NCBI GenBank assembly: GCA_052387675.1
Contig: JBQTIY010000001.1
Location: 93,480 to 157,479, forward strand
From: Planctomycetota bacterium
GTDB lineage: Bacteria; Planctomycetota; B15-G4
Length of the DNA stretch: 64,000 bases
Direction of reading: 5' to 3'
Below the pieces are notes generated by a model. That model ran no database searches. It had not been told where the DNA came from and saw only the letters and a program-made list of their open reading frames with translations. The position numbers were made by a program, and so were the translations under genes. This document shows, piece by piece, positions 1 through 64,000 of this stretch; the stretch's first letter is position 1, and each line of letters begins with the position of its first letter.

Positions 1-441
1 TGAAGAGCCCAGCGAGCGGCGCTCGTGCCAACCCAGCCCCCAGGTGAGCCGCGCCCCGAGCCCGATCGGCAGCGCGTGCGTGAGCCGGACCTTGGCATGC
101 ACGCCATAGCCGGCGTGCAGCTCCACCGAGAGCACATCGGCCAGATCGAGCAGCCGGTCGGGCAGGAACTGCAGCACAGCCTGCTGCGTGGTGCGCGTCG
201 CCGGCAGGCGCTGGACCGTGAGCACGTTGCCCAGCTCCGCCAAGCCCGCCGCCTGCGGATCAACCGCCTGCGCTGCGCGGGCAAGCTGTCCGGCTTCGGC
301 ATCACGACCCGCCGCTGTCAGCTCACGCGCCCGAGTCAGAGCCTCGGCCACCAGAGCCTCGCTCTCGGCACTGCTGCCCGTGACGGCGCAGCCGCCCAGC
401 GACAGCGCCGCCAGCAGCAGTTCGGCGAAGCCGACTTTCAC
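1..441 (-). CDS. lipoprotein, partial (3' end lies beyond left window edge); paralog of the 438..1355 product
   Basis: Absent from the ORF track because it runs off the edge. My translation from GTG 441..439 gives VKVGFAELLLAALSLGGCAVTG (lipobox), then LQFLPDRLLDLADVLSVELHAGYGVHAKVRLTH...GLGWHERRSLG. This is colinear with WYLPDRVLDILDVFSFDVHFGLGAFVNVHLTR...GIGWHRHRSLG of the upstream gene. GTGA start/stop overlap at 438..441. Confidence 0.55.
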   Translation of the reverse strand, partial: MKVGFAELLLAALSLGGCAVTGSSAESEALVAEALTRARELTAAGRDAEAGQLARAAQAVDPQAAGLAELGNVLTVQRLPATRTTQQAVLQFLPDRLLDLADVLSVELHAGYGVHAKVRLTHALPIGLGARLTWGLGWHERRSLGSS

Positions 442-1355
442 TCGCCGGGCGGCCGTCCCCGCGCCACCCAGTTCGTGTAGCGAGCACGGTCCTCCTCAAC
501 AGCCCAGAACTCGCGCAGCTCACGCACAAGCAGCCTGTCGGAGGAGTTCAGGTTGAGGCCGCGAGTGTGTGCGAAGTCGTCATTGAGGAAGTCCACGGCT
601 GCAAAGCCCACCAATGCGTCGGCGAGCTGCACCGGGTGGAAATCGAAGTCCACGCCGACAATTGCTGCCGTGACCGCCGCTCCGATGGCCCAGTAGTCGC
701 GATATTCCTGGTAAAACTCCGCCGACGGGCGATGCATGCCGGCCAGGCTGTCGGAGCCGACGATGATGCCCGAGGTGCCGATGATCGAGCCGCCGTAGGC
801 CTGCGTTCCGGCCACGGGGAAGACGATGCCGGCTTCAGCCTGGGCCATCAGACCCAGTGAGCGATGCCGGTGCCAGCCGATGCCGCCCACTGAACGGAAG
901 CCGGCGCCGCCCTGGAAGAAGCGCGTGAGGTGGACGTTGACGAAGGCGCCGAGTCCGAAGTGCACATCGAAGGAGAAGACGTCGAGGATGTCGAGCACCC
1001 TGTCGGGCAGGTACCAGAGCACTTTGCTGATGAACCAGCGGTCGGCCTGAGGACGCTGACGAAAGTTGCTGCCCAGCATCGGCCGCTCGAAGAGATCCTC
1101 GTGGGCGGGACCAAGCTTGGCGCGCAAATCCGCGACGCCCGGGTGCTGCGGGTCCAGCGCATCGACGGCGCGATAGAGCTGCCACGCCTCTGGCATCTGG
1201 CCGCTTTGCTCGGACAGCACTTTGGAGCGGCGCACCGCGTTGTCCATGCGCGACTCAATGTCCTCGCAGCTCTTTGGCGGAGCACTGCAGCCGATCGCCG
1301 CGATCCAAACCAGGGCCGTTGCCAGCACGACGCGCAAGACTCGCTGCCCACTCAT
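438..1355 (-). CDS. lipoprotein, unknown function (Gly-rich C-terminal half)
   Basis: ORF track gives 438..1373 (TTG). Trimmed to ATG 1355, which has GGGAGG about 10 nt upstream. MSGQRVLRVVLATALVWIAAIGCS is a signal peptide plus lipobox. No family recognised. Confidence 0.6.
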   Translation of the reverse strand: MSGQRVLRVVLATALVWIAAIGCSAPPKSCEDIESRMDNAVRRSKVLSEQSGQMPEAWQLYRAVDALDPQHPGVADLRAKLGPAHEDLFERPMLGSNFRQRPQADRWFISKVLWYLPDRVLDILDVFSFDVHFGLGAFVNVHLTRFFQGGAGFRSVGGIGWHRHRSLGLMAQAEAGIVFPVAGTQAYGGSIIGTSGIIVGSDSLAGMHRPSAEFYQEYRDYWAIGAAVTAAIVGVDFDFHPVQLADALVGFAAVDFLNDDFAHTRGLNLNSSDRLLVRELREFWAVEEDRARYTNWVARGRPPGE

Positions 1356-1388
1356 CAAGCTCTCGCCTCCCAAGGGTTCGGAAAAAGG

Positions 1389-3938
1389 TCAGTTGTGTTC
1401 GAAAGGCAGCCAGGCTCCCCAGATCTGCGGATGTGAGGCGGCCAATTCGCCCGCCGACTCCACGGCATCTAGGTAGTCGCGCTGCACCAGGGCCAGCGCT
1501 TCCGCCAAACCTGGCCCCCGCGCCCGAGCCGCGAGGAGTCGCGCCACCATCGCATCCCGCATGGGTGGGGACAACGGCCAGCGCGTCAACAGCAGATCTT
1601 CCGCTCTGGAAAGCACCGTCGTGGCCACATCGACCGCCCCGCCTTCGGTGAAGCGCGGGTCGAAGCGGACGCCATCCAGAATCACAGCCGGGGGCAGGTC
1701 GAGCTGATGCAGCCGGTGAAAGGGCAAAAGGCCGGCGGCTTCGTCGCTCTCGGTGGCCAGCCCGGTGGCGGTGAAGAGCAGGCCGCCCAAGCGACCGAGG
1801 GCGGCGCCGGGCAGAGTGAGGCGCACGCCCGCCAAGCCCGGAACACGGCCGCGCAGCGCCGCGACGGTGGCCTCGGCCCCCATGATCGTGGGCCCATCGA
1901 CCGCGCTGGGCGGAGTTCCGGTCTCACGGCTGCGCACAATGCCTAGGCCGTAGACCTCGAGCCAGGCTTGGCCGGCCAGCGGAACTCGCTCGGCATCGAG
2001 CTCCGGACGGGCGAAGCAGGTCCATCCGGCACGCTGGCTGGCCTTTGAGGCGCGAGGGGCCAGGGCATGCGGCTGCAGCGACACGACGTGACTGCGCACG
2101 AGCCAGGTCGGCGCACTCTGGGCGCTGTCCTCCGCTGCGATCCACAGGGCGGGCGGCACGCCCAGCAATTCCGGGGGCATGAGCACGGTCCAACGCGGCA
2201 GGGGCAGAAGTTCCTGCCGAGCTGCGCTGGGCAGAAGCGCCGCCGTGAACTCGCGTGAAGCCGCGGCGATCGCCTGGATGTCCGGCTGATGGAGGCTCTC
2301 CACGACGATGGCGCCACGCCCCACCAGCGCTCTGAGTCCAGGCGCCGCAAAGCTCGACGCCGGGTGGCCGGGGCGGCAAGACAGCAAGTAACTCGAAGCG
2401 ACGCCAGGCAGCAGTGCGACGACCGCCTGGTCGGGCGCCAGTTCCCCGCGCACCCAGCGCGCGATCTGGGCCGCTTCAGCGTCCAGTTGCTCCGGCGGAA
2501 CGCCTAGGCCGAGCACGCGCTCCCGCTGCTCGATGCACTGCCAGCGCAACGCCTGTTCCATGGCCTCCGCGAGCAGCGCCTCCGCTGCGGCGGGCGACTG
2601 CTTTTCCGCCAGCCGGCCCGCGTCCACGAGCCCCGCCTCGAGTGCCAGCCAGGGCAGACGCGGCAAGGCCATGGAGAAGGCCTCCTGCAAACTGCGCCAA
2701 GAGCGGTCGGCCGGATCGTAGGACTCGACGCGCAATCCGCGCACTGACTCGGCAATGAGCGGACCGGCAGACGGCACGATGGTGAACGCCCAGGCTCGCA
2801 GCGCCTCGCGGGCCAGGCACGGTCTCGCCGCCTCAAGCGTGAGGAGCGCCTCGTTGGCGCGCCCGCCCAGCGTTTGAGCCGCCGCCACAAGCAAGGCGGC
2901 GTCGCCGGCTTCGCGCGTGCCGCTCACCAGGGCCTGCGCGCGCAGCAGCACTTCGATCGCCAACTCCGGGTTGCCCTCGGCCAGCGCAAGTCGGCCGCGC
3001 AGGGCCAGGAACGGAGCAACAGCCGGGTCGTCGCCGCCCGCATCGAGCAGGGGCTGCAGGCGCTCCGCGCAGGCCGGCAGATCCCCCATCTCCAGCAGCT
3101 GCTCGGCGTGCAGCAGGATCGCGCGATCTCGCAGGTTTCGCCGCTCGGGACCCTCCGCCTCGAAAGCCACGGCAGCGCGCAGTGCGATCTCGGCCGCTTG
3201 AGTGTGCAGGCCGAGCAGATCGAGGTGCGAGGCGCGATTGGCCAACGTGGCGGCCGTGGCCGGGAGCCGCGCCCAGAGCGCCTGCGCACCTTCGTCATCG
3301 CCCAGTGCGGCGCGTACGGAAGCCTGCACGCTCAGCAAGGCGTCGTGCCGGCGCTCGGCTTCGGGCAGGCCGGCATCCCGTTCCAGCGCCACGGCGATTC
3401 GATCGAGGCTGGCTGAGAGTTGGCCGAGGTCCAGCAGAGCCGTGGCGATCTGCTCGAGGCTGAGCACTTCGGTGCGCAAGTCATTCAGTGCGCGTGCCAC
3501 CGGCACGAGTTCCTCGAGACGCGCCACGGCCGCTTCTAGCCGCCCTTCGATGATCTCGACGCGCGCCAGATTGCCGAGCGCCAAGCCCTCGGTGCGCAAG
3601 TCTTGGTTCTGGCGTGCGTCCTCGAGGACAGGCAGCAGGAGTTCCTTCGCTTCACGCGTGCGGCCGGCCATCTTGAGACACACCGCCGATTGGGCGCGCA
3701 GGCTGCGCGCCAAGTTCAGGTCTCCGGCGGCCTGGGCGGCCTCAGCGCCGCGCGCATAGGTCTCCGCCGAAGCGTCGTGGTCGCCGCGTTCGTACTGAGC
3801 CTCGGCCTCGCGCTGCAGCCGGCTCACCAGAGAATTCTCGGTGGCGGCGCTTGGATCTCGCGCGGCGTCGAGTTGCCACCAATACCAGGCGCCCGCACCG
3901 AGCAGTGCCACGAGCACCAGCACGAGCAGGCGCCTCAC
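1389..3938 (-). CDS. membrane-anchored TPR-repeat protein with C-terminal CHAT-like domain (catalytic dyad apparently not conserved)
   Basis: 849 aa. N-terminal TM helix (LLVLVLVALLGAGAWYWW) and long Ala/Leu-rich TPR-like repeats. The C-terminal ~250 aa is laid out like a CHAT domain (LPPAVILDGVRFD where CHAT has LS-AC-xT; ends SHPQIWGAWLPFEHN). 4-nt overlap with the rnd stop. Confidence 0.5.
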   Translation of the reverse strand: MRRLLVLVLVALLGAGAWYWWQLDAARDPSAATENSLVSRLQREAEAQYERGDHDASAETYARGAEAAQAAGDLNLARSLRAQSAVCLKMAGRTREAKELLLPVLEDARQNQDLRTEGLALGNLARVEIIEGRLEAAVARLEELVPVARALNDLRTEVLSLEQIATALLDLGQLSASLDRIAVALERDAGLPEAERRHDALLSVQASVRAALGDDEGAQALWARLPATAATLANRASHLDLLGLHTQAAEIALRAAVAFEAEGPERRNLRDRAILLHAEQLLEMGDLPACAERLQPLLDAGGDDPAVAPFLALRGRLALAEGNPELAIEVLLRAQALVSGTREAGDAALLVAAAQTLGGRANEALLTLEAARPCLAREALRAWAFTIVPSAGPLIAESVRGLRVESYDPADRSWRSLQEAFSMALPRLPWLALEAGLVDAGRLAEKQSPAAAEALLAEAMEQALRWQCIEQRERVLGLGVPPEQLDAEAAQIARWVRGELAPDQAVVALLPGVASSYLLSCRPGHPASSFAAPGLRALVGRGAIVVESLHQPDIQAIAAASREFTAALLPSAARQELLPLPRWTVLMPPELLGVPPALWIAAEDSAQSAPTWLVRSHVVSLQPHALAPRASKASQRAGWTCFARPELDAERVPLAGQAWLEVYGLGIVRSRETGTPPSAVDGPTIMGAEATVAALRGRVPGLAGVRLTLPGAALGRLGGLLFTATGLATESDEAAGLLPFHRLHQLDLPPAVILDGVRFDPRFTEGGAVDVATTVLSRAEDLLLTRWPLSPPMRDAMVARLLAARARGPGLAEALALVQRDYLDAVESAGELAASHPQIWGAWLPFEHN

Positions 3939-5122
3939 GTGCCGCTCGCGCCCTGTCGATCAGTGGGACTGGGTCCGTTCACGGCGCGCTGGGCACGTGG
4001 CGAGCGCAGGACGCCGAGCAATTCCACGCCGTATTCGCGCATGCGCCAGGGCTCCATGCCGTCCACAGCGGCCAGATCCGACTCACTCGATGGGCGCGCC
4101 CGCACGATCGCCGTCAGCAGAGCGTTCGTGGCGACGCGCGCCACATCCACGCCGCGCGCCTGCGCGCGCTTCTGGCGCCACGCCCGGAAGGCATCAAACA
4201 AGGCGAGTTCCTCGGGGCTCAGCGGCCCGCTGCCGATCCGGTCCGGTGGCGCGCGCCGCGGCAGCGGCAGGTCCGTGATGAGGGAGCCGCGCTGGATGGC
4301 GTCCAGGAGTTGTCGCGCTGCCGCAGCGCTCAGACTCCGGCTGATTCCGGGCAGCGAGCGCAGGCTCTCCTCATCAGCAGGCGGCCGCAGCGTGAGATCG
4401 ACCAGCACGCTCTCATGAAAGACGCGATAGGGCGCGCGGTCAGACTCACGCGCAATGGCATCGCGTGCGGCATACAGCTCGCGCAGGACGCCGCGCTTCT
4501 CCACCGGCACGGCGCGCGCTCCGCGCACGGCCACCCAACTCTCCGGGTCGAAAGTCTTGTCCTCAAGCCGGGCGCGTGAAATGCGCCGAAACTCGCTCTC
4601 GGCCTCTTCCACGCGGCCGAGTGCTTCCAGGTCAGCCAGCAGCCGCCGCCGCAACTCAAGCAGATGCCGCACATCCTGGCGGGCGTATTCGGCCTGCGGT
4701 TCGGGCAGCGGGCGCAGGCGCCAGTCGGCCTTCTGGAAACGCTTGCTCACCTGCAACTGGAAGTGCCGGTCGAGCAGTGCCGCCAGCCCGACGCCCTCGT
4801 GACCGAGCACCTGCGAAGCGGCCATGGTGTCGAAGACACTCTCGAAGCGCATACCCCACTTGCTGGTGAGCAGGCCGACGTCGTTTTCGCCGCCATGGAA
4901 GACCTTCACCAGTCCGGGCTGCAGAAAGAGCCGGGCCAGCCCCTGCCGGTCGAGATCGACCAGCGCATCGATGAGCGCCTCGCCGCCGTCCCAGCCGAGT
5001 TGCACCACGCACAGGCTCGTGCGGTAGGCATAGAGCGAGTCCATCTCGCAATCCACGGCCAGCGCGGGCTGCGTGGCCAGGTGCGCCACCAACTCGTCGA
5101 GAGCCTCCTGAGTTGCGATCAT
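3935..5122 (-). CDS. rnd: ribonuclease D (DEDDy 3'-5' exonuclease + HRDC)
   Basis: 395 aa. Exonuclease motifs AVDCEMDS, FHGGENDVGLL and YARQDVRHL, followed by an HRDC-like segment LYAARDAIARESDRAPYRVF. Confidence 0.85.
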   Translation of the reverse strand: MIATQEALDELVAHLATQPALAVDCEMDSLYAYRTSLCVVQLGWDGGEALIDALVDLDRQGLARLFLQPGLVKVFHGGENDVGLLTSKWGMRFESVFDTMAASQVLGHEGVGLAALLDRHFQLQVSKRFQKADWRLRPLPEPQAEYARQDVRHLLELRRRLLADLEALGRVEEAESEFRRISRARLEDKTFDPESWVAVRGARAVPVEKRGVLRELYAARDAIARESDRAPYRVFHESVLVDLTLRPPADEESLRSLPGISRSLSAAAARQLLDAIQRGSLITDLPLPRRAPPDRIGSGPLSPEELALFDAFRAWRQKRAQARGVDVARVATNALLTAIVRARPSSESDLAAVDGMEPWRMREYGVELLGVLRSPRAQRAVNGPSPTDRQGASGT

Positions 5123-5167
5123 GATCCCGCGATTCTAACCACACTTCGACCGGCTCGAGGATCATCC

Positions 5168-5848
5168 ATGAATGCGGCACGCTGGCAGCGGCAGGGACGG
5201 CAGAGCCCCGATGCGCCGGAGGCGCAGCGCGATGTCTGGGCGCTGCTCGGGCGGCTGCACGAACAGCTCGCGACCGCCCTCGCCGAACTGGCGCTGCGCA
5301 CGGCCGAGCCCACCTGGGCGGCCACGCTCGCCGAACACTCCGAGCGCGCGCGCGCACTGTCTCGGCAACTACTCGACGAGGCCGGTCCAGAGGCACTCGA
5401 GCGCCTGGCTCAGGACGAAGCGTGGCGCGAGTTCGATGCCTTGACCGGCGAAGTGCTCACCAGTGGCCACGTCCCCTCGCTCATCGTCGTGGGTTACGCC
5501 AACTTGGGCGAACTCGGCGTGCTGCCGGCGCGCTTGCTGGAAGACCTCGCGGGTGCACAGGCCCGCCTGCTCTACGGGCGGCTGGTCTCCGCGGAAGCCC
5601 ATCGCCCGCTGGCGCGGCTCTTCTCGGCGGCGGACCCTTCGGCCACTGAGCTCGAGACGCTGCGCCGGCTGGTGCGCCACGCCCACGGCCTGCTCTTCAC
5701 CGTCTACGCCACCTGGCGCCAGACATTCCACATACTGGGCGTGGATGGCGAAGTGCTTCAGGAGCAGGCAGCGGGCACGGCGCGCGCCGCCTCGCACGCG
5801 CTCAGCCTGCGCGTCACCACTGCCGACCTCGCGCCGTTTCGCGTCTGA
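5168..5848 (+). CDS. hypothetical helical protein
   Basis: ORF track 4664..5848 overlaps rnd antisense. Trimmed to in-frame ATG 5168 (MNAARWQRQ...), 46 nt from the divergent rnd start. No motif recognised. Confidence 0.4.
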   Translation: MNAARWQRQGRQSPDAPEAQRDVWALLGRLHEQLATALAELALRTAEPTWAATLAEHSERARALSRQLLDEAGPEALERLAQDEAWREFDALTGEVLTSGHVPSLIVVGYANLGELGVLPARLLEDLAGAQARLLYGRLVSAEAHRPLARLFSAADPSATELETLRRLVRHAHGLLFTVYATWRQTFHILGVDGEVLQEQAAGTARAASHALSLRVTTADLAPFRV

Positions 5849-5875
5849 CCGGCCGCGCCTGACCGCCGCGCGCTC

Positions 5876-7360
5876 TCAGCGCTTCCAGGCCAGCGGCAGG
5901 AGCAGCACCAGCACCGCGTGAAACTCAAGCCGGCCGAGCAGCATGCACGCCATGGCCACGAGCTTCGCCAGCGGCGCCACTTCGCTCCAGGTCACCGGAC
6001 TGCCCAGACCCACATGAGCATTGCCGTAGTTCGAGAGCGCCGAAAGGGCGGCGGACCAACTCGTCTCCAGCGAGCAGCCCAGCAGCAGCAGAGCCAGAGC
6101 CGCGACGAAGGCCACGGCCAAGTGCAACAGCAGCACGATGCCGCAGCCCAGCAAGACCTGCTCGGGCACGGGCCGGCCGCCGAGCTTGACCACGAAGACG
6201 GCCGCCGGGCGCAGCAGCCGGGCCGTTTCGCGGCGCGTGAAGCGCGCCATGAGCAGCATGCGCCCGACTTTGAAGCCGCCGCCCGTCGAGCCCGAGCAGG
6301 CGCCAATCACGAGCGCGACGAGCAGCAAGAGCCGCAGCACGGCCGAGCTCAGCAGCGGCCCAGTCGCGGAGAGTTGGGCATCTGGGACTCCCACGAGTCC
6401 CGCATTGACCAGCCCGGTTGTGGACAGCGTGGAGGCGGCGGTGAGCACCGCGTCGCGCAGACGCGGCTCAAGAGGCGCTCCCCGGGGCGTGGCGAGCAGG
6501 CAGCACGCGGCCAGCGCGACCAGCAGGATCAGATACGTGCGCGTCTCGGCCCCGCGCAGCACCAGACCGAGGCGGCCACTCAGCAGAGCGCGCAGCCCAA
6601 AGAGGCTGAGTCCGGCCAGCATCATGCCCGCCGCTGCGACCCAGCCCGTGGCGGCCGCAAACGACGCGAGGCCGTCGGCGCGCGTACCGAAGCCGCCGGT
6701 GGCCGACACGGACATGGCGTGGCAGGCCGCTTCGAAGACACTCATTCCCGTGAGGAAGAAGGCGCCCGCGAGTAAGACGGTGAAGAGCGCGTAGACAGGC
6801 CACAATCTGCGCACCACGCTCGCCAGCCGCAGCAACGGCCGCTCGCGGCCGAGCAACTCGGGCGTGTCACCAGGCACCAAGCTGCCGCCCGCGCCGAAGG
6901 CCGGCAGAAAAGCCAGCACCATGGCCAGCGTGGCGAGGCCCCCGCACCAATGCAGCATCGCGCGCCAGGCCAGCAGTGAACGAGGCAGCACTTGCGGATC
7001 GGTCAAGATCGTGGCGCCCGTCGTCGTGAGTCCGGACAGTGCCTCGAAGCCGGCATCGAGCGGCGAGGTGATCGCGCCGCTCAGCAGGAAAGGCAGCGCA
7101 CTCAACGCGGCGCCGCCGACCCAGCCCAAGCTCATCGTCGCGAGGGCCTCGCTCACTCCGAAGCCGAGCGGCTCCCAGGGGAAGGAGAGCCGCAAGGCCC
7201 AGCCCAGGCACAGGCTCACCGCTCCGGAAACCAGAAAGGCCTGCACATGCGGACCACCGAGGCCCTCGTCGAGCAGCGCGAGCGCGAGCGGCGCACCGAA
7301 CAAGAGCCCGAGCATCGAGAAGATCCGGCCGAGCGCGTGCAGCAGACTTTCGAGGTTCAT
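5876..7360 (-). CDS. trkH: Trk-type potassium uptake membrane subunit TrkH (copy 2)
   Basis: ORF 5876..7522 trimmed to ATG 7360 (MNLESLLHALGRIF), which forms an ATGA overlap with the upstream trkH stop. Multi-TM protein with TrkH-type segments LSGLTTTGATIL and STGGGFKVGR. Confidence 0.85.
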   Translation of the reverse strand: MNLESLLHALGRIFSMLGLLFGAPLALALLDEGLGGPHVQAFLVSGAVSLCLGWALRLSFPWEPLGFGVSEALATMSLGWVGGAALSALPFLLSGAITSPLDAGFEALSGLTTTGATILTDPQVLPRSLLAWRAMLHWCGGLATLAMVLAFLPAFGAGGSLVPGDTPELLGRERPLLRLASVVRRLWPVYALFTVLLAGAFFLTGMSVFEAACHAMSVSATGGFGTRADGLASFAAATGWVAAAGMMLAGLSLFGLRALLSGRLGLVLRGAETRTYLILLVALAACCLLATPRGAPLEPRLRDAVLTAASTLSTTGLVNAGLVGVPDAQLSATGPLLSSAVLRLLLLVALVIGACSGSTGGGFKVGRMLLMARFTRRETARLLRPAAVFVVKLGGRPVPEQVLLGCGIVLLLHLAVAFVAALALLLLGCSLETSWSAALSALSNYGNAHVGLGSPVTWSEVAPLAKLVAMACMLLGRLEFHAVLVLLLPLAWKR

Positions 7361-8814
7361 CGGCGCCAAGCCTGCGGCAAGAGCAGCACGAGCAGCGCGA
7401 AGTATTCGAGGCGCCCGAGCAGCATGGCGAGGCAAAGCAGGAGCTTGGCGGCATCGGGCAGCGGCGCGTAGGTGAGCGTGGGGCCGACGGCGTCCAGGCC
7501 CGGACCGACTCCGCCCAGGCACGAGGCCGTCGCGGAAAAGGCGGCTTCTTCACTGAGTCCCAGGCCGACGAGCGCCACCGAGAGGATCACGAAGACCGCC
7601 AGCGCCACGCCGAGGAAGGCAAAGCTCTTGAAGATCACCGTGCGCTCGATCGTGCGTCCCTCGGACTTGGCCACCACTACGGAACTGGGACGCAGGAGCT
7701 GCCGCTGCAGTTGTCCGCAGGCCTTGAACCAAAGCACCAAGCGGCTCGGCTTGAAGCCGCCCGCGGTCGAGCCCGAGCAGCCGCCCACCAGCATGAGCGC
7801 GATGAGCAGCAGATGCAGCGGCGGGGCCCAGGCGTTGAAGTCCACGGTGCTGAAGCCGGTCGTGCTGGCCACGCTCACGACGCTGAAGACCGTGCCACGC
7901 GCGAAGGCCTCCACGTCGGAGGGCACTCCCTCGCTGGCCAGCCGAACTGCGAGCGCGAGCGCCATCGCGCCGAACACCCAAGCCACATACACGCGCCATT
8001 CGGCGTTGTTCAGCAGGGTGCGGCCGCGGCCCCGGACCAGGGCGAGGAGCAGCAGGAAGTTCGTGGAGGCCACGAGCATGAGTACCGACGCCGTCCACTG
8101 AATGGCCGGCGAATACGAGTTGAAGGAGTCGGCTCGCGTGGAGTAGCCGCCCGTGCCGACGAGGGCGAAGCCATGGCAGAGCGCGTCGAAGGGCGTCATG
8201 CCGGCCAGCGCCAGCGCTCCCACGGTGACGACAGTCAGGCCGAGGTAGAGCATCCAGAGCATTTTCGAGACATCCGCGATGCGCGGCAGCAGCTTGCTCT
8301 TTTCCGGCCCGGAGGACTCGGCTTGAAAGAGGGCATTGCCTCCGGCACCCAAGGCCGGCAGCACGGCCACCGACAGCGCCACGATGCCGACACCGCCCAA
8401 GAGCACGAGCAGGGCACGCCAGAAGAGCAGCGGCCGGCCGAGCAGCGCCGGATCGGGCAGGATCGAAGCGCCGGTGGTGGTGGCCCCCGACACGGATTCG
8501 AAGAGCGCGTCCACGCCGCTCGGAATGCTGCCCGTGAGCACGAACGGCAGCGCACCGACCACGAAGAGCGTGAGCCATGCAGCCGTCACGGCGGCAAAGG
8601 CCTCGGGCAGTTCAAAGCGGGCTTGGTCGAAGCGGCACAACAGCAGCAGACTCAGCGCGACGATGGCCGTGCCCAGCGCAGTTGCTGCGAAGACCTGCGC
8701 GCTGTGGCTCGTCAGGGTTCCGTCGAACGCGCAGACCAACAGCGGCAGCAGGAGCAGTCCGGCGAGCATCAGGCCGAAACGCCCGATGAGGTTGCCGACG
8801 CAGCCCAGGTTCAC
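7357..8814 (-). CDS. trkH: Trk-type potassium uptake membrane subunit TrkH (copy 1)
   Basis: 485 aa, multi-TM. Contains SGATTTGASIL and GSTAGGFKPSRL. 4-nt overlap with the trkA stop. Confidence 0.85.
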   Translation of the reverse strand: MNLGCVGNLIGRFGLMLAGLLLLPLLVCAFDGTLTSHSAQVFAATALGTAIVALSLLLLCRFDQARFELPEAFAAVTAAWLTLFVVGALPFVLTGSIPSGVDALFESVSGATTTGASILPDPALLGRPLLFWRALLVLLGGVGIVALSVAVLPALGAGGNALFQAESSGPEKSKLLPRIADVSKMLWMLYLGLTVVTVGALALAGMTPFDALCHGFALVGTGGYSTRADSFNSYSPAIQWTASVLMLVASTNFLLLLALVRGRGRTLLNNAEWRVYVAWVFGAMALALAVRLASEGVPSDVEAFARGTVFSVVSVASTTGFSTVDFNAWAPPLHLLLIALMLVGGCSGSTAGGFKPSRLVLWFKACGQLQRQLLRPSSVVVAKSEGRTIERTVIFKSFAFLGVALAVFVILSVALVGLGLSEEAAFSATASCLGGVGPGLDAVGPTLTYAPLPDAAKLLLCLAMLLGRLEYFALLVLLLPQAWRR

Positions 8815-10226
8815 GCCCCGGCCGTCTCCCCACCAGACGGCGACGCGCGCGGCGCGCGCGCCGAGGCAAAGCGCAGCGCGCCCCGGCGCACGAAGAGCCG
8901 CTCGGCTCGGTCGCGCAGACCGGGCATCACAAAGGTCACTACGGTGTCCCCCTCCTGCAAAACCGTGGAGCCGCCCGGCACAAGCACCTCACCGTCGCGC
9001 AGCACGGCCCCCACCAGCACGCCGTCCGGCACGGAGAGATCGCGCAAGGCGCGGCCCGCGGCGCGCGCGCCCTGCCGCACGACCATTTCCACGACCTCGG
9101 CAGCGCTGTCGCCGAGTTTCTGCACGGCGACGACGCGTCCGCCGCGCGCAAAGCGGAGCAGCCGCCCCACCATGGTGAGGCGCGGATTGATGACCGCGTC
9201 GATGTCCAGCCGGTCGAGCAGCAAAGTGAGGTCGGGATCGGCCGTGACCACGATGTTACGGCGCACGCCACGTTTCTTGGCCAGCAGCGCCAGGATCAGG
9301 TTGTGTTCCTCGTTGCGCCCCGCGGCAATAAAAATGTCGGCCGAGGCCAGCCGGCCTTGGCCCTGCACGTCGGCGTCGTTGGGCGACCCGTGCAGCACGA
9401 GCGTGTGATCCAGCTTGGCTGCCGCGCGTTCGCACAGATCGGCATCCTCGTCGATCAGCACGACGCTGGCGCGCTCCTGCAAGCGCGCCGCCACGGCCAC
9501 GCCGAAGGCGCCCGCGCCGTGCACCACGACACGTTGCACGCTCTCGCCCCCGGCCACGACACGGCGAAAGGCCGGCAGAGAGCTGCGCGCCATGAGCAGA
9601 TAAGCACGGTCGCCGGCACGCAGTTCGTCCTCGCCGCCAGGGATGAACTGCTGCTCATCACGGCGCACGGCGGCCACGAGAAACTGCTCACCAGCGAACT
9701 CCTCGCGCAAACGGCGCAGAGGCTTGCCCGCCAGGCGGCTGCCCTCTTCCACATCGAAGGAACGCAGCAAGATCTCGCCGCCGGCGAAGTCGCCCACATC
9801 GATGGAGCCGGGTGCGTCCACGAGAGCCACGACCGAGTCCACGGCCACCTGATCGGGATTGATGAAGCGGCTCACGCCGAGCCGCACCGGATCCACGAGC
9901 GGGTGCTCCTCGTCGGAGTAGTCGGGATTGCGCACGCGGGCCACGGTGCGTTCGGCGCCCAGTCCATGCGCCGCCGCGCAGGCCATGACGTTGACTTCAT
10001 CGTGCTCAGTGACCGCGATGAAGAGTTCGGCCGCTCCGGCCCCCGCTGCCTGCAGCGTTTCACGCGAGGTGCCGCTGCCGGCCACCGTGAGGACGTCGAT
10101 GCGATCGCGCAGATGCCCCAGGCGTTCCTCGTTGAGATCGATGAGCGCCAGCTCGTGGCCCTCGGCACTGAGTTCGCGCACGAGGTGGAAGCCCACCGAG
10201 CCCGCTCCGACGACGACGATCCTCAT
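8811..10226 (-). CDS. trkA: Trk system NAD-binding subunit TrkA (two RCK modules)
   Basis: 471 aa. Two Rossmann N-termini (MRIVVVGAGSVGFHL and VVVHGAGAFGVAVA), each followed by an RCK_C-like segment. Confidence 0.85.
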   Translation of the reverse strand: MRIVVVGAGSVGFHLVRELSAEGHELALIDLNEERLGHLRDRIDVLTVAGSGTSRETLQAAGAGAAELFIAVTEHDEVNVMACAAAHGLGAERTVARVRNPDYSDEEHPLVDPVRLGVSRFINPDQVAVDSVVALVDAPGSIDVGDFAGGEILLRSFDVEEGSRLAGKPLRRLREEFAGEQFLVAAVRRDEQQFIPGGEDELRAGDRAYLLMARSSLPAFRRVVAGGESVQRVVVHGAGAFGVAVAARLQERASVVLIDEDADLCERAAAKLDHTLVLHGSPNDADVQGQGRLASADIFIAAGRNEEHNLILALLAKKRGVRRNIVVTADPDLTLLLDRLDIDAVINPRLTMVGRLLRFARGGRVVAVQKLGDSAAEVVEMVVRQGARAAGRALRDLSVPDGVLVGAVLRDGEVLVPGGSTVLQEGDTVVTFVMPGLRDRAERLFVRRGALRFASARAPRASPSGGETAGA

Positions 10227-12766
10227 GAGCCCGGTGCGGGCGAAACCGCCGGTGGCACCGCGGGCACCGCGCCCGCGCGCGCGGTGCGGACGCGCACCAA
10301 CGCGGCCTGCACCTGGGCCAGGAGTTCGCCCTGTTCGGCCGGAACGCGCGACTCGAGGCGTTCGAGCGTGGCCAGAGCCTGGTCGAGTTGCCCCAGGCCC
10401 TCCTCGGCCCCAGCCAGATCCAGCAGCAGCGCGTTATCCGCCGGAAACTCCGCCACCAGCCCGCGCAGCAGCGGCAAAGCCTCAGCATCGCGGCCAGAAC
10501 GCCGCAGTGCGGCCGACGCCGCGCGGAGCGTTGGCACGCGCGCCGCTTCACCTTCCGGCAGAAGCTTCAGCCTGGCGAGGTGATGGTCCGCCGCTTCTCC
10601 ATGCAGCCCCAGCGACTCGCAGGCGCTGGCCAGCAGCGCCAAGCGGGTACTGAGCGGAGGCAGCGCGGCCTCGGCGGCGTGAAGTTCGAGCAGCGCAGTG
10701 CGGGCATCGGCCGCCCGTCCGGCGTGCAAGAGTTCTTCGGCGCGGCGGGCGCGTGCGCGCGGACCGAGGTCGCGTTCTTCGGGGGCCTCGAGCGGCATCT
10801 CGGCCAGCCGCCCGAAGACCCAGGCGGACAGATCGTGCGCCCCGACGCTGGAAAGCGTTTCACCCAGGCCGTCCCAGTCGGCGGGCGCATACTGCGCGCC
10901 GAGCACACCGAGCGCAGCCCGTGAGGCAGTCTGCAGAGTTGTGCTGGCCGGGCCGCGCGCCACGATGCGGCCGATCGCCGCGCCACCCTCCACGCGGCCC
11001 AGCGCCCCGATGGCCTCGAGGACGCGATCAACCACAGAGGCCTCGGTCTCGACCCGCGCACGTTCCTCGAGCAAGCCGAGGGCTTCTGCTGCGGCGCTCT
11101 TGCCGAGCGCCGTCACAGCCTCGGCACGCACACTCGCATCGACATCGTTGAGCAGGGCCGCGAGCAGGGCCACGATCCGCGCGGGCTCCGTCGACTCGGC
11201 GCCGCGCAGGCGCACGAGCCGCTCCCCGAGCGCGAAGGCCACGGCAAAGCGCACTTCCTTGGCTTCGTCGGCGGCGCCGGACGCAGCAATCCGTTCGAGG
11301 TCGGATTCATCGCCTTCAGAGGCGATGATCGCCCGCAGCGCTGCGGCGCGCACACGCGCCGGCTGACCGCCGTCCCTCGACAGGCCGGCGCGCATCCAGG
11401 GCTGCAGCCGGCTCACGAGGCCCGCGGGCCGATTCGCTGCAATGGCCAGCAGCAACTCAGCGGCGCGATCCGCCTCCGCGACGCCAGGATTCGGAACCGT
11501 GCGCGCCAGCCGCTCGAGATACTGCAACAGCGGTCCGACCAGCGCCGGCTGACCACGCAGTAAGACCAAGCTGCTGGCCGCCGCCTCCGCCACGGCTTCG
11601 TCCGTTGCGCGCAGTTCTTCCAGCAGCGCCTGCTGCACTTCCGGCCGATTGCGGCCGAGCACTCCGAGTGTGCGCACGAGCGCTGCCCGCACCGAGTTGT
11701 CCGTCTCGACCGGCAGGCCGGCGGTGGTGCCGTTGCTGGCCGAGCCGTTGCCGTTGGGGGCGGTCACCGGGCCCGGCGACGCCGTGCCGTTCGACTCGCC
11801 GTTGGAAGCCGCCGCCGGATGGCCGAGCCGCCCCAGCAGATGCGGAATCGCCGAGAGGGCCTGTTCCTTGGCCGCCAGCGCCGACAGCCGCAAGGCAGCT
11901 TCCTTGCGAACCGCTGGGTAAGAATCACCCAAGGCCGCAATGAGTCGGCCAATGTTGTCGGTGCCCATGGCGTCGATGCGCGCCTTGATGACCTCCTGCA
12001 AGGTCTGATCGAGCGTCGACTGGAGCTGTTCCAGGTTCTGGGCCAGGCGGCGTCGCTCGGCCTCGATACCCAAATCGAGCAGTGCCTCACGACTCAAATG
12101 CGCATGCTTTTCCCAGAAGAGCTGCCATGCGGCGCGGTGGGCGTCTTCGCCTAGATCGTGGCCCGTCAGCCGCCGCAGAGCGCTGCGGGCTGACGCGGCG
12201 ACCGCGCCTTCGAGCTGTTCGATGAGCGGCTTCACTGCGACGAGCTGGGTGCAGCCGCCAAGCGCCTCGACAATGGCCCGGCCGCGCTCGGGAGCGTTGA
12301 TGAGCTGAAGTTCCGCGATGAGCGCCGCCGTGGCGCTGTTGCTCGCGGCGGCCAAGCGCTCCAGAGCCAGCGCGCCCGGCTGGCGGAGACTCGCGGCAGC
12401 CGACGAGGCCGCCGTGATCAGATCGGGCAGCAGCGGCTCGTAAAGCGCGGGAGTCTGTACGGCCATCGCCAACGATTTGAGCACGCCCGCCGCCGCGGAT
12501 TCGGTGCCCTCATTGAGGACCGCGCGCAGCGAGGCGTGATCGTTTGCATCCAAGAGGGTCTTGACCGCGACGGCCAGACGCACTTCGGGCACGTTTGGCT
12601 CTGCGAGCACCGCGCGTGCTTCGAGCACCGCATCGAGCGCAGACGTCGTGCCCGACGCCGTCTGCCGGCGTGCAGCCAGCGCCGGCTCGGCCGCGCTGAG
12701 GAGCGCCGCCACGGTGAGCAGGCCGGCCAGCCGCGACGGCGACGAACTCAAGATCCTGAAAACCAT
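10223..12766 (-). CDS. exported HEAT/TPR-repeat protein
   Basis: 847 aa. Signal peptide (LLTVAALLSAAEPALA), HEAT-like repeats (YPAVRKEAALRLSAL, DASVRAEAVTALGKS) and a TPR-like C-terminus. 4-nt overlap with the trkA start. Confidence 0.6.
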   Translation of the reverse strand: MVFRILSSSPSRLAGLLTVAALLSAAEPALAARRQTASGTTSALDAVLEARAVLAEPNVPEVRLAVAVKTLLDANDHASLRAVLNEGTESAAAGVLKSLAMAVQTPALYEPLLPDLITAASSAAASLRQPGALALERLAAASNSATAALIAELQLINAPERGRAIVEALGGCTQLVAVKPLIEQLEGAVAASARSALRRLTGHDLGEDAHRAAWQLFWEKHAHLSREALLDLGIEAERRRLAQNLEQLQSTLDQTLQEVIKARIDAMGTDNIGRLIAALGDSYPAVRKEAALRLSALAAKEQALSAIPHLLGRLGHPAAASNGESNGTASPGPVTAPNGNGSASNGTTAGLPVETDNSVRAALVRTLGVLGRNRPEVQQALLEELRATDEAVAEAAASSLVLLRGQPALVGPLLQYLERLARTVPNPGVAEADRAAELLLAIAANRPAGLVSRLQPWMRAGLSRDGGQPARVRAAALRAIIASEGDESDLERIAASGAADEAKEVRFAVAFALGERLVRLRGAESTEPARIVALLAALLNDVDASVRAEAVTALGKSAAAEALGLLEERARVETEASVVDRVLEAIGALGRVEGGAAIGRIVARGPASTTLQTASRAALGVLGAQYAPADWDGLGETLSSVGAHDLSAWVFGRLAEMPLEAPEERDLGPRARARRAEELLHAGRAADARTALLELHAAEAALPPLSTRLALLASACESLGLHGEAADHHLARLKLLPEGEAARVPTLRAASAALRRSGRDAEALPLLRGLVAEFPADNALLLDLAGAEEGLGQLDQALATLERLESRVPAEQGELLAQVQAALVRVRTARAGAVPAVPPAVSPAPGS

Positions 12767-13281
12767 GACATCTCTCGTCGCGACACCTCTTGAACCAGGT
12801 CCAGTATAGGTTCGCGGCCCCCCGCCGAAACCGTGATCTGCGCGGCCGCGCGGTAAAGCGGCTCACGCTCAGCCAGGAGCAGCGCCACCTCTTCGGCAGG
12901 CGGCCGGTCGGTCAGCGGCGGGCGCGGACGGGCCTGGGCCCTCCGCGTGAGCTCCTCCGCCTCGACCTGGAGATAGATGACCAGCCCCGTGGCCGCCAGC
13001 GCCGCGAAGGCTTCGCGCAGCAAGACCGCTCCGCCCCCGGTGGCCAGCACATGCCCATGCAGCCGGGAGGCCGTCGCCAGAGCGCGCAGCTCGATGGTGC
13101 GGAAGGCTGCCTCGCCGTCCCGCGCGAGGAGCTCGTCCGCCGAGCAGCCCGCCAAACGCCCGACCTCATCATCGAGATCCAGAAAAGGCCGGTTGAGCTG
13201 CTGAGCCAGGCTGCGGCCGAGCGTGGTCTTGCCGCTGGCCCGCATGCCGATCAACACGAGGTTGGGTGCGGAGCGAGCCAT
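12748..13281 (-). CDS. aroK: shikimate kinase
   Basis: 177 aa. Walker A GMRASGKTT, then LDLDDEV and GGGAV, in the typical AroK layout. Confidence 0.85.
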   Translation of the reverse strand: MARSAPNLVLIGMRASGKTTLGRSLAQQLNRPFLDLDDEVGRLAGCSADELLARDGEAAFRTIELRALATASRLHGHVLATGGGAVLLREAFAALAATGLVIYLQVEAEELTRRAQARPRPPLTDRPPAEEVALLLAEREPLYRAAAQITVSAGGREPILDLVQEVSRREMSWFSGS

Positions 13282-13354
13282 GCCTCACCGGAGTTGGCGC
13301 CTTCGGTCGCCTTGAGGCGACATCTCGGACCGGCTCGGCCCGCGCGGCGGGCTT

Positions 13355-13432
13355 TGGTAGTCCCAACGGGATTTGAACCCGTGTCTGGTGCGTGAGAGGC
13401 ACCTGTCCTAGACCAGGCTAGACGATGGGACC
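13355..13432 (-). tRNA. tRNA-Glu (anticodon CUC), CCA encoded
   Basis: Reverse complement is GGTCCCATCGTCTAGCCTGGTCTAGGACAGGTGCCTCTCACGCACCAGACACGGGTTCAAATCCCGTTGGGACTACCA. It has a 7-bp acceptor stem (G1-U72 wobble), anticodon stem GGTGC/GCACC with loop CTCTCAC, and a T-arm ACGGG TTCAAAT CCCGT. Confidence 0.9.
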
Positions 13433-13543
13433 ACACGGTCCGGACCGAGAGGGGGCGGATTATGGTAGGCAGGTCGATAGCAAGCCAAGGAAATTCGAGC
13501 CAACACAGCCCCGCGTCCGCGGGTTGGCTGACACAGCATCGGC

Positions 13544-15451
13544 ATGGCAACCCCACAGCGCGTCCTCCTCTGGATCGGTGTCGCCGCGGCACTGGCCGTG
13601 TTCGGCGTCATGGCCGCCTCGTGGCTGCACGAGGACTTGCCTGATGAACCGCTTGACGTCTCGCTTGAGGATGTCGAAGGCCGCGCCACCCCGCCCAAGC
13701 AACTCCCGCAGCCGGGCCCCGCCGTTGAGCGCCCCAAGCCCCCGCCGCGCCTGCCCGAGACAGAAGGCGGCAGTGTCACGGGACGCATCGTCCGCATCGG
13801 GCGGCAGCCGGTGGCCGGAGCGCGGATCGAAGCACTGCGCGGCGCCAACCTAGGGATTTTCCTGCGCGGCGAGGCCGACTCATTGCAACGGCGGACCGTC
13901 ACTGACAGCGAGGGCGGCTTCCGGCTGGAGGATGTGCCGGCCACCGGCGATCTCCTCCTGCGCTTGGACGGCGACGACTTCGCTTCCACGGACTTCGGCC
14001 CGTTCGTGGTGAGCACCGGACGCACGACGAGTGTCGGCGATTTGGTCGTGACCGAGGGCCTGACGATCCTGGGCAGTGTCGTGGATCCCAACCGGCGGCC
14101 GGTGGCCGGTGCCACGCTCGGGCTGCACTTCGGCATGAGCCCGCCCCCCCTCGAGGCCAAGCCCGCCCGTGTGACGCTCAGCGACGAAGCGGGCCGCTTC
14201 CAGTTTCTGCATGCGCCTGCGTCGGGTCTCTCGCTCGACATCCAGGCGCCCGGCTTCGCGCGAATGAGGCGCCAGTTCGTACCGCAACCCGGCCAGGCGC
14301 AGCACGAGTGGCTCGTGCGCGTCGAAGTCGAGCCCGTGCACCCGCTCAGCGGACGGGTCCTGGCTCTGCCGGATCTCAAGCCGGTGGCCGGCGCGCTGAT
14401 CGAGGCGCAGGCACTGGACGCTCACCGCGCCGGCGGAGTCAGTACGACCGACGCTGACGGCCGCTTCGAGATCACCGGCCTGGCTTTCGGCAACTACAAC
14501 ATCACGGCCATCGCCAAGGGCTACTGCCGCAAGAGCGAGCGCACCTGGGCGGAGCGCGGCGAGGACAGTGTGGAACTGCGCTTGGCTCCAGCCGGCTCGG
14601 TCGCGGGCACCGTGCTGGGCAGCGACGGCCGGCCTGTGGCGCACTTCGACTTGCAGGCCCGCTTTCACAGCGACCGGCATGCGCCGCCGTCACCGCGCGG
14701 CAACTTCCGCCGCATCAGCAGTTCGCAGGGCCGCTTCGTGCTCGACGATCTCGAGCCCGGCTTTTGGTGCGTGGCAGTTTGGGCCAAGGGCTATGCAGTG
14801 AGCGAGTCACGCTGCCTGCGCGTCCATCAAGGCGAGCAATTGGAGGGACTCGACGTCACCCTGCAGCTCGGCGCGGCGCTCACCGGCCGCGTCGTCGATG
14901 ACTCGGGCCAGGCCGTGCCCGGCGCCATCGTCTCGCTGCATCCCAACCGGGAACCCGAGGCCGAGTTCTTGCGCCAGCCGGACGGCGGCCCGCTGACGCG
15001 CCACCGCACGGTCACCGACAGCGACGGGCGTTTCCGCCTCGATGAACTCACAGCGCAGCGCGTGCAAGTGCAAGTCGATCATCCCGACTACGCCGTCGTG
15101 CGGCGCGACGACATCGCCATTCCCGCGCAGGCCGAGCTGGAGCTTGAGGGCTTCGTGCTGGAACGTACGGCCAGCGTGGAAGGTGTGGCGCTAGACCGCG
15201 CCGGCGTGCCGCTCACGGGCGTGGTGGTCCGGCTCTACCGCATCGGCGGTATGGCGCTGCAAGTCACCACCGACGGCGGCGGCGCCTTTCGTTTTCCGCG
15301 CGTGCGTGCCGGCGATTACCAGCTCACCTGCGAAGGACGCGGCGGCGGTCTCTTCTCCATGCTTGAGTACCTGCACGCCGGAACGGGCCCCGACACGCTG
15401 CAGCTCCGTCCGGGCGATGCCGTGCAGCGCAACGTGGTGGCGCTGCCCTAG
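13544..15451 (+). CDS. membrane-anchored protein with multiple carboxypeptidase-regulatory-like (CarboxypepD_reg) domains
   Basis: 635 aa with an N-terminal TM helix. At least five repeats of the pattern G(R/T)V.D..G.P(V/I).GA.(V/I)...TD..G.F.(L/I). Confidence 0.7.
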   Translation: MATPQRVLLWIGVAAALAVFGVMAASWLHEDLPDEPLDVSLEDVEGRATPPKQLPQPGPAVERPKPPPRLPETEGGSVTGRIVRIGRQPVAGARIEALRGANLGIFLRGEADSLQRRTVTDSEGGFRLEDVPATGDLLLRLDGDDFASTDFGPFVVSTGRTTSVGDLVVTEGLTILGSVVDPNRRPVAGATLGLHFGMSPPPLEAKPARVTLSDEAGRFQFLHAPASGLSLDIQAPGFARMRRQFVPQPGQAQHEWLVRVEVEPVHPLSGRVLALPDLKPVAGALIEAQALDAHRAGGVSTTDADGRFEITGLAFGNYNITAIAKGYCRKSERTWAERGEDSVELRLAPAGSVAGTVLGSDGRPVAHFDLQARFHSDRHAPPSPRGNFRRISSSQGRFVLDDLEPGFWCVAVWAKGYAVSESRCLRVHQGEQLEGLDVTLQLGAALTGRVVDDSGQAVPGAIVSLHPNREPEAEFLRQPDGGPLTRHRTVTDSDGRFRLDELTAQRVQVQVDHPDYAVVRRDDIAIPAQAELELEGFVLERTASVEGVALDRAGVPLTGVVVRLYRIGGMALQVTTDGGGAFRFPRVRAGDYQLTCEGRGGGLFSMLEYLHAGTGPDTLQLRPGDAVQRNVVALP

Positions 15452-15454
15452 CGC

Positions 15455-16486
15455 CTAAGAGCGCGCCAGCCGTCCATCCGAGCGGAGCTGCTGCACGACG
15501 GCCGCGAGACACGCCTCCAGATCACCCGGCGCCACCTCCAGCTCGTCGCGCATGCGGCGCACATCGAACCAGAGGTACCGGCCAAAGGTCGCGCACAGAT
15601 CGGGCGTGTACCAGAGCCCGTCGGGGACGAGCGGCTCAACGAGGTTCATCGCGGCGCGCAGCGGAGTGGCCAGGCGCGTCGGCAGCGTGCGCACTTTCGG
15701 GCGCCGGCCGGCGACGATGGCGATGCGCGCGAAGAGCTGTCCGATCGTCAGGTTCTCTCCTCCCAGAACATAACGCCGGCCGCAACGGCCGCGCCGCGCC
15801 GCGGCCAGCACGCCCTGTACGACCGTCTCCAGCGGCACGACGTTCACGCCGCCCTCGGGTGCCGTGCGCAGCCGGCCGCTGGCGATCTTCGCCACGAGCT
15901 GGTTGCTGTTGGAGGGCAAGCTGGATGGCCCGTAGATCGCACCCGGATTCACCACGACGGCATCCAGGCCTGCGGCCACAGCCTGCTGCACGCGCACTTC
16001 GGCCTCGTGCTTGGTGTCGAAGTAGCCGGCGTCCAGCACGTCGCCGTTCCACGGCGAGTCTTCGTCCAGCAAGCGGGGCGTCTCACTGAAGCCGATGGCC
16101 GCAATGCTGCTGATGTGAAGCAGGCGCGGCACCTGGAAGCGCAGGCAGGCCGCGGCGACGTGCTGCGTGCCGAGCACGTTGACCTGCGCCATCCGGCCCA
16201 GCAATCGCCGGCGGTAGCCGATGATGGCCGCCGAGTGGATGACGAGTTCGCTGTCGCGCACCAAGGCCGGGAGCGAGTCCGGCACCGTGACATCGCCTTC
16301 CACGAGCGTGACGCCCAGCCGGCGCAGTGTCTCGATCGCCGCCGGCGCACTGCGGGCCCGCACCAGTCCGCTTACGCTCAGCCCCTCTTCGCGCAAGCGA
16401 CGCGCGAGGGCGAGGCCCAGAAATCCGGTGGCCCCCGTGAGCGCGACCCGGCGCGGGGCACTGTGCGAAGATGCGGACATGTTCAT
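15455..16486 (-). CDS. NAD-dependent epimerase/dehydratase family (extended SDR)
   Basis: ORF 15455..16642 trimmed to ATG 16486 (MNMSASS...). VALTGATGFLGLALARRL is the GxxGxxG Rossmann motif. Confidence 0.75.
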   Translation of the reverse strand: MNMSASSHSAPRRVALTGATGFLGLALARRLREEGLSVSGLVRARSAPAAIETLRRLGVTLVEGDVTVPDSLPALVRDSELVIHSAAIIGYRRRLLGRMAQVNVLGTQHVAAACLRFQVPRLLHISSIAAIGFSETPRLLDEDSPWNGDVLDAGYFDTKHEAEVRVQQAVAAGLDAVVVNPGAIYGPSSLPSNSNQLVAKIASGRLRTAPEGGVNVVPLETVVQGVLAAARRGRCGRRYVLGGENLTIGQLFARIAIVAGRRPKVRTLPTRLATPLRAAMNLVEPLVPDGLWYTPDLCATFGRYLWFDVRRMRDELEVAPGDLEACLAAVVQQLRSDGRLARS

Positions 16487-17126
16487 GCAAACGATCCCGG
16501 TCGGCCCCCTCCAGTGCAACTGCACGATTCTGGGCGACACCACCAGCGGCGAGGCCATCGTCATCGATCCGGGCGATGAGGCGCCGGCGCTAGCAGCCCG
16601 CCTGACCCGCGCCGGACTCAAAGTGACGCAGATCCTGCACACTCACGCGCACATCGATCACATTGGCGGCAGCGCCGAATTCCAGCAGTTGGCCGGTGGG
16701 CGCGCCTGGCTGCACAAGGGCGACCAGTGGCTGCACGAGAACTTCGCCCTGCAGTGCCGCATGATCGGGCTGCCGGTGCCGGCAGCCGTGCCGATCGACG
16801 CTTGGCTCGATGAGGGTCAGCGCCTCAGCCTGGGCGAGCACCGCCTCGAAGTGCTGCACACGCCGGGCCACACGCCGGGCAGTTGCTGCTTCCTGCTCGC
16901 GGCGGAGGGCCGGCAACTGCTCTTTGCCGGTGACACGCTCTTTAAAGGCAGCATCGGGCGCACCGACCTCTGGGGCGGCGACACGGAAACGATCCTAGCC
17001 AGTCTGCAGGGCAAGTTGCTCGGACTCGACGACGACACCGAGGTGGTGACCGGCCACGGGCCCGGCACGACCATCGGCCGGGAGCGGCGAGGCAATCCTT
17101 TTCTGCAGCCGGGCGCCCGCTGGTGA
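16479..17126 (+). CDS. MBL-fold metallo-hydrolase (glyoxalase II-like)
   Basis: ORF 16221..17126 trimmed to ATG 16479 (MFMQTIPVGPLQCNCTILGD). Contains the HTHAHIDHIGG (HxHxDH) motif, with HTPGHTPG and TGHG later. Confidence 0.8.
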   Translation: MFMQTIPVGPLQCNCTILGDTTSGEAIVIDPGDEAPALAARLTRAGLKVTQILHTHAHIDHIGGSAEFQQLAGGRAWLHKGDQWLHENFALQCRMIGLPVPAAVPIDAWLDEGQRLSLGEHRLEVLHTPGHTPGSCCFLLAAEGRQLLFAGDTLFKGSIGRTDLWGGDTETILASLQGKLLGLDDDTEVVTGHGPGTTIGRERRGNPFLQPGARW

Positions 17127-17833
17127 GCGCCGGCCCGGCCGAACGCTCCATCGAACTGCCGTTCACGACGCGCACGCGCTGCCTGCTTGTGCCGCCGCAG
17201 CAGCCCGTGCCTGGGCGTGCTCCGCCGCTGCTCATCGCTCTGCACGGCCAGAGCGAGAGCGGTGCGCGGCTACGGCGCGCGCTGAGTCCGGCGCTGCCGC
17301 CCCACTTCGCGTCTGCCTTTCCAGATGGCTTCCACGCGCACGAACTGCGGCGCCCTGGCAAGCCCATCCGCGTCGGACACGCTTGGTATCTCTTCACCGG
17401 CGATCAACAGGCCTTCGCAGCCAGCCTTGCCGAGAGCGAAGCCGCTCTTTGGCCGCTCGTGCAGCGCGTGACCGCCGAACTGGGCGCCGATCCGCGCCGG
17501 GTTTTCTTGCAGGGTTTCTCGCAGGGGGCCTATCTCGCGCACTGCGCTGCACTGCGGCATCCGCCGGAAACGCCGATCGCCGGTTGGGTGGCCCAGTCCG
17601 GACGACTCAAGCATGAGTTTCTGGGGCCCTGGCTCCAGCGCGCAGCCGGAAGGCCGGTGCTCATTCAGCATGGCCGTCAGGACGAGCCGCTGCCGCCGGC
17701 CGCCGCGGAAACCAGCGCTCAACTCCTGCAGGAACACGGCGCCCTCGTGACTCTGCGGCTCTACGACGCCGGGCACGAACTCACGCCCGAGATGGTGAAC
17801 GATCTCCGCGCTTGGCTGGCGGCGCTGACCTAG
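17123..17833 (+). CDS. phospholipase/carboxylesterase-family alpha/beta hydrolase
   Basis: 236 aa with the GFSQGA nucleophile elbow. GTGA overlap with the upstream MBL gene. Confidence 0.7.
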   Translation: MSAGPAERSIELPFTTRTRCLLVPPQQPVPGRAPPLLIALHGQSESGARLRRALSPALPPHFASAFPDGFHAHELRRPGKPIRVGHAWYLFTGDQQAFAASLAESEAALWPLVQRVTAELGADPRRVFLQGFSQGAYLAHCAALRHPPETPIAGWVAQSGRLKHEFLGPWLQRAAGRPVLIQHGRQDEPLPPAAAETSAQLLQEHGALVTLRLYDAGHELTPEMVNDLRAWLAALT

Positions 17834-18486
17834 CCGCCGACGCGCGGAGCGCGCAGGCCGCTAATCAGGTCCACTTCCATCGGCGAGAAGGCCTCGATGA
17901 GGTCCGACGCGTGGAGGTGCAGATCCTCACGCGAGCCAAAGTGCACGGCCGGTTGCAGTGCTGCCTGCAGCGACTGCTGCGACGGCGGCGCGATGCCCAG
18001 CGTGCGCGCGGCGGCCAGCTCGGCCTGCATGCGAGCGACATCCACCTGCTCGGGCAGGGCGGGCGCACCGAAGAAAATCGGCGTGACCGACCAGTCGAGA
18101 GCCACACCGCCACGCCCGTTCGGCAGCGCCGGCACGACGGCGACGACGCGGCCCGACTCATGCCCGAAGTTGATGCGCTCGGCAGTCTGCGCGCCGACGT
18201 AGAGCACCGGTTCCGCCACCTGGCGCGGATGGACGAGCGCGGGATCGACGCCGAGCACGAGCAGGTAGCCCGCACTCACGCGGGTGCCGGCAGTGCTCCA
18301 CTCGTGGAGGTATGGCTGAGCGAGCGTGAACGGCCGCGCGTGAAGCAGCTCGATACCACCGACCGGTGTGATTGCCGGCACTGCGGGCGGCGGGTCATCG
18401 GGAATCGACTGCCACACGGCGCCGGCGCCGCCCACGAGGGCTGCGATGAGCAGGACGGGGACGAGCAAGGTGCGCAAGCTGGTCAT
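17830..18486 (-). CDS. hypothetical exported/anchored protein
   Basis: 218 aa with an N-terminal hydrophobic segment LLVPVLLIAALVGGAGAV. Lies 9 nt downstream of the 778-aa hydrolase gene on the same strand. Confidence 0.5.
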   Translation of the reverse strand: MTSLRTLLVPVLLIAALVGGAGAVWQSIPDDPPPAVPAITPVGGIELLHARPFTLAQPYLHEWSTAGTRVSAGYLLVLGVDPALVHPRQVAEPVLYVGAQTAERINFGHESGRVVAVVPALPNGRGGVALDWSVTPIFFGAPALPEQVDVARMQAELAAARTLGIAPPSQQSLQAALQPAVHFGSREDLHLHASDLIEAFSPMEVDLISGLRAPRVGG

Positions 18487-18495
18487 GGCTGGTCC

Positions 18496-20832
18496 TCAGT
18501 CCTTGGTGAATTCGAGATCGTCGAGGCCCAGCTTGCCGGCCGGGCTGCCCCAGGAGGGGCCGAAGCGAAGGCTCACAGTGGCGAGGTCGTCGAGATCCAC
18601 GTCGCTGCCATCCGTCATGAAATCGGTCAGCCGGATGCGGATCGTCTCGAACTCATTGCCCCAGCCGGCGCCGGTGCCGCACGAGGTGCGCTGGTAGGGC
18701 TCTTCTACGCCGCCGCCGTAGGCGGCGATGTTGATGGCAGCGGAGTCTCCGTCCCCGTCGATCAACACGACGGTGAAGTTCGTGTCGCCGAGCGCAGAGG
18801 TGGTGAAGGGGTGCCGCGTGATTTGGGCAGCTCGGAAGCTCAGCGCATCAAAGGCGGCCGCATTCGTGCCGGCGCCGACGAGCGCAAAGTCGATCACTGC
18901 GTCCACGCCGTTGTATTCGAAGCTCAGACCGCGCGTTGTGTCGCTGGCCTGGCCGTGCGTGAAGCCGTTGAAGTTGTCGCCGCCCCAGGTGAAGTCCGCA
19001 TTGGTGTCGTCCAGCCGGGCCTCGGCCAGCGCCGCGACAGTGAAGGTCACGGCACCGCCTGAACTCGACGTGTTGACCACGGTGTTCGTCTGCGCGTCGT
19101 CAATGACGAACTTGCCCGGGCCGGCATCGCGGTACATGAGGTCCACGACCACGCAGGCATTCGCCGTGGGCGCCCCGATCGGACGGAAGCTCTCCCACTG
19201 CCGCCAGAGGAAGTCCTCGGCCGGCAGGCTGCCCCCGATGTGGTGCTGTACCAGCGGCAGCAGGTAGCCCTTCAAGATCTTGTGCGTGTCCGGTTTGCCC
19301 ACCAAGCACGGCCCAGTGGCCACCGAACCAGTCGAGTTGTGGAAGTCGCCGTGTCCCACGCCGTGCAGCGAAGTGGACATGCGCTTGCCCTCGGCACGAT
19401 CATGCAAATGGAAGGACTGCGCGATGTTGTTGCTGGCGCAGCCGGTCACGTCGGCATCGGCGCCGCCCACCCAGAGGTGGTAGTCCACGCCGTGGGGAGT
19501 GGCGCTGGTCGTGCCCAAGAAGTCAGTGGGCGCGATGCTCGAGACGAGCCGGACATCGCTCAGCACGAACTGGGTCGGCACGTAGGTGCCGTCGAAAACG
19601 CGGTCGTAGGCCCGCACGACGCCCTCGCCTCCGCGGCTGTGCCCAATCCACGTCATGCGGCTCTTGTCCACATGCCCGTTGAGCACTCCGCCCTGAATCG
19701 TGCCTAAGTTGCTCAGGAAATAGTCGGTGTTCGTGAGCGTCGTCGTGGAGGCCGCTTCGACGCCGGGCACCGTGTTGTTCTGGTGGCTCATGACGATGTA
19801 GCCATAGCTCGCCAAGTGGTTGCCGATGTGGTCGTACCACTGGTAGTTGTGCCCGTTTCCGTGGCTCACGACGACCAACGGCAGCTGCCCCATGGTGGCG
19901 ATGTCGGTGGGGTAGAAAGTGTTTTGCCCCAGCATCGTCCCGCCGGAGTAGAGGATCTCAGTCACGGCCAGCGGACCGGGGCGCGTGACGTCATCGACGA
20001 CGTACAGGCCGGCCTCCGCGCCAAAACCGTCGATGAGGTCGTCGTTGTCGAAGATTCCGTTTTGGTTCAGGTCCACGACAACGTCGTAGGGCACGCCCAG
20101 CCCCAGCCCGGCATCCCCGGCGAGGGAGCCGGCATCCACTGTGAGCGTGTTGGCTTGTACTCCCGCGCCCGTGAAGAGGAAGCTCTCGGGACCGCCCGCC
20201 GTGAGGTCCGTGAGCGAGGGATCGGCGGCCCATTGCGCGGCCGTCTTCTTGGCAACGACATGCACGTCGCCCGTACGGCCCACAACTTCAGGGTGCAGGC
20301 TGGGATCCACCGCGACGCGCACAGGTGTTTCAAAATTGAAAGCACGCACGCGCTGGAACCACGGATAGGCCAGCAGCGGTTCGCCAGCAAGCTGGACGCT
20401 GCGCGGTAGGAAGGTGATCGAGGCGGCGTTACTGAAGTCGAAGTCCGCCGCCGTGTTTCCCGCCTCAACCGCGCCCAGCAGGTGGAGCGTGAGTCCCTCA
20501 AGCGAATCGTCCAGTGGGCTCGCGGCATTGATGGCGAGCGTTCCTGATCCGGGCATCGGCCCCAGGAACAGCACGGTGAGCTGTGGGGTGAAACCCAGCG
20601 GAAGGCTCTGTCCGAAGATCACCGTGGGCCCGGGGCTCGTGTCGAACAGGAGCCAAGCGCCTTGCCCGGGGGCCCCATCGAGAGTGATGGTGAAGGGCAG
20701 GCCAACGGCCTGGGAAGCGGTGCTTTGACCCTGCACAGCTAGGTCGCTGGCCGTGGTCAGTGGCGCAGCGACGAGCAGCAGCGCAACAGTGAGGGCCTTG
20801 GAAACGAATGTTCCGCGCATCGCTCGGGTCAT
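18496..20832 (-). CDS. secreted multidomain alpha/beta hydrolase (lipase/esterase-like core)
   Basis: 778 aa with a signal peptide. The central core has VVVSHGNGHNY and the WIGHSRGGEG nucleophile elbow, flanked by beta-rich N- and C-terminal domains. Confidence 0.6.
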   Translation of the reverse strand: MTRAMRGTFVSKALTVALLLVAAPLTTASDLAVQGQSTASQAVGLPFTITLDGAPGQGAWLLFDTSPGPTVIFGQSLPLGFTPQLTVLFLGPMPGSGTLAINAASPLDDSLEGLTLHLLGAVEAGNTAADFDFSNAASITFLPRSVQLAGEPLLAYPWFQRVRAFNFETPVRVAVDPSLHPEVVGRTGDVHVVAKKTAAQWAADPSLTDLTAGGPESFLFTGAGVQANTLTVDAGSLAGDAGLGLGVPYDVVVDLNQNGIFDNDDLIDGFGAEAGLYVVDDVTRPGPLAVTEILYSGGTMLGQNTFYPTDIATMGQLPLVVVSHGNGHNYQWYDHIGNHLASYGYIVMSHQNNTVPGVEAASTTTLTNTDYFLSNLGTIQGGVLNGHVDKSRMTWIGHSRGGEGVVRAYDRVFDGTYVPTQFVLSDVRLVSSIAPTDFLGTTSATPHGVDYHLWVGGADADVTGCASNNIAQSFHLHDRAEGKRMSTSLHGVGHGDFHNSTGSVATGPCLVGKPDTHKILKGYLLPLVQHHIGGSLPAEDFLWRQWESFRPIGAPTANACVVVDLMYRDAGPGKFVIDDAQTNTVVNTSSSGGAVTFTVAALAEARLDDTNADFTWGGDNFNGFTHGQASDTTRGLSFEYNGVDAVIDFALVGAGTNAAAFDALSFRAAQITRHPFTTSALGDTNFTVVLIDGDGDSAAINIAAYGGGVEEPYQRTSCGTGAGWGNEFETIRIRLTDFMTDGSDVDLDDLATVSLRFGPSWGSPAGKLGLDDLEFTKD

Positions 20833-21062
20833 GCAGCCGACTCCCAGGTGTGAGAAGGCCGAGAGCCTACCCGAGTTCTTGATGAGTCGACTCCTTGTCG
20901 TGCTGGGAACGACAAGAGCCCTCGCAAGTTGGCACTCCTCTGAACGTGGGAGAAATTGGTGCTAGTCCTCGTCTCGCGGCGGCCGATTCGTTCGCTGGTA
21001 CGGCCCCGGAAGAGTCGGCTCTCCCCGCAAGGCCGCCTCTCGCTTCCCGACTGGTTTTCCCG

Positions 21063-21911
21063 ATGCCTGCTCCCGAAGTTACTCCGAAAGAACAGAGCCG
21101 TCGCGAGTTCATGCGGCGCTTCGGCCTAACGGCCGCCGGTATCACGCTCGGCTCCTACGCCGCGCCTGCGCTCGCCTCCTTCCGCCCGCCGGCAGCGCTG
21201 GTCGGATCCAACGAGGTGACCTTCTTCGAGGAAGATGGCAAGCGCACCACGGCCTGCGATGGCCCGGCCTGCGCCTTCAATGCCGGCTCCTACTACTCCA
21301 TTAACAGCACGAGCTTCCTCGGCCAAGTTCTGCTGCAAGTCGTACCGACCGCCCCCACCACGGGCTGGATCCTGACGCTCGACAAGACCACCGTCGCCAT
21401 CAAGCCCGGCGAACAGGTCTTCGTACACCTGACCATGGACTGCTACTCGCACCCGCAGATCGGCGCGACGCCCGAGCAGCTCAAGGTGCGCGTCACCGCG
21501 ACGGCCGTGCCCGCGGACGGCTCGCCGCCCTTCAACATCAACACGCACATGGCTCGGGCCGAGTGCGTCATCTCCGCGCTCGAAGTCGTCGCCCCCCCTG
21601 GCCCGATCAAGCCGGATTCCGAAGGCAATGCCTTGACCACAGTGATGGTCAACGGCGCCTGGATCGACTCGGCTGCGTTCGGCAACGTGCTGCTCAACAC
21701 GGCTCTCGTGCCTGAAGGCTGGACCGTGGCTCTCGAACAGGCTGAACTGCCCTTCGCGGGAACAGGATCATTCCCGGTGCGCGTACGCATTAACGTCCCG
21801 CCGAAGAACAAGCCCAAGAAGGGCGAATTCCGCGTGATTGCCTCGCTGAACCATCCGAGCTTCGCCGCGCCGATGACCTCGATCGCGGTGATCAAGGTCC
21901 ACGGCAAGTAG
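21063..21911 (+). CDS. Tat-signal exported hypothetical protein
   Basis: ORF 20895..21911 trimmed to ATG 21063. MPAPEVTPKEQSRREFMRRFGLTAAGITLGSYAAPALA is a twin-arginine signal. Confidence 0.6.
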   Translation: MPAPEVTPKEQSRREFMRRFGLTAAGITLGSYAAPALASFRPPAALVGSNEVTFFEEDGKRTTACDGPACAFNAGSYYSINSTSFLGQVLLQVVPTAPTTGWILTLDKTTVAIKPGEQVFVHLTMDCYSHPQIGATPEQLKVRVTATAVPADGSPPFNINTHMARAECVISALEVVAPPGPIKPDSEGNALTTVMVNGAWIDSAAFGNVLLNTALVPEGWTVALEQAELPFAGTGSFPVRVRINVPPKNKPKKGEFRVIASLNHPSFAAPMTSIAVIKVHGK

Positions 21912-21913
21912 GG

Positions 21914-23119
21914 CTAAGCGCCCCGCCAGAGTTCGCGGCCCAGGCGCGCCAGCGCGGTGATTCGGCGGCGGGGTTCGCGCAGCGCAACCGGCAATACTGC
22001 CCGGCAGAGGACTTCGGTGCGATCCAGCGCACAGCGCAGCGGCCGCCGCACCGGCCCGCCGAGCCCGTCAGGATGAAACCCTGAGCGCAGCGCCGCCAGG
22101 TGACGTTCGCCCCAGTTCGGCGCACAACTCCAAGCCAACAGCGCGCGACGCCAGCCCGGCAGCGCCGCTTCGTAGCTGGCATCCACAAAGTGGGCAGCCA
22201 GACCCGCGACCAGGTCGGACTGCCAGCGCTGCGCGGGATCGAGCAGGCGCCGCGCGCGCGCTAGGCCGGCGGCACCGCAGCGTCGCGCGGCCAGGCCCAC
22301 ATCAAAGAGTCGGCGCGCGGTGAGTTCGGCCGGATGGTGCAGCACGAGATGCGCGAGCTGATCATCGGCCTGCAGGACGCGGAAGCCCAGCAGCGGATGT
22401 CGCACGCTGCGCGCAACGAGGTCGTCGGCGGCGAGGCGGCGAGTGCAGCCTTGCTCAGCCAAGGCCGAGTGAATCTCCACGACGAACGGGAGGCGTCCCG
22501 CGCGGCGCGTCAGCGGAGGCAAGTGATGATGCCCCTCCGGCGAGTGTCCGCCGTGCAGTGCGCTGGCGATGAAGCCTTCCGCACTCAGCAGCTCGTAAGC
22601 GACCTGTCCCTCGGATGGCGAGAGCAACAGGTCCACGTCGCCGCACGGGCGCGTCCAGGGTTCGGGATAAAGCCACTCCGCGTGAGCGAGTCCCTTGAGC
22701 AGCACCGGACGCAAGCCCGCCGCCTCGAGCCTGTCCATGAGAGCCGTCACATGCTCGCGCGCATGCTCGTAGCGATGCCGGCAGAGGAACTCCTCGGCCA
22801 GGAGTGCGCCACGCAATGAGACCGGTAGCTGCGCCTCAAGACCCAGCGTGCGCAGGCGCGCGGAGAGAAAGGCCCCCGCGCCCGCCCACCACGCCGACTG
22901 CAAAGCCTCGTGCCAGCCGGTGGCCAGAGCTTCGCTAACGCGCAAGCTCTCCGTGGCGAGGGCGCGGTCGTCCAGCACGCAGGCGGAGGCCAGCCGGAAG
23001 AGCTGCCCCTCAGTCTCCGGCCACTGGAACTCGGCTCCGGCGCGGGGAGGCCATGAGAAGCCCGCCGCCCCGCCAAAGCGGGTCAGGTCAGCCAGCGCCT
23101 CTTGCCGCGCATCGGTCAT
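21914..23119 (-). CDS. uncharacterised nucleotidyltransferase-family protein (type that co-occurs with PqqD/HprK-like genes)
   Basis: 401 aa. PCGDVDLLLSPSE is a nucleotidyltransferase Asp motif. 4-nt overlap with the upstream kinase-like gene. Confidence 0.55.
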   Translation of the reverse strand: MTDARQEALADLTRFGGAAGFSWPPRAGAEFQWPETEGQLFRLASACVLDDRALATESLRVSEALATGWHEALQSAWWAGAGAFLSARLRTLGLEAQLPVSLRGALLAEEFLCRHRYEHAREHVTALMDRLEAAGLRPVLLKGLAHAEWLYPEPWTRPCGDVDLLLSPSEGQVAYELLSAEGFIASALHGGHSPEGHHHLPPLTRRAGRLPFVVEIHSALAEQGCTRRLAADDLVARSVRHPLLGFRVLQADDQLAHLVLHHPAELTARRLFDVGLAARRCGAAGLARARRLLDPAQRWQSDLVAGLAAHFVDASYEAALPGWRRALLAWSCAPNWGERHLAALRSGFHPDGLGGPVRRPLRCALDRTEVLCRAVLPVALREPRRRITALARLGRELWRGA

Positions 23120-23976
23120 GACCCGCGCGGCCCGGTGAGTTCGAGTCTCTGGCTCAGCGCCGCTACGGCGCGGGGACCTCCGCGCGCGTGAAAGCGCAAG
23201 GCCGGCACGCGCCGGCAGAGCTCGGCGAGTTCACGAAAAGTCTCCGCCCCCTGCTGCTGGAAGAGATGACAACTGGCGAGCAGGGCTGCGAAGGCTGCGC
23301 CGGCATCGAGCGGCTCGATCGATGTTGCGGCGGCATCGAGCACGACCAAGCGATGCAGGGGCAAAGGGTGCGTCGCTGCGCTGCGCCGCAATCCGCCCGC
23401 CCCCCAGTACTGCTTGCCCGCCCCGCCCACGAGTTCGTGCCGAGCGGGCCCTCTGAGTCCGAGCATTGAGATCCACTCGATGACATCTTGGCGCAGCGCG
23501 ATGGGTCGCCGGCACGGCTCCACCGCCGGCGGATCGAGCAGCACGGGCAGGCACTCATCTCCCAGCCACTCGGCGCCGCTGAGGGCCAGCGCGGCGGCCG
23601 TGGTGGACTTGCCCGCCCCGCTGGGACCCGCGAGCAGAATGGCGCGGCCCTGCGGATCGGCCACGGCGCTGGCGTGCAGCAGCACCGTGCCTGACGCCGG
23701 CCTGCTCGCGTAGACATCGAGCGCCTGTTCAAGTCGCAGTAGGAGTTCACCTAGGTTGCGAGCCGTGCGAGTCGGACACTCGGCGCCGCTGAGCCTGAAG
23801 GCCGCATCGCTTTCCGAGAGGCGTAAATCTGGCGCCTCGCCTGCTGAGAGCGGGCGCGGCGCGTCGCAGCCGCAGGCAGCGGCCACGTCAGCCAGCCGCT
23901 GCCGATCCGTGGCGGCCAAGAGGACGGGCCGCGACGGGCGTTCCAACTCGATGACCCAGGCCTGATGGGAGGTCAC
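23116..23976 (-). CDS. HPr kinase C-terminal-like P-loop kinase
   Basis: 286 aa. LHASAV...GRAILLAGPSGAGKSTTAAAL...WLGDE matches the HprK-C-like P-loop layout. Overlaps both neighbours by 4 nt. Confidence 0.65.
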   Translation of the reverse strand: MTSHQAWVIELERPSRPVLLAATDRQRLADVAAACGCDAPRPLSAGEAPDLRLSESDAAFRLSGAECPTRTARNLGELLLRLEQALDVYASRPASGTVLLHASAVADPQGRAILLAGPSGAGKSTTAAALALSGAEWLGDECLPVLLDPPAVEPCRRPIALRQDVIEWISMLGLRGPARHELVGGAGKQYWGAGGLRRSAATHPLPLHRLVVLDAAATSIEPLDAGAAFAALLASCHLFQQQGAETFRELAELCRRVPALRFHARGGPRAVAALSQRLELTGPRGS

Positions 23977-24311
23977 GTGGCTGGCGGCACGAGCAGCCCG
24001 CTGGCGCGTAGTTCGGCGACAACTCGGTCGACATCGCTTGCGACCAACTCAACCGGGCGCGCATAGAGCCGGGCGACTTCCTGCGTTATGTCGGACACTG
24101 TGCGCGTCCCGTCACAGAGCTCCCAGATGAGCGCAGCGGACTCATTGAGAAAGTGCACCTGGCCCGTCGCGGGGTCATGGAGTGCAAACTGCGTTCCTAC
24201 GATCTCAGCCGACACTCCCGCCGCTTGGTGGAAGCACGGGCCTATTCCGGCCGGGTTCGGCTCGCCTGGGGCTCCGCTCTCGCGCACGGGGAGAGAGACT
24301 ACCACTCGCAA
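23973..24311 (-). CDS. PqqD-family protein (RiPP recognition element-like)
   Basis: 112 aa. FALHDPATGQVHFLNESAALIWELCDGTRTVSDITQEVARLY...DVDRVVAELRASGLLV is the typical PqqD pattern. The true start may lie further downstream. Confidence 0.7.
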   Translation of the reverse strand: MRVVVSLPVRESGAPGEPNPAGIGPCFHQAAGVSAEIVGTQFALHDPATGQVHFLNESAALIWELCDGTRTVSDITQEVARLYARPVELVASDVDRVVAELRASGLLVPPAT

Positions 24312-24383
24312 GCGCCAGGGCTTATGATTAGCAGGCGGATCACCGGGGGGAGATCACCGTAGTACCCTCTCGAGTAACGAGTC

Positions 24384-24956
24384 ATGCAGGTCGCCAGTGA
24401 GCTCATGAAGCAGTTGGATCCAAGAGTCTCCTACGATCGCGGTCCGTGGGTGGCGCCGGAATTGGTGAACGCTGAGGGAGTTCGTGTGCAGCCGGTGCCT
24501 CAAGCGGAAAACACATCGGCCAACCCGCGAGCTGCTTTGCAGGTCGATCCAGGCCTGGCGGCTATCCCCACCGAGGACTTGCTGCGGGAACTTCAGAAGC
24601 GCGAAAAGTACTTGGCCAAGCTGCAGGCACGCCGTGTGGCCATTCGCGCCGAAATCGCAGATCTTGAGCGCGAGATCACACGGCTGAGCGACGAGGTGCA
24701 GGAGGCGCCGCGCCGGGCCGCTCCCGTCCGTGCGCAGCGCGGGCAGCGCTTCAAGAATTCGCTGAGCTTGCCGCAGGCTATGGTCGCGGAGCTCGAGACC
24801 GGCGAACACACCACGCCGCCCGAGCTGGCCAAGCGCATTTTGCGCAGCGGTTACCTCACGAATGCGTCGGACTTCCCCAAAATCGTGGCGCAGGCCCTGG
24901 CTCGCGACAAGCGCTTTCGGCGCGTCGGTCGCGGCGAGTACGAGTTGCTGGTCTGA
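24384..24956 (+). CDS. coiled-coil + HARE-HTH-like protein (family member 1)
   Basis: 190 aa. IPTEDLLRELQKREKYLAKLQARRVAIRAEIADLEREI, and a C-terminus LPQAMVAELE...PPELAKRILRSGYLTNASDFPKIVAQALARDKRFRRVGRGEYELL. Colinear with the 26489 and 57417 products. Confidence 0.6.
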   Translation: MQVASELMKQLDPRVSYDRGPWVAPELVNAEGVRVQPVPQAENTSANPRAALQVDPGLAAIPTEDLLRELQKREKYLAKLQARRVAIRAEIADLEREITRLSDEVQEAPRRAAPVRAQRGQRFKNSLSLPQAMVAELETGEHTTPPELAKRILRSGYLTNASDFPKIVAQALARDKRFRRVGRGEYELLV

Positions 24957-24961
24957 GTCGC

Positions 24962-25768
24962 ATGGCGCATGTCTCCACAGGAACCGCGCCGGCCGCCGTC
25001 GACGCAGATGGGATTGAAGAGCGCCTGCTCGGCACGCGCCTGCAGCAGGTCCTGCTCGAGCTCACTTCCAAGTGCAATCTGCGCTGTATCTACTGCGCGG
25101 TGAGCCAGCCCTTCTATGTCGGCCGTGAGCTCGAACTGGAGCGCGCGGAGATCGTGAATCAGCTCGTTGCGCTGGGCCCCATTGAGTTTCAGCTCAACGG
25201 CCACGGCGAGACCACCCTCATCAAGGGCTGGGACGAACTGGCCCGCGATCTGCTGGACCGCGGCTTGGCGCTCACGCTCATCTCGCACCTCAACAAGGAC
25301 ATGAGCGACGCCGAGATCGACGTGATGGCGCGCCTGAAGATGCTTACTGTGAGCTGCGACACGATCGACCCGGCCGTGTACCAGCGCCTGCGTCGTGGCG
25401 GCCGTCTCGAGCGGGTGGCCCAGAACCTGCGGCGCATTCTCGAGCGCTGCCGCAGCGAAGGCCTGCCCAAGCCCTACATCGCCATCAATTGCACCACCAC
25501 ACATATCAACGTGCTGGGCATTCCCGACCTCGTGCGCATGGCCGCCGAGATGGGCCTGGCCTGCGTCTCGCTCACCAACTTGGTGGAGTATCCCGAGATC
25601 CCCGGCTGCGAACGGCCGCTGCATCCGGCCGAGGTGGATCCTCAAGGCGCACTGGCCGCCGTGCGTCACGCCCGTGAGCTGGCGCAGGGTTTCGGCATTG
25701 ACTATCACGTCATGGGCGACCTCGAGGATTCGCTCGAGCAGGCGCTGCGCCGGCGAGGTGTGGCATGA
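24962..25768 (+). CDS. radical SAM protein (core only)
   Basis: 268 aa. SKCNLRCIYCAV is the CxxxCxxC cluster motif. The TIM-barrel-like remainder ends without a C-terminal Cys-rich domain. Confidence 0.8.
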   Translation: MAHVSTGTAPAAVDADGIEERLLGTRLQQVLLELTSKCNLRCIYCAVSQPFYVGRELELERAEIVNQLVALGPIEFQLNGHGETTLIKGWDELARDLLDRGLALTLISHLNKDMSDAEIDVMARLKMLTVSCDTIDPAVYQRLRRGGRLERVAQNLRRILERCRSEGLPKPYIAINCTTTHINVLGIPDLVRMAAEMGLACVSLTNLVEYPEIPGCERPLHPAEVDPQGALAAVRHARELAQGFGIDYHVMGDLEDSLEQALRRRGVA

Positions 25769-26379
25769 GCGTGCGCTGCGAGCCGGCGCCCGGCGAGACA
25801 CGCGACTGTCTCGACCCCTGGAAGATGGCCTACGTGAAGGCCGACGGCGCGGTCACGCTCTGCTGCTGGTCACAGCCGGTCGGCAATGTGAAGCACAACA
25901 CGATTCAGGAAATCCTGCACGACGAGCCGGCGCGTGCCCTGCGGCGCGGCTTGCTCACCGGCCAGATGCCCGACGACTGCATACGCTGCCCCGCGCGCGG
26001 TCTGGTCAGCACCGAAGCACTGCGCCAGAAGGTCGATGAGTACGTTTCCGATGACGACCGCCGCGAGATGATGGCTGTGCGCGCGCGCCTGCACGGGCTG
26101 CAGGAAGAGGTCGTGCAACTCCGCCACCACGCCAGCAACCTCGAGGCGGATCGCGACAATTGGCGCACCCACGCGCGCAACCTCGAGGAGGAGCGCGCGC
26201 ACTTGCGCGGCGTGATCACCGGACTCACTACCCAGGCGGAAGCACTCAGCGAGCAAGTGGCCGCCGTGGAACAGGGCCGCGTGCCGCTCGGGGGCCTGAT
26301 CCGCACGTGGCTGCGCGGGCGTGTGCGGCGCAGCAAGCTGGGCGGGCGCTGGTTCCGGCCGCCGACGGGCCCGCGCTGA
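25765..26379 (+). CDS. SPASM/twitch-like Cys-rich domain fused to long coiled coil
   Basis: 204 aa. CLDPWKMAYVKADGAVTLCC (C-x12-G-x4-C) and CIRCPARG, followed by ~100 aa of heptad-like sequence. ATGA overlap with the radical SAM gene. Confidence 0.6.
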   Translation: MSVRCEPAPGETRDCLDPWKMAYVKADGAVTLCCWSQPVGNVKHNTIQEILHDEPARALRRGLLTGQMPDDCIRCPARGLVSTEALRQKVDEYVSDDDRREMMAVRARLHGLQEEVVQLRHHASNLEADRDNWRTHARNLEEERAHLRGVITGLTTQAEALSEQVAAVEQGRVPLGGLIRTWLRGRVRRSKLGGRWFRPPTGPR

Positions 26380-26488
26380 GCTTCGGCCGCGCGCCTTACA
26401 TGTAGCGCCGTCCCTACTTTGCTTTTTCGGTGGGCGCTTCGGTCTAATACCGCGCCCTCACCTCTCCACCGTTCGATCGGAACTACCC

Positions 26489-26932
26489 ATGTCCATGAAG
26501 TCCCTCTCCACCGCCGAGCTTCGTCGTGAACTCGAGCGCCGCGAGCGCGGCGCAAAGAAGCTCCTGGCTAAGCGCACCAAACTCGCATCGGCGCTGGCCG
26601 CCCTCGACGGCGAGCTGGCCGATCTGGGTGTTGCAGGTGGTTCGGCGCGCGGCCGGTCGGCTGGCCGTCCTAAGGCGGGCCGCAAGGCTGGCAAGGCCGG
26701 CAAGGCGCGCGCTCGCAATCCGCGGGCCAAGAACAAGATGAACCTCGCGGACTCGCTGGCCGCGGCGATCCGAGTCGGCACAGTTGTCTCGCCCGCTCAA
26801 GCCATCGAGCGCGTCAAGGCCGCCGGCTACAAGACCAACAACAGCGCCTTCCGCATCTCGGTCACGCAGACGCTCTCCAACGACAAGCGCTTCAAGCGCA
26901 AGGGTCACGGCCAGTACGTCCGCGTTGGCTGA
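26489..26932 (+). CDS. coiled-coil + AT-hook-like + HARE-HTH-like protein (family member 2)
   Basis: ORF 26321..26932 trimmed to ATG 26489 (MSMKSLSTAELRRELERRERGAKKL). Basic linker with AGRPKAGRK. C-terminus LADSLAAAIRVGTVVSPAQAIERVKAAGYKTNNSAFRISVTQTLSNDKRFKRKGHGQYVRV. Confidence 0.65.
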   Translation: MSMKSLSTAELRRELERRERGAKKLLAKRTKLASALAALDGELADLGVAGGSARGRSAGRPKAGRKAGKAGKARARNPRAKNKMNLADSLAAAIRVGTVVSPAQAIERVKAAGYKTNNSAFRISVTQTLSNDKRFKRKGHGQYVRVG

Positions 26933-26940
26933 GACCCTCG

Positions 26941-27183
26941 CTAGAGCTTCATCCGCCTGAGGACTACGAGCACCAGGTCCACTTGCTCGATGGTCATGGC
27001 CCCCATCGCGACGAGGATCTCGCCGATTTTACGCGGCGCGCGGCCAGCGCGCTCGGCGTGCTTCTGCTCGGTGAGCGCCGAGTAGAGCTGCGCGGGGCTG
27101 ACGAAGCCCTTGAGGCAGGCGACTTCACCAAAGAGCTGGGGATCGGACTGCCCGTCATCCGACGAGGCGGTTGCAGGCGTCAT
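26941..27183 (-). CDS. stand-alone MshEN/T2SSE_N-like mini-protein (copy 1)
   Basis: ORF 26941..27354 trimmed to ATG 27183, giving 80 aa. Contains LFGEVACLKGFVSPAQLYSALTEQ and RKIGEILVAMGAMTIEQVDLVLVVL, two half-motifs like the GspE/MshE N-terminal domain. Confidence 0.6.
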   Translation of the reverse strand: MTPATASSDDGQSDPQLFGEVACLKGFVSPAQLYSALTEQKHAERAGRAPRKIGEILVAMGAMTIEQVDLVLVVLRRMKL

Positions 27184-27263
27184 GAATCGACTCTCGCGTT
27201 TCCCGGGGCTGAACTGCTCAGGAAGGAGAGCGAGAGCAGCGGCCCCCTCGGGACAGGAATTCC
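27184..27263 (-). promoter_or_regulatory. conserved 5' leader/promoter region of MshEN-like genes (GGAATTCCTGTCCC box at 27250..27263)
   Basis: GGAATTCCTGTCCC lies 80 nt upstream of the start. The same box is 76 and 79 nt upstream of the other two copies, followed by a CT-rich tract and TGAGCA. Confidence 0.45.
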
Positions 27264-27408
27264 AAAAGAAAGTCAGAGCCCGGGGAAAGACGTACCGGGC
27301 AAGGCAAGGGCGCGGGCGAAGAGTCAGCGTGCGGCGAAGCCCATCGGCGCCCACGGCTCCGCTGGCCGCCGCCGCGAAGTCGTCCGGAGAGCGGGAGCCG
27401 TTGACGCT

Positions 27409-29484
27409 CTAGCGTTGCGCGTCGACGTCGATGCGCACATTCCTGCGCAGAAACTCCTGCAACTCCGGCGAGACCGGCGACAGCCCTCCGCCGAGATGCC
27501 GGTGCGCGGCGAGTTCGATCAGGTAGAGGGAAGCCTCCGTACCCAATGCGCTTTCCGGACCATGTCCTGCGTCGGGATCGATCAGCAGGCTGAGTGGCTT
27601 GTCGAGCCGGCGCGCCTCGCCAACGTAGTGCACGATGCTCTTGAGCGGCACCCGTTTGTCGTGCGCGCCGGCCCAAATGTAGGCGGGCGCCTGCACTGCC
27701 GGCAGCGCGGCGAGCGGCGACTCGCGCTGCATCTGCTCCCGCCAGGCGGCATCTTCGTAGCGAAAGCCTAGTTGCGTGAACTGCAGCGACAGCGGCGGAG
27801 CCATGGGACGCGAGGCCACGCTGTCGTGCTCGGCCTGCCATTGCTTTGTCCAGCCGTAATCTGTCGGCGGAGTGCCGGCGAAGGCGAAGCGAAAGCGCGC
27901 GGGGTGATGGCTCAGCGCCAGCAAGCTGGAATAGCCACCGAAGGACATCCCCGCCACGGCCTGTCGCTGGCGATCACCGATGCCCTCGGCCAGCAAGAAG
28001 TCCAGCCCGTCGATGATGTCCGCCAACACCCGACCGTTGCCGACATCCCCCTGCGCAGAGAGCACGTACTCCAGACCGTAGCCTGCCGACGCGCGGAAGT
28101 TGGGAATGAACACCGCGTAACCGCGATTGACCAGGAGCTGGATCCCCCCGTTGTACCGGTCATACATGCGCTCGATCGGACCGCCGTGCAGCCAGGCTAT
28201 GAGTGGCACCGAGTCGGGAGCCCGGCCGGCCGGCAGCACCACGTAGCCATGCAGCAGCATGCCGTCGCTGGCGCGGTAGGTGAGCGGGTGCAGCACGGCA
28301 CCCGGAGACGGCGGGCTCTTCACGGAGGCTTGCTGCTCGAACAATCGCTGGAGTTGATTGTCTTCCGGGCGATAGACGTAGTGGCCATCCAGTGCGAGCT
28401 CGCCCTGCTGCGCATGCACCAACCACAAACTGCCGTCAGCCGTGGCCGAAAGTTGCAGATTGGCTTCCGGCAACTGCTCTTGAAGCGCGGCGAGCTGCGC
28501 GCTGAGGGTGCTGTCATTGCCGTGCCAGCAGAGCCGCGCGCCGTAGTAAGCGATGGCGAGCCAGTCCTCGCGCGCGGCACACCAGAGCAGCGCATGCGCA
28601 TCGGCGAGGAGCGCCGGGTCACGATGAATCGTCTCCCAGCCTCCGCTCTTCCGCTGCCAGCGTCGCAAGGCGAGCTTGTCCTCGTCATGCCGCAGCAGCA
28701 GCCAGAGCGTCTGCTCCGCCCGGTTGTAGCCGACCAGTCGGCACTCCTCGAGAACGGTGTCGCTGCGCAGCAGCTCACGCGGACCCGCCGCGCTGTGTTC
28801 GCGGATGACCGTCTCGTAGCGAGGGCCGTCGAAGGCGGCCGTAAACGCCAAGTCACCGTCCGCATTCAGCAGGGCGCTGCGTAGCGGTAACTCGGATTCA
28901 TAAAGCAGGCGCGTCTGGCATTGCGCATCGACACTCAGATAGCGGTGCCGCTCGACGCCCCGCTCAGCGACTCGCTCATGAATGATCGCGTACTGCAGGG
29001 CGGACTCATCGACCGCCCAGAAGCGTTGCGCTCGCCGCACATCCCATTTGAGGATGCGCTTCGCGGAGAGGTCGGCGCTTTCGATCACCGAGAGCCCTTG
29101 CTCGTCGGCGAGCCACAGGCGGCTGCCGTCTCCCGACCAAACGGCCTCGGCGCGCTGGAGGTCGGCCACGATCCGCGTCTGCACTCCGCTGGACACTTCC
29201 TGCAAGATCAGATCAACACTCTGTTCGGTGCGCCGAAAGAACGACACGTAGCGGCCATCCGGCGACAGGCGCACGTCCACGATCTCCTGGAAGCGCAGAA
29301 ACTCTTCGCGCGCGATCAGCGGGGCGCGCGGCTGCGCGGCAGCCTTGGTCTTCGCCGCCTGCAGGGCGAGGCGCGTCACGACGACCGGATCGCCGCTGGT
29401 GTCGTCGTCGCTGGTGCTGTCGCCGAGTGGGCCGACTGCGCCCAGCAGGACGCTAACCGCCAAGACCAGGGCGACCTGACTCAA
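27409..29484 (-). CDS. prolyl oligopeptidase (S9) family serine peptidase with N-terminal beta-propeller
   Basis: GMSFGGYSS nucleophile motif, then AGAHDKRVP and DPDAGHG. SPDGRYVSFF-type propeller blades. ORF 27409..29763 trimmed to TTG 29484, which overlaps the upstream stop (TTGA). The start is uncertain. Confidence 0.75.
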   Translation of the reverse strand: MSQVALVLAVSVLLGAVGPLGDSTSDDDTSGDPVVVTRLALQAAKTKAAAQPRAPLIAREEFLRFQEIVDVRLSPDGRYVSFFRRTEQSVDLILQEVSSGVQTRIVADLQRAEAVWSGDGSRLWLADEQGLSVIESADLSAKRILKWDVRRAQRFWAVDESALQYAIIHERVAERGVERHRYLSVDAQCQTRLLYESELPLRSALLNADGDLAFTAAFDGPRYETVIREHSAAGPRELLRSDTVLEECRLVGYNRAEQTLWLLLRHDEDKLALRRWQRKSGGWETIHRDPALLADAHALLWCAAREDWLAIAYYGARLCWHGNDSTLSAQLAALQEQLPEANLQLSATADGSLWLVHAQQGELALDGHYVYRPEDNQLQRLFEQQASVKSPPSPGAVLHPLTYRASDGMLLHGYVVLPAGRAPDSVPLIAWLHGGPIERMYDRYNGGIQLLVNRGYAVFIPNFRASAGYGLEYVLSAQGDVGNGRVLADIIDGLDFLLAEGIGDRQRQAVAGMSFGGYSSLLALSHHPARFRFAFAGTPPTDYGWTKQWQAEHDSVASRPMAPPLSLQFTQLGFRYEDAAWREQMQRESPLAALPAVQAPAYIWAGAHDKRVPLKSIVHYVGEARRLDKPLSLLIDPDAGHGPESALGTEASLYLIELAAHRHLGGGLSPVSPELQEFLRRNVRIDVDAQR

Positions 29485-31295
29485 GCCCGGGCTCCGCGCG
29501 GTTCCAGGCAAATCAGGCTCAGGAAGGCCGGCATGCCGAGCACCGTGCAGCTCACCAGCCAAAGTCGTCGGCGTGACGGAGCAACTCGTGTTCCGCGCAG
29601 CCACGCATAGCCAGCAGCCAGCGAGGCCAGCATGAACGCCAGCGCCAGCGCAGAGAGCCGCGACGCCCGGGGAATGAGTGCAAAGCGCGGCGGTTGGGTC
29701 AGGCCCGTGTCGAGCAGGTCCGGCGCATGCGCCAAGGCATACAGCGGCGGCGAGACCCACCACGATGCCATCGGCGCCATCACAGAGCCGACGAAGCTGA
29801 GGCGAACAGTGTGGAGGTTGCGGAGCTCACCGACCACGGTGGCCCGGCCCTCGCGATCGACATACACGAGCTGCTGCCACGGATTGCTGAGCGACTCAAA
29901 GCCCTCGTACTCCCGCGCATCCGAGTAGTGCTTCGAGACCAGCCAGCCGTCCAGCAGTTCGGCGATTGTGATGCCCAGCGGCGTCGATTCGCCCTCGGCA
30001 AAAGGCAGTTCCCAATCCAGCAGGGGCGGCGCGAAGGGCGATGAGGCCGCACGGTCCGGCCGGTAGGCGAGCAAGCGCTGGTTGGTCAGCAGCAGCAAGT
30101 GATCCAGCGCCTGGACCGGCCTGCCGGTGAACCACTCGCCGGCGGGCAGCCGCAGCAGCTCGTGCTGACGCTGCGCTTGGTCGTCGATGGCGAACAGCAT
30201 CGCGCGGGTCATGCCGAAGGCGGGGACTTCGGCGAAGGGCTGGGACTCGCCGAGCCCGTCCCTTCCCCACCAACCCTTGAAGTCACCGCTATTCGGGATG
30301 CGACCGTGAAACAGCATGCGGTCGTGACTGAAGGTCCACTTGATGTTGCGCGTGTCGTCCCACCACGGCTGCGCGACGTTGGAGAGCTGATGACGAACGG
30401 GGAAGCGCGCGATGTCGGGCTGCACTTCGGCGATCCGCAGCAGCGGCAACTGTTCGCGCCACGAGGCCACGCGCGGATCGGTGCTGCTCTCCAGCCCCTT
30501 GGCGAGGCCCTGCTGGGTGAGATTGCGCATGTGCGCTTCGACGTCGATGTCGACGTCCGTGGACAGCACCGTCCTGCCGGGGCCGCGGCCGAGCAGTTCG
30601 ACGACGGCAAGGCCCGACTTGCTTAGCTGGAAGACCAGCAGGAAGAAGCCGAGTTGCAGCGGTAAGGCAGTGAGCAGCAGCACGCCGCTGCGCGCGATGG
30701 GCGCGTTGCGATCGGCGCGGAAGCTGTGCCGCGCGACGAAGACCAGCCACACGAGGCACCCAAGCACCGGCAGCAACAGCCACCACACTGAGGCCAAGTG
30801 CAGAGCCAGCATCCACGGCACAAGCAGCACGGCGACGGCCGCTTTATGGCGGCTGGTGCAGGCGTGGGCCCCGGCCAGCCAGGCCATCATCGTGAAGGCC
30901 AAGACATGGAACAGCGCAACATAGTGGCGGCTATCGACGACCTGCGTAGTCAGCGAGTCGGTGGCGAGTAGGAAGACGAGCAGTGGCGCCAGGACGGCCA
31001 CGCTCAGCAGCGCCAGCGCTGAGAGGGCCAGTGCGGCGAAGATTCGCGCCGGCGCCAGCGGACGGTGGATCAGCCACAGCCAGCGGCTGGGCTGGCGGTA
31101 GCTGCCGACCTGCAGCAGCGCGAGCACCAAGCCAAGCAGCATGTACACGACCAGCATCGCCGCCTGGTCCTCGAAGCCGAGCTGAGGCACGTCGTCGACG
31201 CGCGACAACAGCACCAGTGCGAGGCCATGGCACAAGCCGACGATGAGAGCGAGCCGGCGAAAGCGACACCATTCCGAGCGCAGCAGGTCATTCAT
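29481..31295 (-). CDS. polytopic membrane protein with large extracytoplasmic domain (putative permease partner of adjacent ABC ATPase)
   Basis: 604 aa. About 6 N-terminal TM helices, a ~330-aa soluble region and C-terminal TM helices. Starts 13 nt downstream of the ABC ATPase gene. Confidence 0.5.
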   Translation of the reverse strand: MNDLLRSEWCRFRRLALIVGLCHGLALVLLSRVDDVPQLGFEDQAAMLVVYMLLGLVLALLQVGSYRQPSRWLWLIHRPLAPARIFAALALSALALLSVAVLAPLLVFLLATDSLTTQVVDSRHYVALFHVLAFTMMAWLAGAHACTSRHKAAVAVLLVPWMLALHLASVWWLLLPVLGCLVWLVFVARHSFRADRNAPIARSGVLLLTALPLQLGFFLLVFQLSKSGLAVVELLGRGPGRTVLSTDVDIDVEAHMRNLTQQGLAKGLESSTDPRVASWREQLPLLRIAEVQPDIARFPVRHQLSNVAQPWWDDTRNIKWTFSHDRMLFHGRIPNSGDFKGWWGRDGLGESQPFAEVPAFGMTRAMLFAIDDQAQRQHELLRLPAGEWFTGRPVQALDHLLLLTNQRLLAYRPDRAASSPFAPPLLDWELPFAEGESTPLGITIAELLDGWLVSKHYSDAREYEGFESLSNPWQQLVYVDREGRATVVGELRNLHTVRLSFVGSVMAPMASWWVSPPLYALAHAPDLLDTGLTQPPRFALIPRASRLSALALAFMLASLAAGYAWLRGTRVAPSRRRLWLVSCTVLGMPAFLSLICLEPRGARA

Positions 31296-31308
31296 CTATG
31301 TGCGCTTC

Positions 31309-32265
31309 CTAAGCCGACTTCGCGTGATTGCGAGCGAGAAAGGCGTTGACCGCCCGGTCCAGGTTCACATCGCCGCGATAGCTGCGCTCAGCGCCACGGG
31401 CATCGAGCAGGGCGCCAAAGCCCTCGTCCTGGTCCAGCACCAAGTAGTAGTACAAGCCCTCGATGTGCTGCACCTGCAGCAAGCCCGGCAAGGTGCCGGA
31501 TCCGGGCGGGGCGGAGGGAAACTCGGCCACCCAGAGAGTGACGCGCTCGCAGAACTCCTCCGGCGGTGACATGTGCTTGAGTTCGCCCTGCTCGAGAATG
31601 ATCAGGTTGTCGGCGAGACGCTCAATCTCATCCATCTGATGCGAGCAGTAGATGATCGTCGTGGAACTCTCGTCGACGGAACCCAGCACCGCTTCCAGGA
31701 AGGCGCGCTTGGCCACGACATCGAGGCCCAGGGTCGGTTCATCGAGAATCAGCAGCTCGGGGCACTGGGCAAGCGCCAACGCCAGGTTCACGCCGGCCCG
31801 CTCGCCGCGCGAGAGGCTGGCGATGCGCTGTTCCGGCAAGACCTGAAAGTTGCCGACGATGCTGCGATAACGCCGCTCATCCCATTGCGGGTAGAGCCGG
31901 CGCTGCATAGCCACCAGCTCGTCCACGCGCAGCCAGGCGGGCAAGCTGTGCTCCTCGTTGACGAAACCGATGCGTGCTCGCTCGCGTTCAGTGAGCGCCG
32001 TGCAGTCGTGGCCCAGAATCGTCGCGCGGCCGGCGCTCGGTGACTGAACACCGAGTAGGACGCGAAACAACGAGGACTTCCCCGCACCATTAGCGCCGAC
32101 CAAGGCGTGGATTCGGCCGCGCGGAATGCGCAGCGTCAACTGCTTCAGGGCTTGCTTGCGTCCGTAATGCAAGTCGAGTTGCTCGGTTTCGATGACGAAG
32201 TCCGAGACCGCCGGCGAGCGAGGTGCGTCCCCGTCCAGGAGCCGAAGCATGTTGGAGGCAGTCAT
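31309..32265 (-). CDS. ABC transporter ATP-binding protein
   Basis: ORF 31309..32730 trimmed to ATG 32265 (MTASNMLRLL). Walker A GANGAGKSS, signature LSRGERAGV, Walker B LLILDEPT. Confidence 0.85.
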   Translation of the reverse strand: MTASNMLRLLDGDAPRSPAVSDFVIETEQLDLHYGRKQALKQLTLRIPRGRIHALVGANGAGKSSLFRVLLGVQSPSAGRATILGHDCTALTERERARIGFVNEEHSLPAWLRVDELVAMQRRLYPQWDERRYRSIVGNFQVLPEQRIASLSRGERAGVNLALALAQCPELLILDEPTLGLDVVAKRAFLEAVLGSVDESSTTIIYCSHQMDEIERLADNLIILEQGELKHMSPPEEFCERVTLWVAEFPSAPPGSGTLPGLLQVQHIEGLYYYLVLDQDEGFGALLDARGAERSYRGDVNLDRAVNAFLARNHAKSA

Positions 32266-32276
32266 CGCAGGTCTCG

Positions 32277-32684
32277 TCAGGCGGAGCGCTTGTTGAGGCG
32301 AGTCAGGGCGGAACTCACTCGGTCGAGAATGACGTCGGCCGGGTAGTCCAAGCCGATGACTTCGACGGCGAAGGCTTCGAGCGCCAGCGTCAGCCGTCGC
32401 TCCCGTTCCGGCTTGGAGAGGCGTTGCCGGGGCGCCGCCACGTACAGCCCCAGTCCTTGGCGTGCATCGAGCCAACCCTCTTTGGCGAGTTCGCCATAGG
32501 CCCTGGCGACGGTCTTGGGGTTGATGGTGAGTTGCAGCGCGAGGGCGCGCACGCTGGGAAGTTGGGCGCCCACCGGCAGCTTGCCGCCGGCAATGGACAT
32601 GCGGATGCCGTCGGTGATCTGGCGGGTGATCGAGCGCGGATCGCCCGGACTCACCGACAGAAACAAGGGAACCGTCTTGGACAT
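32277..32684 (-). CDS. GntR-family (YtrA-like, short) transcriptional regulator
   Basis: Trimmed to ATG 32684 (MSKTVPLFL), giving 135 aa. LPSVRALALQLTINPKTVARAYGELAKEGWL is the GntR wHTH. Confidence 0.8.
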   Translation of the reverse strand: MSKTVPLFLSVSPGDPRSITRQITDGIRMSIAGGKLPVGAQLPSVRALALQLTINPKTVARAYGELAKEGWLDARQGLGLYVAAPRQRLSKPERERRLTLALEAFAVEVIGLDYPADVILDRVSSALTRLNKRSA

Positions 32685-32803
32685 CGCTAGGCCTTTCGCA
32701 CCGAGGGCGGCACCGCGCGGCGCCGCGCACTGTACCATGTGTAGTGGTACAGACGGTAAGCGAGGCTTCTCAGCGTGTCAAGCGGGTGCCGCTGCAGTTG
32801 CGG

Positions 32804-34495
32804 CTACGGAACGTCTGCCCGCAGAGCGTTGCTCAGCGACACGCCGCACACGGCGGCTGCGTCCTGGATGGCGTACTGAAAGTAGAGGCTTAGACCGGAC
32901 AGGCCGGCGGGCCAGCTCGACCAACCAAGCAGGATGGCCCCGCTCGCGTCGGTGAAGAGAAAGAGGCTCGCCGCGATCGGCACGGGCACCAGGGTCCCGC
33001 ACTTAAACGGCGTCGGCGTGCTGGTGAGAGCGATCGACAGGCTGCTGAGCGCTGCCGGCGCCGCACCGATCAGCGCGAGCGCCCCCACGCTGCCTTCTGT
33101 CAGGTCGCCCATGCCCGCCAGCGACGGCACGCCGTTGAGACCCGGCAGTGCCTGGCCCAGATCGGTGAAGGGCTCGGACAGTCCCAGTATCGGCCCATAG
33201 CGGAAAACGTCGAAGTCCGTGTTGTCATCCCCCGCCACGAGATTGTCGGCCGTGCTGTCGAAGGCCGCGTAGCGACCATCCGCGGAGAGGATCGGGTTGG
33301 CCGCCCAGCCGTTGGCTTCCTGTCCAGACGCCGACTGGCTCAGCCGCGTGGTCGTGCCCGTCGCAGCATCGCGCAGGTACGCCTGCATGCCGCTCAGCAT
33401 CTCCGTCGGCACAACGAGGTTGCTCGCCGCGCTCTGATACACGACATAGCGGCCATCGCCCGAAAGCTGCGGCAGCCTGCTCTGATCATCGCCCTGCGCT
33501 CCCGCCGTACTCTGGCTCACGCGCGTCGTCGCAGCCAGCAGCCGGTCGCGCAGAAACACGTCGGGGACGTTGTTCGTGTCGCCAGCCACTAGGTTCGTTG
33601 CCGAGCTGTGGTAAGCGATCCAGCGACCGTCCGCCGAGAGGGCCGGCGCGTCACTGGCGCGATCACCAAGCTGGCCTGCGCTGCTGACGCTGACACACTC
33701 CATCGCGCCGGTCAGTGTGTCGTGGACGAAGATGTCCCAGGTCCCGTTCGTATCCCCCGGCACCAAGTCTGCCGCACTGCTGCGGAAGGCAATGTAGCGG
33801 CCATCGCTCGAAATGGCCGCGCCATAGCTGGTGCCGCTGTTCTGCACTCCGGCGCTGTCGACGCTCACGCGCCGCGTTTCCGCCGTGACCCGATCATGCA
33901 CGAAGACGTCACTGAAGCCGTTCGTGTCGCCGGTGACAAGATTGCTGGCATAGCTATGGAAACTCACGAACCGGCCGTCGGCGGAAATGTCCGGGAGAAA
34001 GCTGAAGTTATTTGCCTGGGCGCCGCCGCTGCTCGTGCTCACACGGACGGTCTCGCCCAGCGCGCGGTCTCGCACAAAGACATCTTCCGTGCCATTCGTG
34101 TCGCCAGGCACAAGCGTGGTAGCCGCGCTACTGAAGACGACGAAGCGGCCATCGGCGGAGATGCGCGGACGGGTCGCGTGAGCGTTGGCCTGTACGCCGA
34201 GCGACGACACATTGACCCGCTCGGTCGTGCCCAAGACGATGTCGCGCACGAAGGCGTCCATGACCTCGTTCGTATCGCCCGGAACGAGATCGGGCGCGTT
34301 ACTCAAGAAGGTCAGAAAGCGACCATCGGCGCTCAAGGCCGCATCGCGACTGTCACCCGAACCTTCCTGGCCGGAGTCGCCGACGCTCGCGAGCACCAGG
34401 GTGGCGCTCTGCGCCGGGACATCGGATGCGAGCTGCCCCGCCGTTAGCAGCGTGACGACTGCGGCCCACACAGAGTTCGAGCGAAGCACGCGCAT
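32804..34495 (-). CDS. secreted TolB/PD40-like beta-propeller repeat protein with conserved C-terminal domain ending ALRADVP
   Basis: Trimmed to ATG 34495 (MRVLRSNSVWAAVVTLLTAGQLASDVPA signal peptide). About 7 repeats of SADGRF(V/I).F.S.A.NLV.GDTN...D(V/I)F(V/L)(R/H)D. The C-terminal ~90 aa is near-identical to the 40615..43107 product. Confidence 0.7.
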   Translation of the reverse strand: MRVLRSNSVWAAVVTLLTAGQLASDVPAQSATLVLASVGDSGQEGSGDSRDAALSADGRFLTFLSNAPDLVPGDTNEVMDAFVRDIVLGTTERVNVSSLGVQANAHATRPRISADGRFVVFSSAATTLVPGDTNGTEDVFVRDRALGETVRVSTSSGGAQANNFSFLPDISADGRFVSFHSYASNLVTGDTNGFSDVFVHDRVTAETRRVSVDSAGVQNSGTSYGAAISSDGRYIAFRSSAADLVPGDTNGTWDIFVHDTLTGAMECVSVSSAGQLGDRASDAPALSADGRWIAYHSSATNLVAGDTNNVPDVFLRDRLLAATTRVSQSTAGAQGDDQSRLPQLSGDGRYVVYQSAASNLVVPTEMLSGMQAYLRDAATGTTTRLSQSASGQEANGWAANPILSADGRYAAFDSTADNLVAGDDNTDFDVFRYGPILGLSEPFTDLGQALPGLNGVPSLAGMGDLTEGSVGALALIGAAPAALSSLSIALTSTPTPFKCGTLVPVPIAASLFLFTDASGAILLGWSSWPAGLSGLSLYFQYAIQDAAAVCGVSLSNALRADVP

Positions 34496-34557
34496 TTCCG
34501 GCCCTTTCTGGCGAGAAGATGAGTGCTTTGTAACCGACCTCGCGCGGGGCGTGAAGG
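34496..34557 (-). promoter_or_regulatory. conserved 62-nt 5' leader shared with gene 40615..43107
   Basis: My manual alignment of 34496..34557 with 43108..43169 gives 53/62 identical positions, ungapped. Both abut the start codon. Confidence 0.5.
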
Positions 34558-34634
34558 CCTCTGCGCTCAGCTCGCTGCGAGGCGCAGGCGCCGGCCTGCT
34601 CGCGGTGTCCTCCCGCTCGGCTACGCTTTCTCCC

Positions 34635-35462
34635 ATGCCCAGCCGCCTCGGTACCTGCTCATGGTCGGAGAAGTCCTGGGTCGGGCCGTTTTATCCGGCC
34701 CGCATGAAGGCCGGCGATTTCTTGGCGCACTACGCCACACAGTTCGACACCGTCGAGGCCGACACCACGTACTACGCAGTGCCGGCACCCGCCGTCGTCC
34801 GTCGCTGGGCCGAAGTCACGCCGCCCGGCTTCGTGATGTCCTGCAAGTTGGCGCGGGATGCCTTCCTCGGCGAGGACGCCAGGCAGATCGATCCGGCGCG
34901 CGTGCTGCAGCACGCAGCATTCGGTGAGCCGCTCAACGCCTTCTCCACCTCCGTCGCGAACCTCGGCCCCAAGCTCGGGCCCGTGGTCATCCAATGCCCG
35001 TGGTTTCGGCCGGAGGTGTTCCGCGACCTGGCCGCCTTCCTCGCCCGCCTCGACCCTTTCATCGCGGCGCTGCCGGCCGGCCCGCGCTACGTCGTCGAAG
35101 TCCGCAACCGCGGCTGGCTGCACGCTGAGCTGCTGGATGTGCTGCGTACGCACCGCGCCGCTCTCTGTCTCGCCGAGGTCCGCGGCATGCCGCATCCGGC
35201 CGACGTGGCCGAGAAGCTCGAGCTGCGCACGACGGACTTCTTCTACGCGCGGCTCATCGGCGACCGCTCAGCCGTCGAGCGGCTGACCAAGACCTTCGAC
35301 AAGCTCGTGCTCGACAAATCCGCTAGCCTCGACCGCTGGGCTGGGCTGATCAAGGTCATGGGCCAGGACAGCGACGGCTTCGTGTACGTCAACAATCACT
35401 TCGCCGGGCACGGGCCGGAGACGGTGAGGCAGTTGGCGGCGAGACTTTCGGCGGGGCACTGA
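34635..35462 (+). CDS. DUF72 family protein
   Basis: ORF 34185..35462 trimmed to ATG 34635. CSWSEKSWVGPFYPARMKAGDFLAHYATQFDTVEADTTYYAVP is the typical DUF72 N-terminus. Confidence 0.75.
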   Translation: MPSRLGTCSWSEKSWVGPFYPARMKAGDFLAHYATQFDTVEADTTYYAVPAPAVVRRWAEVTPPGFVMSCKLARDAFLGEDARQIDPARVLQHAAFGEPLNAFSTSVANLGPKLGPVVIQCPWFRPEVFRDLAAFLARLDPFIAALPAGPRYVVEVRNRGWLHAELLDVLRTHRAALCLAEVRGMPHPADVAEKLELRTTDFFYARLIGDRSAVERLTKTFDKLVLDKSASLDRWAGLIKVMGQDSDGFVYVNNHFAGHGPETVRQLAARLSAGH

Positions 35463-35574
35463 ACTCCATACGAGAGCCTGAAGTGCGTCGCCAGAATCGC
35501 CGGGGTTAGCGGTACACTCCGCAACGGGAAGGTGCTCCAGATTCGAGGTTACGGTTAGTCCCAGCAAAAACGTC

Positions 35575-35769
35575 GTGCCTCTGTACCCGATGATTCCGCG
35601 CCGGGCGTGCCCGGTTTGCGGGCAGCCTGCTTACTCGGCCAGCGGTGTCCATCCGCAGTGCGCCCAACTTCGCGCCGAGCCAATGCGCACGCAGCGGGCT
35701 GTGAAGCTTCCGCGGCTGGCGAGCGACGACCTGCCGCCAAAGGCCAAGCCGGTGCGGCCTGCACCGTAG
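35575..35769 (+). CDS. small hypothetical protein with possible zinc-ribbon (CPVC...HPQC)
   Basis: 64-aa ORF containing CPVCGQPAYSASGVHPQC. No other support. Confidence 0.25.
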   Translation: MPLYPMIPRRACPVCGQPAYSASGVHPQCAQLRAEPMRTQRAVKLPRLASDDLPPKAKPVRPAP

Positions 35770-35825
35770 CTTCGCTCGCGCCTTTTCTCTTACGCTGCAC
35801 ACTTCCCGCCCAGGAGCACGCCGCC

Positions 35826-36059
35826 ATGAGCGACACGAACGTTCAGATCACCGCCAACGGCCCGCTGCGCATCACGGGCAACTTCGAGATCTCGGACCCC
35901 ACAGGAGCCAAGTTCGACCTGGCCGGACGCACGACAATCTCGCTTTGCCGCTGCGGCCACTCCGCGAACAAGCCCTTCTGCGACGGCGCGCATAACATGG
36001 CGGCCTTCCGGTCCGACGAGAAGGCGCGCGTACTGCCGCCCCCCAAGACGCGGGGCTAA
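35826..36059 (+). CDS. CDGSH iron-sulfur domain protein (copy 1)
   Basis: Trimmed to ATG 35826, giving 77 aa. CRCGHSANKPFCDGAH is the CDGSH [2Fe-2S] motif. Confidence 0.85.
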   Translation: MSDTNVQITANGPLRITGNFEISDPTGAKFDLAGRTTISLCRCGHSANKPFCDGAHNMAAFRSDEKARVLPPPKTRG

Positions 36060-36087
36060 CCGCCGCTCAGCGCGCTGGCTGACTTCG

Positions 36088-36332
36088 CTATCGCTTCATC
36101 CGGTTCAGAACCACCACCACAAGGTCCACCTGCTTGGGGGTCATGGCCCCCATGGCGACGAGGATCTCGCCGATCTTGCGCACGGGGCGGCCGGCGCGCG
36201 CGGCGTGCTACTGCTCGGTGAGTGCCTGGTAGAGCTGCGCGGGGCTCTGATGAGGCCCTTGAGGCACGCCTCTTCACCGAAGAGCTCCGGGTCCGACTAG
36301 CCGTCGTCCGACGACCCGATCGCAAAGGTCAC
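36088..36332 (-). pseudogene. MshEN-like mini-gene, inactivated (copy 2)
   Basis: Aligns end to end with 53958..54200 but is 245 nt rather than 243 nt. It has a 2-nt insertion (GGGGCTctGATGA) and two in-frame TAG codons (CAG to TAG in DDGQSD; AAG to TAG in TEQK). The leader is retained. Confidence 0.8.
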
Positions 36333-36408
36333 CGTTCCACCTTTCCGTTTCGGAGGCGGACTTGCTCAAGAGAGAGAGAAATCGGCTACCCCCGGGGACA
36401 GGAATTCC
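36333..36408 (-). promoter_or_regulatory. conserved leader of MshEN-like gene (GGAATTCCTGTCCC at 36395..36408)
   Basis: Near-identical to 54201..54279. Confidence 0.45.
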
Positions 36409-36487
36409 GGCGAAAGTTCCGGGGACTGCGGGGCGAGTCGGGAGGTCCAGGTCGGGCGGGTCCGCGCCTTCGGACCGCCTAGGCGAC

Positions 36488-36808
36488 TCAGGTGCGCTGG
36501 AGCGCTCGCCGCTTGGGCAGCAGGCGCACATCCACTCTGCGGTTCATAGCCTCGGCAATCCGGCGCAGCATCGTCAGCGAATGCCCCTCGTAGTCGGCGT
36601 CCTCGAGACGGGCGATCACAGGCTGCGTGGTCCCCGCGAGGTCCGCGAGCTGCTGCTGAGTGAGCTTGGCCGCCCTCCGGGCTTCGTAGATCATCCGCGC
36701 CACCTGCGCATTGAGCTTTTCTTCCTCCACTCGCCTCCGGAAGGAAGGATCCTTCCCGGCATCGCGGGCAATGAGGTCCAGGACGCTCTTGGTCTTCTTG
36801 CGAACCAT
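36488..36808 (-). CDS. XRE-family HTH protein, HigA-like antitoxin architecture (no toxin partner seen)
   Basis: 106 aa. LTQQQLADLAGTTQPVIARLEDADYEGHSLTMLRRIAEAMNRRVDVRLLP is an XRE HTH plus the typical antitoxin C-terminus. Confidence 0.7.
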   Translation of the reverse strand: MVRKKTKSVLDLIARDAGKDPSFRRRVEEEKLNAQVARMIYEARRAAKLTQQQLADLAGTTQPVIARLEDADYEGHSLTMLRRIAEAMNRRVDVRLLPKRRALQRT

Positions 36809-36837
36809 CGTCAGTCCTCGTGCAGGCGCCCCACCAT

Positions 36838-36853
36838 ATACCTTTATTGGTAT
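36838..36853. promoter_or_regulatory. palindrome ATACC-TTTATT-GGTAT upstream of the XRE gene (candidate operator)
   Basis: Perfect 5-bp inverted repeat with a 6-nt AT-rich spacer, 30-45 nt upstream of start 36808, in an unusually AT-rich patch with TTGACC nearby. Confidence 0.35.
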
Positions 36854-36922
36854 CGGTCAAACGAATCCCAGTCCGACGCTCGTCGCCCGTCGCTCGCGGG
36901 AGCAGAAGACGGCTCGCCTGCT

Positions 36923-36965
36923 CTAGAGTTTCATCCGTTTGAGGGCCACGAGCACCCGGTCCGCC
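36923..36965 (-). pseudogene. 3'-terminal remnant of a further MshEN-like gene
   Basis: ctagagtttcatccgtttgagggccacgagcacccggtc encodes ...DRVLVALKRMKL*. Intact copy 1 has DLVLVVLRRMKL*. Similarity stops after ~43 nt. Confidence 0.55.
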
Positions 36966-37059
36966 GGCTGCCGTCGCAACGCCCGCCCCCGCCCCCGAAG
37001 AGCCCGCCCGCGTCGCCCGCTTGCTCGACCTCGCTGCGCCGATCGGGGAGAACGCCGCC

Positions 37060-37293
37060 ATGAGCGATACCAACGTTCAGATCACCGCCAACGGCCCGCT
37101 GCGGATCACGGGCAACTTCGAGATCTCGGACGCCACAGGAGCCAAGTTCGACCTGGCCGGACGCACGACAATCTCGCTTTGCCGCTGCGGCCACTCCGCG
37201 AACAAGCCCTTCTGCGACGGCGGGCACAACATGGCGGCCTTCCGGTCCGACGAGAAGGCGCGCGTACTGCCGCCCCCAAAGTCGCGGGGCTAA
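37060..37293 (+). CDS. CDGSH iron-sulfur domain protein (copy 2)
   Basis: Trimmed to ATG 37060, giving 77 aa. Differs from copy 1 at only a few positions (P24A, CDGAH to CDGGH, T74S). Confidence 0.85.
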   Translation: MSDTNVQITANGPLRITGNFEISDATGAKFDLAGRTTISLCRCGHSANKPFCDGGHNMAAFRSDEKARVLPPPKSRG

Positions 37294-37312
37294 CGACGGA
37301 TCAGGACGCCTC

Positions 37313-39001
37313 CTAAGGCGCGGGCGGGGCCTTGACGGGATGCGAGCCGGGCTCGCCCCCGCCCGTCGCGCCGTCGGATTCGTCCACCGTGCCGAGGATG
37401 CTCGGCAACTTCACGCCCGCCTGGCGCGCGAGTTCGTGGATCGGGGGCAGCGCGCCGATGAGATCGCGCAGCCACGCGGCCGTCGCATTGCCGTTGCGGC
37501 CGCCGCCCGCGCCACCGCCCTGGCCGTCCCAGATCGTGATCTTGTCGATCTTGAGGTTCTGGATGGCCTTGACCTGCTCGGCGACGAGCTCGGGCAACTT
37601 CTCGATGAGCAACAGAGTGGGCGCCATCTCAGGATGCGCGCCGCTCATCTCAACCAGCTTGCGGTAGCCCGCGGCCTTGGCCTCGAGCACGAGGCGAACG
37701 CCCTCGGCCTCCGCGGAGTACTTGAAGAGGATCGCGTCGGCCTCGCCCTTGCCGATGCGGCGCACCTGCTCGGCCCGCGCCTCGGCATCGATCTCGACCT
37801 TCCGCTTGTCGATCTCCTTCTGCACGACTTCGGTCTTCTCAAGACGCGCTTGTTCCTCCTGCGTCTGCGCTTGGAAGACGTCGCGGCTTGCGTTGGCCAG
37901 CGCGACATCGCCCTGGCGCTTGGCGATGGCCTGCGCCTCGGCGAGGAGAGCGACGCTCTTCGCGATGACAGCCTTAGAGTTGTTCTCGCCCTCCACCGCC
38001 GACGCCTCGAAGGCGGCAATCTTGATGCGCTGCTCGGCCTGCGCCTCCTTCTCGCCCTGAGCGGCGCCGGCCTCGAGTTGCGCGACGCGGATGCGCTGCT
38101 CGGTGAGCGCGGCCTTCTGGCCCTGCACGGCCTTGGCCGCTTGCTCCGCCACGGCGACTTCCTTCTCGCGGTTCGCCGCCGCCTCGCCGGTGATGCCCTC
38201 GGCTTCGTACTTCGCCACGCTGACGCGTTGGTCGCGCTCGGCCATCTTCTGGCCCATAGCCGACTGCGCGCGCTGCGTCGCGACGTTGACGTCCATCTCG
38301 CGCACGGCGCCGGCCTGACCGACATTTCCCAGCTTCTCTTGCTCGGCGACCTCGATCTTGGCCTGGTTGATCGCCTCCGACGCCGCCTTGCGCCCGATGG
38401 CCTCGATGTACCCGCTCTCGTCCGTGATGTCGCGGATGTTGACGTTGATGACGTCGAGCCCGATCTTGTTGAGCTCGTAGCCGACGTTCTTGTTGACCAG
38501 GTCGAGGAACTTCTCGCGGTCCTGGTTGATCTCCTCGATGCCCAGCGTGGCAAGCACGAGACGCATCTGGCCGAGGATGATGTCGCGCGCCTGGGCCGAG
38601 ATCTGCTGGTCGGTCATGCCGAGCAGGCGTTCCGCCGCGGCGTTCATGATCTCCGGCTCGGTCGAGATGCCGATCGTGAAGGTGCTCGGGACGTTGACGC
38701 GGATGTTCTTCTTGGACAGCGCGCCGGTGAGCTCGATGTCGATCGTCAGCGGCTCGAGCGAGAGGTACTCGTAGTCCTGCACGAGCGGGACCACGAAGGT
38801 GCCGCCGCCGTGCAGGCACTTGGCCGCGCGCGCCCCCCCGACCCGGCCGTACACGACAAGGATGCGGTTGGACGGGCAGCGCCGGTACTGCCGCACGAGC
38901 AGCACCGTGAAGAACACCACGATGAGGACGACGACGCCGATGACGGCGAAGGTGCCGAAGGCGCCGCCGAAGCCGGCGCCCTGGAGCAGGACTGCGATCA
39001 T
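37313..39001 (-). CDS. flotillin (SPFH/band-7 domain protein)
   Basis: 562 aa. N-terminal TM, an SPFH region (RVNVPSTFTIGIS...) and a long Ala/Glu/Gln-rich flotillin coiled coil. Confidence 0.8.
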   Translation of the reverse strand: MIAVLLQGAGFGGAFGTFAVIGVVVLIVVFFTVLLVRQYRRCPSNRILVVYGRVGGARAAKCLHGGGTFVVPLVQDYEYLSLEPLTIDIELTGALSKKNIRVNVPSTFTIGISTEPEIMNAAAERLLGMTDQQISAQARDIILGQMRLVLATLGIEEINQDREKFLDLVNKNVGYELNKIGLDVINVNIRDITDESGYIEAIGRKAASEAINQAKIEVAEQEKLGNVGQAGAVREMDVNVATQRAQSAMGQKMAERDQRVSVAKYEAEGITGEAAANREKEVAVAEQAAKAVQGQKAALTEQRIRVAQLEAGAAQGEKEAQAEQRIKIAAFEASAVEGENNSKAVIAKSVALLAEAQAIAKRQGDVALANASRDVFQAQTQEEQARLEKTEVVQKEIDKRKVEIDAEARAEQVRRIGKGEADAILFKYSAEAEGVRLVLEAKAAGYRKLVEMSGAHPEMAPTLLLIEKLPELVAEQVKAIQNLKIDKITIWDGQGGGAGGGRNGNATAAWLRDLIGALPPIHELARQAGVKLPSILGTVDESDGATGGGEPGSHPVKAPPAP

Positions 39002-39080
39002 TTCTGGTCTGCCTTTCTGATGGGGATCCTCGTCCTGTGCTCGCGACGCCGCCCGCGGGCCTCGCGCTGCGTCGAGCGGC

Positions 39081-39701
39081 TCAGCTTTGCGGCTCGACGA
39101 CGATGGAGTTATCCGACTCGACGGACAAGACCTTTACGGAGCTAAAGGCCGCGATCGACGGTCCGGAACTGCCGGCGGGCACGATGCGGCTGCGGCCCTG
39201 GACGCTCACGCGCACCTTGCCGCGACCTTGGCCGCGCGCGGGGATAGCCAAGTAGACCTGCGCCATGCTGCCGACGCACAGGCGCAGGTCGGAGAAGGGC
39301 TCGCTGTTGAGGCTGCGCATCGAGCGCGCTAGGACCGCCGCGAGCACCATGCAGAGCCCACCGAAGCCAACGGCTGCCGCCAACGACGGCAGCGAACCGA
39401 GCTGCCAGTCGATGCGGCAGGCGAGCCCCATCCAGCCTGCCCCCATGAAGAAGGCCAAGAGCGAGAGCATCGAGAAGAGCTGGAAGGCCGCGGTGCTGTC
39501 GGCGTGCTGGCTGTCCTGCGCGCCGGCGGCGTGGTCCGCCCCGCCCGCGCCCGTGTCGACGTGGACGTCAAAGTCGCCGCCGTGGTCCCCGCCGCCGCCG
39601 AACATGGCCATCGCGAGACGCGCGAGGAAAAGCAGCGTCGCGGCGGCCGCCATGACAAAGTAAACGGTCGCGTCCGTGGACTGCCCGATCGTTTCCCACA
39701 T
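39081..39701 (-). CDS. NfeD-like membrane protein (flotillin partner)
   Basis: 206 aa. 3-4 TM helices plus a C-terminal OB-like tail (GKVRVSVQGRSRIVPAGSS...VKVLSVESDNSIVVEP). Lies directly upstream of the flotillin gene. Confidence 0.65.
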   Translation of the reverse strand: MWETIGQSTDATVYFVMAAAATLLFLARLAMAMFGGGGDHGGDFDVHVDTGAGGADHAAGAQDSQHADSTAAFQLFSMLSLLAFFMGAGWMGLACRIDWQLGSLPSLAAAVGFGGLCMVLAAVLARSMRSLNSEPFSDLRLCVGSMAQVYLAIPARGQGRGKVRVSVQGRSRIVPAGSSGPSIAAFSSVKVLSVESDNSIVVEPQS

Positions 39702-40142
39702 GGCTCACTCCCGAGCGGCGAGAAAGGATGGTAGGACAACGCCGAACGACCGTCAACGGCGGACGCCAGTCGGGACCGTGACGCCGCCGCTGGACAGGCG
39801 CGGGCGTGGCTCCGGGCTGGTCAGCCCTGCGAAACTCCCATATCAGATGGACCTGTTTCCGGAGAGAGGGTCAGCGACTCTCACATGCCAAGAGCGCCTG
39901 ACTCGCGCTGCGAGGCCGCGGATCAAGGGGGCAAATGCTCGACGCCGTTGACCTTCAGGATTCGCTTACCCGGTGGTCCTTGCGTGAACTCGACCACGTC
40001 GCCAGTTGAGAACGGGCCGTAGGCGACGCTGTCAACCCAGACATCCAAGTCCTTCACACGTAACTCGCCCTGCTCTGCGTTACGAGTCTTGCGTCGCGCC
40101 GACGATTGACCGCGATCGAGTTCGAAGCGTGAAGAGGAAAGT

Positions 40143-40535
40143 TCATGGCGAAACCGCTCCGTGTCTCGGCAGCCTGCGCCCTCGCCGCTGCCCTCTCCGG
40201 TGCTTGGCGGCGCTCAGGCACGCCAACACGAGTGCCACGAACGCAATCGTCCAGGCGGCAAACTTGCCGACCGCGGCGGCCGCAGTTCCTGTCGGCAGCA
40301 CGTTAGCCACGCACTGACCTCCGAAGCTGACGGCCAGGAGCGCGCAAATCCGGGCCGGCAAGCCTGAAGAGTCGTGAAACCACCCCCGGTGCTCCAGCAC
40401 TGCGATGAGTGCCTGGGCGACTGCGACCCAAAGATAGATCGCCCAGGGCGGGACCATCCGAAACATCCAGCCGACAATGAGCAGCACGGCCACCGCGGCA
40501 AGCGTCAGTTGAAGCGACAGTCGCCGGCTACTCAT
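40143..40535 (-). CDS. small polytopic membrane protein, unknown function
   Basis: 130 aa with 4 predicted hydrophobic helices. Confidence 0.45.
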   Translation of the reverse strand: MSSRRLSLQLTLAAVAVLLIVGWMFRMVPPWAIYLWVAVAQALIAVLEHRGWFHDSSGLPARICALLAVSFGGQCVANVLPTGTAAAAVGKFAAWTIAFVALVLACLSAAKHRRGQRRGRRLPRHGAVSP

Positions 40536-40614
40536 CGTGCCGCACTTGGCCCGCGAATCGAGTGAACCAAGCCCAGTTCTGGGCCCTTCCGCCGGAGCCG
40601 CGATTGCAATGCCC

Positions 40615-43107
40615 TCACGGCACGTCCGCCCGCAGCGCGTTGCTCAGCGCGACGCCGCAGACCGCCGCCGCGTCCTGAATCGCGTACTGAAAGTAGAGGC
40701 TCAGGCCGGACAACCCACTGGGCCAACTCGGCCAAGCGAGCGGAATGCCCCCGCCGCCGTCCGTGTTCAGCGAGAACTGGAAGGCGAGGGGCACTGGCAC
40801 CAGAGTGCCGCACTTAAACGGCGAGGGTGTGCTGGCCAGCGAGAGGAAGAGGATCGCGTTGGCCGACGACGCGGCCTGGCTCAAGGTGAGGGCGCCCGAG
40901 CTACCTGTCGTCAGCGGGCCGGTACCCACAAGCGACGGGTCGCCGATCACGCCTGCCAGGGCAAAACCGAGGTCGGCCCAGGGAATGTTGTCGAGGTCGA
41001 ACACGTAGGCCGCGCCCGAGGTGAACCCACCAGTGTCCTCGTCGTACGCACCCGCGACGACCACTTCGCCGGAGAGGGAGACTGACTCGCCGAACCGGTC
41101 CGCCGTGCCGGTGTTCGAAGCCTTGACGTAGGCGGCCTGGCTCCAGTTCGCCCCGCCGCGCACGAAAACGTAGACCGCACCGGACTGGGGCGCGCTGTTG
41201 TCGCCCTGGTCACCGTCCACGCCCGTCGCGACGCTGGCTTCGGACCAGGCTCCGACCACGGTCGTGTCGCCGGCGACCGAGACCGAGGTGCCGAATCGGT
41301 CATTCGGATCGGTGTTCGAGGCCTTCAGGTAAGCCTGCTGGCTCCAGTTCGCCCCGCTGCGCGCGAAGACGTAGGCGGCGCCCGAGTCCTGGGAGCTGTT
41401 GTCGATCGTGTCGCCGTCCACGCCGGTGGCGTTGCTGTCTTCAAAGGCCGCCCCCACAACGATCGTGTCCCCGTCAACCGAGACCGAGTAGCCGAAGATG
41501 TCGCCCGCACTCGTGTTGGAGGCCTTCAGGTAGGCCTGTTGGCTCCACATCGTTCCGCTGCGCACGAAGACGTACGCCGCGCCGGCCCCGCTTGCGCTGT
41601 TGTCGATCTGGCCACCGTTCACGCCCGTTGCGCTGTTGTCCTCCCCGGAGGCCCCTACGACCAGGGTGTCATCGGAGACCGAAACCGAGACGCCGAACGC
41701 GTCCTCCGAGCCGGTGTTCGAGGCCTTCAGGTAGGCCTGCTGGCTCCAGGTCACTCCGCTGCGCACAAAGACGTAGGCCGCGCCGGCGGTCGTGGAGCTG
41801 TCGTTGCCCTGGTTGCCGTTCACGCCGGTGGTATTGCTGTCTTCAAAGACCGCCCCGACGACGATCGTGTCCCCGGAGATCGAGACCGAGCCGCCGAACC
41901 GGTCATCCGTGAATGTGTTCGAGGCCTTCAGATAGGCCTGCTGGCTCCAGGTCACTCCGCTGCGCACAAAGACGTAGGCCGCGCCGGCGTCTGGGGCACC
42001 GTTCGCCTGGCTGCCATTCACCCCCGTGGCACTGCTCTCTTCGCCTTTCGCCCCCACGACAAGCGTGTCGCCGGAAACCGAAACCGAGCAGCCGAACGCG
42101 TCCCCCGACCCGGTGTTCGAGGCCTTCAGGTAGGCCTGCTGGCTCCAGCTAGCTCCGCTGCGCACGAAGACATAGGCTGCGCCGGAGTCGAAGGAGCTGT
42201 TGTTGCTCCCATCGCCATCCACGCCGGTTGCGTTGCTGTCCTCTCGGCTGGCCCCCACGACGACGGTGTTGCCGGACACGGAGACCGACTCGCCGAACCG
42301 GTCCTGCGCTCCGGTGTTCGAGGCCTGGAGAAAGGCCTGCTGCGCGATCGGGTCGATCGTGAGCGGGTAGCGCGCGCCGCGCTCATCGATTGTTAATAGT
42401 AGCCCGGTGGCGACCGGCTCGAAGCGGGCGGGCAGCTTACGACTGTCAGCGTCGAACACGGTCAGGCCCGCGTAGGTGACCCCCACGGCACCGTCGCCGT
42501 TCACAAACTGGACGCCACGCCCGTCGGCCTGTACCTGCGCTGCCAGATCACCGCGAACCGCGAGAGTGAAGGTCAGCGGGCCTTCTCGATCCTGCGGCGG
42601 TTGCTGCCGCACGGTATAGCCGTGCTCCAGTCCACGCGCGTCGTTGACGTACCACTCCTGCACCGTGGCGTCCCAGTCGTAGGCCACGCGCTCGCCGTCG
42701 GCAGCAACCTGCGCCGCGCCCGCAATCGCGCGCTCCTGCCCGGCGAAGCCGTAGCTCTCGAGTTGCAGGCCCCACGCCCAGCCGCCAGCGTCGGGCTGCA
42801 CCGTGAACCCGCGGCCGTCGAAGTGTGTCGTCCACTGCTGGCCCGGATTGCGTGCGGCGAAGCCCCCACTCAGTGGGGTGGCAGCGTGCCGAACTGCGTC
42901 GTGCGCCTGTCGGATGCTGGACCAATCGTCAGCACTTAGGCCATCTGACACAGCATCGAGCGGGCGCTCGTTCACGGCCTGACCACTCAACTCCGGCTGG
43001 AGGGTCAGGGCTGCAAAGATCAACGCAGAAAGAGCGATGAGTCGAGAGACTTGCGCGGATGCGCGCCGTGTCGTGGGCAGCGCGACCGAGCAGTTAACCA
43101 CGCCCAT
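40615..43107 (-). CDS. secreted FG-GAP/integrin-alpha-like beta-propeller repeat protein with conserved C-terminal domain ending ALRADVP
   Basis: ORF 40615..43584 trimmed to ATG 43107 (MGVVNCS...LIALSALIFAALTL). About 8 repeats of FG.SVS(V/L)SGDT.VVGA..E.S.ATGV.G.Q.....GAAYVFVRSG..WSQQAYLKASNT. Confidence 0.7.
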   Translation of the reverse strand: MGVVNCSVALPTTRRASAQVSRLIALSALIFAALTLQPELSGQAVNERPLDAVSDGLSADDWSSIRQAHDAVRHAATPLSGGFAARNPGQQWTTHFDGRGFTVQPDAGGWAWGLQLESYGFAGQERAIAGAAQVAADGERVAYDWDATVQEWYVNDARGLEHGYTVRQQPPQDREGPLTFTLAVRGDLAAQVQADGRGVQFVNGDGAVGVTYAGLTVFDADSRKLPARFEPVATGLLLTIDERGARYPLTIDPIAQQAFLQASNTGAQDRFGESVSVSGNTVVVGASREDSNATGVDGDGSNNSSFDSGAAYVFVRSGASWSQQAYLKASNTGSGDAFGCSVSVSGDTLVVGAKGEESSATGVNGSQANGAPDAGAAYVFVRSGVTWSQQAYLKASNTFTDDRFGGSVSISGDTIVVGAVFEDSNTTGVNGNQGNDSSTTAGAAYVFVRSGVTWSQQAYLKASNTGSEDAFGVSVSVSDDTLVVGASGEDNSATGVNGGQIDNSASGAGAAYVFVRSGTMWSQQAYLKASNTSAGDIFGYSVSVDGDTIVVGAAFEDSNATGVDGDTIDNSSQDSGAAYVFARSGANWSQQAYLKASNTDPNDRFGTSVSVAGDTTVVGAWSEASVATGVDGDQGDNSAPQSGAVYVFVRGGANWSQAAYVKASNTGTADRFGESVSLSGEVVVAGAYDEDTGGFTSGAAYVFDLDNIPWADLGFALAGVIGDPSLVGTGPLTTGSSGALTLSQAASSANAILFLSLASTPSPFKCGTLVPVPLAFQFSLNTDGGGGIPLAWPSWPSGLSGLSLYFQYAIQDAAAVCGVALSNALRADVP
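40995..42340. repeat. intragenic tandem ~156-nt coding repeats (FG-GAP-like blades)
   Basis: Stretches such as gaggccttcaggtaggcctgctggctccaggtcactccgctgcgcacaaagacgtaggccgcgccggc recur almost verbatim, for example near 41720 and 41920. Confidence 0.8.
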
Positions 43108-43169
43108 TTCCGGCCCTTTCTCGTGAGAGCAAGAGAGCGTTGTAACCGCACTCGCGCGGGGCGTGAAGG
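43108..43169 (-). promoter_or_regulatory. conserved 62-nt 5' leader shared with gene 32804..34495
   Basis: See 34496..34557; 53/62 identical. Confidence 0.5.
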
Positions 43170-43618
43170 ATGCGGCGGTCAACTGAATGCGAGCCGCACC
43201 ACGCACGCGTCGCGCCCAACACGACACCCCTCGCAAACACGCGCAGAACGGGCGATTCCTGGCCCTCGTCGCGCGGCCGGTCGCGGCGCTCGCCAAGCCT
43301 TCCCAACGCCCCGCCCGCACCCGCCTCGTTCGCACGGAGGCGATGGTTCCCCATGACCCATCCAGGTGCGAACTGGCTCGCGGTTCGAGCTTCGCAGGAA
43401 GTTTGGCCGAGACCGCACCAGGCGCGAACTCGGTCAACTCGATGAGATCCCTTGCTGAACAGGCCGTCAACTGAGCTGACATGCCACTCCGGCGGGGCTC
43501 AAAGGCAACTTCGTCTCGGCCGTGCGACCTCGAGGATCGCCAATCCCGGCCCGAATTCGTCCCGCGCAAGTTTCTGTGGGTCACACCATCATGATGATCC
43601 TCTGGTCACTCCCATTGA

Positions 43619-43654
43619 CCCCGCCAAGCACGAACTGACTCGTGCTTGGCGGGG
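43619..43654. terminator. perfect 15-bp stem / 6-nt loop hairpin (no U-tract)
   Basis: CCCCGCCAAGCACGA-actgac-TCGTGCTTGGCGGGG, 80 nt downstream of the stop of gene 43734..44747. Confidence 0.4.
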
Positions 43655-43733
43655 CGGCTCGTGGACGCGAAGGACCCGTTCTGCACGAGTTCGAAGCGAA
43701 CAACTCATCGCAGAACGCACTGGCTTCAACAAC

Positions 43734-44747
43734 TCACTTCTGACAACGCGGGTTCTCGCAAGTTCCCTTGCCGTGGGGTATCCAGCAGCCTCCGCCGACT
43801 ACGGGCTGTGCGTTGGGCGCGCTGCAAGCTGGATCGCCATCAGGATGCCAGCCCCACGGACCCTTGTGCGGCTCCGGCGGCTTTGGCACCGTCGAACCTG
43901 GCAGCGCCGGGCCCGCTGGTCCCCACACGTCATCAGACTGTCCGTAGGCGGCAGCACATGCAAGGCAAACAATTACAGCCGGAACCACTACGCCGCCGGA
44001 CCCAACAGATCCCGCACACGCCGTTAGAGCCACCCACCAAGGGCAAGGCTCAACGAACTCGAGCGCCAGGCTAGTGCCCCGGGACATCCTTTCCACTTCA
44101 GTGATGATCTGACGGTCCTGAAGCACTCGCTGGAGAAACTCCAAGAGCAGTCCATCCTCCGGAGCGCTCTGATCGATGACGTACGTTCGAGTTCTGGCAT
44201 CGGCGGACAAACGCTGGATCCCACCGACGCGCTCCACAATCTCTGGTCCATCGACGTATACCAGCAGATCCTGCGTGACACCGGCCACTCGGACCTGAAC
44301 GAACTGAATGCCAGATATCTGGCCTCCTATGACTCGGCCCACTTCCAATCCAGAGTGCCCGCGAAGAATGATGAGTGCCCCGTTTGCTGCTGGCAACGAG
44401 AAGATCTCGCCATGATCGACTCCGAATGCACTTCGCAGTCTGGCCTGAGCGTCCACTGTTACAGCATGCCCGGAGAGTGGCGATTGCTTGGGTACGACTG
44501 TTAGCGCACTTTCTGCCGCTGGCTCGACTTGCTCCGTCTCTGCGGAGCACTCACTAACGCCGCCTTGCACCGCGGTGCTGGTCGCATGATGTCTCGTGGC
44601 TGAACTCACAAGTGCACTCTCGCTTGATTCTACGGCGACCTGCCCGGTGACGGACGCCGTCGCGAGCATGGCAAGGAGAAGTGCGAGGACAACTGTCAGA
44701 CTTAAAGAACTCATGGTCTGTTCCTTTCGTAGTGAAGACTGGGTCAT
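43734..44747 (-). CDS. hypothetical exported protein with C-terminal TM and Cys-rich tail
   Basis: ORF 43734..44951 trimmed to ATG 44747 (or 44714). Signal-like LSLTVVLALLLAMLATASVTG, late TM VVVPAVIVCLACAAAYG, tail CWIPHGKGTCENPRCQK. Confidence 0.45.
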   Translation of the reverse strand: MTQSSLRKEQTMSSLSLTVVLALLLAMLATASVTGQVAVESSESALVSSATRHHATSTAVQGGVSECSAETEQVEPAAESALTVVPKQSPLSGHAVTVDAQARLRSAFGVDHGEIFSLPAANGALIILRGHSGLEVGRVIGGQISGIQFVQVRVAGVTQDLLVYVDGPEIVERVGGIQRLSADARTRTYVIDQSAPEDGLLLEFLQRVLQDRQIITEVERMSRGTSLALEFVEPCPWWVALTACAGSVGSGGVVVPAVIVCLACAAAYGQSDDVWGPAGPALPGSTVPKPPEPHKGPWGWHPDGDPACSAPNAQPVVGGGCWIPHGKGTCENPRCQK

Positions 44748-45228
44748 GAACACGTGGAGCGCGAGTAACGAGCGCTGAAAGCCGAGGAACTGCGAGCTGC
44801 ACCCGTGTGACTGGCTCGCAGCTCCTCGACCCCGTTCTCTCTCGTCCCTCACACCTGCCGAAGCCACAGAAGCACGAATGGTCAGAGGTAGTGTCGAGCA
44901 CGACTTGCTCACAGCTAACTCGACATCGACAGTACTTGCGCGTGCAATCATGTGGCTCCAACAACCGCACTCTGCACTGCAAGCCGAACGCGTGCTGACA
45001 CGAACCCGGATCGTTCCATTGCCAGTACCGAAGGCGATGGCGATACTCTGATCAGCTCACGTTGGCCAACACGCATGAACAGGCCGCCGGAACTGGAACC
45101 GCGCAGCGGCGCCATGACCGATTGGGACGGCCTCCAACCCCGAACAGCGTCACAACCCCACTGTTGACACTGGGGTGTTAACGGATTGCTGCCTGTTCAC
45201 CTGGACCGCAAAGCTGTTGTGCGTCCGG

Positions 45229-45663
45229 CTAGCTCAGGGCTATAGCGAACAGCACCAAGGGTCCAGTAGGCATTCCGCGGGGCTGCATCACCCAGTGGCG
45301 CTCGATGCCGCGATCAGAGATCGTGACCCATCCAAGCAGGTGAATCGCACCGGTCCGGGAATCGATGCGGAAGTAGTAGATCCGCGACTCACGCGGTAGC
45401 GCAGCGCTCAGCGAAGTGGCAGAAGAGCCGCTCGAGTTGGATTGATTAGAGTTGGCAGTGGACCCGCCTCCGCCGCCGGCTAGAGCCGCTGGCGGAGCCT
45501 CCGGAGCCTCTTTCGATGTCGGAGGACTTGGTGGTCCGACGGGCCGGGGCGGATAGCTCCAGTCGCCGGTCATTTGTGCTGAAGCAAGCCCGGTAAGAAC
45601 CAGGAGGGCTGACATGCTCCGAAGGATGGCAACCCAGGCAATGTGTGGAGTCTTCACGAGCAA
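45229..45663 (-). CDS. hypothetical exported protein (Pro/Ser/Gly-rich linker)
   Basis: 144 aa with signal-like MSALLVLTGLASAQ. 10-nt overlap with the upstream HTH gene. Confidence 0.4.
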   Translation of the reverse strand: MLVKTPHIAWVAILRSMSALLVLTGLASAQMTGDWSYPPRPVGPPSPPTSKEAPEAPPAALAGGGGGSTANSNQSNSSGSSATSLSAALPRESRIYYFRIDSRTGAIHLLGWVTISDRGIERHWVMQPRGMPTGPLVLFAIALS

Positions 45664-46616
45664 CTTCCTTTCATCGAGATAGCCAGGCGTTCAAAAAGCT
45701 GAGGCTGACAATGACGCCAATGTGAGAACACACGCTCGGTCGTTTGCGTCTGGAGGACATAGATGACATGCGCGTTGTAGACAGCAATGGCTTGTTGAGC
45801 AGCCTTTTCCGACCAGGCACAAGCTCCGGACCAGCCGCGTTCGAACATGCGATCAACAACTCGAACGAGATTGGTCCAGTGGCCGTGTGTCGTTGCTTGC
45901 GGGCTGCGACAGACTTCAAGCAGCCCGGTCATTCCAGCGTCGACCAATTCACTGGACTGCTGAAACATGCCGATCTGAATGCGCGCGAAGGAAGCGTAGC
46001 CAAGGGCACGATGTTCGCCAGCCACACGAAACTCATCTTGAGCATCCTGTAAGATGCACGACTCCAACTCGCCGATACGCCGCAACGTATCGCGCAAGAG
46101 ATCCGGCGAGGCTACCGAGAAATCAGCGCGCGAAGCGCTGCAGCCCAATGTGAGCAAGCAGTTAGTAGCCATCGGCGCGCGAACACGCAACGGCGCCGAT
46201 AGCGAATGAGCACAGAGCTCGGCGCTGAGCGAGAGAGCCGTTAACGGTTCGTACTTCTGCTCGTCTAGCAGTGTCTCACAGCGGGACGCATGGTTGTAGA
46301 ACCACACCAGGACATCGTCACTAGGATCTGCTGAGGCCGGAATCGGTGCGACCAGCGGGACTTCATCGATCACGCAACACCGGCGCTCGATCAGCTCGAC
46401 GATTCGCCACGTCTTTGGACGACCGACCAAGGGCTGAATCGTCCCGTTCAGGAACTTCGTCAGGCTGGGTCGCGGCACTCCAAGATGATCGGCCAAGCGA
46501 TCCTGACTATTGTGACCTCGCTCCATCCATCGCTGGGCAAGTGATCGAGCATTCTCGATGCGGGTCTTCTGGAAGCTGCTCAACACCACGTTTCGGCGAA
46601 ATACTCGCGAACTCAT
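45654..46616 (-). CDS. HTH-domain protein with helical C-terminal domain (putative regulator)
   Basis: Trimmed to ATG 46616 (MSSRVFRRN). SQDRLADHLGVPRPSLTKFLNG is an XRE-like HTH. The remainder is not recognised. Confidence 0.45.
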   Translation of the reverse strand: MSSRVFRRNVVLSSFQKTRIENARSLAQRWMERGHNSQDRLADHLGVPRPSLTKFLNGTIQPLVGRPKTWRIVELIERRCCVIDEVPLVAPIPASADPSDDVLVWFYNHASRCETLLDEQKYEPLTALSLSAELCAHSLSAPLRVRAPMATNCLLTLGCSASRADFSVASPDLLRDTLRRIGELESCILQDAQDEFRVAGEHRALGYASFARIQIGMFQQSSELVDAGMTGLLEVCRSPQATTHGHWTNLVRVVDRMFERGWSGACAWSEKAAQQAIAVYNAHVIYVLQTQTTERVFSHWRHCQPQLFERLAISMKGSCS

Positions 46617-46821
46617 CGGTGCACCTCCCGGCCATTCGGGTTTGGCCGATGGGTGGAGGCTACAACCAGCTCTTAGGTAACGGGGAACCATCTTGGTTCA
46701 GAGCTGGGTCTGTGGCAAACGCGCTGTCGTGGGAATACCGACACACTCGGAACTACTTTCGAGACACAGGTGTGACGGCTGGACAGACCGTTCCGCGTGA
46801 CTACAATCATCCTAGTAACCC

Positions 46822-46901
46822 GCGCGTGCTCTTCCAGAGATCGCCGCCCCGGTGGGCGGCTGCCAGGCCGGTTCCAAGCGAGCACGCGCACAACGACGGA
46901 C
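46822..46901. repeat. 80-nt intergenic repeat, copy A
   Basis: 72/80 identical to 48908..48987 by manual alignment. Contains the hairpin GCCGCCC-cggt-GGGCGGC. Confidence 0.7.
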
Positions 46902-47112
46902 CCCCACGAAGGGCCCGCAGCTTGGAACCGCCATGACCCTGCCCCCCTACCGCGCCGGCCCGAAACGGTTCCGATGAGCGCCCTGCGAGGCTCGCTCTGC
47001 CGTCGCCAGCTACTCCAGCTCGAGCTGGATCGTGCCGCCCGACTTCACGACGAGCGCTGTCTCCGCGGCACCCTCCGCACCGGGCTCCCTACCCGCCGCC
47101 TGCTCGTCAAGA

Positions 47113-48720
47113 CTAGGGGTGCCCGACCTCCACTGGTACAGGCTGGTGACTCGGCGGAGGCAACGCACCACCGTAGGCGGATGGTGTACCAGCCGTGACA
47201 CCACCCGAACCGATTGACGGCGTAGCTGACGCAGGCAGTTCACCAAGCACGAGCCCATTCTTGAACACCCAGAGGCCCTGCCAGCTCGCGTCATTGGCCA
47301 CTGCAGCATTAATAAGTCCGGCATCCGGTGGCACAGGCTGACACGAGTACGAAGCAAAGCCGTCCACAGGCAGTGTCAAGGTGTCCGAGATCCAGGTCCA
47401 CTCGAACCCCGCGAGTACACCGATTGGATTTCCTTGAGCCGCCCCTGGAGGAACGGCGACCAGGAACGTCTTGAATGTGTACCGCGCCTGTTCACCACAG
47501 GCTCCGCTCCACGACGGAGCATCCAGGAAGTAGGACCACTTGCCTTCAAGATGAGGTGGTGGAAATGGCCAGCTAGGCACGCCGTGATTCCAGACGGTTT
47601 CGCTCCAGTAAAGGGGAGTCGCGTCAGGCACCAAGAATCCGGGAGCCCCCCCGCAGTTCACGGCGCTCGAGATCGTGGGATCAATGCCTGGCAGTGAACC
47701 GATTGAGAAGTGCTCCAACTGCGGCACCCCGTTGAGTTGGTACTCCGTCATGACCTGAACCCATTGGACATCGTAGTTCTTATCGAGTCGTCCCCACTCT
47801 TGAGCGAAGTAGAAGCGCGCGCCCATGCTTCCTTCGAGCAGGCTCGTCGCCGGCTCGATCAACCCAATAACCTGAGTCATTGAAATCCCGGCTTGCGAGA
47901 CAGGTGCACGAACCACGATTGGGTCGAAGCTACAGTCCGGATCCGTCTGTAGGAAGTCGATGTCGTAGCGAATACTGAGCTCGGCCCAGGCCGGTGGCGT
48001 TGGACCCGCAAAGACCGAGGCCCCACTCAGCATGAGGTACGGCAGAGGTGCAGGGCCCGTCACGTGATAGTAGGTGCCCTGCAGCCCAAGTGGCGAGAGA
48101 TCGAAGAGGGCATTCTCGAACGGATCGGTCCAAGTGACGACGAAGTTGTGGTTTGTGGAGTAGTTCGGGTAGGCACAGATGCTGGCAGGGGCCGAGGGGA
48201 CCGCAGGCTGACCCGTTGGAAGTCCAAGCACGCATCCGTAACCCACTGGCGCGGCGGTTGACGAGCCTCCCACTTCCGCAGTCACAGTCTCTCGTCCATG
48301 CCAATGCGCCACTGGCTGAAGGGGCAGATCGGGAATCGGACCGGCGACCCAAACATCGATCGCTGGCCTCACCATGATTCCGTAGGTGGCAAACTGCGGA
48401 AGCGTCTGCTGGGTTGCTTCGAGAAGGAAATGGACCGTCAGGCTCTGTCCATCCCGTGTCGTAGTCACGATCAGACTGGCGATGTGACCGAAGACCGGGT
48501 CCACAACTTCATGCGTTATGGATTGATCTCCCACCATGCACGTGCTCTGAATCTCGCCGTAACCGCCTGAAGGCAGCTTGTCAATGTTGGCGTTGATCCG
48601 CAGTACCACGTCGCCCGGATGCGGTGTCACCTGCGGCGGCTGCGCACTGAGTTGGGCGACACCAAAGACTGCAGTCGCTGCCGTCAGGGACACGGCACGA
48701 CAAAGTCGTGAACGCTTCAT
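47113..48720 (-). CDS. hypothetical secreted protein
   Basis: Trimmed to ATG 48720 (MKRSRLCRAVSLTAATAVFGVAQLSAQ signal peptide). 535 aa, rich in Pro/Trp/Gly, no family recognised. Confidence 0.5.
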   Translation of the reverse strand: MKRSRLCRAVSLTAATAVFGVAQLSAQPPQVTPHPGDVVLRINANIDKLPSGGYGEIQSTCMVGDQSITHEVVDPVFGHIASLIVTTTRDGQSLTVHFLLEATQQTLPQFATYGIMVRPAIDVWVAGPIPDLPLQPVAHWHGRETVTAEVGGSSTAAPVGYGCVLGLPTGQPAVPSAPASICAYPNYSTNHNFVVTWTDPFENALFDLSPLGLQGTYYHVTGPAPLPYLMLSGASVFAGPTPPAWAELSIRYDIDFLQTDPDCSFDPIVVRAPVSQAGISMTQVIGLIEPATSLLEGSMGARFYFAQEWGRLDKNYDVQWVQVMTEYQLNGVPQLEHFSIGSLPGIDPTISSAVNCGGAPGFLVPDATPLYWSETVWNHGVPSWPFPPPHLEGKWSYFLDAPSWSGACGEQARYTFKTFLVAVPPGAAQGNPIGVLAGFEWTWISDTLTLPVDGFASYSCQPVPPDAGLINAAVANDASWQGLWVFKNGLVLGELPASATPSIGSGGVTAGTPSAYGGALPPPSHQPVPVEVGHP

Positions 48721-48907
48721 GATCGACACCTCTCTAGCCAGGTCATCGAGGATTGACGTCGGTAGGGTAAACGCCCGAGCCCATTCCGACACCGAGGCAT
48801 CCCGAACGCCACAAAGACGACGGAGAGTTCTGCGCGGGGAGTGGCTCACAGATTGCCCTCCTCCGGTTTGTCGAAGAGCGCGGCTTCGTTACAATCCACC
48901 CAACTCA

Positions 48908-48987
48908 GCGCGTGCTCTTCGAGAGGTGGTCGCCCAGGCGGGCGGCTGCCAGGCCGGTTCCAAGCAAGCCCGCGCACAACGACGGAC
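48908..48987. repeat. 80-nt intergenic repeat, copy B
   Basis: See copy A. Both copies lie about 190-280 nt upstream of a minus-strand gene start (46616 and 48720). Confidence 0.7.
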
Positions 48988-49130
48988 GCCTCGCCGCGAT
49001 GCAAGCGCTGGGCTGGACCGAGTGCGACATCGTCAAGCGACTCATGCACAGGGCTGGCGCGCATTGATGATGACTCTCGCGTTCATCGAGTTCGCGAAAT
49101 ACTTCCGCATCCTTCGATGCGGTCGGGACA

Positions 49131-51401
49131 TTAGTCGTGCGCAACTGCCTCGGCCGCAGCAAGTACCAACATGCTTGTGGAGTACACGCGCCCGCCATAG
49201 TCACCCCACGGATCGTTCCATGGGTCCCAGGAACCTGCACGCTCGCCGGTCACCATGACTTGTTCGATAAGCACTCGGCTGAGGTCTCGCTTCCACATTG
49301 CCCACTCAAAGCCACCGCGCCGAGCCATGGATTCCGTGGCCCGCAGCCAGTAGTAGAAATCGCGCCGACCCTCAAAGTCGTCTGCCCAGATCGGCGGCAG
49401 ATCGAGCATGAGACCCATTCCCTTCTCGATGAGTTCCTTATTCCCGGAACGCTCTTGAGCAGGGTCGGCGATCAACCGGCACAGTACGCCCACGGCCGTC
49501 ATTGATTCGCTCTGGTCGGGAGGCCAATTTTCCATCATGACACCCTGCACTCGAGCAACGCTCCCGTCGCGGGAGCTGTATCCGGCTCGTCCGGAAGCCG
49601 GGTCGGTAAGTTCTTCAATGAACACAAGAGCGTCTTCGAGCGCCTGTGCCAGCGCCTTGCCATCGACTTCCAGATTCGACACGCGCGCCTTTGCGACGAC
49701 CTGAACGGCCCACCCCGTGACGGAGACGTCATTGCGATAAGTTTCCCGCGCGTTCTCCGCTGGCCAGTAGCGCCATGCTTCGTTCCGGTTGCGAAGATCA
49801 AGAACCTGCTTCACGGCCCTCCGAGCGGGTCCGCGCAGATGATCCGTCCCTTCATAGGACAAGGCTTCAAGCATCGCCAAGGTCGCAATGATGTGGTCGT
49901 AGGTGCTACCCAGAGCCTTTGGGTTTGCGAGGTTTCCGTCCGGCGACTGACCACGCGCCAAGCGCTCCAGGCCAGCCCTCACGACAGGCGCGTACAGACC
50001 TTCCTGTGGGCCATGGCCACTGCGTAGAAAGCAGAGCAACGCCAGCCCGGTGACGCCCACGTCATGCTGTAGATATCCGAGGCCCATGCAAATCGTGTCG
50101 TCGCCCAACTCTCCGCACGCGACATCAAAGGAACCGCACGACCAGCCTCCCTGCAAGTCCGCGTGCATCGCAAGCCAGACGAGCCCCAAATCCCGCACGA
50201 GAGTGAGCGCCGGTCGTACGTCATTATTGAGTCGATTGCGCACTGTCGCGCTCACGATTCGGTTCTTGCCGTTCACAGCCTGCTTCGCCTTCTTGGCCGC
50301 AGCGGGAAACGCAGATCTGAGCGCCTCGGCCTGCTTGCTGATCTCGGCACGGATCATCTCCTGCCCCAGGGAGGCGCGCGTCGTCTTCCCACCACTCGAA
50401 GCCAGAAGTGCAGCAGCCTCGACAAGCAGAGCATCGATCTCCTTGAGCCGCTCCTCGACAGCAAGACGATCCAGCTCATCCGTAAGCATCGGCTTGGCCT
50501 TGGCATACCAGTACGTCGCGCGATAGAGAGAGCTCCGCTTTACCGCACCAGATTGCTCCCTTCCGAATTGCAACCAGAGCTGACCCAGGTCGCGTTGCCT
50601 CACTGCGTCAGCGGGCTGCTCTTGCTCAAGTAACCCAATGCGTCTGAGCGCAAGGTCCGCTGAGAGAGCGAGATGAGCAGTACCCTTGGCGAAATCGCCC
50701 AGCACGAAGCAGAGGTACCAACCGACGCTGTGGTTCGCTGCTTCGTCCTGCGGCTCGCTCTTGAGCTTCTCAAGCGCTGGCTGGACCCGCAGGTACTCGG
50801 CAAGTCCGGCTTGAGCCTGATCCCAGCGGGTGAACAGTGACTCGTCCGCAGACTCGACGATGACGCGCTTCAGTGCGTCACACAGTTTCGTTGCACTAGC
50901 GGCATCACCGGAAGCGAGAGCCTCCTCCACGAGGTTCAGTCCAGCGCCCGCTATTGAACCGACCTCATCAACTGGCGCATTGCGAGCAATGCTCAGAAAC
51001 GCCTCGATCCTCAGTTCACGAGCATCAACCAAGTACCGCCCGTCGAGTTGCTCTATGGCCTCGTAGGCAACATCCAGGCGAAACGCCTCACTGGACAACT
51101 GACGGGCTTGCTCCAGCAGGACATAGACTCCGACAGAAGCGCCTGAGGATGAGCTCGTCGCAGCCGCGAGCAGTCTCTGCGCGAGTTCCAATCGCTTGGC
51201 AGCCGACTCAAGATCAGCGTAGTAGGTCGGATAGACCTCTTCCTTGAGCTTCTTGAGAGCGAGATCGCATGCTTCCGCGTTGGGCACGGGCACTTTGTCC
51301 TGCATGCCTGCGTGTGCAACGGCGCAGAGAGCCACCCAGTGCGAGCTAAGGCAGAGCGCAATCAGGCCAGTAGTGACAATGCCCAAGCTCTTCACTGCCA
51401 A
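49131..51401 (-). CDS. exported protein with helical-repeat N-half and prenyltransferase/terpenoid-cyclase-like alpha/alpha-toroid C-half
   Basis: 756 aa with a signal-like N-terminus. The C-half has repeats such as LQGGWSCG, GQSPDGNLANP, NEAWRYWP and SVTGWAVQ, reminiscent of prenyltransferase / squalene-cyclase beta-type repeats. Confidence 0.4.
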   Translation of the reverse strand: MAVKSLGIVTTGLIALCLSSHWVALCAVAHAGMQDKVPVPNAEACDLALKKLKEEVYPTYYADLESAAKRLELAQRLLAAATSSSSGASVGVYVLLEQARQLSSEAFRLDVAYEAIEQLDGRYLVDARELRIEAFLSIARNAPVDEVGSIAGAGLNLVEEALASGDAASATKLCDALKRVIVESADESLFTRWDQAQAGLAEYLRVQPALEKLKSEPQDEAANHSVGWYLCFVLGDFAKGTAHLALSADLALRRIGLLEQEQPADAVRQRDLGQLWLQFGREQSGAVKRSSLYRATYWYAKAKPMLTDELDRLAVEERLKEIDALLVEAAALLASSGGKTTRASLGQEMIRAEISKQAEALRSAFPAAAKKAKQAVNGKNRIVSATVRNRLNNDVRPALTLVRDLGLVWLAMHADLQGGWSCGSFDVACGELGDDTICMGLGYLQHDVGVTGLALLCFLRSGHGPQEGLYAPVVRAGLERLARGQSPDGNLANPKALGSTYDHIIATLAMLEALSYEGTDHLRGPARRAVKQVLDLRNRNEAWRYWPAENARETYRNDVSVTGWAVQVVAKARVSNLEVDGKALAQALEDALVFIEELTDPASGRAGYSSRDGSVARVQGVMMENWPPDQSESMTAVGVLCRLIADPAQERSGNKELIEKGMGLMLDLPPIWADDFEGRRDFYYWLRATESMARRGGFEWAMWKRDLSRVLIEQVMVTGERAGSWDPWNDPWGDYGGRVYSTSMLVLAAAEAVAHD

Positions 51402-51581
51402 GTCCTCCTAGGTTTTCGCGAGGATATCAAACCTCTTCATGACCTAACTTGTGCCTCTCAAGGTCTCAATCAAGAGCGGAGCGAAGCCTCTCTCCGATCA
51501 CCATCGATCCCTGCCAACGGACGCTCGGCCTCTAGGAGTTGCAGCATTCGCCGGCTCGGCGGTCAGTTCGCGGCGTGACTC

Positions 51582-51821
51582 GTGGCAGATAAGAGATGCC
51601 TGCGGATCGCGCAGCACATCGACTCCACCGCGCTCGTGGACTACCGCGACGCCTCCCGCCGTCTCGGCATCAGCGCGCCCCAACTCACGCACTACATAGC
51701 CCTGCTCGACCTCGCCGCGCCGATCCAGGAGGACATCTTGTTCGGAAGGATCGATGTGCCGGAGCGGACGCTGCGGCCGATCGTCGCCAACGCGCGCTGG
51801 TGCGACCAGCAAGCGGAATGA
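51582..51821 (+). CDS. ParB-like HTH fragment (possible gene remnant)
   Basis: 79 aa, GTG start. RRLGISAPQLTHYIALLDLAAPIQEDILFGRIDVPERTLRPI resembles the ParB/KorB HTH-plus-linker segment. There is no N-terminal ParB/Srx domain. Confidence 0.35.
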   Translation: MADKRCLRIAQHIDSTALVDYRDASRRLGISAPQLTHYIALLDLAAPIQEDILFGRIDVPERTLRPIVANARWCDQQAE

Positions 51822-51822
51822 A

Positions 51823-53055
51823 CTAGCGATCCTGCTTTGGGTCGCCCGTCACGATCTCCGTAGCAGCCGTTCCGTACTCCCCAAACTCGTCCTTCGGGTT
51901 CACGAGAAGGATGATCCTGCAGTCTCCCTTGCCGTAGTCCACGCAGATTGTGCCCCCACGGTGAATCGCAACGAGGGCATGGCTCTTCGCATCAAAGATT
52001 CCACCCCCCGAGTAACCCGTGAAGGAACTCAAGGAATGCCACAACACTCCATCCTTGAAGTAACCGCGTCCCCCAGACGACATGGCCAGAGACGTGCCGA
52101 ACGGATACCCCAGCATGTAGACATCGCTGCTCGCTGGGGTCGAGGGCGTCGCCGAAACGAGAGCAGGTACGAGCCCTGGGAAGGCCGCCTCCAACTCGAG
52201 AATCGCCCAGTCCAAGCGTGACGCGGCTGTAGCTGATGCCTCGATGGACTTGACCCGACGGACTTGATCCGACGTGAAAACGTGAGAGTTTGCTCGCGTC
52301 TGAAATCCAATGATGCAAACGAGGCGCTGCACATTTGGCCCGACCAGGTTTTGAACGACATGGAGCGCTGTTGCAACGCTGGTCGGTCGCACGACCACGC
52401 CCGTACCGCTGCGCTGCCAGTCCTTGACATGCGGTTGGAGGGCGAAGGCTCCACTCGGATCGGAGTCTCCTGGGCAGAGGTTCATCGGATCGAGAGCTAG
52501 CACCCAGTGCTTCTCAGGCTCTCGCCACGTGACCATGTTCTCCGCGACGATGAGGCACGTCGCCAAGAGGTTCCTCTTGAGCGGCTCCGGTGTGCTGGGC
52601 TCGAGCGAAATGCGCGTCACCGGCGAAGTCCGGCGGAACCCAGCCGGGCGGACCCTCACGTCCTCCGTGAGTTGGTGGAGCAGGGTGCGTGTCGGGATTC
52701 GTTGCAGAACTTCACCAGTCGTGGCGGGCTGCTGCTGGATCATGGGTTGGCCAACAGCCGACTCAGCAAGCTGATCAAGCTGCGTAGCAATTCCAGGCTG
52801 GGCTGCCTGCCACGAGGACCTGTCCAGCACCTGCAACTCGCCGCGCCGCTCCAACTCTGCCACGACCAGCTCTGCTTCCAGGCTCTGCACGAACGCCGCC
52901 GCAGCGGGTGGTGGTTCAATCGCTGCCAACTGCGCCGACTCCGGTTCTCTGGCAGAGCAGGCGACGACCATCAGGACGCACACAAGGGCTAATGAGGACC
53001 GTATTGCGCGTCCGTCCGTCACGCACCATCTCAGCAGGCTACGAGCCCGAGGCAT
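51823..53055 (-). CDS. lipoprotein with C-terminal trypsin-like (S1) serine protease domain
   Basis: Candidate triad TALHVV (His), DWAILEL (Asp), TGYSGGGIF (Ser). Lipobox-like LMVVACS. The start is uncertain (ATG 53055, or GTG 53022 to avoid overlap with the upstream gene). Confidence 0.6.
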   Translation of the reverse strand: MPRARSLLRWCVTDGRAIRSSLALVCVLMVVACSAREPESAQLAAIEPPPAAAAFVQSLEAELVVAELERRGELQVLDRSSWQAAQPGIATQLDQLAESAVGQPMIQQQPATTGEVLQRIPTRTLLHQLTEDVRVRPAGFRRTSPVTRISLEPSTPEPLKRNLLATCLIVAENMVTWREPEKHWVLALDPMNLCPGDSDPSGAFALQPHVKDWQRSGTGVVVRPTSVATALHVVQNLVGPNVQRLVCIIGFQTRANSHVFTSDQVRRVKSIEASATAASRLDWAILELEAAFPGLVPALVSATPSTPASSDVYMLGYPFGTSLAMSSGGRGYFKDGVLWHSLSSFTGYSGGGIFDAKSHALVAIHRGGTICVDYGKGDCRIILLVNPKDEFGEYGTAATEIVTGDPKQDR

Positions 53056-53950
53056 TGGTCGCCTTGTCAAGTCGGCTTGCAACCTCCGCAGCGAGTCGAT
53101 CGACAAACTCCTTTGCATTCGATGGATCACGCTCGGTCACCGTCACTCGGAGCCAGTAGTTTCCTTTTCCCTTCACGCCCAAGGGCGTCTCTGACACTGG
53201 GACCCCGAGGAACCATCCAGCTGGCTCGAGATTCCGGACGGTCGTGCCCAACTGTTGACCCTTGCTGTCGAAGGAACAGTCGGCGAGTGAAGTCCTTCCG
53301 AACTGGCCGTCCTTCTTTGACCAGAACCCTTCCATCTGTACGCGAACGCGGATGTCGGCTCTATCTCCAGTATCCAGAGCCCAGATCCACAGCGCGGTCC
53401 AGAACGTGCGAGGATCAAAGTGCAGGATCTTCGCCTTGGCGCGGGTGAGGTGCACGTAAGCCGGTTGAATCATGAGGGCCGTCTTGTCGTCGGAAGGTTT
53501 GAAGAGACAGATCAAGTCCAGATCCGTATCGCCTTCGACGCGGTTCTCGGTGTAACGCCGAAGGCGGAAACCTCGATGCAGTTGATCCTGGCCGCCACTT
53601 GTCCAGAATCCCTGCAGTGCCCTTCCGACCGAGTACTGGGCCTCGTAGGTCGCAGCTTCGTCAGCGAAAGCCTGCTTCACGGCATCGACGGCATACGCCA
53701 CCGCGGCTGCCATCAGGGAGGACGTACCAGCCTGGTCAACAATACGGTCCCTCTCTTCAAGCTTTCCCTCATCAACGAGCTTAGAGATGTTCTCAGCCGT
53801 CAGCGGCTCCAGAACCAGTCGCTCGTCGTCGGTCGCCTGAGAAGCTGGGTGCGCAGGCAGTAGTGCGTTGCAGCCCGCGAGGACAACGACAATGACGAGT
53901 GCGACACACTTGCTCAATCCGAACCTCCGCTCCTTCAAGAGATCACGCAA
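53039..53950 (-). CDS. lipoprotein, unknown function
   Basis: 303 aa. CVALVIVVVLAGCN is a lipobox. No family recognised. Lies immediately upstream of the S1 protease gene. Confidence 0.5.
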   Translation of the reverse strand: MRDLLKERRFGLSKCVALVIVVVLAGCNALLPAHPASQATDDERLVLEPLTAENISKLVDEGKLEERDRIVDQAGTSSLMAAAVAYAVDAVKQAFADEAATYEAQYSVGRALQGFWTSGGQDQLHRGFRLRRYTENRVEGDTDLDLICLFKPSDDKTALMIQPAYVHLTRAKAKILHFDPRTFWTALWIWALDTGDRADIRVRVQMEGFWSKKDGQFGRTSLADCSFDSKGQQLGTTVRNLEPAGWFLGVPVSETPLGVKGKGNYWLRVTVTERDPSNAKEFVDRLAAEVASRLDKATNASGS

Positions 53951-53957
53951 TCCGACG

Positions 53958-54200
53958 CTACAGCTTCATCCGGTTCAGCACCACCAGCACCAGATCCACC
54001 TGCTTGGGGGTCATGGCCCCCATGGCGACGAGGATCTCGCCGATCTTGCGGGCGGGGCGGGCGGCGCGCTGGTCGGCCTTCTGCTCGGTGAGCGCCTGGT
54101 AGAGCTGCGCGGGGCTGATGAAGCCCTTGAGGCAGGCCACTTCACCGAAGAGTTCCGGGTCCGACTGGCCGTCGTCTGACGACCCGATGCCGAAGGTCAC
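53958..54200 (-). CDS. stand-alone MshEN/T2SSE_N-like mini-protein (copy 3)
   Basis: 80 aa with a GTG start preceded by GGAAAGGTGGA. Contains LFGEVACLKGFISPAQLYQALTEQ and RKIGEILVAMGAMTPKQVDLVLVVL. Confidence 0.6.
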   Translation of the reverse strand: MTFGIGSSDDGQSDPELFGEVACLKGFISPAQLYQALTEQKADQRAARPARKIGEILVAMGAMTPKQVDLVLVVLNRMKL

Positions 54201-54279
54201 CGTTCCACCTTTCCGTTCCGGAGGCGAGCCTGCTCAAGAAAGAGAGCGAGAAATCGGCAACCCCCGGGACAGGAATTCC
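54201..54279 (-). promoter_or_regulatory. conserved leader of MshEN-like gene (GGAATTCCTGTCCC at 54266..54279)
   Basis: Same box and spacing as at 27250 and 36395. Confidence 0.45.
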
Positions 54280-54368
54280 GTGGTCACAGGAAAATTCTTG
54301 GTGCCGGGCCGGTGAGTGGCGGCCGCGCGCGCCGCGGCGGGAAGGCAGAACCAGCGCCCCGCTGCGTG

Positions 54369-57239
54369 CTAGTCGCGCAGGACGAGGTTCAAGATCTGAG
54401 TGTCGCCGTCTCTGACGGTGAACCTCAGGCCCACGGTTTCGCAGTCGTGTGGGGTCGGATACCAACCTCTATGGGAGCAGATTCGATACGTACCCGCGGC
54501 GAGCCCAGAGGTGCTGTACTGGCCTCCCACGAGCCTGACCGTTTCGGTTTCGCCCTCTGCGCTCTCAATGAAGACGATCGCCGTGTCTTGTGCAAGCGCT
54601 CCGGCCGCGGTTCGCACGCATCCCGAGACAGACGCTCCGCGGCAAATCGGAATCACGATGTCGTCGATGGTCTGACCGGAGGCGAGTTGGAGATCGCCGG
54701 ACAGGGCCGGGGGATGCCTCGGGTGAATCGAACAGTAGGTATTCGAGCGGATCGCGTAGACACCCGTCAGGAGGTGCTCCAGTGAGAATCGTCCATCGTC
54801 ATCGGTGGTCACCGACCCGAACCAGTCGTCGTTTCTCTGGATCGACAGGCGCTCTTCGGCAACGGGGCCTTGTGGGCCGACGACGCGACCTGCGAGTCGC
54901 CCAGTTCCGACGTCGATGCGCACTTTCCGTTGATCCCCCCAAGCCAGCGTGATCGGATCAGCCATGCCGATCGGCCCAAAACCGCCGTCCTCGCGCAAAG
55001 CAGTCACCAGGACTTCGTATTCGCCGGGCCCAGGGAGCAGAAGCGCGGCATGGCCGCCGGGATCGGTCTCTAACGACTGACTGTCGAAGTACGACTCCTC
55101 AGCGAGCTGGCGTACTTCCAAGCCGAGTCCGGTCGTGGCAGGACCTGCCATCAAGACCTGCACTTCGAGTTGTGGCGGCGATCGATCGAAGCGAACGACT
55201 CTGTGCTCCCCTGGACCCAGCGTAACGATCATTTCGCCGACATCGCCGACGACGAGCCGATACTCAGCCGCTGCGAGTCCGTCGAACCGAAAGCGGCCGT
55301 CCTCGCCTGAGGTGGTGTAGCTCTCATCCTGCAAGGCCGAGACATCGCTGGGTTCGAGGGTCACCGAATGCTCGGGCACCTTTCCCAGCTTGGCCGCGGT
55401 CTCGTGCACGATCCCCTCGAGGCTCGCTGCGCGCGACAGCGTGAGGGTGATGCCTTCGTGATGGTCGCCCCCGCTCGTGCTGATCGGCCCGACGCGCGCG
55501 CGCGCTCGGCCGGCCGCGCTTGCTGCGACGTTCCACACGCCCGACCCAATCCCCTCGATCGAGAAGCGACCGTCCACTCCGGTTGTGGCCCGTGAACTGT
55601 GCGAGACCCAGTAGTAATCGAAATCAATGAGGCTCACTGCGGCCCCTTCGATCGGTGCTCCCGCCTCGTCCACAACGCGGCCCGCGATCAGCGCCTGTGG
55701 AAGCAACTCGACGACCTGTAACTCTCGCGCTCCAACGGCTTGACCTGCCGCGGTCGCCTTGGCCTCGGCATAGCCGGGCGCTCGAACCGTGAGGGTTGTG
55801 CCCTTGTGACCAACTCCATGCACGATGTGGTCGTCACCACTCCTCCTGATGGGCAGCTGTGTCGGTGAATGGTGGTCGCCCACGACCCGTCGCGCAGTCA
55901 AGGAAGCTTCGGGAATCGGCGCGCCACTCGACTTGCTCACGATGCGCACGACAAGCGCTGCCTCCGGATCAAGACGCAGCTCGATTCCGGTGCGCCCGGC
56001 CTCGACATCTCGTAGCCGTGTGGCTTCGTAGCCGCTGGCGTAGGCATAGAGGGTCACGTTCGGTGACAGCAGCCCGTCGAGTGCGAAGCGCCCTTGCTCG
56101 TCCGTCAGGCCGCGAAGCGTCGGGCGCCAGTGCTCCGCCTCCAGCTCGTAAAGAAGACTGTCGTCCCCGGGCCCAAAACGAATGATTGAGCAGCCACCAC
56201 TTGTGCCCATGACTTCACGAGCGGTCGCAAAGACCGAGGCGTCCGCGAGAGGCGCGCCTGAGTTGCTCAGCACGCGGCCCCAAAGAGCACTTCCGCGCAC
56301 GAGGACGAGGTCACCCGCGTCGACTTCGCCCCCCTCAACGAGGTCAATGTTCTCGACCTCCGCGCGCGCGTAGCCCTTCGCAAGGACTTCGACGGAAATC
56401 TGGTTTGGCCACAGCCGCCCGAGTCTGAAGGCGCCGTCCGGCCCAGTCCGCGTGCTGTGGAAGTCCTCGACCGCTAACGAAGGCCAGAGCATCACGTCGC
56501 GCCGACTGCTGTCTCGCCCCGAAGGCTCTGAGCCAGCGACACGGACCGTCGCGCCGGCAATCGGTTCGCCCGCTTCGTTGAGAACGCGGCCGATCAAGCC
56601 TCCCTCGGGAAGCAACACGAGCGCGTCGGAAGTCAGCCCATTTCGCAACGATTCGACACGAGCCGCGAAGTGGGCTTTCACGACGACGAGCTGAGGAAAC
56701 TTGGGAACTCGGTAGGGGCCGCGACTCCACTCCTCCGGATCCTCAGGCCCGGAGATCGAGAACTCACCCTGCGCATTCGTCCGAGTGTGCGGCACTTCGC
56801 TCAAGGGAGCGCCCTCGACCATTGCCAGGGACGCGTCTCCACCTGTTTCGGACGAGGCGGACATCGGCGTAACAAGGCCGGCGCGCTCGAGAACACTGCC
56901 TCGTGGCAGGAACCACACATCGGCTTCCGCCAGCGGCACACCCTCAGCATCCGTCACCTTTCCGGTGACGGTGAGCGCCTCACCGAGCGACATCCAAGGG
57001 ATTGGCGCTGCCGCGCGAATGACCGGAGCGGACGGATCGTCGACGACTGGAATGAGTTCAGGCGTGGAGCTGCGCTGCGGCAGTCTGGGATCTCGCGTGG
57101 TGTCACTCAGCGCCGCACGCTTGTCCAAGCTCTCATTCAACAAGCCGGGATCGGCATCACCGGAGGATTCCTGCGCGAGGACCCACATCGCACCGACCAG
57201 ACCGGCCAGCAGCAGCACGGCGAGCAGCGCCCGAGACAT
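54369..57239 (-). CDS. large anchored/secreted protein with many CarboxypepD_reg-like domains
   Basis: ORF 54369..57278; likely start ATG 57239 (MSRALLAVLLLAGLVGAMWVLA). More than 8 repeats of G(R/K)V.D..G.P...A.V......TD..GRF. Confidence 0.7.
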   Translation of the reverse strand: MSRALLAVLLLAGLVGAMWVLAQESSGDADPGLLNESLDKRAALSDTTRDPRLPQRSSTPELIPVVDDPSAPVIRAAAPIPWMSLGEALTVTGKVTDAEGVPLAEADVWFLPRGSVLERAGLVTPMSASSETGGDASLAMVEGAPLSEVPHTRTNAQGEFSISGPEDPEEWSRGPYRVPKFPQLVVVKAHFAARVESLRNGLTSDALVLLPEGGLIGRVLNEAGEPIAGATVRVAGSEPSGRDSSRRDVMLWPSLAVEDFHSTRTGPDGAFRLGRLWPNQISVEVLAKGYARAEVENIDLVEGGEVDAGDLVLVRGSALWGRVLSNSGAPLADASVFATAREVMGTSGGCSIIRFGPGDDSLLYELEAEHWRPTLRGLTDEQGRFALDGLLSPNVTLYAYASGYEATRLRDVEAGRTGIELRLDPEAALVVRIVSKSSGAPIPEASLTARRVVGDHHSPTQLPIRRSGDDHIVHGVGHKGTTLTVRAPGYAEAKATAAGQAVGARELQVVELLPQALIAGRVVDEAGAPIEGAAVSLIDFDYYWVSHSSRATTGVDGRFSIEGIGSGVWNVAASAAGRARARVGPISTSGGDHHEGITLTLSRAASLEGIVHETAAKLGKVPEHSVTLEPSDVSALQDESYTTSGEDGRFRFDGLAAAEYRLVVGDVGEMIVTLGPGEHRVVRFDRSPPQLEVQVLMAGPATTGLGLEVRQLAEESYFDSQSLETDPGGHAALLLPGPGEYEVLVTALREDGGFGPIGMADPITLAWGDQRKVRIDVGTGRLAGRVVGPQGPVAEERLSIQRNDDWFGSVTTDDDGRFSLEHLLTGVYAIRSNTYCSIHPRHPPALSGDLQLASGQTIDDIVIPICRGASVSGCVRTAAGALAQDTAIVFIESAEGETETVRLVGGQYSTSGLAAGTYRICSHRGWYPTPHDCETVGLRFTVRDGDTQILNLVLRD

Positions 57240-57416
57240 CAGCGACTCTCCACGCGGTCGATTCTCCAAGCCCGCCACGCGGATTGTAGCCAGCTTCTGC
57301 TCCGACCGTAACGGTGAGTGGCGGTCTGCTCGCGGTGCCTAGGAATCACCCTACTCTCGCCTCGGAACCCCTCCCGCGTTTAAGTAACATTCCAAGCTCA
57401 CCCGAATCAGGAGCCA

Positions 57417-58181
57417 ATGATGTCCCTACGTTCCCTATCCGTCGCAGACCTCCGCCGTGAACTTGCCCGCCGTGAGCGCGGCGCGGCTGTCCTCTCGCAG
57501 AAGCGGGCCAAGCTCGCCGCAAGCCTGGCCACGCTCGACGCCGAACTCTCGGACCTGGGTGTGACAGCTTCGAGCGCGCCCCGCCGTGGACGCCCGGCCG
57601 GCTCCAAGAACAGGCGCGGCAGCAAGGCTCCGGGCCGCAAGCCGGGCCGCAAGCCGGGCCGCGCCACAGGCCGCAAGATCGGCCGCCCCGCTGGCTCCGT
57701 CTCGCGCGGCAAGAACAAGGCCACGCTGGCCGACTCGCTCGCCGCCGCCATCCGGCCCGGCACGACGGTCTCACCGTCCGAGGCGCTCCAGCGTGTGAAG
57801 GCCGCCGGCTACAAGACCAACAGCTCGGCCTTCCGCGTGACCGTCACGCAGACGCTCATCAAGGACAGCCGCTTCAAGCGCACGGGCCAGGGGCAGTATC
57901 TGCGCGTGGGCGGCGCGGCCACCGGCGGCAAGGCGACGAAGACCGCGAAGCCGGCCAAGGCCGCCAAGCGGGCCAAGCCGGCGAAGGCCAAGCGCAAGGC
58001 GTCCAAGAAGCCGGGGCGCAAGCCGGCCCGGAAGTCCGCGCCGAAGGTTGCGCGCAAGCCCGCTCGCAAGGCCGCGCCCAAGACCGCGCGCAAGGCGCGG
58101 CGGATGGCTCCTGCGAAGGCTGCTCCCAAGGCTGCCGCGCAGCCTGTGCCGCAGGCGGCCCCGGCCGTGGCGATGGCCTAG
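57417..58181 (+). CDS. coiled-coil + AT-hook + HARE-HTH-like protein with histone-H1-like Lys/Ala/Pro tail (family member 3)
   Basis: 254 aa. LSVADLRRELARRERGAAVL, RRGRPAGSKNRRG and GRKIGRPAGS (RGRP/GRP cores), LADSLAAAIRPGTTVSPSEALQRVKAAGYKTNSSAFRVTVTQTLIKDSRFKRTGQGQYLRV, and the tail KPAKAAKRAKPAKAKRKASKKPGRKPARK... Confidence 0.65.
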   Translation: MMSLRSLSVADLRRELARRERGAAVLSQKRAKLAASLATLDAELSDLGVTASSAPRRGRPAGSKNRRGSKAPGRKPGRKPGRATGRKIGRPAGSVSRGKNKATLADSLAAAIRPGTTVSPSEALQRVKAAGYKTNSSAFRVTVTQTLIKDSRFKRTGQGQYLRVGGAATGGKATKTAKPAKAAKRAKPAKAKRKASKKPGRKPARKSAPKVARKPARKAAPKTARKARRMAPAKAAPKAAAQPVPQAAPAVAMA

Positions 58182-58244
58182 AGCAGTAGGCCCCACCTCC
58201 AGGGCGAATCACCGGCGGCGTCGCGTCCCGGTTATGTCGCGGCG

Positions 58245-58526
58245 CTATCCCTCGTCGCCGGCATCGCCGTCGAACAGCACGCGCCCGTCACCCTTCGCGA
58301 TGACGACCACCCGCGACGAACGAAACATCAAGTCGTCTTTCCCGTCATACCAGGGCATCAAGACGAACCAGGCCGGATCGTCGGGGCATCCGTAGATGTA
58401 AACGCCACCTGGTTTGCCGTCCGAGATGCGCAAGGCCGCTGCCGTCGGGCGCGGCGCAGCCTCAGCGACTCCGCTCCGCAGCGCGTGAGCTAACGCCAGC
58501 GCGATCGCATCGTCTCGCCCGATCAT
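58245..58526 (-). CDS. small hypothetical protein
   Basis: 93-aa ORF ending in an acidic tail (DGDAGDEG). No motif recognised. Confidence 0.35.
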   Translation of the reverse strand: MIGRDDAIALALAHALRSGVAEAAPRPTAAALRISDGKPGGVYIYGCPDDPAWFVLMPWYDGKDDLMFRSSRVVVIAKGDGRVLFDGDAGDEG

Positions 58527-58959
58527 GTCAGCCTCCGCACCGTAACGGCCACTGATAAGGCGGAGCCAGCGGGAAGCTCAGGGAAAAGGGGGAATGAGTA
58601 GGAGAGCTTTACGCCGGATGAGGGCGACCCGCTGACGCCGCGAGGGGATTGTAGGGCCTTCGATTCGCGGAACGCCAGGACTACACTTCCGCCTGAAGCC
58701 GAGCCGCGAAGGGCCCGGCGCGCCCCACGGGAGATGCAGTTTGCAGATTGTCCCAGCCGTTCATTGCCGCCAGGACCTGCGAGTAGGAGGACGCCAGTAT
58801 CCCGGTGTGCTCCCCGCACCGCATTCCAGCCACGCGACCATCCCCACCGACTCCAACACAGTCGTCCTGCTGACGCTGGCGATGCATGTACAGTTTCTGC
58901 GCACACATCGACATGTCTATGCCGTTCTCCCACGTCGCTAACTGACAGGACTCACCAGC

Positions 58960-59811
58960 ATGCCTACTTCACTTCACGGAGTACAACCCGGAAGCATTGA
59001 GATCGAGATCCAGAAGCTACATGGCGAACCTGGTCTTGGCTGTCATCGCCTCCGTGTTGATCTGAAAGTTTCCGCGGCGGGCTATCCCCCTAATATGGCG
59101 ACGCTTATCTCTCTGTCGGGAGATCTCCAAGTGCAACGACAAGCAGGTCGCTTGTTCGTGTCTGCCTGCCATACCTCAATTGGCACGCCGCTTCCTCTCA
59201 ACATGCTCACCCGACCAACTTCTGTTTCTCTTTACTTTGACCTGGCTTCGAGATCGCTCCTCGAGCTTGAGTCTCACCGCGCTGGCGGTGATCTGAAGGT
59301 CCAGCTCTTTCTCCGATCACTTGCGTTCTCTACAGGACACTTCAGCAGCCCTGCATGCGACATGACCCACACGGAGCCGCAGAGCAGCTGGTGTAGCATC
59401 CTGAGCAGTATGGGCTTTGACGCTCCGTTGATGTTCGAAGTCTCGCTATCCGGTTACCCAGAAGGATCCGAACTCATCCGGGCCGCCGAACATCTGGCCA
59501 CGGCAGTCGAACACCTGCGAGCGGGTAAATGGATGGAATCAGTTGCGGCCTGTCGAAAGTGCCTTGATGCACTCAAGGCTCATGATAAGGGCTTGAGAAC
59601 GGTCACTCACTTAACGGACACCGAAGCAACGCTCCCACACCGACTGTCAGGAATATGGACAGCGGTTCGGCATTGTTGCCACTTGGCGGTCCACGACGAG
59701 CCTGACCTGAGAGCAGATGCCTTCGACTTTGCTACCACGCGGGAACTGGTAATGCTCACCGCCGCGCTGCTGGGGCACTACGGCGACAAGATCGCGCTCC
59801 AACGCTCATAA
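58960..59811 (+). CDS. hypothetical protein adjacent to Type I R-M (C-terminal helical domain reminiscent of DUF4145-type modules)
   Basis: 283 aa in sequence that looks lower in G+C by eye. Converges on the hsdM stop with a 27-nt gap. The C-terminal AAEHLATAVEHLRAGKWMESVAACRKCLDAL pattern supports only a weak domain call. Confidence 0.4.
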   Translation: MPTSLHGVQPGSIEIEIQKLHGEPGLGCHRLRVDLKVSAAGYPPNMATLISLSGDLQVQRQAGRLFVSACHTSIGTPLPLNMLTRPTSVSLYFDLASRSLLELESHRAGGDLKVQLFLRSLAFSTGHFSSPACDMTHTEPQSSWCSILSSMGFDAPLMFEVSLSGYPEGSELIRAAEHLATAVEHLRAGKWMESVAACRKCLDALKAHDKGLRTVTHLTDTEATLPHRLSGIWTAVRHCCHLAVHDEPDLRADAFDFATTRELVMLTAALLGHYGDKIALQRS

Positions 59812-59838
59812 CCCACCTCGGCGCCTCGCGAGTATTGT

Positions 59839-61347
59839 TCAACCACGCCCGTCTGCATCCTGCTTCGTCGAGTTCAGCCGGCGAGAGATTCTCGCAAACT
59901 GCTCCAGCGCTGTTTCGAGTTCGTCTACGATTTCGGCGGCGATTATGTCGGGAGCCGGCAGCGAATCCGTGTCGGTCAGGCTCTGGTCCTTGATCCAGAA
60001 CAGATCGAGGCTGAGTTTGTCGCGCTTGAGGATTTCGTCGTAGGTGTAGCAGCGCCAGCGGCCGTCGGGGTTCGCTTCAGTCCAGGTAGGCTTGCGTCTG
60101 TGAATGGCACTGGGCTTGTAGCACTTGACGAACTCATCGAAGTCCTGCCGTGTGATGGGCGATTGTTTTTGTGTGAAGTGCTTGTTCGTCCGCAGGTCAT
60201 AGACCCACAGCTTCTCCGTCCACGGCGCGGGGCGGCCCTCCTTCTTGTCAAAGAAGAGGACGTTTGCCTTTACGCCTGGCGAGTACCAGATGCCGGTTGG
60301 AAGGCGGAGCAGCGTGTGGATATTGCATTTCTCTAGCAGATTGCGCCGGACCTTCTCACCTGCGCCGCCTTCAAACAGGACGTTGTCTGGCAGCACCACG
60401 GCGGCGCGCCCATTGATCTTGAGCAGCGAGAACATGTGCTGCACGAAGTTGAGCTGCTTGTTGCTCGTTTCCGTCCAGAAGTCCTCACGCACAACCACGG
60501 CGTCGTCCTTCTCAGTGTCGCCCTCCTCGTTCACGAAAAGCACGCTCTGGCTTTTCCCAAAGGGGGGATTGGCCAAAATCATCGTGTACTCCTTACTCCA
60601 CGGCGCGGCGAGACTGTCATGACCGGAATGGACCACAACCTTGTCGCCGCCGATGCCGTGCAGATAGAGGTTCATCGCGCACATGCGGCCAACCTTGGGC
60701 GAGAGTTCCATCGCCTCGACGAGTTCTTCGCGCAGCGCACGCTTCTCTTCGGCGTGCAAGTCCTTACCGAACTTGGAGAGCACATAGTTGTAGGCGTTGA
60801 AAAGGAAGCCGCCCGTACCCGCCGCCGGATCGCAAATGCGGTCCTGCGGTGAGGGCTGCATCACTTCCACCATCGTCTGGATGACGGCGCGAGTCGTGAA
60901 GTACTGCCCCGCGCCCTTGGTGGACTCCGACGCGCTGCGCTGAAGCAGTTCCTCGTAGATTGTCCCCTTCACGTCCACGGGCAAACTCATCCAATCCTCT
61001 TTGTCGATGAGGTTCACGATGAGCTGCTTCAACAGCGCGGGATTGTGAATGTCGCACCGCGCGCCCTTGAAAATGACGCCGAGCATTCCGGGCCTGAGAC
61101 CGAGCTTCTCGATGGAGTCGCTGTATTGCTTCTCTAGCGCCGCACCATCAAGCGGCAGCAAGGCTTTCCAGCCGAGTTCCGGCGGCACGATGGGTTTCTG
61201 ATTGTAAGGCGCCTCGGTGAGCTGGTCGGCCATCTTGAGGAAGAGCAGCATCGTGAGCTGCTCCACATACTCCACACAGGAGAGACCGGCCTGTTGAAGG
61301 ACCCCGGCATAGCTCCAGGCTCGTTTGCCGATCTGGGATGCGTCCAT
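59839..61347 (-). CDS. hsdM: Type I restriction-modification system methyltransferase subunit
   Basis: 502 aa. HsdM_N-like N-terminus (VEYVEQLTMLLFLKMAD), the SAM motif DPAAGTGGFL and the catalytic ILANPPFG. Confidence 0.9.
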   Translation of the reverse strand: MDASQIGKRAWSYAGVLQQAGLSCVEYVEQLTMLLFLKMADQLTEAPYNQKPIVPPELGWKALLPLDGAALEKQYSDSIEKLGLRPGMLGVIFKGARCDIHNPALLKQLIVNLIDKEDWMSLPVDVKGTIYEELLQRSASESTKGAGQYFTTRAVIQTMVEVMQPSPQDRICDPAAGTGGFLFNAYNYVLSKFGKDLHAEEKRALREELVEAMELSPKVGRMCAMNLYLHGIGGDKVVVHSGHDSLAAPWSKEYTMILANPPFGKSQSVLFVNEEGDTEKDDAVVVREDFWTETSNKQLNFVQHMFSLLKINGRAAVVLPDNVLFEGGAGEKVRRNLLEKCNIHTLLRLPTGIWYSPGVKANVLFFDKKEGRPAPWTEKLWVYDLRTNKHFTQKQSPITRQDFDEFVKCYKPSAIHRRKPTWTEANPDGRWRCYTYDEILKRDKLSLDLFWIKDQSLTDTDSLPAPDIIAAEIVDELETALEQFARISRRLNSTKQDADGRG

Positions 61348-61361
61348 GGATCGTCGCTCCG

Positions 61362-62969
61362 TTAGTGCTTGCCGACGCGGGTGCGCGACTGCCTAGCTTT
61401 GGGCTTCGCCCCCTTCGCAGCCTGGGCCTGCCGGGCGCGTATCTCGCGCTCAGCCGTGATGCGTTTAAGCAGTTCGCTCGCGGGTTCGTCATTCGGGTCT
61501 TGCGGAACGAGCTGGCCGGTGAATGCGTGGCGAAGGATGCTTTGCCGCATCAAATGCGTGCTACTCAGCTTCACTTCGAGATTACTTTCAAGGTGATCAA
61601 TCACGGAGAGCTGGTCTTCCACGGCTTCAACGATGGCGGCTTGCTCGGCAATTGGTGGAAGCGAGAAAACGAAGTCGTTTAGCTGCGACGTGAACATATG
61701 CTGAATGAGGCTTCCGGTGTTTAGCTCCGCGACGAATGCTCGGAAGCGAGATGACTTAAAGAGCCAGAGCATGAAGCGTGGGTTCACTTCAATCGGCGTG
61801 AGTCGAGCCAGTCGCTGGTTGAGCAAACAGTGCTCGCCGGGAGAGGTCAAGCACACGCGTCCGAGGAAATCGTCCTTCAAAGACTGCGCTGTGAGGTTTA
61901 TGACTAGCTCGCCTTCACCCACCAAGTGATCGGGCGAGTGATCCGCGTAGTCCGGCGACATACAGCGCGTGTTGCGCTCGTTCCACCCGATGTACCCATT
62001 CGAGTAGAGATTCCCAGGACGGAGCAGTCTGACGCCCGCCGTTTGGTATTCCGCGCTCGGAAATGGTCGTCCATTCTGAGACATCCCAACTTGCTGCCAA
62101 GCCGCCCAGCACCACCTCTCCGGTAGCGGCGGGAGGTTGGTGCTGTCGGGCGCGACGGGTGCTGGGTACTTTTGTCTCCAGTCATTGGGAGGGGCCTTGC
62201 CGGCAGCTTCGAACTTTGCGAGCTGACTTTCTTCCCAGCGGCGGCGGCGTTCGGTCAGGATGCGGGCGAGTAGGGCGGAGGCGGGTTCGGTGGCTGAATG
62301 CTGCGCGCGCCACTCGGCGGTCAACGCACCTTCCACCGCCGCCTTGAGCACGGTGGCCCGGTACTGCTTCAGCTTCACCCGCACTCGCTCTAACGCCGCC
62401 ACTCCCGCGTCGAGGTCGGAGAGGAGTTCGTCGAGTGTGTCAGCGATGCGCTCTTGTTCACTCGGCGGTGGAACAATCAAAGGCACCGATTGCGCTAATG
62501 GCTCGGCGGCAATGCTCGCCTGATTGACGTGGTGCTTGCACCGATGTCGGAAATAACCCGACATCCAGAGGTAGTGAAGTTGGCGAGCAACGAATGCCGG
62601 ATTCATGCCGCTCTCGAGTCGGATCCGAGTCATGTGATTGGAGAACGCGAGTGGAGAACTGGTCGGAATCACGGTCGTCTTTCCGATAAGCTCAGGGCTA
62701 TTCGTGTTGTTGAAGAGAACGTCTCCCGCTACCAGCGTCTTAGGTACTTCGCCCTCAACTGATTTCACTTCGGACAGATCGAAGCGGCCCTCGCGGTCGA
62801 TATTCATCGGGCGAATGTGAGGAACGCCGCGTCCCTCGGAGTTGTGAGCGCCACTGGGAAAGCCGGATGTGACCGACTCCGCGATACTCGCGATCGCACA
62901 AGTCATCCAACCGTCCGGAATCGGCGCAGCGCGCATCGGATAGTGGGCGAACACCAGACCTTCGCTCAC
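61362..62969 (-). CDS. hsdS: Type I restriction-modification system specificity subunit
   Basis: 535 aa. Two target-recognition domains separated by conserved helices (PPPSEQERIADTLDELLSDLDAG...; LPPIAEQAAIVEAVEDQLSVIDHLE...). Confidence 0.85.
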   Translation of the reverse strand: MSEGLVFAHYPMRAAPIPDGWMTCAIASIAESVTSGFPSGAHNSEGRGVPHIRPMNIDREGRFDLSEVKSVEGEVPKTLVAGDVLFNNTNSPELIGKTTVIPTSSPLAFSNHMTRIRLESGMNPAFVARQLHYLWMSGYFRHRCKHHVNQASIAAEPLAQSVPLIVPPPSEQERIADTLDELLSDLDAGVAALERVRVKLKQYRATVLKAAVEGALTAEWRAQHSATEPASALLARILTERRRRWEESQLAKFEAAGKAPPNDWRQKYPAPVAPDSTNLPPLPERWCWAAWQQVGMSQNGRPFPSAEYQTAGVRLLRPGNLYSNGYIGWNERNTRCMSPDYADHSPDHLVGEGELVINLTAQSLKDDFLGRVCLTSPGEHCLLNQRLARLTPIEVNPRFMLWLFKSSRFRAFVAELNTGSLIQHMFTSQLNDFVFSLPPIAEQAAIVEAVEDQLSVIDHLESNLEVKLSSTHLMRQSILRHAFTGQLVPQDPNDEPASELLKRITAEREIRARQAQAAKGAKPKARQSRTRVGKH

Positions 62970-64000
62970 GCCGCCAATCCTTCATTCAACTCTGCAAGCA
63001 GTGGCTGGAGCTGGTTACCGAAGACCTTGAAGGCGCGGCCATAGCCGCCCTGCTGGCCAAACCAGCCGTCTTGGAACGCATCGGGCTCGATGGCGAGGCT
63101 GGTGCCGATGTGCTCGGCCATGCGGTCAAGCCATTCGCGCTGCTCGCCGGTGAATGTCGCCCCGGACTTCTCCTTGTGCCGGATCCATTCGAGGTATTTC
63201 AGGCGCACTTCCCAGGCGAAGGGTTCGAGCGGCGCGGCGGGCACAATGGCATGGCGAACGAGGGAAACGAGGTCGGCAAGCTGGTCGCCGGGGTGTGCGG
63301 TGCCCGGCACGACTTCGGCTACTTTTGCGGCCTCCACGATCTCAAACGCGCGCCAGAGCTGCGTTGGGGTGGCGGCGAGCGGCGGTGTGGCAAGCGCGTC
63401 CCGCAACAGGCGGAGGTCCTTCAGCGAGAGCTTGAGCGGCTTTGTACCGGAGTAGAGCACTTGCAGGGCGGTGAGATGGTCCTTGTTTGCGGCAATCCAC
63501 GCGCGGAAGTCCTGTACCTTCGCCCGCGCTTTCTCCACGGCGGAGGCGTCGAAGCCGGAGAACGTCACTGTGTCAATCGTATGCCGGTCAATGGTCTGCT
63601 CGTTCTGCGCACGGATCTCGAGGATTCGGCGGCGGAGCGCGGCCTTGAGCAGCGGTGCAACGGCCTGTTGCGCGAGCCGCTCCGTGGCCTGGGCAATCTG
63701 CGGCTCAGTCGGATGCCCGGTGCCGAACTGGAGCTTCGCAGCGTCAATTTGCGCATCGGCATCGCAGGCGCGCATGAGATCGGCGGAAAGGTCCGGCAGA
63801 GACTTGCCCCCGGCGAGTTCGCGCAACTCGGCAAGTTGGGCCGGAGTAACTTCCCGCTGAAGCCGCGCGAGACGACCAGCCAGCGTGGTGAGCTCCTCCG
63901 CATCGGTTCCACCCTGGCCAACGTATTCCAGCAGCTGTTGCAGCGTGGCGGAGGGCTTGCGGTTGAGCGTGTGGGAATCCGTCTTGTCCTGCTCGCAGAC
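62966..64000 (-). CDS. hsdR: Type I restriction enzyme R subunit, C-terminal part (5' end beyond right window edge)
   Basis: The reading frame stays open to position 64000; the ORF track starts it at an internal TTG (63826). The C-terminal region (TVTFSGFDASAVEKARAKVQDFRAWIAANKDHLTALQVLY...) resembles the EcoEI-type HsdR C-terminal domain. 4-nt overlap with the hsdS start. Confidence 0.7.
   Translation of the reverse strand, partial: VCEQDKTDSHTLNRKPSATLQQLLEYVGQGGTDAEELTTLAGRLARLQREVTPAQLAELRELAGGKSLPDLSADLMRACDADAQIDAAKLQFGTGHPTEPQIAQATERLAQQAVAPLLKAALRRRILEIRAQNEQTIDRHTIDTVTFSGFDASAVEKARAKVQDFRAWIAANKDHLTALQVLYSGTKPLKLSLKDLRLLRDALATPPLAATPTQLWRAFEIVEAAKVAEVVPGTAHPGDQLADLVSLVRHAIVPAAPLEPFAWEVRLKYLEWIRHKEKSGATFTGEQREWLDRMAEHIGTSLAIEPDAFQDGWFGQQGGYGRAFKVFGNQLQPLLAELNEGLAA

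Follow-up and report, generated by a model that had tools for sequence, protein, structure and literature searches.

A low-G+C patchwork of secreted-protein genes in a planctomycete contig, including a lipoprotein gene paired with an S1 peptidase gene

Several peptidases are encoded in operons with dedicated periplasmic or intracellular inhibitors, including serralysins with Inh/AprI, protealysin with emfourin, and staphopains with staphostatins. Lipoproteins are also established as adaptors of periplasmic proteases, as in the NlpI-Prc and LbcA-CtpA pairs. The emfourin-protealysin operon has been described (PMC9505478). Potempins are outer-membrane lipoproteins whose genes lie immediately upstream of, and are co-transcribed with, those of secreted peptidases of several classes; they block their partner peptidases via inserted loops (PMC9890683). 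These proteins contain 98-132 residues, adopt OB-folds or eight-stranded barrels, share 4-14% mutual identity, and are known solely in Tannerella (PMC9890683). In addition, the Trypco1 and Trypco2 domains adjoin trypsin-like peptidases in vWA-MoxR conflict systems (Kaur et al. 2020, PMC7159879).

Here we describe a low-G+C segment (43590-53955) within a 64-kb window, the whole stretch of planctomycete DNA that was analyzed. As an earlier sequence-only reading described, the segment carries seven co-oriented ORFs on the minus strand, g1 to g7 (Table 1). The low-G+C stretch is real, but it consists of lineage-restricted genes for secreted proteins, put together as a patchwork rather than as one coherent system. 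With moderate confidence, we interpret it as an accessory, compositionally foreign chromosomal patch assembled from independent pieces, in which g7 and g6 most likely encode an inhibitor and its peptidase. By analogy, the closest counterpart of this pair is the potempin/KLIKK-peptidase system of Tannerella forsythia (Ksiazek et al. 2022, PMC9890683).

Table 1. Positions of the genes and sequence elements in and around the low-G+C segment.
Feature	Position in window	Strand	Description
Hairpin	43619..43654	-	Perfect 15-bp stem, 6-nt loop; about 80 nt downstream of g1 stop
g1	43734..44714	-	326 aa; signal peptide, predicted TM segment, Cys/Pro/Gly-rich tail
g2	45229..45657	-	142 aa; exported, Pro/Ser-rich; start overlaps g3 stop by 4 nt
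g3	45654..46616	-	ACT4PU_00565; cytoplasmic; weak XRE-type HTH, then about 220 aa without assigned domain
83-nt repeat, copy A	46822-46904 (feature 46780..46904)	+	209 nt after g4 stop, about 205 nt before g3 start
g4	47113..48720	-	ACT4PU_00570; 535 aa; secreted
83-nt repeat, copy B	48908-48990 (feature 48868..48990)	+	141 nt after g5 stop, about 190 nt before g4 start
g5	49131..51395	-	ACT4PU_00575; 754 aa; secreted
ParB-like ORF	51582..51821	+	79 aa; in spacer of higher G+C (0.64-0.66)
g6	51823..53055	-	S1 (Trypsin_2, V8-like) serine peptidase lipoprotein; lipobox
g7	53039..53917	-	ACT4PU_00590; 292-aa lipoprotein
325-bp unit, copy 3	53956..54280	-	80-aa MshEN-like ORF and upstream DNA
325-bp unit, other copies	36086-36409; 26939-27263

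Composition and borders of the segment

The G+C content of the segment is 60.5%, compared with 68.0% for positions 1-43589 and 62.9% for the right flank. Each of the 1-kb windows from 44 to 54 kb (n = 10, mean 0.604) is lower than all 50 comparison windows taken outside this block and a type I R-M block (mean 0.677; Mann-Whitney p = 7e-7). Likewise, GC3 is 0.60-0.71 in all seven ORFs and about 0.78-0.90 in flanking genes. The sharp change in composition noticed by the sequence-only reading is hence upheld by G+C, GC3 and sliding windows alike. The k-mer deviation that it proposed to check is present in mild form: the tetranucleotide signature, normalized for base composition, gives r = 0.81-0.85 for the segment versus 0.84-0.87 for the adjacent 35-43 kb, from which it is barely distinct. 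A second low-G+C block (0.57-0.61) lies 5 kb rightward at 59-63 kb and corresponds to the type I R-M system, so the segment is not the sole atypical stretch in the window. Adjacent ORFs lie 280-500 bp apart at g1|g2, g3|g4, g4|g5 and g5|g6, and the spacers are host-like, with a G+C content above that of the segment genes.

Given how little the signature departs from that of adjacent DNA, the segment might be a native region of lineage-specific, weakly expressed and fast-evolving genes, their low GC3 reflecting relaxed codon selection or mutational bias. The missing mobility genes and att-like repeats, the compositional heterogeneity of the window as a whole, and the restriction of known g5 relatives to Planctomycetota-like contigs are consistent with this explanation. 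We nevertheless consider it unlikely. GC3 falls abruptly by 0.15-0.2, does so uniformly in seven genes that are unrelated to each other, and the drop stops precisely at the boundary of a repeated MshEN-like unit, while the spacers keep a host-like G+C. Furthermore, g7-family cassettes are GC-poor relative to their flanks in other genomes (0.524 vs 0.607 in L004; 0.620 vs 0.668 in L005) and occur on mobile elements, being found beside terminase, TIR and PLD genes in L013 and near a TrwC relaxase in L017.

As previously noted from the sequence, integrase and transposase domains are lacking, here in every ORF scanned. There is no tRNA near the segment (the only one in the window is at 13355) and no flanking direct repeat was found at the segment to mark an insertion; these absences count against an acquired origin. 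The suggested mobile ancestry is therefore plausible from composition and from the mobile contexts of g7 homologues elsewhere, but is unaccompanied by any such hallmark at this site. We propose horizontal acquisition of the pieces from donors with a lower G+C (probably other planctomycetes or verrucomicrobia), by transfer that either occurred long ago or followed a route that leaves no integrase or att repeats.

The right border coincides with the end of MshEN-like copy 3, with the g7 start located 40 nt past the copy-3 stop. As the source is a MAG and this border abuts a unit present three times in the window, a low-GC block from another organism could have been joined here during assembly or binning. 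Such a chimera is very improbable: the unit copies, at 78-88% identity, differ too much to confuse an assembler, no repeat lies at the left border, the contig extends over 314 kb, and the closest g5 relatives are planctomycete-like.

The segment resembles classical genomic islands and integron cassette arrays in its atypical composition, its co-oriented cargo lacking assigned function, and the short homologous elements between its genes. It differs from both in having no integrase, tRNA or flanking direct repeat. Unlike integron arrays, it contains just two 83-nt repeats, which have no attC R''/R' core consensus, and its genes are far larger than typical cassettes. The repeats, anticipated at about 80 nt, are 89% identical to one another. 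On the plus strand, a sigma70-like site (TGGACA-16-TACAAT) precedes copy A and TTGTCG-16-TACAAT precedes copy B. The anticipated hairpin at the left border is also present; it is not followed by a U-tract and is likely the end of the g1 transcript. The lone plus-strand ORF previously read as ParB-like does exist, but its match to HTH_ParB is sub-threshold (E = 0.028, 15 bits against a cut-off of 22.6); it is possibly a gene remnant.

Genes g1 to g5

Signal peptides or lipoboxes are visible on six of the seven ORFs (all except g3), in agreement with the description of the set as mostly exported and devoid of housekeeping genes. No g1 homologues were detected in 1.84 billion representative proteins, using protein libraries that hold no self entry for g1. 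Searches of g2 against Pfam, NCBIfam, PADLOC and PHROGs gave no match. For g3, the HTH_3 model of Pfam matches at E = 0.03, and a word-based search recovered the self match alone. The N-terminal half of g4 is an orphan, as homology-search matches are confined to aa 266-516. This part contains a beta-sandwich domain (about aa 266-500) that is matched in unrelated multidomain proteins, including FG-GAP, PKD, dockerin and PEP-CTERM-tailed proteins; g4 has no match in the PDB.

The g5 protein has a helical N-terminal half followed by a squalene-cyclase-like alpha/alpha toroid, and its family profile matches residues 399-569 of squalene-hopene cyclase (E = 8.8e-11). While this resembles squalene-hopene cyclase and the SQHop_cyclase_C domain, g5 combines a single toroid with a helical N-terminal domain and a signal peptide, and the DxDD, DDxxD and CxEQ motifs are absent. 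Lacking DxDD and DDxxD, it is therefore most likely, judging from sequence, a non-catalytic binding module. A protein from a Planctomycetota MAG is 100% identical to g5, which has only three full-length homologues (43-46% identity). These occur in two unrelated neighbourhoods that contain none of g1-g4, g6 or g7. The homologue in L001 has a host-like GC3 of 0.857, compared with 0.67 for g5.

The sequence-only reading raised the prospect of a single co-regulated envelope, defence or interaction module, with all seven genes under the g3 HTH regulator. The genes are indeed co-oriented and have a low G+C in common, g3-g2 and g7-g6 overlap, the homologous 83-nt elements in the g3|g4 and g4|g5 spacers could be shared regulatory sites, and a type I R-M system is encoded 5 kb away. 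Such a module is nonetheless improbable. Homologues of g5 never co-occur with other segment genes, g7-g6 pairs are found elsewhere without g1-g5, g1 and g3 are orphans, and long spacers of higher G+C split the units. PADLOC and PHROGs gave no match at the level of a system; the PADLOC hits concern only the generic trypsin fold, which leaves the suggested defence role without specific support. The segment is not conserved core, as searches elsewhere turned up no comparable set of seven genes, and g7-g6 is the sole conserved linkage among its genes. The remaining genes would be unrelated cargo, with g5 as a non-catalytic secreted toroid, g4 as a secreted protein whose surface domain recurs in other proteins, and g1-g3 as three genes without an assigned family or known relatives, of which g3 carries an HTH.

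The g7-g6 pair and its relatives

The peptidase g6 matches Trypsin_2 of Pfam (E = 3e-12), and its N-terminal region, about 200 aa long, is conserved. Over 342 aa, g6 is 31% identical to the peptidase encoded after the closest homologue of g7. When aligned, the two have in common the His and the Ser-containing GYSGGG motif, though the Asp column does not align cleanly. By sequence, g7 belongs to a large uncurated lipoprotein family, absent from Pfam and NCBIfam, to which about 135 of the 150 best representatives listed map. Members are about 300 aa long and share the motifs C-x2-3-LPAHxxS, YEAQ, AKAKVL and VTERDPSNAK.

Structure prediction with Foldseek searching, as recommended by the sequence-only reading, gave a confident model of g7 (pLDDT 88.5, pTM 0.85) but no PDB match. 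The predicted fold is a beta-sandwich with a long C-terminal helix. A hypervariable loop at aa 59-74, predicted to be disordered, joins the N-terminal strand, which carries the lipid anchor, to the conserved body; the loop corresponds to a variable stretch that brings the LPAH-YEAQ spacing to 66 to 120 residues across the family. The model had no match above TM 0.3 in the PDB (Foldseek) or BFVD, and homology of g7 to potempins was rejected on this basis, the PDB being presumed to hold potempin structures.

Members of the g7 family adjoin a secreted peptidase in 9 of 15 independent contexts, a small and opportunistic sample. Before the last context (L017) was added, the binomial probability for 9/14 was 2e-7 at an assumed background of 8%. 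Six peptidase families are represented. The neighbour is S1 in the window itself, in L002 (a full-length g6 homologue) and in L013/L014, S1A in L004 (Verrucomicrobiaceae), M36 in L005, M10 and S8 in L006, C11 in L010, and neprosin on contig P0023, while L015/L016 carries an S8-S1-x-M10-g7 operon. Start and stop codons overlap, or nearly so, in the window (g7/g6), L006, L012 and L015.

We propose that g7 and g6 probably share a transcript with the small MshEN-like gene upstream, yielding matched levels of a lipid-anchored S1 endopeptidase and its lipid-anchored partner. By analogy with potempins, g7 is most likely a self-protecting inhibitor of g6. Its loop, tuned to the linked peptidase, would occupy the active-site cleft and shield the producer envelope until peptidase release, as potempins do for KLIKK peptidases. 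Both systems place a lipoprotein gene immediately beside that of a secreted peptidase, apparently co-transcribed, with stop and start codons overlapping or a few bases apart; both have partners of the serine and metallo classes (S1, S8 and M10 among others), variable loops as candidate specificity elements, and cassettes that behave as accessory genes. In contrast to potempins, g7 belongs to one sequence-coherent family of about 300 residues with a beta-sandwich and long C-terminal helix, and gene order is sometimes reversed. Against inhibition, it is a strong demand that one 30-kDa scaffold block serine, metallo and cysteine peptidases, g7 follows the peptidase gene instead of preceding it where the partner is M10 or M36, and 6/15 contexts lack a recognised peptidase (in L017, the adjoining gene has a phage-collar domain).

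Two other roles for g7 would accommodate this diversity of partners. It is conceivable, though doubtful, that g7 is a dedicated client, namely a latent lipoprotein activated, or shed from the membrane, when any endopeptidase cuts the exposed variable loop. Endoproteolysis is the only property common to the S1, S8, M10, M36, C11 and neprosin partners, and the disordered, length-variable loop separates anchor from body. The conserved polar residues (R121, K163, E262, D264 and those of VTERDPSNAK) are in the body, not the loop, pointing to a shared function that does not depend on the partner. However, coupled translation and matched stoichiometry are found more typically in enzyme-inhibitor or immunity pairs, structure searches with g7 detected no toxin-like or pore-forming fold, and potempins, the best-studied system of the same layout, are inhibitory (PMC9890683).

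Less probable still is a role of g7 as an adaptor or anchor, which would hold secreted hydrolases at the outer membrane or direct them there, in the manner of NlpI-Prc and LbcA-CtpA. This would fit its lipobox and the diversity of adjacent hydrolases, which include a beta-lactamase-family serine hydrolase in L008. Yet one conserved body is unlikely to bind six unrelated folds, and g6 has its own lipobox and therefore needs no anchor. Known lipoprotein adaptors are, moreover, TPR proteins specific for S41 peptidases.

An inhibitory g7 would also resemble Inh/AprI, emfourin and staphostatins, each a dedicated small partner encoded beside its own peptidase that shields the producer. Those inhibitors, none of which is a lipoprotein with the g7 fold, each belong with a single peptidase family, in contrast to the six or more linked to the g7 family. 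Like Trypco1 and Trypco2, the g7 family is function-unassigned and defined by co-occurrence with trypsin-like peptidases; g7 gave no Trypco-like match in Pfam at E <= 0.1, assuming that Pfam carries Trypco models. Trypco domains are cytoplasmic parts of NTPase-centred ternary systems, whereas g7 has a lipobox and no vWA or MoxR neighbours, and its family also pairs with non-trypsin peptidases. Members of this family occur in Planctomycetota and Verrucomicrobiaceae as well as in metagenomes of soil and marine origin.

Linkage of a lipoprotein family to secreted endopeptidases

The pair formed by the 292-aa lipoprotein g7 and the S1 peptidase lipoprotein encoded downstream of it (g6) is the one conserved component of the low-G+C segment, and represents the lipoprotein-plus-secreted-peptidase theme in a new form. 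We consider this cassette the useful outcome of following up the segment. The codons of g7 and g6 overlap or stand 16 nt apart, depending on whether g6 is taken to start at 53055 or 53022 (the g7 stop lies at 53039). Gene starts were picked from ribosome-binding sites and signal peptides; exact NCBI protein matches confirm three of them (g4, g5 and g7).

Coordinates of features in and around the low-G+C segment (window positions)
Feature	Coordinates	Strand	Description
tRNA	13355-13432		sole tRNA of the window
MshEN-like unit, first copy	26939-27263	-	78% identical
MshEN-like unit, middle copy	36086-36409	-	88% identical; pseudogene with in-frame stops
Segment	43590-53955
Hairpin	43619-43654		perfect, 15 bp; 3' of g1
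g1	43734-44951	-	326-405-codon ORF with signal peptide
g3	start at 46616	-	ACT4PU_00565; NCBI entry of 309 aa, 11 residues shorter
Promoter match	46780-46807	+	sigma70-like
Spacer	46800-47099		G+C 0.70
83-nt repeat	46822-46904		89% identical to copy B
g4		-	ACT4PU_00570; 535 aa; exact NCBI match
g4 C-terminal domain	47113-47920	-	residues ~266-500
Spacer	48750-49049		G+C 0.65
Frame across copy B	48816-49067	+	weak MshEN-like protein match
Promoter match	48868-48895	+	sigma70-like
83-nt repeat, copy B	48908-48990
g5	49131-51395	-	ACT4PU_00575; 754 aa; exact NCBI match
Spacer	51450-51899		G+C 0.64-0.66
ParB-like ORF	51582-51821	+	between g5 and g6
g6	51823-53055	-	S1 peptidase lipoprotein
g7	53039-53917	-	ACT4PU_00590; 292 aa; exact NCBI match
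MshEN-like unit, copy 3	53956-54280	-	ends at right border of segment
Second low-GC block	59839-64000	-	type I restriction-modification system; G+C 0.57-0.61
HsdM	59839-61392	-	type I restriction-modification system
HsdS	61362-62981	-	type I restriction-modification system
HsdR C-terminus	from 62966	-	type I restriction-modification system

When 1.84 billion representatives were searched with HMMER, about 135 of the best 150 aligned to g7, at 23-38% identity. Family members are ~290-400 aa long and share a lipobox cysteine followed by (F/L)LPxHxxS, as well as the motifs YEAQ, AKAKVL and VTERDPSNAK; the stretch from LPAH to YEAQ varies across the family in both length (66-120 residues) and sequence. 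The lipobox cysteine, which in g7 stands in the N-terminal context VVLAGC/NALLPAH, is kept in essentially all full-length members. None of 62 members matched Pfam or NCBIfam, save for two isolated weak hits (Pfam: 1 of 62). An AlphaFold2 model of g7 built on the alignment of these 62 sequences (pLDDT 88.5, pTM 0.85) consists of a beta-sandwich and a long C-terminal helix, and is disordered at residues 59-74 only. Foldseek comparisons of the model returned nothing convincing from the PDB (best E = 2.6e-3, TM < 0.2; no potempin) or BFVD, and a profile search of PDB sequences returned nothing. The C-terminal domain of g4 was likewise modelled confidently, and it too has no PDB match.

The neighbourhoods of 15 independent family members were compared, including that in the window; a scan of genome contigs for g7 relatives found a single locus. 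A Trypsin_2 gene lies downstream of the g7 homologue in L002 (forest soil) and L013/L014, and an unrelated S1A trypsin gene does so in L004/L009 (Verrucomicrobiaceae MAG). Other contexts have an M36 gene directly upstream (L005, Tara), an M10/astacin-like gene upstream with an S8 gene downstream (L006), a convergent C11 clostripain gene (L010) or a divergent neprosin gene (contig of P0023). L015 (88-6981) and L016 carry a five-gene operon with three secreted peptidases, in the order S8, S1, a 136-aa unknown, M10 and, last, the g7 homologue. The other neighbours are a beta-lactamase-family hydrolase (L008), a phage-collar-domain protein (L017, where the element also encodes a TrwC relaxase), and genes that are unknown or truncated (L012, L007, L003 and the contig of P0009).

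A recognised peptidase neighbour is present in 9 of the 15 contexts; for 9 of 14, counted before L017 was added, the binomial P is 2e-7 with an assumed background of 8% per locus, which we call generous. The peptidase gene is co-oriented, with overlapping or near-abutting codons, in the window, L002, L004, L006, L013 and L015. These contexts show that one lipoprotein family is genetically linked to secreted endopeptidases from six families unrelated to one another, and that the paired genes are often translationally coupled. Because the L002 peptidase is a full-length homologue of g6 (31% identical over 342 residues, N-terminal region included), g7 and g6 are inherited as a pair.

The cassette adjoins a repeated unit of 325 bp, present in three copies in the window and composed of an 80-aa MshEN-like ORF and ~80 bp of upstream sequence. 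The right border of the segment (53955/53956) is the exact end of one copy. As g7 begins 40 nt past the MshEN-like ORF of this copy, behind a GGAG-rich site, the g7-g6 pair is probably driven by the promoter of the MshEN-like gene. The MshEN-like ORF carries two MshEN-like c-di-GMP-binding motifs, and copies 1 and 3 of the unit each come after a large secreted-protein gene.

Candidate roles of the g7 lipoproteins

Among documented systems, the potempin/KLIKK-peptidase network of Tannerella forsythia comes closest to g7-g6. Its outer-membrane lipoproteins are co-transcribed with secreted S1, S8 and metallo-peptidases, whose genes follow directly downstream (PMC9890683). Potempins inhibit by inserting a loop into the active site of the peptidase, which protects the surface of the producer (PMC9890683). 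Likewise, g7 carries an N-terminal lipoprotein signal peptide and adjoins a co-oriented gene for a secreted peptidase, with codons overlapping or nearly abutting. In contrast to the potempins PotA-E, which are 98-132 aa long and adopt an OB-fold or eight-stranded barrel (PMC9890683), g7 is a 292-aa beta-sandwich with a helix and has neither sequence nor fold homology to them. It is therefore excluded from the potempins on the basis of its size, its fold and the lack of any structural match.

By analogy with that network, the role we favour for g7 is inhibition of g6 at the membrane, where g7 would be anchored and its hypervariable loop (residues 59-74) would set specificity. We regard inhibition of g6 as a serious possibility that falls somewhat short of an even chance. 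The simplest account of why the catalytic class of the partner does not matter would be that g7 is a dedicated client, cut within its variable loop by the neighbouring peptidase. This role and that of an adaptor agree with the same data; we judge the former unlikely and the latter highly improbable. The trypsin-co-occurring domains Trypco1 and Trypco2 of vWA-MoxR ternary systems (PMC7159879) were also considered as an identity for g7 and rejected: its Pfam matches at E <= 0.1 comprise nothing beyond a weak one to DUF7537, and neither vWA nor MoxR genes were observed nearby.

Our wider proposal is tentative and held with less than even confidence. It states that the g7 lipoproteins, coherent in sequence, may form a new and widespread peptidase-partner family whose fold resembles no solved structure, that one conserved scaffold would, through its hypervariable loop, either block the secreted peptidases encoded beside it, drawn from six or more unrelated families, or be cut by them, and that the cassette, travelling on mobile DNA, would generalise the potempin principle. 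If correct, this principle, so far confined to Tannerella, would extend to Planctomycetota, Verrucomicrobiota and environmental bacteria, and a co-transcribed lipoprotein shield for each secreted peptidase would be a general diderm solution rather than an oddity of one oral pathogen. The g7 proteins would provide a scaffold on which retargeting of a single loop accommodates peptidases of the serine, metallo and cysteine classes; as a genomic marker, they would point to secreted proteolytic weapons in little-studied phyla. Should they be inhibitors or obligatory clients, both the family and its fold would be new among peptidase inhibitors or partners.

Composition, mosaic structure and origin of the segment

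The window itself is compositionally heterogeneous, with the 44-54 kb interval conspicuous. The G+C content of the segment is 0.605, compared with 0.680 in the left flank and 0.629 in the right. All ten inner 1-kb windows (44-54 kb) fall below all 50 outer windows (Mann-Whitney p = 7e-7), the latter excluding both the segment block and the further low-GC block at 59-63 kb. It is the third codon positions that carry the drop, with a GC3 of 0.60-0.71 in the seven long minus-strand ORFs and of ~0.78-0.90 in flanking genes. Both the compositional shift and the excess of codons not ending in G or C described in the sequence-only reading were therefore borne out by the sliding-window analysis and codon counts. 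Tetranucleotide usage corrected for base composition, a form of the k-mer check suggested with that reading, differs only slightly from that of the adjacent 35-43 kb. As a result, the signal of the segment is mainly one of G+C rather than of a foreign oligonucleotide signature. Inversely to the usual pattern, the inter-gene spacers are richer in G+C than the genes of the segment; this would fit inserted genes separated by leftovers of host-type DNA, for example the ParB-like ORF.

It had been suggested that the segment could be one co-oriented module of exported proteins with its own regulator. This reading is not supported: since the set g1 to g7 is not conserved anywhere and spacers of 280-500 bp lie at four of its six gene junctions, the segment is a mosaic rather than a system. 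The putative regulator g3, which has a weak HTH_3 match (E = 0.03), retrieves only itself in homologue searches. The description that suits the segment best is that of a low-GC accessory patchwork with g7-g6 as its sole conserved component; taken whole, it is an ordinary accessory patch with little merit as a module. The suggestion of a defence role fared no better. PADLOC matched g6 alone (E >= 3e-5: PDC-M35A, LmuA, RT-protease), always over the trypsin fold, and none of the other six proteins.

Mobile ancestry had also been suggested. As that reading noted, there is no integrase or transposase, nor any other mobility gene, among the seven genes and the spacer ORFs in Pfam, NCBIfam and PHROGs scans. 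The ParB-like fragment that it cited is below threshold (Pfam HTH_ParB, E = 0.028, 15.0 bits compared with a cut-off of 22.6). Phage or plasmid ancestry was rejected on the basis of a single weak PHROGs match, to the trypsin fold of g6, and of the absence of tblastn matches to the ParB-like ORF in plasmids or phages. The g7 family is absent from IMG/VR, as is the 26-nt core of the 83-nt repeats, searched for as an exact match. An integron cassette array was likewise rejected: the repeats have no RYYYAAC/GTTRRRY cores (by eye), and the segment no integrase. Like a classical genomic island, the segment deviates in composition and codon usage, but it has no mobility gene, adjoining tRNA or credible flanking direct repeat (the best candidate, a 16-nt pair, is at chance level).

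We favour piecemeal acquisition of its parts, presumably by horizontal transfer from lower-GC relatives. Three observations argue for this. The g7-peptidase cassettes are poorer in GC than their flanks elsewhere (L004, 0.524 compared with 0.607; L005, 0.620 compared with 0.668); g7-family genes adjoin terminase, methylase, PLD and TIR genes (L013) or a relaxase gene (L017); and the g5 homologue in contig L001 has a host-like GC3 of 0.857, compared with 0.67 for g5 in the segment. That the segment is instead a native, fast-evolving region agrees with the lack of an integrase, att repeat or tRNA pointing to a recent event, and we consider it doubtful. The surroundings of the g7-family genes in L013 and L017 are mobile or defence-like. 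In L013 (1-12972), the neighbours of the g7 relative include Terminase_4, an N6/N4 methylase, two PLD-family genes and a TIR_2 gene. L017 (1-14978) holds a phage tail-collar-domain gene, many small ORFs, an HTH_3 gene and the TrwC relaxase gene, with no recognisable peptidase. In the window, a second low-GC block encoding a type I restriction-modification system lies 5 kb to the right of the segment, and the entire 43.5-64 kb stretch may be a variable region.

Remaining genes and the 83-nt repeats

Scans of Pfam, NCBIfam, PADLOC and PHROGs gave nothing for the segment genes beyond the matches of g3, g7 and g6 (Trypsin_2, E = 3e-12, Pfam). No paralogues of g1-g7 occur elsewhere in the window, and the spacers contain no detectable relic of other window genes. 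The deposited entries for g3, g4, g5 and g7 all derive from one 314-kb contig of a MAG named 'Planctomycetota bacterium'. The gene g1 appears not to have been called in that annotation: exact look-ups retrieved no version of it, its own sequence is absent from the 1.84-billion-protein library, and no homologue of it was among the matches listed in a HMMER search of those representatives with g4, g7 and g1 joined as query.

Among the matches listed in the HMMER search of 1.84 billion representatives, those to g4 are confined to residues 266-516, in proteins whose remaining parts feature FG-GAP, PKD or dockerin modules or PEP-CTERM-like tails. Modelling of g4 gave a confident structure for the C-terminal beta-sandwich only (N-terminal half, pLDDT < 50). 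This part of g4 and its counterparts in P0032-P0148 define an extracellular beta-sandwich domain that is not curated; its motifs include LDxxYDFRWINV, LPAIDP, PFYY and TYLVA.

Among 5.8 billion proteins, full-length homologues of the secreted protein g5 number only three (43-46% identity). The homologue in L001 lies 3' of a pst/phoU operon and 5' of an amino-acid catabolic operon, and another has FG-GAP, DUF7948, UppS and HxlR genes nearby; judged by gene length and Pfam content, neither neighbourhood contains a counterpart of g4, g6 or g7, and P0002 has an unannotated 322-aa neighbour. The g5 family profile (A3) matches residues 399-569 of squalene-hopene cyclase (E = 8.8e-11). Whereas g5 shares a homologous alpha/alpha toroid with class II terpene cyclases, it lacks the DxDD, DDxxD and CxEQ (thioester) motifs, and it has a single ~350-aa toroid after a helical N-terminal domain in place of their two-domain beta-gamma architecture.

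The two repeats and the perfect hairpin at the left border, both reported in the sequence-only reading, were confirmed. The repeats sit 141 nt after the g5 stop and 209 nt after the g4 stop, ~190-205 nt ahead of the next gene start (g4 and g3, respectively). Each is preceded on the plus strand by a sigma70-like -35/-10 pair whose TACAAT box and position are conserved and whose spacer sequence is not; these are two of the four sigma70-like matches in 12 kb. This arrangement suggests paralogous plus-strand transcription units, antisense toward the 3' ends of g4 and g5. A structured RNA was rejected, with no Rfam match at E <= 1 and folding z-scores of -0.8 to -1.3 on both strands, as was a coding role, since the nine differences fall evenly on first, second and third codon positions and would almost without exception be non-synonymous. 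Antisense promoters, shared operators and relics are the candidates for the repeats. The plus-strand frame across copy B has a weak match to the MshEN-like protein (tblastn E = 0.085, 27% over 80 aa) and may be either a degraded inverted MshEN-like copy or a product of chance.

What the first reader, a model, noticed from the sequence alone, without database searches (positions are those of the whole stretch)
53958..54279. Multi-copy 80-aa stand-alone MshEN-like gene with a conserved leader carrying a GGAATTCCTGTCCC box
Copies at 26941..27183 and 53958..54200 are intact, 36088..36332 is dead, and a 43-nt stub lies at 36923..36965. Each protein consists of just two half-motifs like the MshE/GspE N-terminal domain. 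As I recall, the c-di-GMP binding motif is RLGxx(L/V/I)(L/V/I)xxG(L/V/I)(L/V/I)xxxxLxxxLxxQ. LFGEVACLKGFISPAQLYQALTEQ fits every position except the leading Arg (Leu here), and the second half starts KIGEILVAMGAM. Free-standing MshEN minidomains would be candidate small second-messenger receptors or decoys. All three full copies keep the palindromic-core box GGAATTCC + TGTCCC at 76-80 nt from the start, then a CT-rich tract and TGAGCA, implying a common promoter or operator.
Basis: partly seen in the sequence, partly recalled or inferred. Interest (0 to 1): 0.65.

Follow-up and report, generated by a model that had tools for sequence, protein, structure and literature searches.

The report
Multi-copy free-standing MshEN_N mini-protein gene
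A Planctomycetota genome carries two working copies, one dead copy and one fragment of an 80-residue gene that encodes only the cyclic-di-GMP-binding four-helix module of MshE-type ATPases, each copy with the same short upstream sequence; this is an uncharacterised variant of a known receptor domain, not a new kind of system.

Summary
Two intact 80-aa genes (26941..27183 and 53958..54200), one pseudogene (36088..36332: two TAG stops and a +2 frameshift) and a 3' relic (36923..~37008) all lie on the minus strand. The three full copies each carry an exact GGAATTCCTGTCCC box 76-80 nt before the start codon.

The intact pair is under purifying selection (dN/dS 0.19, dS 0.67). The protein is a genuine MshEN_N homologue. 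It matches NCBIfam NF053729 (38.9 bits, cutoff 38). A family profile matches MshE 5HTL residues 4-59 (E 9e-6) and PilF (E 2.5e-10). An AlphaFold model superposes on c-di-GMP-bound MshE and PilF at 1-2 Å.

It belongs to a widespread, unstudied family of free-standing 70-120 aa proteins. These have an invariant 11-residue spacer (canonical 5) and no second-motif Gln. Leu at motif position 1 is experimentally compatible with binding (PilF K167L). Binding by this protein is likely but untested.

Similarity between copies starts exactly at the box, and the leader is more conserved than synonymous sites. This fits a co-duplicated promoter or operator. I found no sigma-70 promoter, RNA structure, Rfam match or occurrence of the leader outside this genome.

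This is a new variant of a known kind, of moderate interest.

The parts
53958..54200 (-). Copy C: intact 80-aa free-standing MshEN_N-like gene (GTG start, TAG stop). NCBI locus tag ACT4PU_00595.
   Evidence: ORF and translation. Exact match to P0001. NF053729 at 38.9 bits against a cutoff of 38. AF2 model and Foldseek hits.
54201..54279 (-). Leader of copy C. Box GGAATTCCTGTCCC at 54266-54279, CTCGCTCTC at 54242-54250, TGAGCAG at 54230-54236, Shine-Dalgarno-like AAGGTGG just before the GTG.
26941..27183 (-). Copy A: intact 80-aa paralogue (ATG start). 80% aa and 81% nt identity to C. Locus tag ACT4PU_00500.
   Evidence: dN/dS 0.19 against C. NF053729 at 32.9 bits, below the cutoff.
27184..27263 (-). 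Leader of copy A. Box at 27250-27263, CTCGCTCTC at 27226-27234, TGAGCAG at 27214-27220.
36088..36332 (-). Copy B: pseudogene, 89% identical to C, with two premature TAG codons and a +2 frameshift.
   Evidence: Only the C-terminal half is detected by the family HMM.
36333..36408 (-). Leader of copy B, 86% identical to the leader of C. Box at 36395-36408.
36923..37008 (-). Relic of a fourth copy. The last 43 nt (36923-36965) are well kept, including the TAG stop. The rest is decayed.
   Evidence: Local alignment score 30 against a maximum of 17 in 300 shuffles.

Best explanation
The repeated unit runs from the box to the stop codon (about 325 nt). It is a small paralogous gene family that encodes a free-standing MshEN_N module.

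The protein has a disordered acidic N-terminal tail (residues 1-14) and a four-helix bundle (helices 15-25, 30-45, 53-60 and 65-79). The bundle is made of two half-motifs, LFGEVACLKGFISPAQLYQALTEQ and KIGEILVAMGAMTPKQVDLVLVVL.

The most likely function is a single-domain second-messenger adaptor. The two half-motifs would clamp the two guanines of one c-di-GMP molecule, using backbone amides of G19/E20 and G54/E55, hydrophobic stacking by L17, F18, L33, L37, I53, V68 and L72, and Q40 to the ribose-phosphate. The liganded mini-protein would then act in trans on a partner protein, as single-domain PilZ adaptors do.

The copies arose by local duplication and possibly gene conversion. Two are kept by selection, one has died and one is a remnant. 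The conserved leader that starts at GGAATTCCTGTCCC is the gene's own cis-regulatory region, a promoter or operator element followed by a CU-rich 5' UTR, and it was copied together with the gene.

Shown: the copies, the lesions in copy B, purifying selection, homology to MshEN_N, the predicted fold, and the sharp 5' boundary of similarity at the box.

Inferred: ligand binding, action in trans, and the transcriptional role of the box.
For: Real gene:
- A against C gives dN/dS 0.19 with dS 0.67.
- 616 representative proteins match at E<=1e-3.
- 478 clusters match the family profile, and nearly all of the 120 listed are 70-142 aa 'hypothetical proteins'.

MshEN_N homology:
- NF053729 'c-di-GMP_motif, MshE-related' scores 38.9 bits for copy C against a cutoff of 38. 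All 90 family members tested hit this model.
- phmmer matches PilF 6F8L at E 1.7e-4.
- The family profile matches PilF at 2.5e-10 and MshE 5HTL residues 4-59 at 9.2e-6, and also matches PilB.
- The AF2 model has a core pLDDT of 80-85.
- The top 13 Foldseek PDB hits are all MshE, PilF GSPII or PilB-N, with probability 0.41-1.0 (0.94-1.0 for the c-di-GMP-bound MshE and PilF GSPII-B entries) and rmsd 1.0-2.6 Å over 52-63 columns in the crystal-structure hits.

Binding is plausible:
- Isolated VcMshEN_N 1-62 binds c-di-GMP with KD 0.35 uM (PMC5013675).
- Leu at motif position 1 binds in the PilF K167L structure 8PE0 (PMC11731258).
- Seven of the eight positions whose change inactivates XpsE are retained here.
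- In L125 the closest homologue type sits 17 nt upstream of a GGDEF-EAL gene.

Leader:
- The box is exact in 3 of 3 copies.
- Identity upstream of the box is 0.52, against a random level of 0.50±0.02, even for the B-C pair whose leaders are 86% identical.
- The A-C leader is 72% identical, against 56% at synonymous sites.
Against: - No binding data exist for any member of this free-standing family in the literature I could search.
- The spacer is 11 residues, invariant in the family, instead of 5.
- The Gln that ends motif II is hydrophobic in all but one of the 90 family members aligned (T in that one), and the conserved Arg of motif II is shifted by one position.
- Single Gln mutations in PilF cost 77-158-fold in affinity.
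- Copy A is below the NCBIfam cutoff, and Pfam PF05157 does not match.
- No GGDEF, EAL or PilZ gene was found among about 40 window ORFs scanned.
- The three copies have no common neighbour that would point to a partner.
- For the box: there are only two independent lineages (A against B/C). The 15-nt exact run has P about 0.006 against synonymous-site identity, but only 0.13 against the leader's own identity.
- No recognisable promoter consensus was found.
Confidence: 0.55

Rival explanations
1. The module is a degenerate MshEN_N fold that no longer binds c-di-GMP. It would serve only as a small protein-protein interaction piece, like the non-binding XpsE N-domain or the PilB-N domain that docks PilZ in Xanthomonas. 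Alternatively, it binds a different nucleotide.
For: - The spacer is lengthened from 5 to 11 residues and is invariant in the family, the second Gln is lost, and the Arg of motif II is shifted.
- Q61V is one of the changes listed for the non-binding XpsE.
- Foldseek also retrieves the PilB-N/PilZ complexes 7LKM, 7LKN and 7LKO.
- Only 40 of 90 family members satisfy the published relaxed motif even once.
Against: - The residues that matter most are invariant or nearly so across the family: both Gly, the Leu clusters and Q40. Conservation of exactly the ligand-contacting set is hard to explain without a ligand.
- Single loss of one Gln still leaves sub-micromolar binding in PilF.
- One close homologue is adjacent to a GGDEF-EAL gene.
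Confidence: 0.3
2. The box and leader have no regulatory role. They are conserved only because the copies are young or were homogenised by gene conversion, and the box simply marks where the copied tract ends.
For: - B and C are 86-89% identical throughout, as expected for a recent copy or a conversion tract.
- The 15-nt run is not significant against the leader's own 72% identity (P 0.13).
- No promoter, terminator, RNA fold or Rfam match was found.
- The leader is absent from homologues in other genomes.
Against: - A and C are old paralogues (dS 0.67), yet their leader is more conserved than synonymous sites. The longest identical block lies at its far 5' edge, where a neutral tract would have decayed like the flanks.
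- The same 5' boundary is seen in all three pairwise comparisons.
Confidence: 0.3
3. The leader acts at the RNA level. The CU-rich tract would pair with the purine-rich Shine-Dalgarno region to gate translation, or GGA motifs would recruit a CsrA-like protein. In this reading it is not a DNA operator.
For: - In A, CUCUCGC can pair perfectly with GCGAGAG at the ribosome-binding site. In B and C, CUUUCU can pair with GGAAAG. These pairings were read from the sequences.
- The CU-rich tract and UGAGCA are conserved in all copies.
Against: - Folding energies are no better than shuffles (z -0.96, 0.09 and 0.04).
- The alifold covariation term is positive, with one compensatory pair out of 24.
- No Rfam family matches at E<=1.
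- Any CU-rich tract will pair with any Shine-Dalgarno sequence.
Confidence: 0.15
4. The ORFs are spurious, and the repeat is a non-coding repetitive element.
For: The product is small, has no Pfam hit, and is annotated as hypothetical.
Against: dN/dS is 0.19. Hundreds of homologues share the same invariant residues. A confident helical model was obtained. The dead copy shows what neutral decay looks like.
Confidence: 0.01

Closest known systems
MshEN_N subdomain of MshE/PilB/PilF-type ATPases (V. cholerae MshE 5HTL; T. thermophilus PilF GSPII-B 8PDK)
   Same: - Two tandem 24-residue half-motifs form a four-helix bundle.
- The Gly pairs, the Leu clusters and the first Gln are conserved.
- The profile and the predicted fold both match.
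- The isolated subdomain is known to be sufficient for c-di-GMP binding.
   Different: - It is free-standing, with no MshEN_C/N1 subdomain and no ATPase.
- The spacer is 11 residues rather than 5.
- Motif I starts with Leu rather than Arg.
- Motif II ends with Leu rather than Gln.
- It has an acidic disordered N-terminus instead of the basic patch of MshE.
MshEN_N-only architectures listed by Wang et al. 2016 (Supplementary Table 4): (MshEN_N)2 cce_1044, MshEN_N-AAA_31 EpsG, REC-MshEN_N Bd2402
   Same: These also have MshEN_N without the N1 subdomain. The weak TIGR03029 EpsG hit of copy C falls on that N-terminal module.
   Different: Those are tandem modules or are fused to an output domain. 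A single free module of 70-90 aa is not among the architectures in that table.
Single-domain PilZ adaptor proteins (for example MapZ/PA4608)
   Same: This is a functional analogy only: a small stand-alone c-di-GMP receptor that acts by binding a partner protein.
   Different: The fold and the binding motif are unrelated. No partner is known here.
Uncharacterised free-standing family found here (for example Geopsychrobacter electrodiphilus 81-aa protein P0205, and Planctomycetota P0204, P0210, P0215, P0248)
   Same: Same length class. The same residues are invariant (F18, G19, A22, G26, Q40, G54), and the 11-residue spacer is the same.
   Different: - Those in five Planctomycetota-type lineages lie in a conserved ADP-ribosylglycohydrolase / mini-MshEN / lpxK / hldE / T2SSE-ATPase neighbourhood.
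- The window copies are 41-54% identical paralogues in unrelated, variable contexts.
- The window copies are multi-copy and carry their own leader box.

Membership tests
MshEN_N c-di-GMP-binding module (Wang et al. 2016; NCBIfam NF053729) | Match to the curated 53-position profile at or above its cutoff | tested here: met
   Copy C scores 38.9 bits against a cutoff of 38. Copy A scores 32.9, below the cutoff. All 90 family members match at E<=1e-3, best 2.4e-16.
MshEN_N c-di-GMP-binding module | Two tandem 24-residue motifs [RKPN]hGxxhhxx[GAS]hhxxxxhxxxhxx[QNKRYWST] (relaxed form) | tested here: inconclusive
   Each half-motif fails one position: motif I position 1 is L and motif II position 24 is L. 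Leu at position 1 was later shown to be acceptable. Against the strict motif there are 4 misfits in motif I and 6 in motif II.
MshEN_N c-di-GMP-binding module | Five-residue spacer giving a 53-residue unit | tested here: not met
   The spacer is 11 residues (KADQRAARPAR). The length is invariant in all 90 family members.
MshEN_N c-di-GMP-binding module | Four-helix bundle superposable on ligand-bound MshE or PilF | tested here: met
   The AF2 model has four helices and mean pLDDT 73. Foldseek matches 5HTL, 8PDK, 8PFA and 9GLG at rmsd 1.0-2.0 Å and probability 0.99-1.0. This is a predicted model, not an experimental structure.
MshEN_N c-di-GMP-binding module | Specific binding of c-di-GMP | not testable with these tools
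   Needs ITC, DRaCALA or DSF on purified protein.
Full MshEN / T2SSE_N domain (Pfam PF05157) | MshEN_N plus the MshEN_C (N1) subdomain, with a profile match | tested here: not met
   No PF05157 hit even at E<=10. The protein ends right after helix 4, so there is no room for the N1 subdomain.
Free-standing mini-MshEN_N family (unnamed) | 70-120 aa, a single module, invariant F/G/A/G/Q/G columns and a 13-residue Q-to-G distance | tested here: met
   The family HMM scores 92.7 bits for copy C and 83.6 bits for copy A.
c-di-GMP riboswitch or other known RNA element (for the leader) | Covariance-model match, or a stable conserved fold | tested here: not met
   No Rfam match at the gathering threshold or at E<=1. 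Fold z-scores are about 0. No covariation was found.
Sigma-70-type promoter (for the leader) | TTGACA-N16-18-TATAAT-like hexamers | tested here: not met
   No sites in either intergenic region. Other sigma types could not be tested.

The most novel reading that the evidence does not exclude
The free-standing, long-spacer proteins form a distinct class of trans-acting nucleotide receptors. They share an invariant 11-residue spacer, a shifted Arg and no second Gln. They may have altered ligand specificity, and they may supply in trans the sensor that is missing from the MshEN-less T2SSE-type ATPases and LPS-core enzymes beside which the Planctomycetota members are encoded. In this genome the class has expanded into a dosage-tunable multi-copy set that shares one operator, the GGAATTCC box.
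Probability: 0.15. Interest if true: 0.6.

Novelty: new variant of a known kind. Interest (0 to 1): 0.4.

Why it matters
MshEN is one of only two truly widespread c-di-GMP receptor domains, and it has been studied almost only as part of ATPases. The isolated 62-residue subdomain binds ligand in vitro. A natural, widespread family of single-module proteins would therefore be the MshEN counterpart of single-domain PilZ adaptors, and it would add many unrecognised receptors to c-di-GMP censuses, particularly in Planctomycetota and Desulfuromonadota-type bacteria. The invariant longer spacer and the missing second Gln give a clean test of how much of the 53-residue rule is really needed. The multi-copy state and the shared leader are local details of one genome and matter less.

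Tried and rejected
1. Scan of genome contigs with the bare 14-mer box. It returned 119+ hits across unrelated phyla.

2. Scan of metagenome contigs with box-N24-31-TGAGCA. It returned 26 loci.
   - None resembles the leader between the anchors (3-11 of 29 identical).
   - None encodes an MshEN-like ORF.
   - Several belong to an unrelated conserved coding sequence.

3. RNA-element hypotheses, all negative: Rfam, single-sequence folds and alifold.

4. Sigma-70 promoter and terminator scans. No promoter was found. One weak terminator-like hit lies in the leader of C only and is not conserved in A.

5. N-terminal extension of the protein through the box. Rejected, because in C an in-frame stop lies between the box and the start codon (open frame 53961-54233).

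6. Phage or anti-defence 'sponge' origin. No PHROG hit and no tblastn hit in 50,697 phage records.

7. A shared partner gene. The three copies have different neighbours.
   - Upstream: S9 peptidase (A), CarboxypepD_reg protein (C), XRE/HTH gene (B).
   - Downstream: convergent Lys-rich gene (A), lipoprotein and trypsin-like peptidase (C), CDGSH gene (B).

8. Leaders of distant homologues. They carry no box.

9. The look-up of encoding contigs for P0001 found no record. The look-up for P0002 returned only a 3.8-kb Logan contig.

Full report
**1. What is in the sequence**

The feature lies on the minus strand. Copy C (53958..54200, GTG start) and copy A (26941..27183, ATG start) are intact 80-codon ORFs. 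Their products are 80% identical and their DNA 81% identical.

Copy B (36088..36332) is 89% identical to C. It carries CAG>TAG at codon 12, AAG>TAG at codon 41 and a 2-nt insertion after codon 28, so it is dead.

A fourth remnant ends at 36923 with ...LVALKRMKL-TAG. It aligns with the last ~85 nt of the gene with a score of 30, against a maximum of 17 in 300 shuffles.

The 14-mer GGAATTCCTGTCCC occurs exactly three times in 64 kb, always in front of a copy. About 0.24 matches are expected even with two mismatches allowed.

The source is a Planctomycetota MAG. The two intact products are NCBI 'hypothetical proteins' ACT4PU_00595 and ACT4PU_00500 on a 314-kb contig.

**2. They are real genes**

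Between A and C, dS is 0.67 and dN/dS is 0.19. A full-library HMMER search found 616 representative proteins at E<=1e-3. A profile of the short homologues found 478 clusters. Nearly all of the 120 listed are 70-142 aa and unnamed. The few with source names come from Planctomycetota, a Deltaproteobacteria MAG and Geopsychrobacter electrodiphilus.

**3. What the protein is**

Sequence evidence:
- Pfam gives nothing significant, and in particular no PF05157 hit.
- NCBIfam NF053729, 'cyclic di-GMP-binding domain-containing protein, MshE-related', is a 53-position model. It matches C at 38.9 bits (cutoff 38) and A at 32.9 bits. It matches all 90 family members tested.
- Against PDB sequences, the single protein hits T. 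thermophilus PilF (E 1.7e-4) and its c-di-GMP-binding GSPII-B constructs.
- The family profile hits PilF (2.5e-10), V. cholerae MshE 5HTL residues 4-59 (9.2e-6) and PilB.

Structural evidence:
- An AlphaFold2 model built on the 90-sequence alignment has mean pLDDT 73, a core of 80-85, a disordered N-terminus 1-12, and four helices at 15-25, 30-45, 53-60 and 65-79.
- Its 13 best Foldseek matches in the PDB are all MshE, PilF GSPII or PilB-N domains. The ligand-bound MshE and PilF GSPII-B crystal structures among them match at rmsd 1.0-2.0 Å over 54-63 columns with probability 0.94-1.0. The E-values are poor, as expected for a 65-residue helical unit.

Homology to the MshEN_N subdomain is therefore well supported.

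**4. Does it bind c-di-GMP?**

This is inferred, not shown.

In favour:
- Isolated VcMshEN_N 1-62 binds with KD 0.35 uM, so a free module is sufficient (PMC5013675).
- The 'missing Arg' is not a defect. PilF K167L was crystallised with c-di-GMP, and the consensus was extended to (R/K/L)LG (PMC11731258).
- In the family, motif I position 1 is R (41 members), M (25) or L (24).
- Both Gly residues and Q40 are invariant across the 90 sequences, and the Leu-cluster positions are at least 95% conserved.
- Seven of the eight positions whose change inactivates XpsE are retained.
- In locus L125, one of the closest homologues (53% identity) lies 17 nt upstream of a GGDEF-EAL gene.

Against:
- The spacer is 11 residues, invariant in the family, instead of 5.
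- The Gln that closes motif II is hydrophobic in all but one of the 90 aligned members (T in that one).
- The conserved Arg of motif II sits one position earlier than in the canonical motif.
- Single Gln mutations cost PilF 77-158-fold in affinity, although the mutants still bind at about 0.5-1 uM.
- Strictly, neither half-motif passes even the relaxed published pattern, each failing one position.

I put c-di-GMP binding at roughly 55-60%.

**5. Context**

The three copies share no neighbour.
- A lies after an S9 peptidase gene and converges on a 147-aa Lys-rich gene.
- C lies after a 969-aa CarboxypepD_reg-repeat gene and immediately before a lipoprotein and a trypsin-like peptidase.
- B lies after an XRE/HTH_37 gene.

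No GGDEF, EAL or PilZ gene was found among about 40 ORFs scanned. No further divergent MshEN_N module is present in the window.

In five other lineages with Planctomycetota-type synteny, a 72-80 aa family member sits in a conserved neighbourhood: ADP-ribosylglycohydrolase / mini-MshEN / LpxK / HldE / T2SSE ATPase. The ATPase there carries only PF00437. The window copies are thus lineage-specific extra paralogues in a variable region.

**6. The leader**

Similarity between copies begins exactly at the box. The 200 nt upstream are 0.52 identical in every pair, against 0.50±0.02 for random window segments. The leaders themselves are 86% (B-C) and 72% (A-C) identical. The A-C leader is more conserved than synonymous sites (56% identity). 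This favours a functional cis element that was copied with the gene and lies at the outer edge of the unit.

The evidence is thin:
- There are only two independent lineages.
- The 15-nt identical run has P about 0.006 if synonymous-site identity is the background, but 0.13 against the leader's own identity.
- No sigma-70-like promoter was found.
- No fold is better than shuffles, there is no covariation, and no Rfam family matches.
- Neither the box nor the leader occurs beside homologues elsewhere.
- No leader-like sequence was found in metagenomes.

GGAAT followed 16-17 nt later by CCGAT (B, C) or CGCTG (A) could be read as an ECF-type promoter. That is a guess from my general knowledge of ECF promoters, not a test.

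**7. Comparison and novelty**

Wang et al. listed MshEN_N-only architectures that are tandem or fused to another domain: (MshEN_N)2, MshEN_N-AAA_31, REC-MshEN_N and others. A single free module is not among them. I found no paper on such proteins. The domain itself is known and curated, and NCBI's model already recognises these proteins.

I therefore file this as a new variant of a known kind: free-standing, long-spacer and multi-copy. It is not a new system.

**8. Verdict**

- The MshEN-like reading is supported at the level of homology and fold.
- Ligand binding and the promoter or operator role remain hypotheses with clear tests.
- Interest is moderate (0.4).

Noticed in passing
window 35813-36075 and 37047-37309: Two copies of a CDGSH iron-sulfur gene, 94% identical over 263 nt, flank a 971-bp segment. 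That segment holds pseudogene B, an XRE/HTH_37 gene (36488..36808) and the stub. The layout resembles a duplication or a Campbell-type recombination at the CDGSH gene.
   Followed up: partly
L121, L126-L128, L129-L130, L131, L159-L160: In five other lineages with Planctomycetota-type synteny, a 72-80 aa mini-MshEN_N gene sits in a conserved neighbourhood: ADP-ribosylglycohydrolase / mini-MshEN / LpxK / HldE / T2SSE-type ATPase. The ATPase carries only PF00437 and has no MshEN domain of its own, which hints at an LPS or secretion-linked role in trans.
   Followed up: partly
L125 1458-3426; L124 5001-5279: The closest homologues (92 aa, about 53% identity) follow a GDPD phosphodiesterase gene. 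In L125 the homologue is followed 17 nt later by a GGDEF-EAL gene.
   Followed up: no
window 26489-26932 (+) and 57417-58181 (+): Two paralogous Lys/Arg-rich proteins with no Pfam match are 60% identical over 164 aligned columns covering all of the 147-aa protein. One converges on copy A. The other lies 3.2 kb from copy C. The 18 nt after the stop of pseudogene B also resemble the 3' end of the first.
   Followed up: partly
window 46822-46904 and 48908-48990: An 83-nt repeat (89% identical) lies upstream of two minus-strand ORFs (345 aa and 578 aa). The two proteins are not similar to each other. This is a second shared upstream element in the same low-GC stretch (44-54 kb, GC about 0.60).
   Followed up: partly
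window 41034-42335: Five 201-nt-spaced repeats (70-73% identical) lie inside a 989-aa FG-GAP-repeat protein gene (40615..43584).
   Followed up: no
window 59839-63826: A type I restriction-modification cluster: HsdM (N6_Mtase), HsdS (Methylase_S) and the C-terminal part of an EcoEI-type HsdR, in a lower-GC stretch.
   Followed up: no
window 24384-26379: A radical SAM gene and a SPASM-domain gene follow a 190-aa ORF with no Pfam match, directly beside the copy A neighbourhood. This may be a peptide-maturation cassette.
   Followed up: no
window 5876-10226: Two adjacent TrkH paralogues, apparently overlapping (they share 58-70-nt repeats at 76% identity), are followed by TrkA.
   Followed up: no

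What the first reader, a model, noticed from the sequence alone, without database searches (positions are those of the whole stretch)
57417..58181. Third family member combines AT-hook cores with a histone-H1-like Lys/Ala/Pro tail
This 254-aa protein has two RGRP/GRP cores flanked by basic residues (PRRGRPAGSKNRRG, GRKIGRPAGS), the HARE-like module, and an ~80-aa tail of KPAKA/KKPGRKPARK repeats like eukaryotic H1 or bacterial Hc1/AlgP-type tails. The linker is encoded by an imperfect 12-nt tandem repeat (CCGGGCCGCAAG x2.5, about 57641-57665). AT-hooks are rare in bacteria (CarD-type proteins are the known example). In a very GC-rich genome, such a protein could mark AT-rich, possibly foreign, DNA as a xenogeneic silencer.
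Basis: partly seen in the sequence, partly recalled or inferred. Interest (0 to 1): 0.6.

Follow-up and report, generated by a model that had tools for sequence, protein, structure and literature searches.

The report
Planctomycete AT-hook, Rok-like DNA-binding protein
This is a real gene for a very basic protein that joins a coiled coil, eukaryote-style AT-hooks, a winged helix most like that of the Bacillus gene silencer Rok, and a histone-H1-like tail; it belongs to a large unnamed family of uncultured Planctomycetota and is probably a chromosome-organising protein that may prefer AT-rich DNA.

Summary
ORF 57417-58181 (+) encodes a 254-aa protein with pI 12. It has four parts: a confident helix at residues 9-46, a disordered basic linker with two GRP cores, a confident winged helix at residues 101-165, and an 89-aa Lys/Ala/Pro tail with no acidic residues. 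Two paralogs lie in the same window.

The first AT-hook (RRGRPxGSKN) is conserved in position in 46 of 52 relatives. The winged helix has no curated family hit of its own. [quoted passage not shown]

An exhaustive profile search finds 2,282 cluster representatives. All are unnamed. Nearly all named records are Planctomycetota MAGs, and none is on a plasmid or phage.

That idea is still untested.

Three caveats apply. This protein lacks the family's 94%-conserved wing arginine, which aligns with Rok R174. The second hook is atypical. One of the two low-GC islands has no excess of A/T tracts.

Family genes often sit in tandem, a basic hook-bearing paralog followed by a hook-less paralog with an acidic or proline-rich extension.

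The parts
57417..58181 (+). CDS of the 254-aa protein. Alternative start at 57420 gives 253 aa. pI 12.0, 66 K+R against 9 D+E, GC3 0.88.
57441..57554 (+). Residues 9-46: one long amphipathic helix with Leu/Ala at alternating 3/4 spacing. Predicted coiled-coil dimerisation or oligomerisation module.
   Evidence: AF2 pLDDT 88-95. Relatives hit the coiled-coil Pfam families DivIC, FlaC_arch, SlyX and APG6_N. L12, E15, R18 and R19 are invariant or nearly so.
57561..57716 (+). Residues 49-100: disordered basic linker (R11, G10, K6, P6, no D/E).
   Evidence: pLDDT 49-60; composition
57579..57620 (+). AT-hook 1, PRRGRPAGSKNRRG (residues 55-68). Canonical RGRP core with an HMGA-like GSKN extension.
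   Evidence: RRGR conserved in 46-47 of 52 relatives. RRGRPPGSKN is the commonest 10-mer at family GRP sites.
57630..57662 (+). Perfect 12-nt tandem repeat CCGGGCCGCAAG x2.8, encoding (PGRK)n.
57669..57698 (+). AT-hook 2, GRKIGRPAGS (residues 85-94). GRP core with an atypical Ile at position -1, not conserved in position.
57717..57911 (+). Residues 101-165: winged helix (helices 104-111, 120-129, 139-149; beta-hairpin wing 153-163) of HARE-HTH/Rok type. It carries A138 where the family consensus is Asn and Q158 where it is Arg.
   Evidence: pLDDT 92-96. Foldseek top hits are 5zuz and 5zux. Pfam hits in relatives. Residue tallies.
57912..58178 (+). Residues 166-254: disordered Lys/Ala/Pro/Arg tail (A31, K20, P12, R9, no acidic residues). 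Like histone H1 in composition only.
58016..58094 (+). 36-nt imperfect tandem repeat x2.2 encoding KPARKSAPKVAR / KPARKAAPKTAR. This part of the tail grew by duplication.
26489..26932 (+). Paralog 2 (147 aa): same coiled coil, one GRP hook, same winged helix (His at the wing Arg position), no tail.
24384..24956 (+). Paralog 1 (190 aa): N-terminal extension with the PRVSYDRGPWV motif, coiled coil, no AT-hook, winged helix (Arg kept, Asp at the N-cap). It belongs to the hook-less subtype that usually follows the basic subtype in tandem in other genomes.

Best explanation
The gene encodes a nucleoid-associated, architectural DNA-binding protein. It belongs to a large uncharacterised family of GC-rich, uncultured Planctomycetota whose layout parallels Rok, H-NS and Lsr2.

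Proposed mechanism, all of it inferred:
- The N-terminal helix (residues 9-46) forms a coiled coil that dimerises or oligomerises the protein, possibly with its paralogs.
- The disordered linker places one canonical and one degenerate AT-hook in the minor groove of short A/T tracts.
- The HARE-HTH/Rok-type winged helix adds a second DNA contact.
- The 89-aa Lys/Ala/Pro tail neutralises backbone charge and favours compaction or bridging.

In a genome of about 68% GC, A/T tracts are scarce: 59 runs of 5 or more A/T in 64 kb. Binding would therefore concentrate at AT-rich promoters and at some foreign DNA, giving a silencer-like effect.

Shown here: the ORF, its conservation, the predicted domain structure, the conserved hook, the structural likeness to the Rok DNA-binding domain, and the size of the family.

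Inferred only: DNA binding, AT preference, oligomerisation and silencing.
For: **Real, conserved gene.** 63 close relatives. An exhaustive profile search with the winged helix finds 2,282 representatives at E<=1e-3 and 910 at E<=1e-10.

**Predicted structure.** AF2 gives helix 9-46 and a winged helix at 101-165 with pLDDT above 90. The linker and tail are disordered.

**Hook 1.** It is conserved in position. The family motif [RP]GRP[PKA]GSKN matches the HMGA type (the RGRP consensus is stated in PMC8476142).

**Closest structure.** The Rok DNA-binding domain is the top hit in two independent searches (prob 0.97-0.99, TM 0.52-0.54 on the domain model, 22% identity).

**Pfam.** WH_Rok matches 8 of 52 and 14 of 142 relatives; P0063 scores 26.7 bits against a cut-off of 27.6. 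HARE-HTH matches 9 of 52 and 28 of 142.

**Shared layout.** An N-terminal oligomerisation domain, a linker and a C-terminal DNA binder are common to all known silencers (PMC6936261).

**Interchangeable basic modules.** Within the family, AT-hook linkers and Lys/Ala-rich linkers replace each other. CarD orthologs do the same, and there the two modules are reported as functionally equivalent (PMC9304148, citing Garcia-Heras 2009).

**Stand-alone gene in varied, often housekeeping, contexts.** It lies next to parB in L004 and between a tRNA synthetase and ClpB in L006. No partner outside the family is conserved. It is absent from plasmids, phages and IMG/VR.

**GC content.** All loci are 63-75% GC.
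Against: - There is no experimental or expression evidence. No RNA run holds the gene.
- Sequence-profile support for homology with Rok itself is weak: hhalign probability 5-13%, E 0.002-0.009. A profile search of PDB sequences does not find Rok. The window protein itself hits no Pfam or NCBIfam model.
- This protein lacks the family's near-invariant wing Arg (Q158; R in 215 of 228 domains) and the common N-cap Asn (A138). Its winged helix may therefore bind DNA weakly or differently.
- The long Lys/Ala/Pro tail would bind any DNA and could swamp AT preference.
- The 44-54 kb low-GC island has no excess of A/T tracts.
- Three paralogs in 64 kb and tandem paralog sets elsewhere could point to specialised rather than global roles.
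Confidence: 0.55

Rival explanations
1. It is a general nucleoid compaction protein with no sequence preference. The Lys/Ala/Pro tail and basic linker act like histone H1, chlamydial Hc1, AlgP or the (P)AKKA tail of mycobacterial HU. The GRP cores are then just part of a low-complexity basic region.
For: The tail is 89 aa with 33% K+R and no acidic residue. Half of the family (102 of 206) has no GRP before the winged helix, carrying Lys/Ala-rich linkers instead. The wing Arg is lost in this protein. Two GRP cores are only modestly unlikely given the linker composition (P about 0.02).
Against: Hook 1 is conserved in position with an extended HMGA-like context in 46 of 52 relatives. That is selection on a motif, not on composition. 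A folded winged helix is conserved across 2,282 representatives.
Confidence: 0.2
2. It is a promoter-specific architectural transcription factor, like CarD or HMGA. Alternatively it is one subunit of a regulatory complex made with its hook-less paralog, acting at a limited regulon rather than genome-wide.
For: Among well-studied bacterial AT-hook proteins, CarD is a transcription factor (PMC4374960). HARE-HTH also occurs in the RNAP delta subunit, and RNAP-complex chain 8x6g_E and 9a6y_A (RPOE-RPOC) are among the fold hits. Tandem sets of a basic paralog followed by an acidic or proline-rich-extension paralog are conserved in 10 of 31 loci, which suggests a dedicated partner.
Against: No RNAP-interacting CarD_CdnL_TRCF domain or sensor domain is present. 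No target operon is conserved next to the gene. The family is large and the proteins are extremely basic.
Confidence: 0.17
3. It is an accessory gene of the adjacent low-GC island (Type I R-M at 59.8-64 kb) or of a mobile element. HARE-HTH domains are known in restriction enzymes, and sRok is plasmid-borne.
For: The gene lies about 1.7 kb from hsdM. One relative sits after a TerB / BrxC-D-like / DEAD-helicase cluster (L003).
Against: The gene has 73% GC and GC3 of 0.88, like the core genome and unlike the island at 57-59%. It is convergent with and separate from the island genes. No neighbour is conserved in 35 loci. There are no matches in plasmids, phages or IMG/VR.
Confidence: 0.03
4. It binds RNA, ribosomes or polyphosphate granules through its basic tail rather than binding DNA.
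For: Extreme basicity and disorder. Lys/Ala/Pro repeats are not specific to DNA.
Against: The AT-hook and the winged helix are DNA-binding modules. The nearest structure is a DNA-bound domain.
Confidence: 0.05

Closest known systems
Rok (Bacillus subtilis xenogeneic silencer; Pfam WH_Rok PF23159 plus N-terminal PF26513; PDB 5ZUX, 5ZUZ)
   Same: The order of parts is the same: an N-terminal coiled-coil helix, a flexible linker, a basic Arg-rich stretch just before the domain, then a C-terminal winged helix ending ...K-K/R-x-x-R-G-Q-Y. The Rok DNA-binding domain is the top structural match. WH_Rok is one of the two Pfam models that relatives hit. Rok's pre-domain tail RRRRGTARPGSK, which lies in the minor groove (PMC6212790), resembles the family's RRGRPxGSK hook. 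That resemblance is not supported by hhalign.
   Different: - Rok homologs are reported mainly in Bacillus and close genera (PMC6212790); this family is in Planctomycetota.
- Rok has a neutral Q-linker and explicitly no AT-hook (PMC6212790, PMC6936261). Here the linker carries genuine RGRP hooks and there is an H1-like tail.
- Profile-profile support for homology is weak.
- The window protein has Ala and Gln where Rok has N154 and R174.
HARE-HTH domain (Pfam PF05066; RNAP delta subunit, ASXL, HB1, restriction enzymes)
   Same: It is the most frequent Pfam match among relatives, best E 8.7e-8. It shares the ending F-x-R/K-x-G-R-G-x-Y/W-x-L and a three-helix plus hairpin fold. RNAP-complex chain 8x6g_E and the RPOE-RPOC model 9a6y_A appear among the fold hits.
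   Different: The window protein does not hit the model at E<=10. Known HARE-HTH proteins are not built as coiled coil plus AT-hooks plus basic tail. The RNAP delta subunit has an acidic tail.
Lsr2 (Actinobacteria), H-NS and MvaT xenogeneic silencers
   Same: They share the functional layout: an N-terminal oligomerisation domain, a linker and a C-terminal binder of the AT-rich minor groove. Lsr2 works in high-GC genomes with an AT-hook-like RGR loop (PMC8476142, PMC6936261).
   Different: The folds are unrelated. Their 'AT-hook-like' motif is a loop inside a folded domain, not a free HMGA-type RGRP hook. No homology was detected.
CarD of Myxococcus xanthus and relatives (HMGA-like or H1-like C-terminal domain)
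   Same: It is a bacterial protein with true RGRP AT-hooks. In some CarD orthologs the hooks are replaced by a Lys/Ala/Pro-rich H1-like region (PMC4374960, PMC9304148). The same interchange is seen within this family.
   Different: CarD has an RNAP-binding CarD_CdnL_TRCF N-terminal domain and an acidic segment, needs CarG, and has no winged helix or coiled coil. Here the hooks and the H1-like tail occur together in one protein.
Eukaryotic HMGA and linker histone H1; bacterial Hc1, AlgP and the HupB tail
   Same: The hook context RGRP(K/P)GSKN is like HMGA (from established knowledge of HMGA1 hook 2). A winged helix followed by a disordered Lys/Ala/Pro tail mirrors the H1 globular domain plus its C-terminal domain.
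   Different: The likeness is in motif and composition only. No homology to the H1 globular domain was shown; forkhead and H1-type winged helices rank below Rok.

Membership tests
AT-hook motif (SMART SM00384 / Pfam PF02178) | GRP core preceded by R or P and flanked by basic residues | tested here: met
   Hook 1, RRGRPAGSKNRR, is met in full. Hook 2, KIGRPAGS, has Ile at position -1, which is atypical.
AT-hook motif (SMART SM00384 / Pfam PF02178) | Lies in an intrinsically disordered basic segment | tested here: met
   pLDDT is 49-60 over residues 47-100, with no secondary structure.
AT-hook motif (SMART SM00384 / Pfam PF02178) | Motif under selection (conserved in relatives), not a composition artefact | tested here: met
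   R56, R57 and G58 are present in 46 of 52 and R59 in 47 of 52 relatives. 197 GRP sites occur in 206 family proteins with the consensus RR/GP-GRP-P/K-G-S-K-N.
AT-hook motif (SMART SM00384 / Pfam PF02178) | Binds the minor groove of A/T tracts | not testable with these tools
   Needs EMSA or ITC with netropsin competition.
Rok family (PF23159 WH_Rok + PF26513) | Match to the WH_Rok model above the gathering score | tested here: not met
   The window protein has no hit at E<=10. The best relative, P0063, scores 26.7 bits against a cut-off of 27.6. 8 of 52 and 14 of 142 relatives hit below threshold.
Rok family (PF23159 WH_Rok + PF26513) | Winged-helix fold closest to the Rok DNA-binding domain | tested here: met
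   5zuz and 5zux are ranks 1 and 2 in both searches: E 0.015-0.048, prob 0.96-0.99, TMq 0.52-0.54 for the domain model.
Rok family (PF23159 WH_Rok + PF26513) | Invariant DNA-contact residues N154, K171 and R174 (PMC6212790) | tested here: not met
   By the hhalign register, N154 aligns with A138, K171 with R155 and R174 with Q158 in the window protein. The family consensus does keep N (59%), a basic residue (96%) and R (94%) at these positions. The register comes from a low-probability alignment.
Rok family (PF23159 WH_Rok + PF26513) | Rok N-terminal domain (PF26513) | tested here: not met
   It is not among the Pfam matches listed for any of 194 family members scanned. hhalign aligns only the winged helix.
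HARE-HTH (PF05066) | Match to the Pfam model | tested here: inconclusive
   The window protein has no hit. 9 of 52 and 28 of 142 relatives hit, with best E 8.7e-8. One relative (P0272) carries a precomputed PF05066 annotation.
H-NS-like / xenogeneic silencer (functional class) | N-terminal oligomerisation domain, flexible linker and C-terminal DNA-binding domain | tested here: met
   The predicted architecture fits. Oligomerisation itself is inferred.
H-NS-like / xenogeneic silencer (functional class) | Preferential binding and repression of AT-rich, horizontally acquired DNA; DNA bridging or filament formation | not testable with these tools
   A/T runs of 5 or more are scarce and are enriched only in the 59-63 kb island. 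There are no binding data.
CarD (CarD_CdnL_TRCF + HMGA-like) | N-terminal RNAP-interacting CarD_CdnL_TRCF domain | tested here: not met
   The window protein has no Pfam hit at all, and the family is not among the listed top matches for relatives.
Linker histone H1 / Hc1 / AlgP | Homology beyond Lys/Ala/Pro composition | tested here: not met
   The window protein has no Pfam, NCBIfam or PDB sequence hit, and no H1, Hc1 or AlgP family is among the listed matches of relatives. The tail is alike in composition only.

The most novel reading that the evidence does not exclude
It would be a further silencer family, distantly related to Rok, that reads AT-rich DNA with genuine eukaryote-type AT-hooks. 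It would work as hetero-oligomers of a basic hook-bearing paralog and a hook-less paralog with an acidic or proline-rich extension, encoded in tandem. H1-like tails such as the one here would tune compaction.
Probability: 0.3. Interest if true: 0.8.

Novelty: new variant of a known kind. Interest (0 to 1): 0.6.

Why it matters
Xenogeneic silencers are known from Proteobacteria (H-NS, MvaT), Actinobacteria (Lsr2) and Bacillus (Rok). My searches of the held papers found nothing comparable described for Planctomycetota, a phylum noted for its condensed nucleoids.

This gene belongs to a family of at least 2,282 sequence clusters with no curated model and no name. The family combines a Rok-like winged helix with canonical HMGA-type AT-hooks and, in some members, an H1-like tail.

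If it binds AT-rich DNA as predicted, three things would follow:
- The Rok type of silencer would reach well beyond Bacillus.
- There would be a second bacterial lineage, after myxobacterial CarD, with true AT-hooks, and one that again shows AT-hook and H1-like modules replacing each other.
- Chromosome organisation and control of foreign DNA in uncultured Planctomycetota would gain an experimental handle.

All of this can be tested with recombinant protein.

Tried and rejected
- **Direct database look-ups on the window protein.** Pfam, NCBIfam and PDB sequence searches gave nothing usable.
- **Profile search of PDB sequences with the winged-helix alignment.** It did not find Rok and returned only chance hits: YraP and dethiobiotin synthetase.
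- **hhalign of the family against a Rok alignment.** It aligned the winged helix in a sensible register but with only 5-13% probability. The Rok alignment has low diversity, Neff 1.7. I therefore do not file the protein as a Rok family member.
- **Shared upstream motif among the three paralogs** (a possible autoregulation site). None was found. The sigma-70 promoter and terminator scan was empty or at chance level.
- **Conserved neighbours.** None of 8 neighbour proteins of the window paralogs recurs in 35 related loci. Linkage to the Type I R-M genes or to the radical-SAM/SPASM genes is rejected.
- **Mobile-element origin.** There were no matches in PLSDB plasmids, INPHARED phages or IMG/VR.
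- **Expression.** No RNA run holds the gene. The DNA runs give only low-depth contigs that break at the repeats, so copy-number variation of the repeats could not be assessed.
- **Genome-wide paralog count and taxonomic survey.** The single genome-contig scan used a narrow pattern and returned one Planctomycetota MAG.
Full report
**1. The observation**

- The public gene call starts at the second ATG, 57420, giving 253 aa (P0001). Relatives begin M-[AS]-L-[RK]-S-L-S, which fits that start.
- The protein has pI 12.0, with 66 K+R against 9 D+E. The gene has 73% GC and GC3 of 0.88, typical of a real gene in this GC-rich genome.
- The two GRP cores are at residues 55-68 (PRRGRPAGSKNRRG) and 85-94 (GRKIGRPAGS).
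- The 12-nt repeat CCGGGCCGCAAG is a perfect 2.8-copy array at 57630-57662.
- The tail DNA holds 9-, 12-, 18- and 36-nt imperfect repeats. The 36-nt unit (58016-58094) encodes KPARKSAPKVAR / KPARKAAPKTAR.
- Residues 166-254 are A31, K20, P12, R9 with no acidic residue.
- Two paralogs lie in the window, so 'third family member' is correct: 26489-26929 (147 aa, 60% identical, no tail) and 24384-24953 (190 aa, 30% identical, no hooks).

**2. More than chance?**

In shuffles of the 52-aa linker, two GRP cores arise with P about 0.02, and five GR[PK] with P about 1e-5.

Conservation is the stronger argument.
- In an alignment of 52 relatives, R56, R57 and G58 are present in 46, R59 in 47 and P60 in 38.
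- Across 206 family proteins there are 197 GRP sites with the consensus (R/G)(R/P)GRP(P/K/A)G(S/R)K(N). The commonest 10-mers are RRGRPPGSKN and GPGRPKGSKN. This is the HMGA type of hook; the RGRP consensus is stated in PMC8476142.
- Hook 2 of the window protein has Ile before GRP, where the family has R or P in 165 of 197 sites. It is not conserved in position, so I rate it a degenerate hook.

**3. Structure**

AlphaFold2 with the family alignment gives four parts:
- one long helix, residues 9-46, pLDDT 88-95;
- a disordered linker, residues 47-100;
- a compact winged helix, residues 101-165, pLDDT 92-96, with helices 104-111, 120-129 and 139-149 and a hairpin at 153-163;
- a disordered tail.

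The helix has Leu/Ala at alternating 3/4 spacing. Relatives hit the coiled-coil Pfam families DivIC, FlaC_arch, SlyX and APG6_N.

**4. What the folded domain is**

The window protein matches no Pfam or NCBIfam model and no PDB sequence. Its relatives do give matches.
- HARE-HTH matches 9 of 52 and 28 of 142 members, best E 8.7e-8.
- WH_Rok matches 8 of 52 and 14 of 142 members. P0063 scores 26.7 bits against a gathering score of 27.6.
- Foldseek against the PDB puts the Rok DNA-binding domain (5ZUZ, 5ZUX) at ranks 1 and 2, both with the full model and with a domain-only model (prob 0.96-0.99, TM 0.52-0.54 on the query, 22% identity, E 0.015-0.048). Generic forkhead, PhoB-type and RNAP-delta winged helices rank below.
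- I checked my recalled Rok sequence against 5ZUZ chain A; it matches exactly over residues 97-191. I then built a Rok alignment.
- hhalign of the family against Rok aligns the whole winged helix in a sensible register but with only 5-13% probability. A profile search of PDB sequences misses Rok.

Verdict: this is a HARE-HTH/Rok-type winged helix. It is Rok-like in fold and layout, but it is not demonstrably a member of the Rok family.

**5. Residue-level comparison**

In Rok, N154 (N-cap of helix 3), K171 and R174 (wing) are invariant and matter most for minor-groove binding. A basic pre-domain tail, R105-R112, also lies in the groove (PMC6212790).

In the hhalign register these map to positions 138, 155 and 158 here. 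Position 138 is exactly the N-cap of predicted helix 139-149, which supports the register.

| Rok residue | Position here | 228 family domains | Window protein |
|---|---|---|---|
| N154 | 138 | Asn in 134 (59%) | Ala |
| K171 | 155 | Lys/Arg/His in 96% | Arg |
| R174 | 158 | Arg in 215 (94%) | Gln (the only Gln in the sample) |

Paralog 2 has Ala and His at positions 138 and 158. Paralog 1 has Asp and Arg.

So the member with the longest extra basic segments has a winged helix that departs from the family's probable DNA-reading residues. Its DNA binding may rest more on the hooks and the tail.

**6. The family**

- An exhaustive HMMER search with the winged-helix profile finds 2,282 representatives of 50%-identity clusters at E<=1e-3, and 910 at E<=1e-10.
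- In 206 sampled members: 104 have at least one GRP before the winged helix and 58 have at least two; the rest carry Lys/Ala-rich linkers. 21 have two or three winged helices. 34 have a basic tail of at least 25 aa and 13 of at least 60 aa. The window protein's 88-aa tail is the second longest.
- Every source name is 'hypothetical protein' or a clear mis-annotation.
- The organisms named are Planctomycetota or Phycisphaerales MAGs, plus two likely mis-binned short contigs labelled Aenigmarchaeota and Limnocylindrales.
- None of the listed relatives is in UniRef, and none is named after a cultured strain.
- All loci are 63-75% GC.
I saw such twin-domain members but did not verify the taxon.

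**7. Genomic context**

- No conserved partner outside the family was found. Examples are a position next to parB (L004), one between a tRNA synthetase and ClpB (L006), and one after a TerB/BrxC-D-like/DEAD helicase cluster (L003).
- There are no matches in plasmids, phages or IMG/VR.
- Family genes are often in tandem. In 10 of 31 loci, a basic hook-bearing gene is followed on the same strand by a hook-less paralog with an acidic or proline-rich N-terminal extension (motifs PRRSYDRGxWV or GFPWExSPLAQFPM). Sometimes there is a third gene.
- Window paralog 1 is of the hook-less subtype. Here it is separated from paralog 2 by a radical-SAM/SPASM pair.
- This arrangement suggests hetero-oligomers. 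It recalls H-NS/StpA/Hha and Rok/sRok (PMC6936261).

**8. Mechanism and rivals**

The best-supported reading is an architectural, nucleoid-associated DNA binder with four working parts:
- coiled-coil oligomerisation;
- AT-hooks, and perhaps the winged helix, in the minor groove of scarce A/T tracts;
- a Lys/Ala/Pro tail for charge neutralisation and compaction;
- as a result, preferential occupancy, and plausibly silencing, of AT-rich DNA.

This is the layout of every known xenogeneic silencer (PMC6936261). Lsr2 shows that an RGR-type minor-groove reader works in high-GC genomes (PMC8476142).

The window gives only partial comfort. Runs of 5 or more A/T number 59 in 64 kb. They are enriched in the 59-63 kb island (13) but not in the 44-54 kb island (10).

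Rivals, with my odds:
- a non-specific compaction protein, 0.2;
- a promoter-specific architectural factor, or a subunit of a complex with its paralog, 0.17;
- an RNA- or granule-binding protein, 0.05;
- an accessory gene of the neighbouring R-M island, 0.03.

**9. Comparison with known systems, and novelty**

Held-literature searches gave little.
- No paper combines AT-hook, Planctomycetes and nucleoid.
- The one paper holding both 'xenogeneic silencer' and 'Planctomycetota' has the former only in its reference list.
- The 13 papers holding 'Planctomycetes' and 'nucleoid-associated protein' do not, by title or abstract, describe such a family.

CarD is the best-studied bacterial AT-hook protein. 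Its orthologs swap AT-hooks for an H1-like Lys/Ala/Pro domain (PMC9304148, PMC4374960). The same swap occurs in this family, and the window protein carries both.

I class the finding as a new variant of a known kind: an H-NS/Rok-like architectural protein with a Rok/HARE-type winged helix and true AT-hooks. Function is inferred throughout. The decisive tests need only recombinant protein.

**10. Limits**

- The genome search was shut, so the paralog count per genome and a proper taxonomic survey are missing.
- No RNA data exist for the gene.
- The residue register with Rok rests on a low-probability alignment, supported only by the predicted secondary structure.

Noticed in passing
L002 5953-7108; L019 716-1766; L022 190-1255; L024 796-1864; L025 1318-2472; L028 4545-6069; L030 272-2127; L026 473-1862 and 3581-4838; L021 1915-3277; L018 1310-2919: Family genes occur as same-strand tandem sets. 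A basic AT-hook paralog is followed at once by a hook-less paralog with an acidic or proline-rich N-terminal extension (motifs PRRSYDRGxWV or GFPWExSPLAQFPM). Sometimes there is a third gene, or a second gene with two winged helices. 10 of 31 loci show this, which suggests hetero-oligomers.
   Followed up: partly
window 24384-26932: Paralog 1 (24384-24956) and paralog 2 (26489-26932) flank a radical-SAM gene (24962-25768) and a SPASM plus coiled-coil gene (25765-26379). In other genomes the two paralog subtypes are directly adjacent, so the radical-SAM pair looks like an insertion between them. A PqqD-like gene lies divergently at 23973-24311.
   Followed up: partly
window 57888-57890 (codon for Q158) and 26921-26923 region (His in paralog 2): The wing arginine is conserved in 215 of 228 family winged helices and aligns with Rok R174. 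It is Gln in the window protein (unique in the sample) and His in paralog 2.
   Followed up: yes
P0118-P0124, P0126, P0140, P0141, P0143, P0151, P0156, P0162: About 10% of sampled family members carry two or three winged helices joined by Lys/Ala-rich linkers, with no AT-hooks.
   Followed up: partly
Rok residues 105-116 (PDB 5ZUZ) compared with window residues 56-64: Rok's pre-domain tail RRRRGTARPGSK lies in the minor groove in the NMR complex. It resembles the family hook RRGRPxGSK. sRok-like proteins read RRGRVRPDSK and RRRGRIRPNSK at the same place. It may be a degenerate AT-hook in Rok. hhalign does not align this stretch.
   Followed up: no
window 58245-58526 (-) and 58960-59811 (+): Two ORFs of 93 aa and 283 aa lie between the gene and the Type I R-M methylase (59839-61347). 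Neither has a Pfam match.
   Followed up: no
window 1-64000: A/T runs of 5 or more are very scarce, 59 in 64 kb, with only 14 of 6 or more. The 59-63 kb low-GC island is enriched (13 runs). The 44-54 kb island is not (10 runs).
   Followed up: yes
L003 1-5564; L004 3882-5507: One relative follows a TerB / BrxC-D-like ATPase / DEAD helicase cluster, which looks like a defence system. Another lies directly downstream of parB.
   Followed up: no
P0021 (196 aa): One relative has a signal-peptide and haem-motif (CIACH) N-terminus in place of the coiled coil. It comes from a 730-bp contig, so it may be a chimeric assembly or gene call.
   Followed up: no
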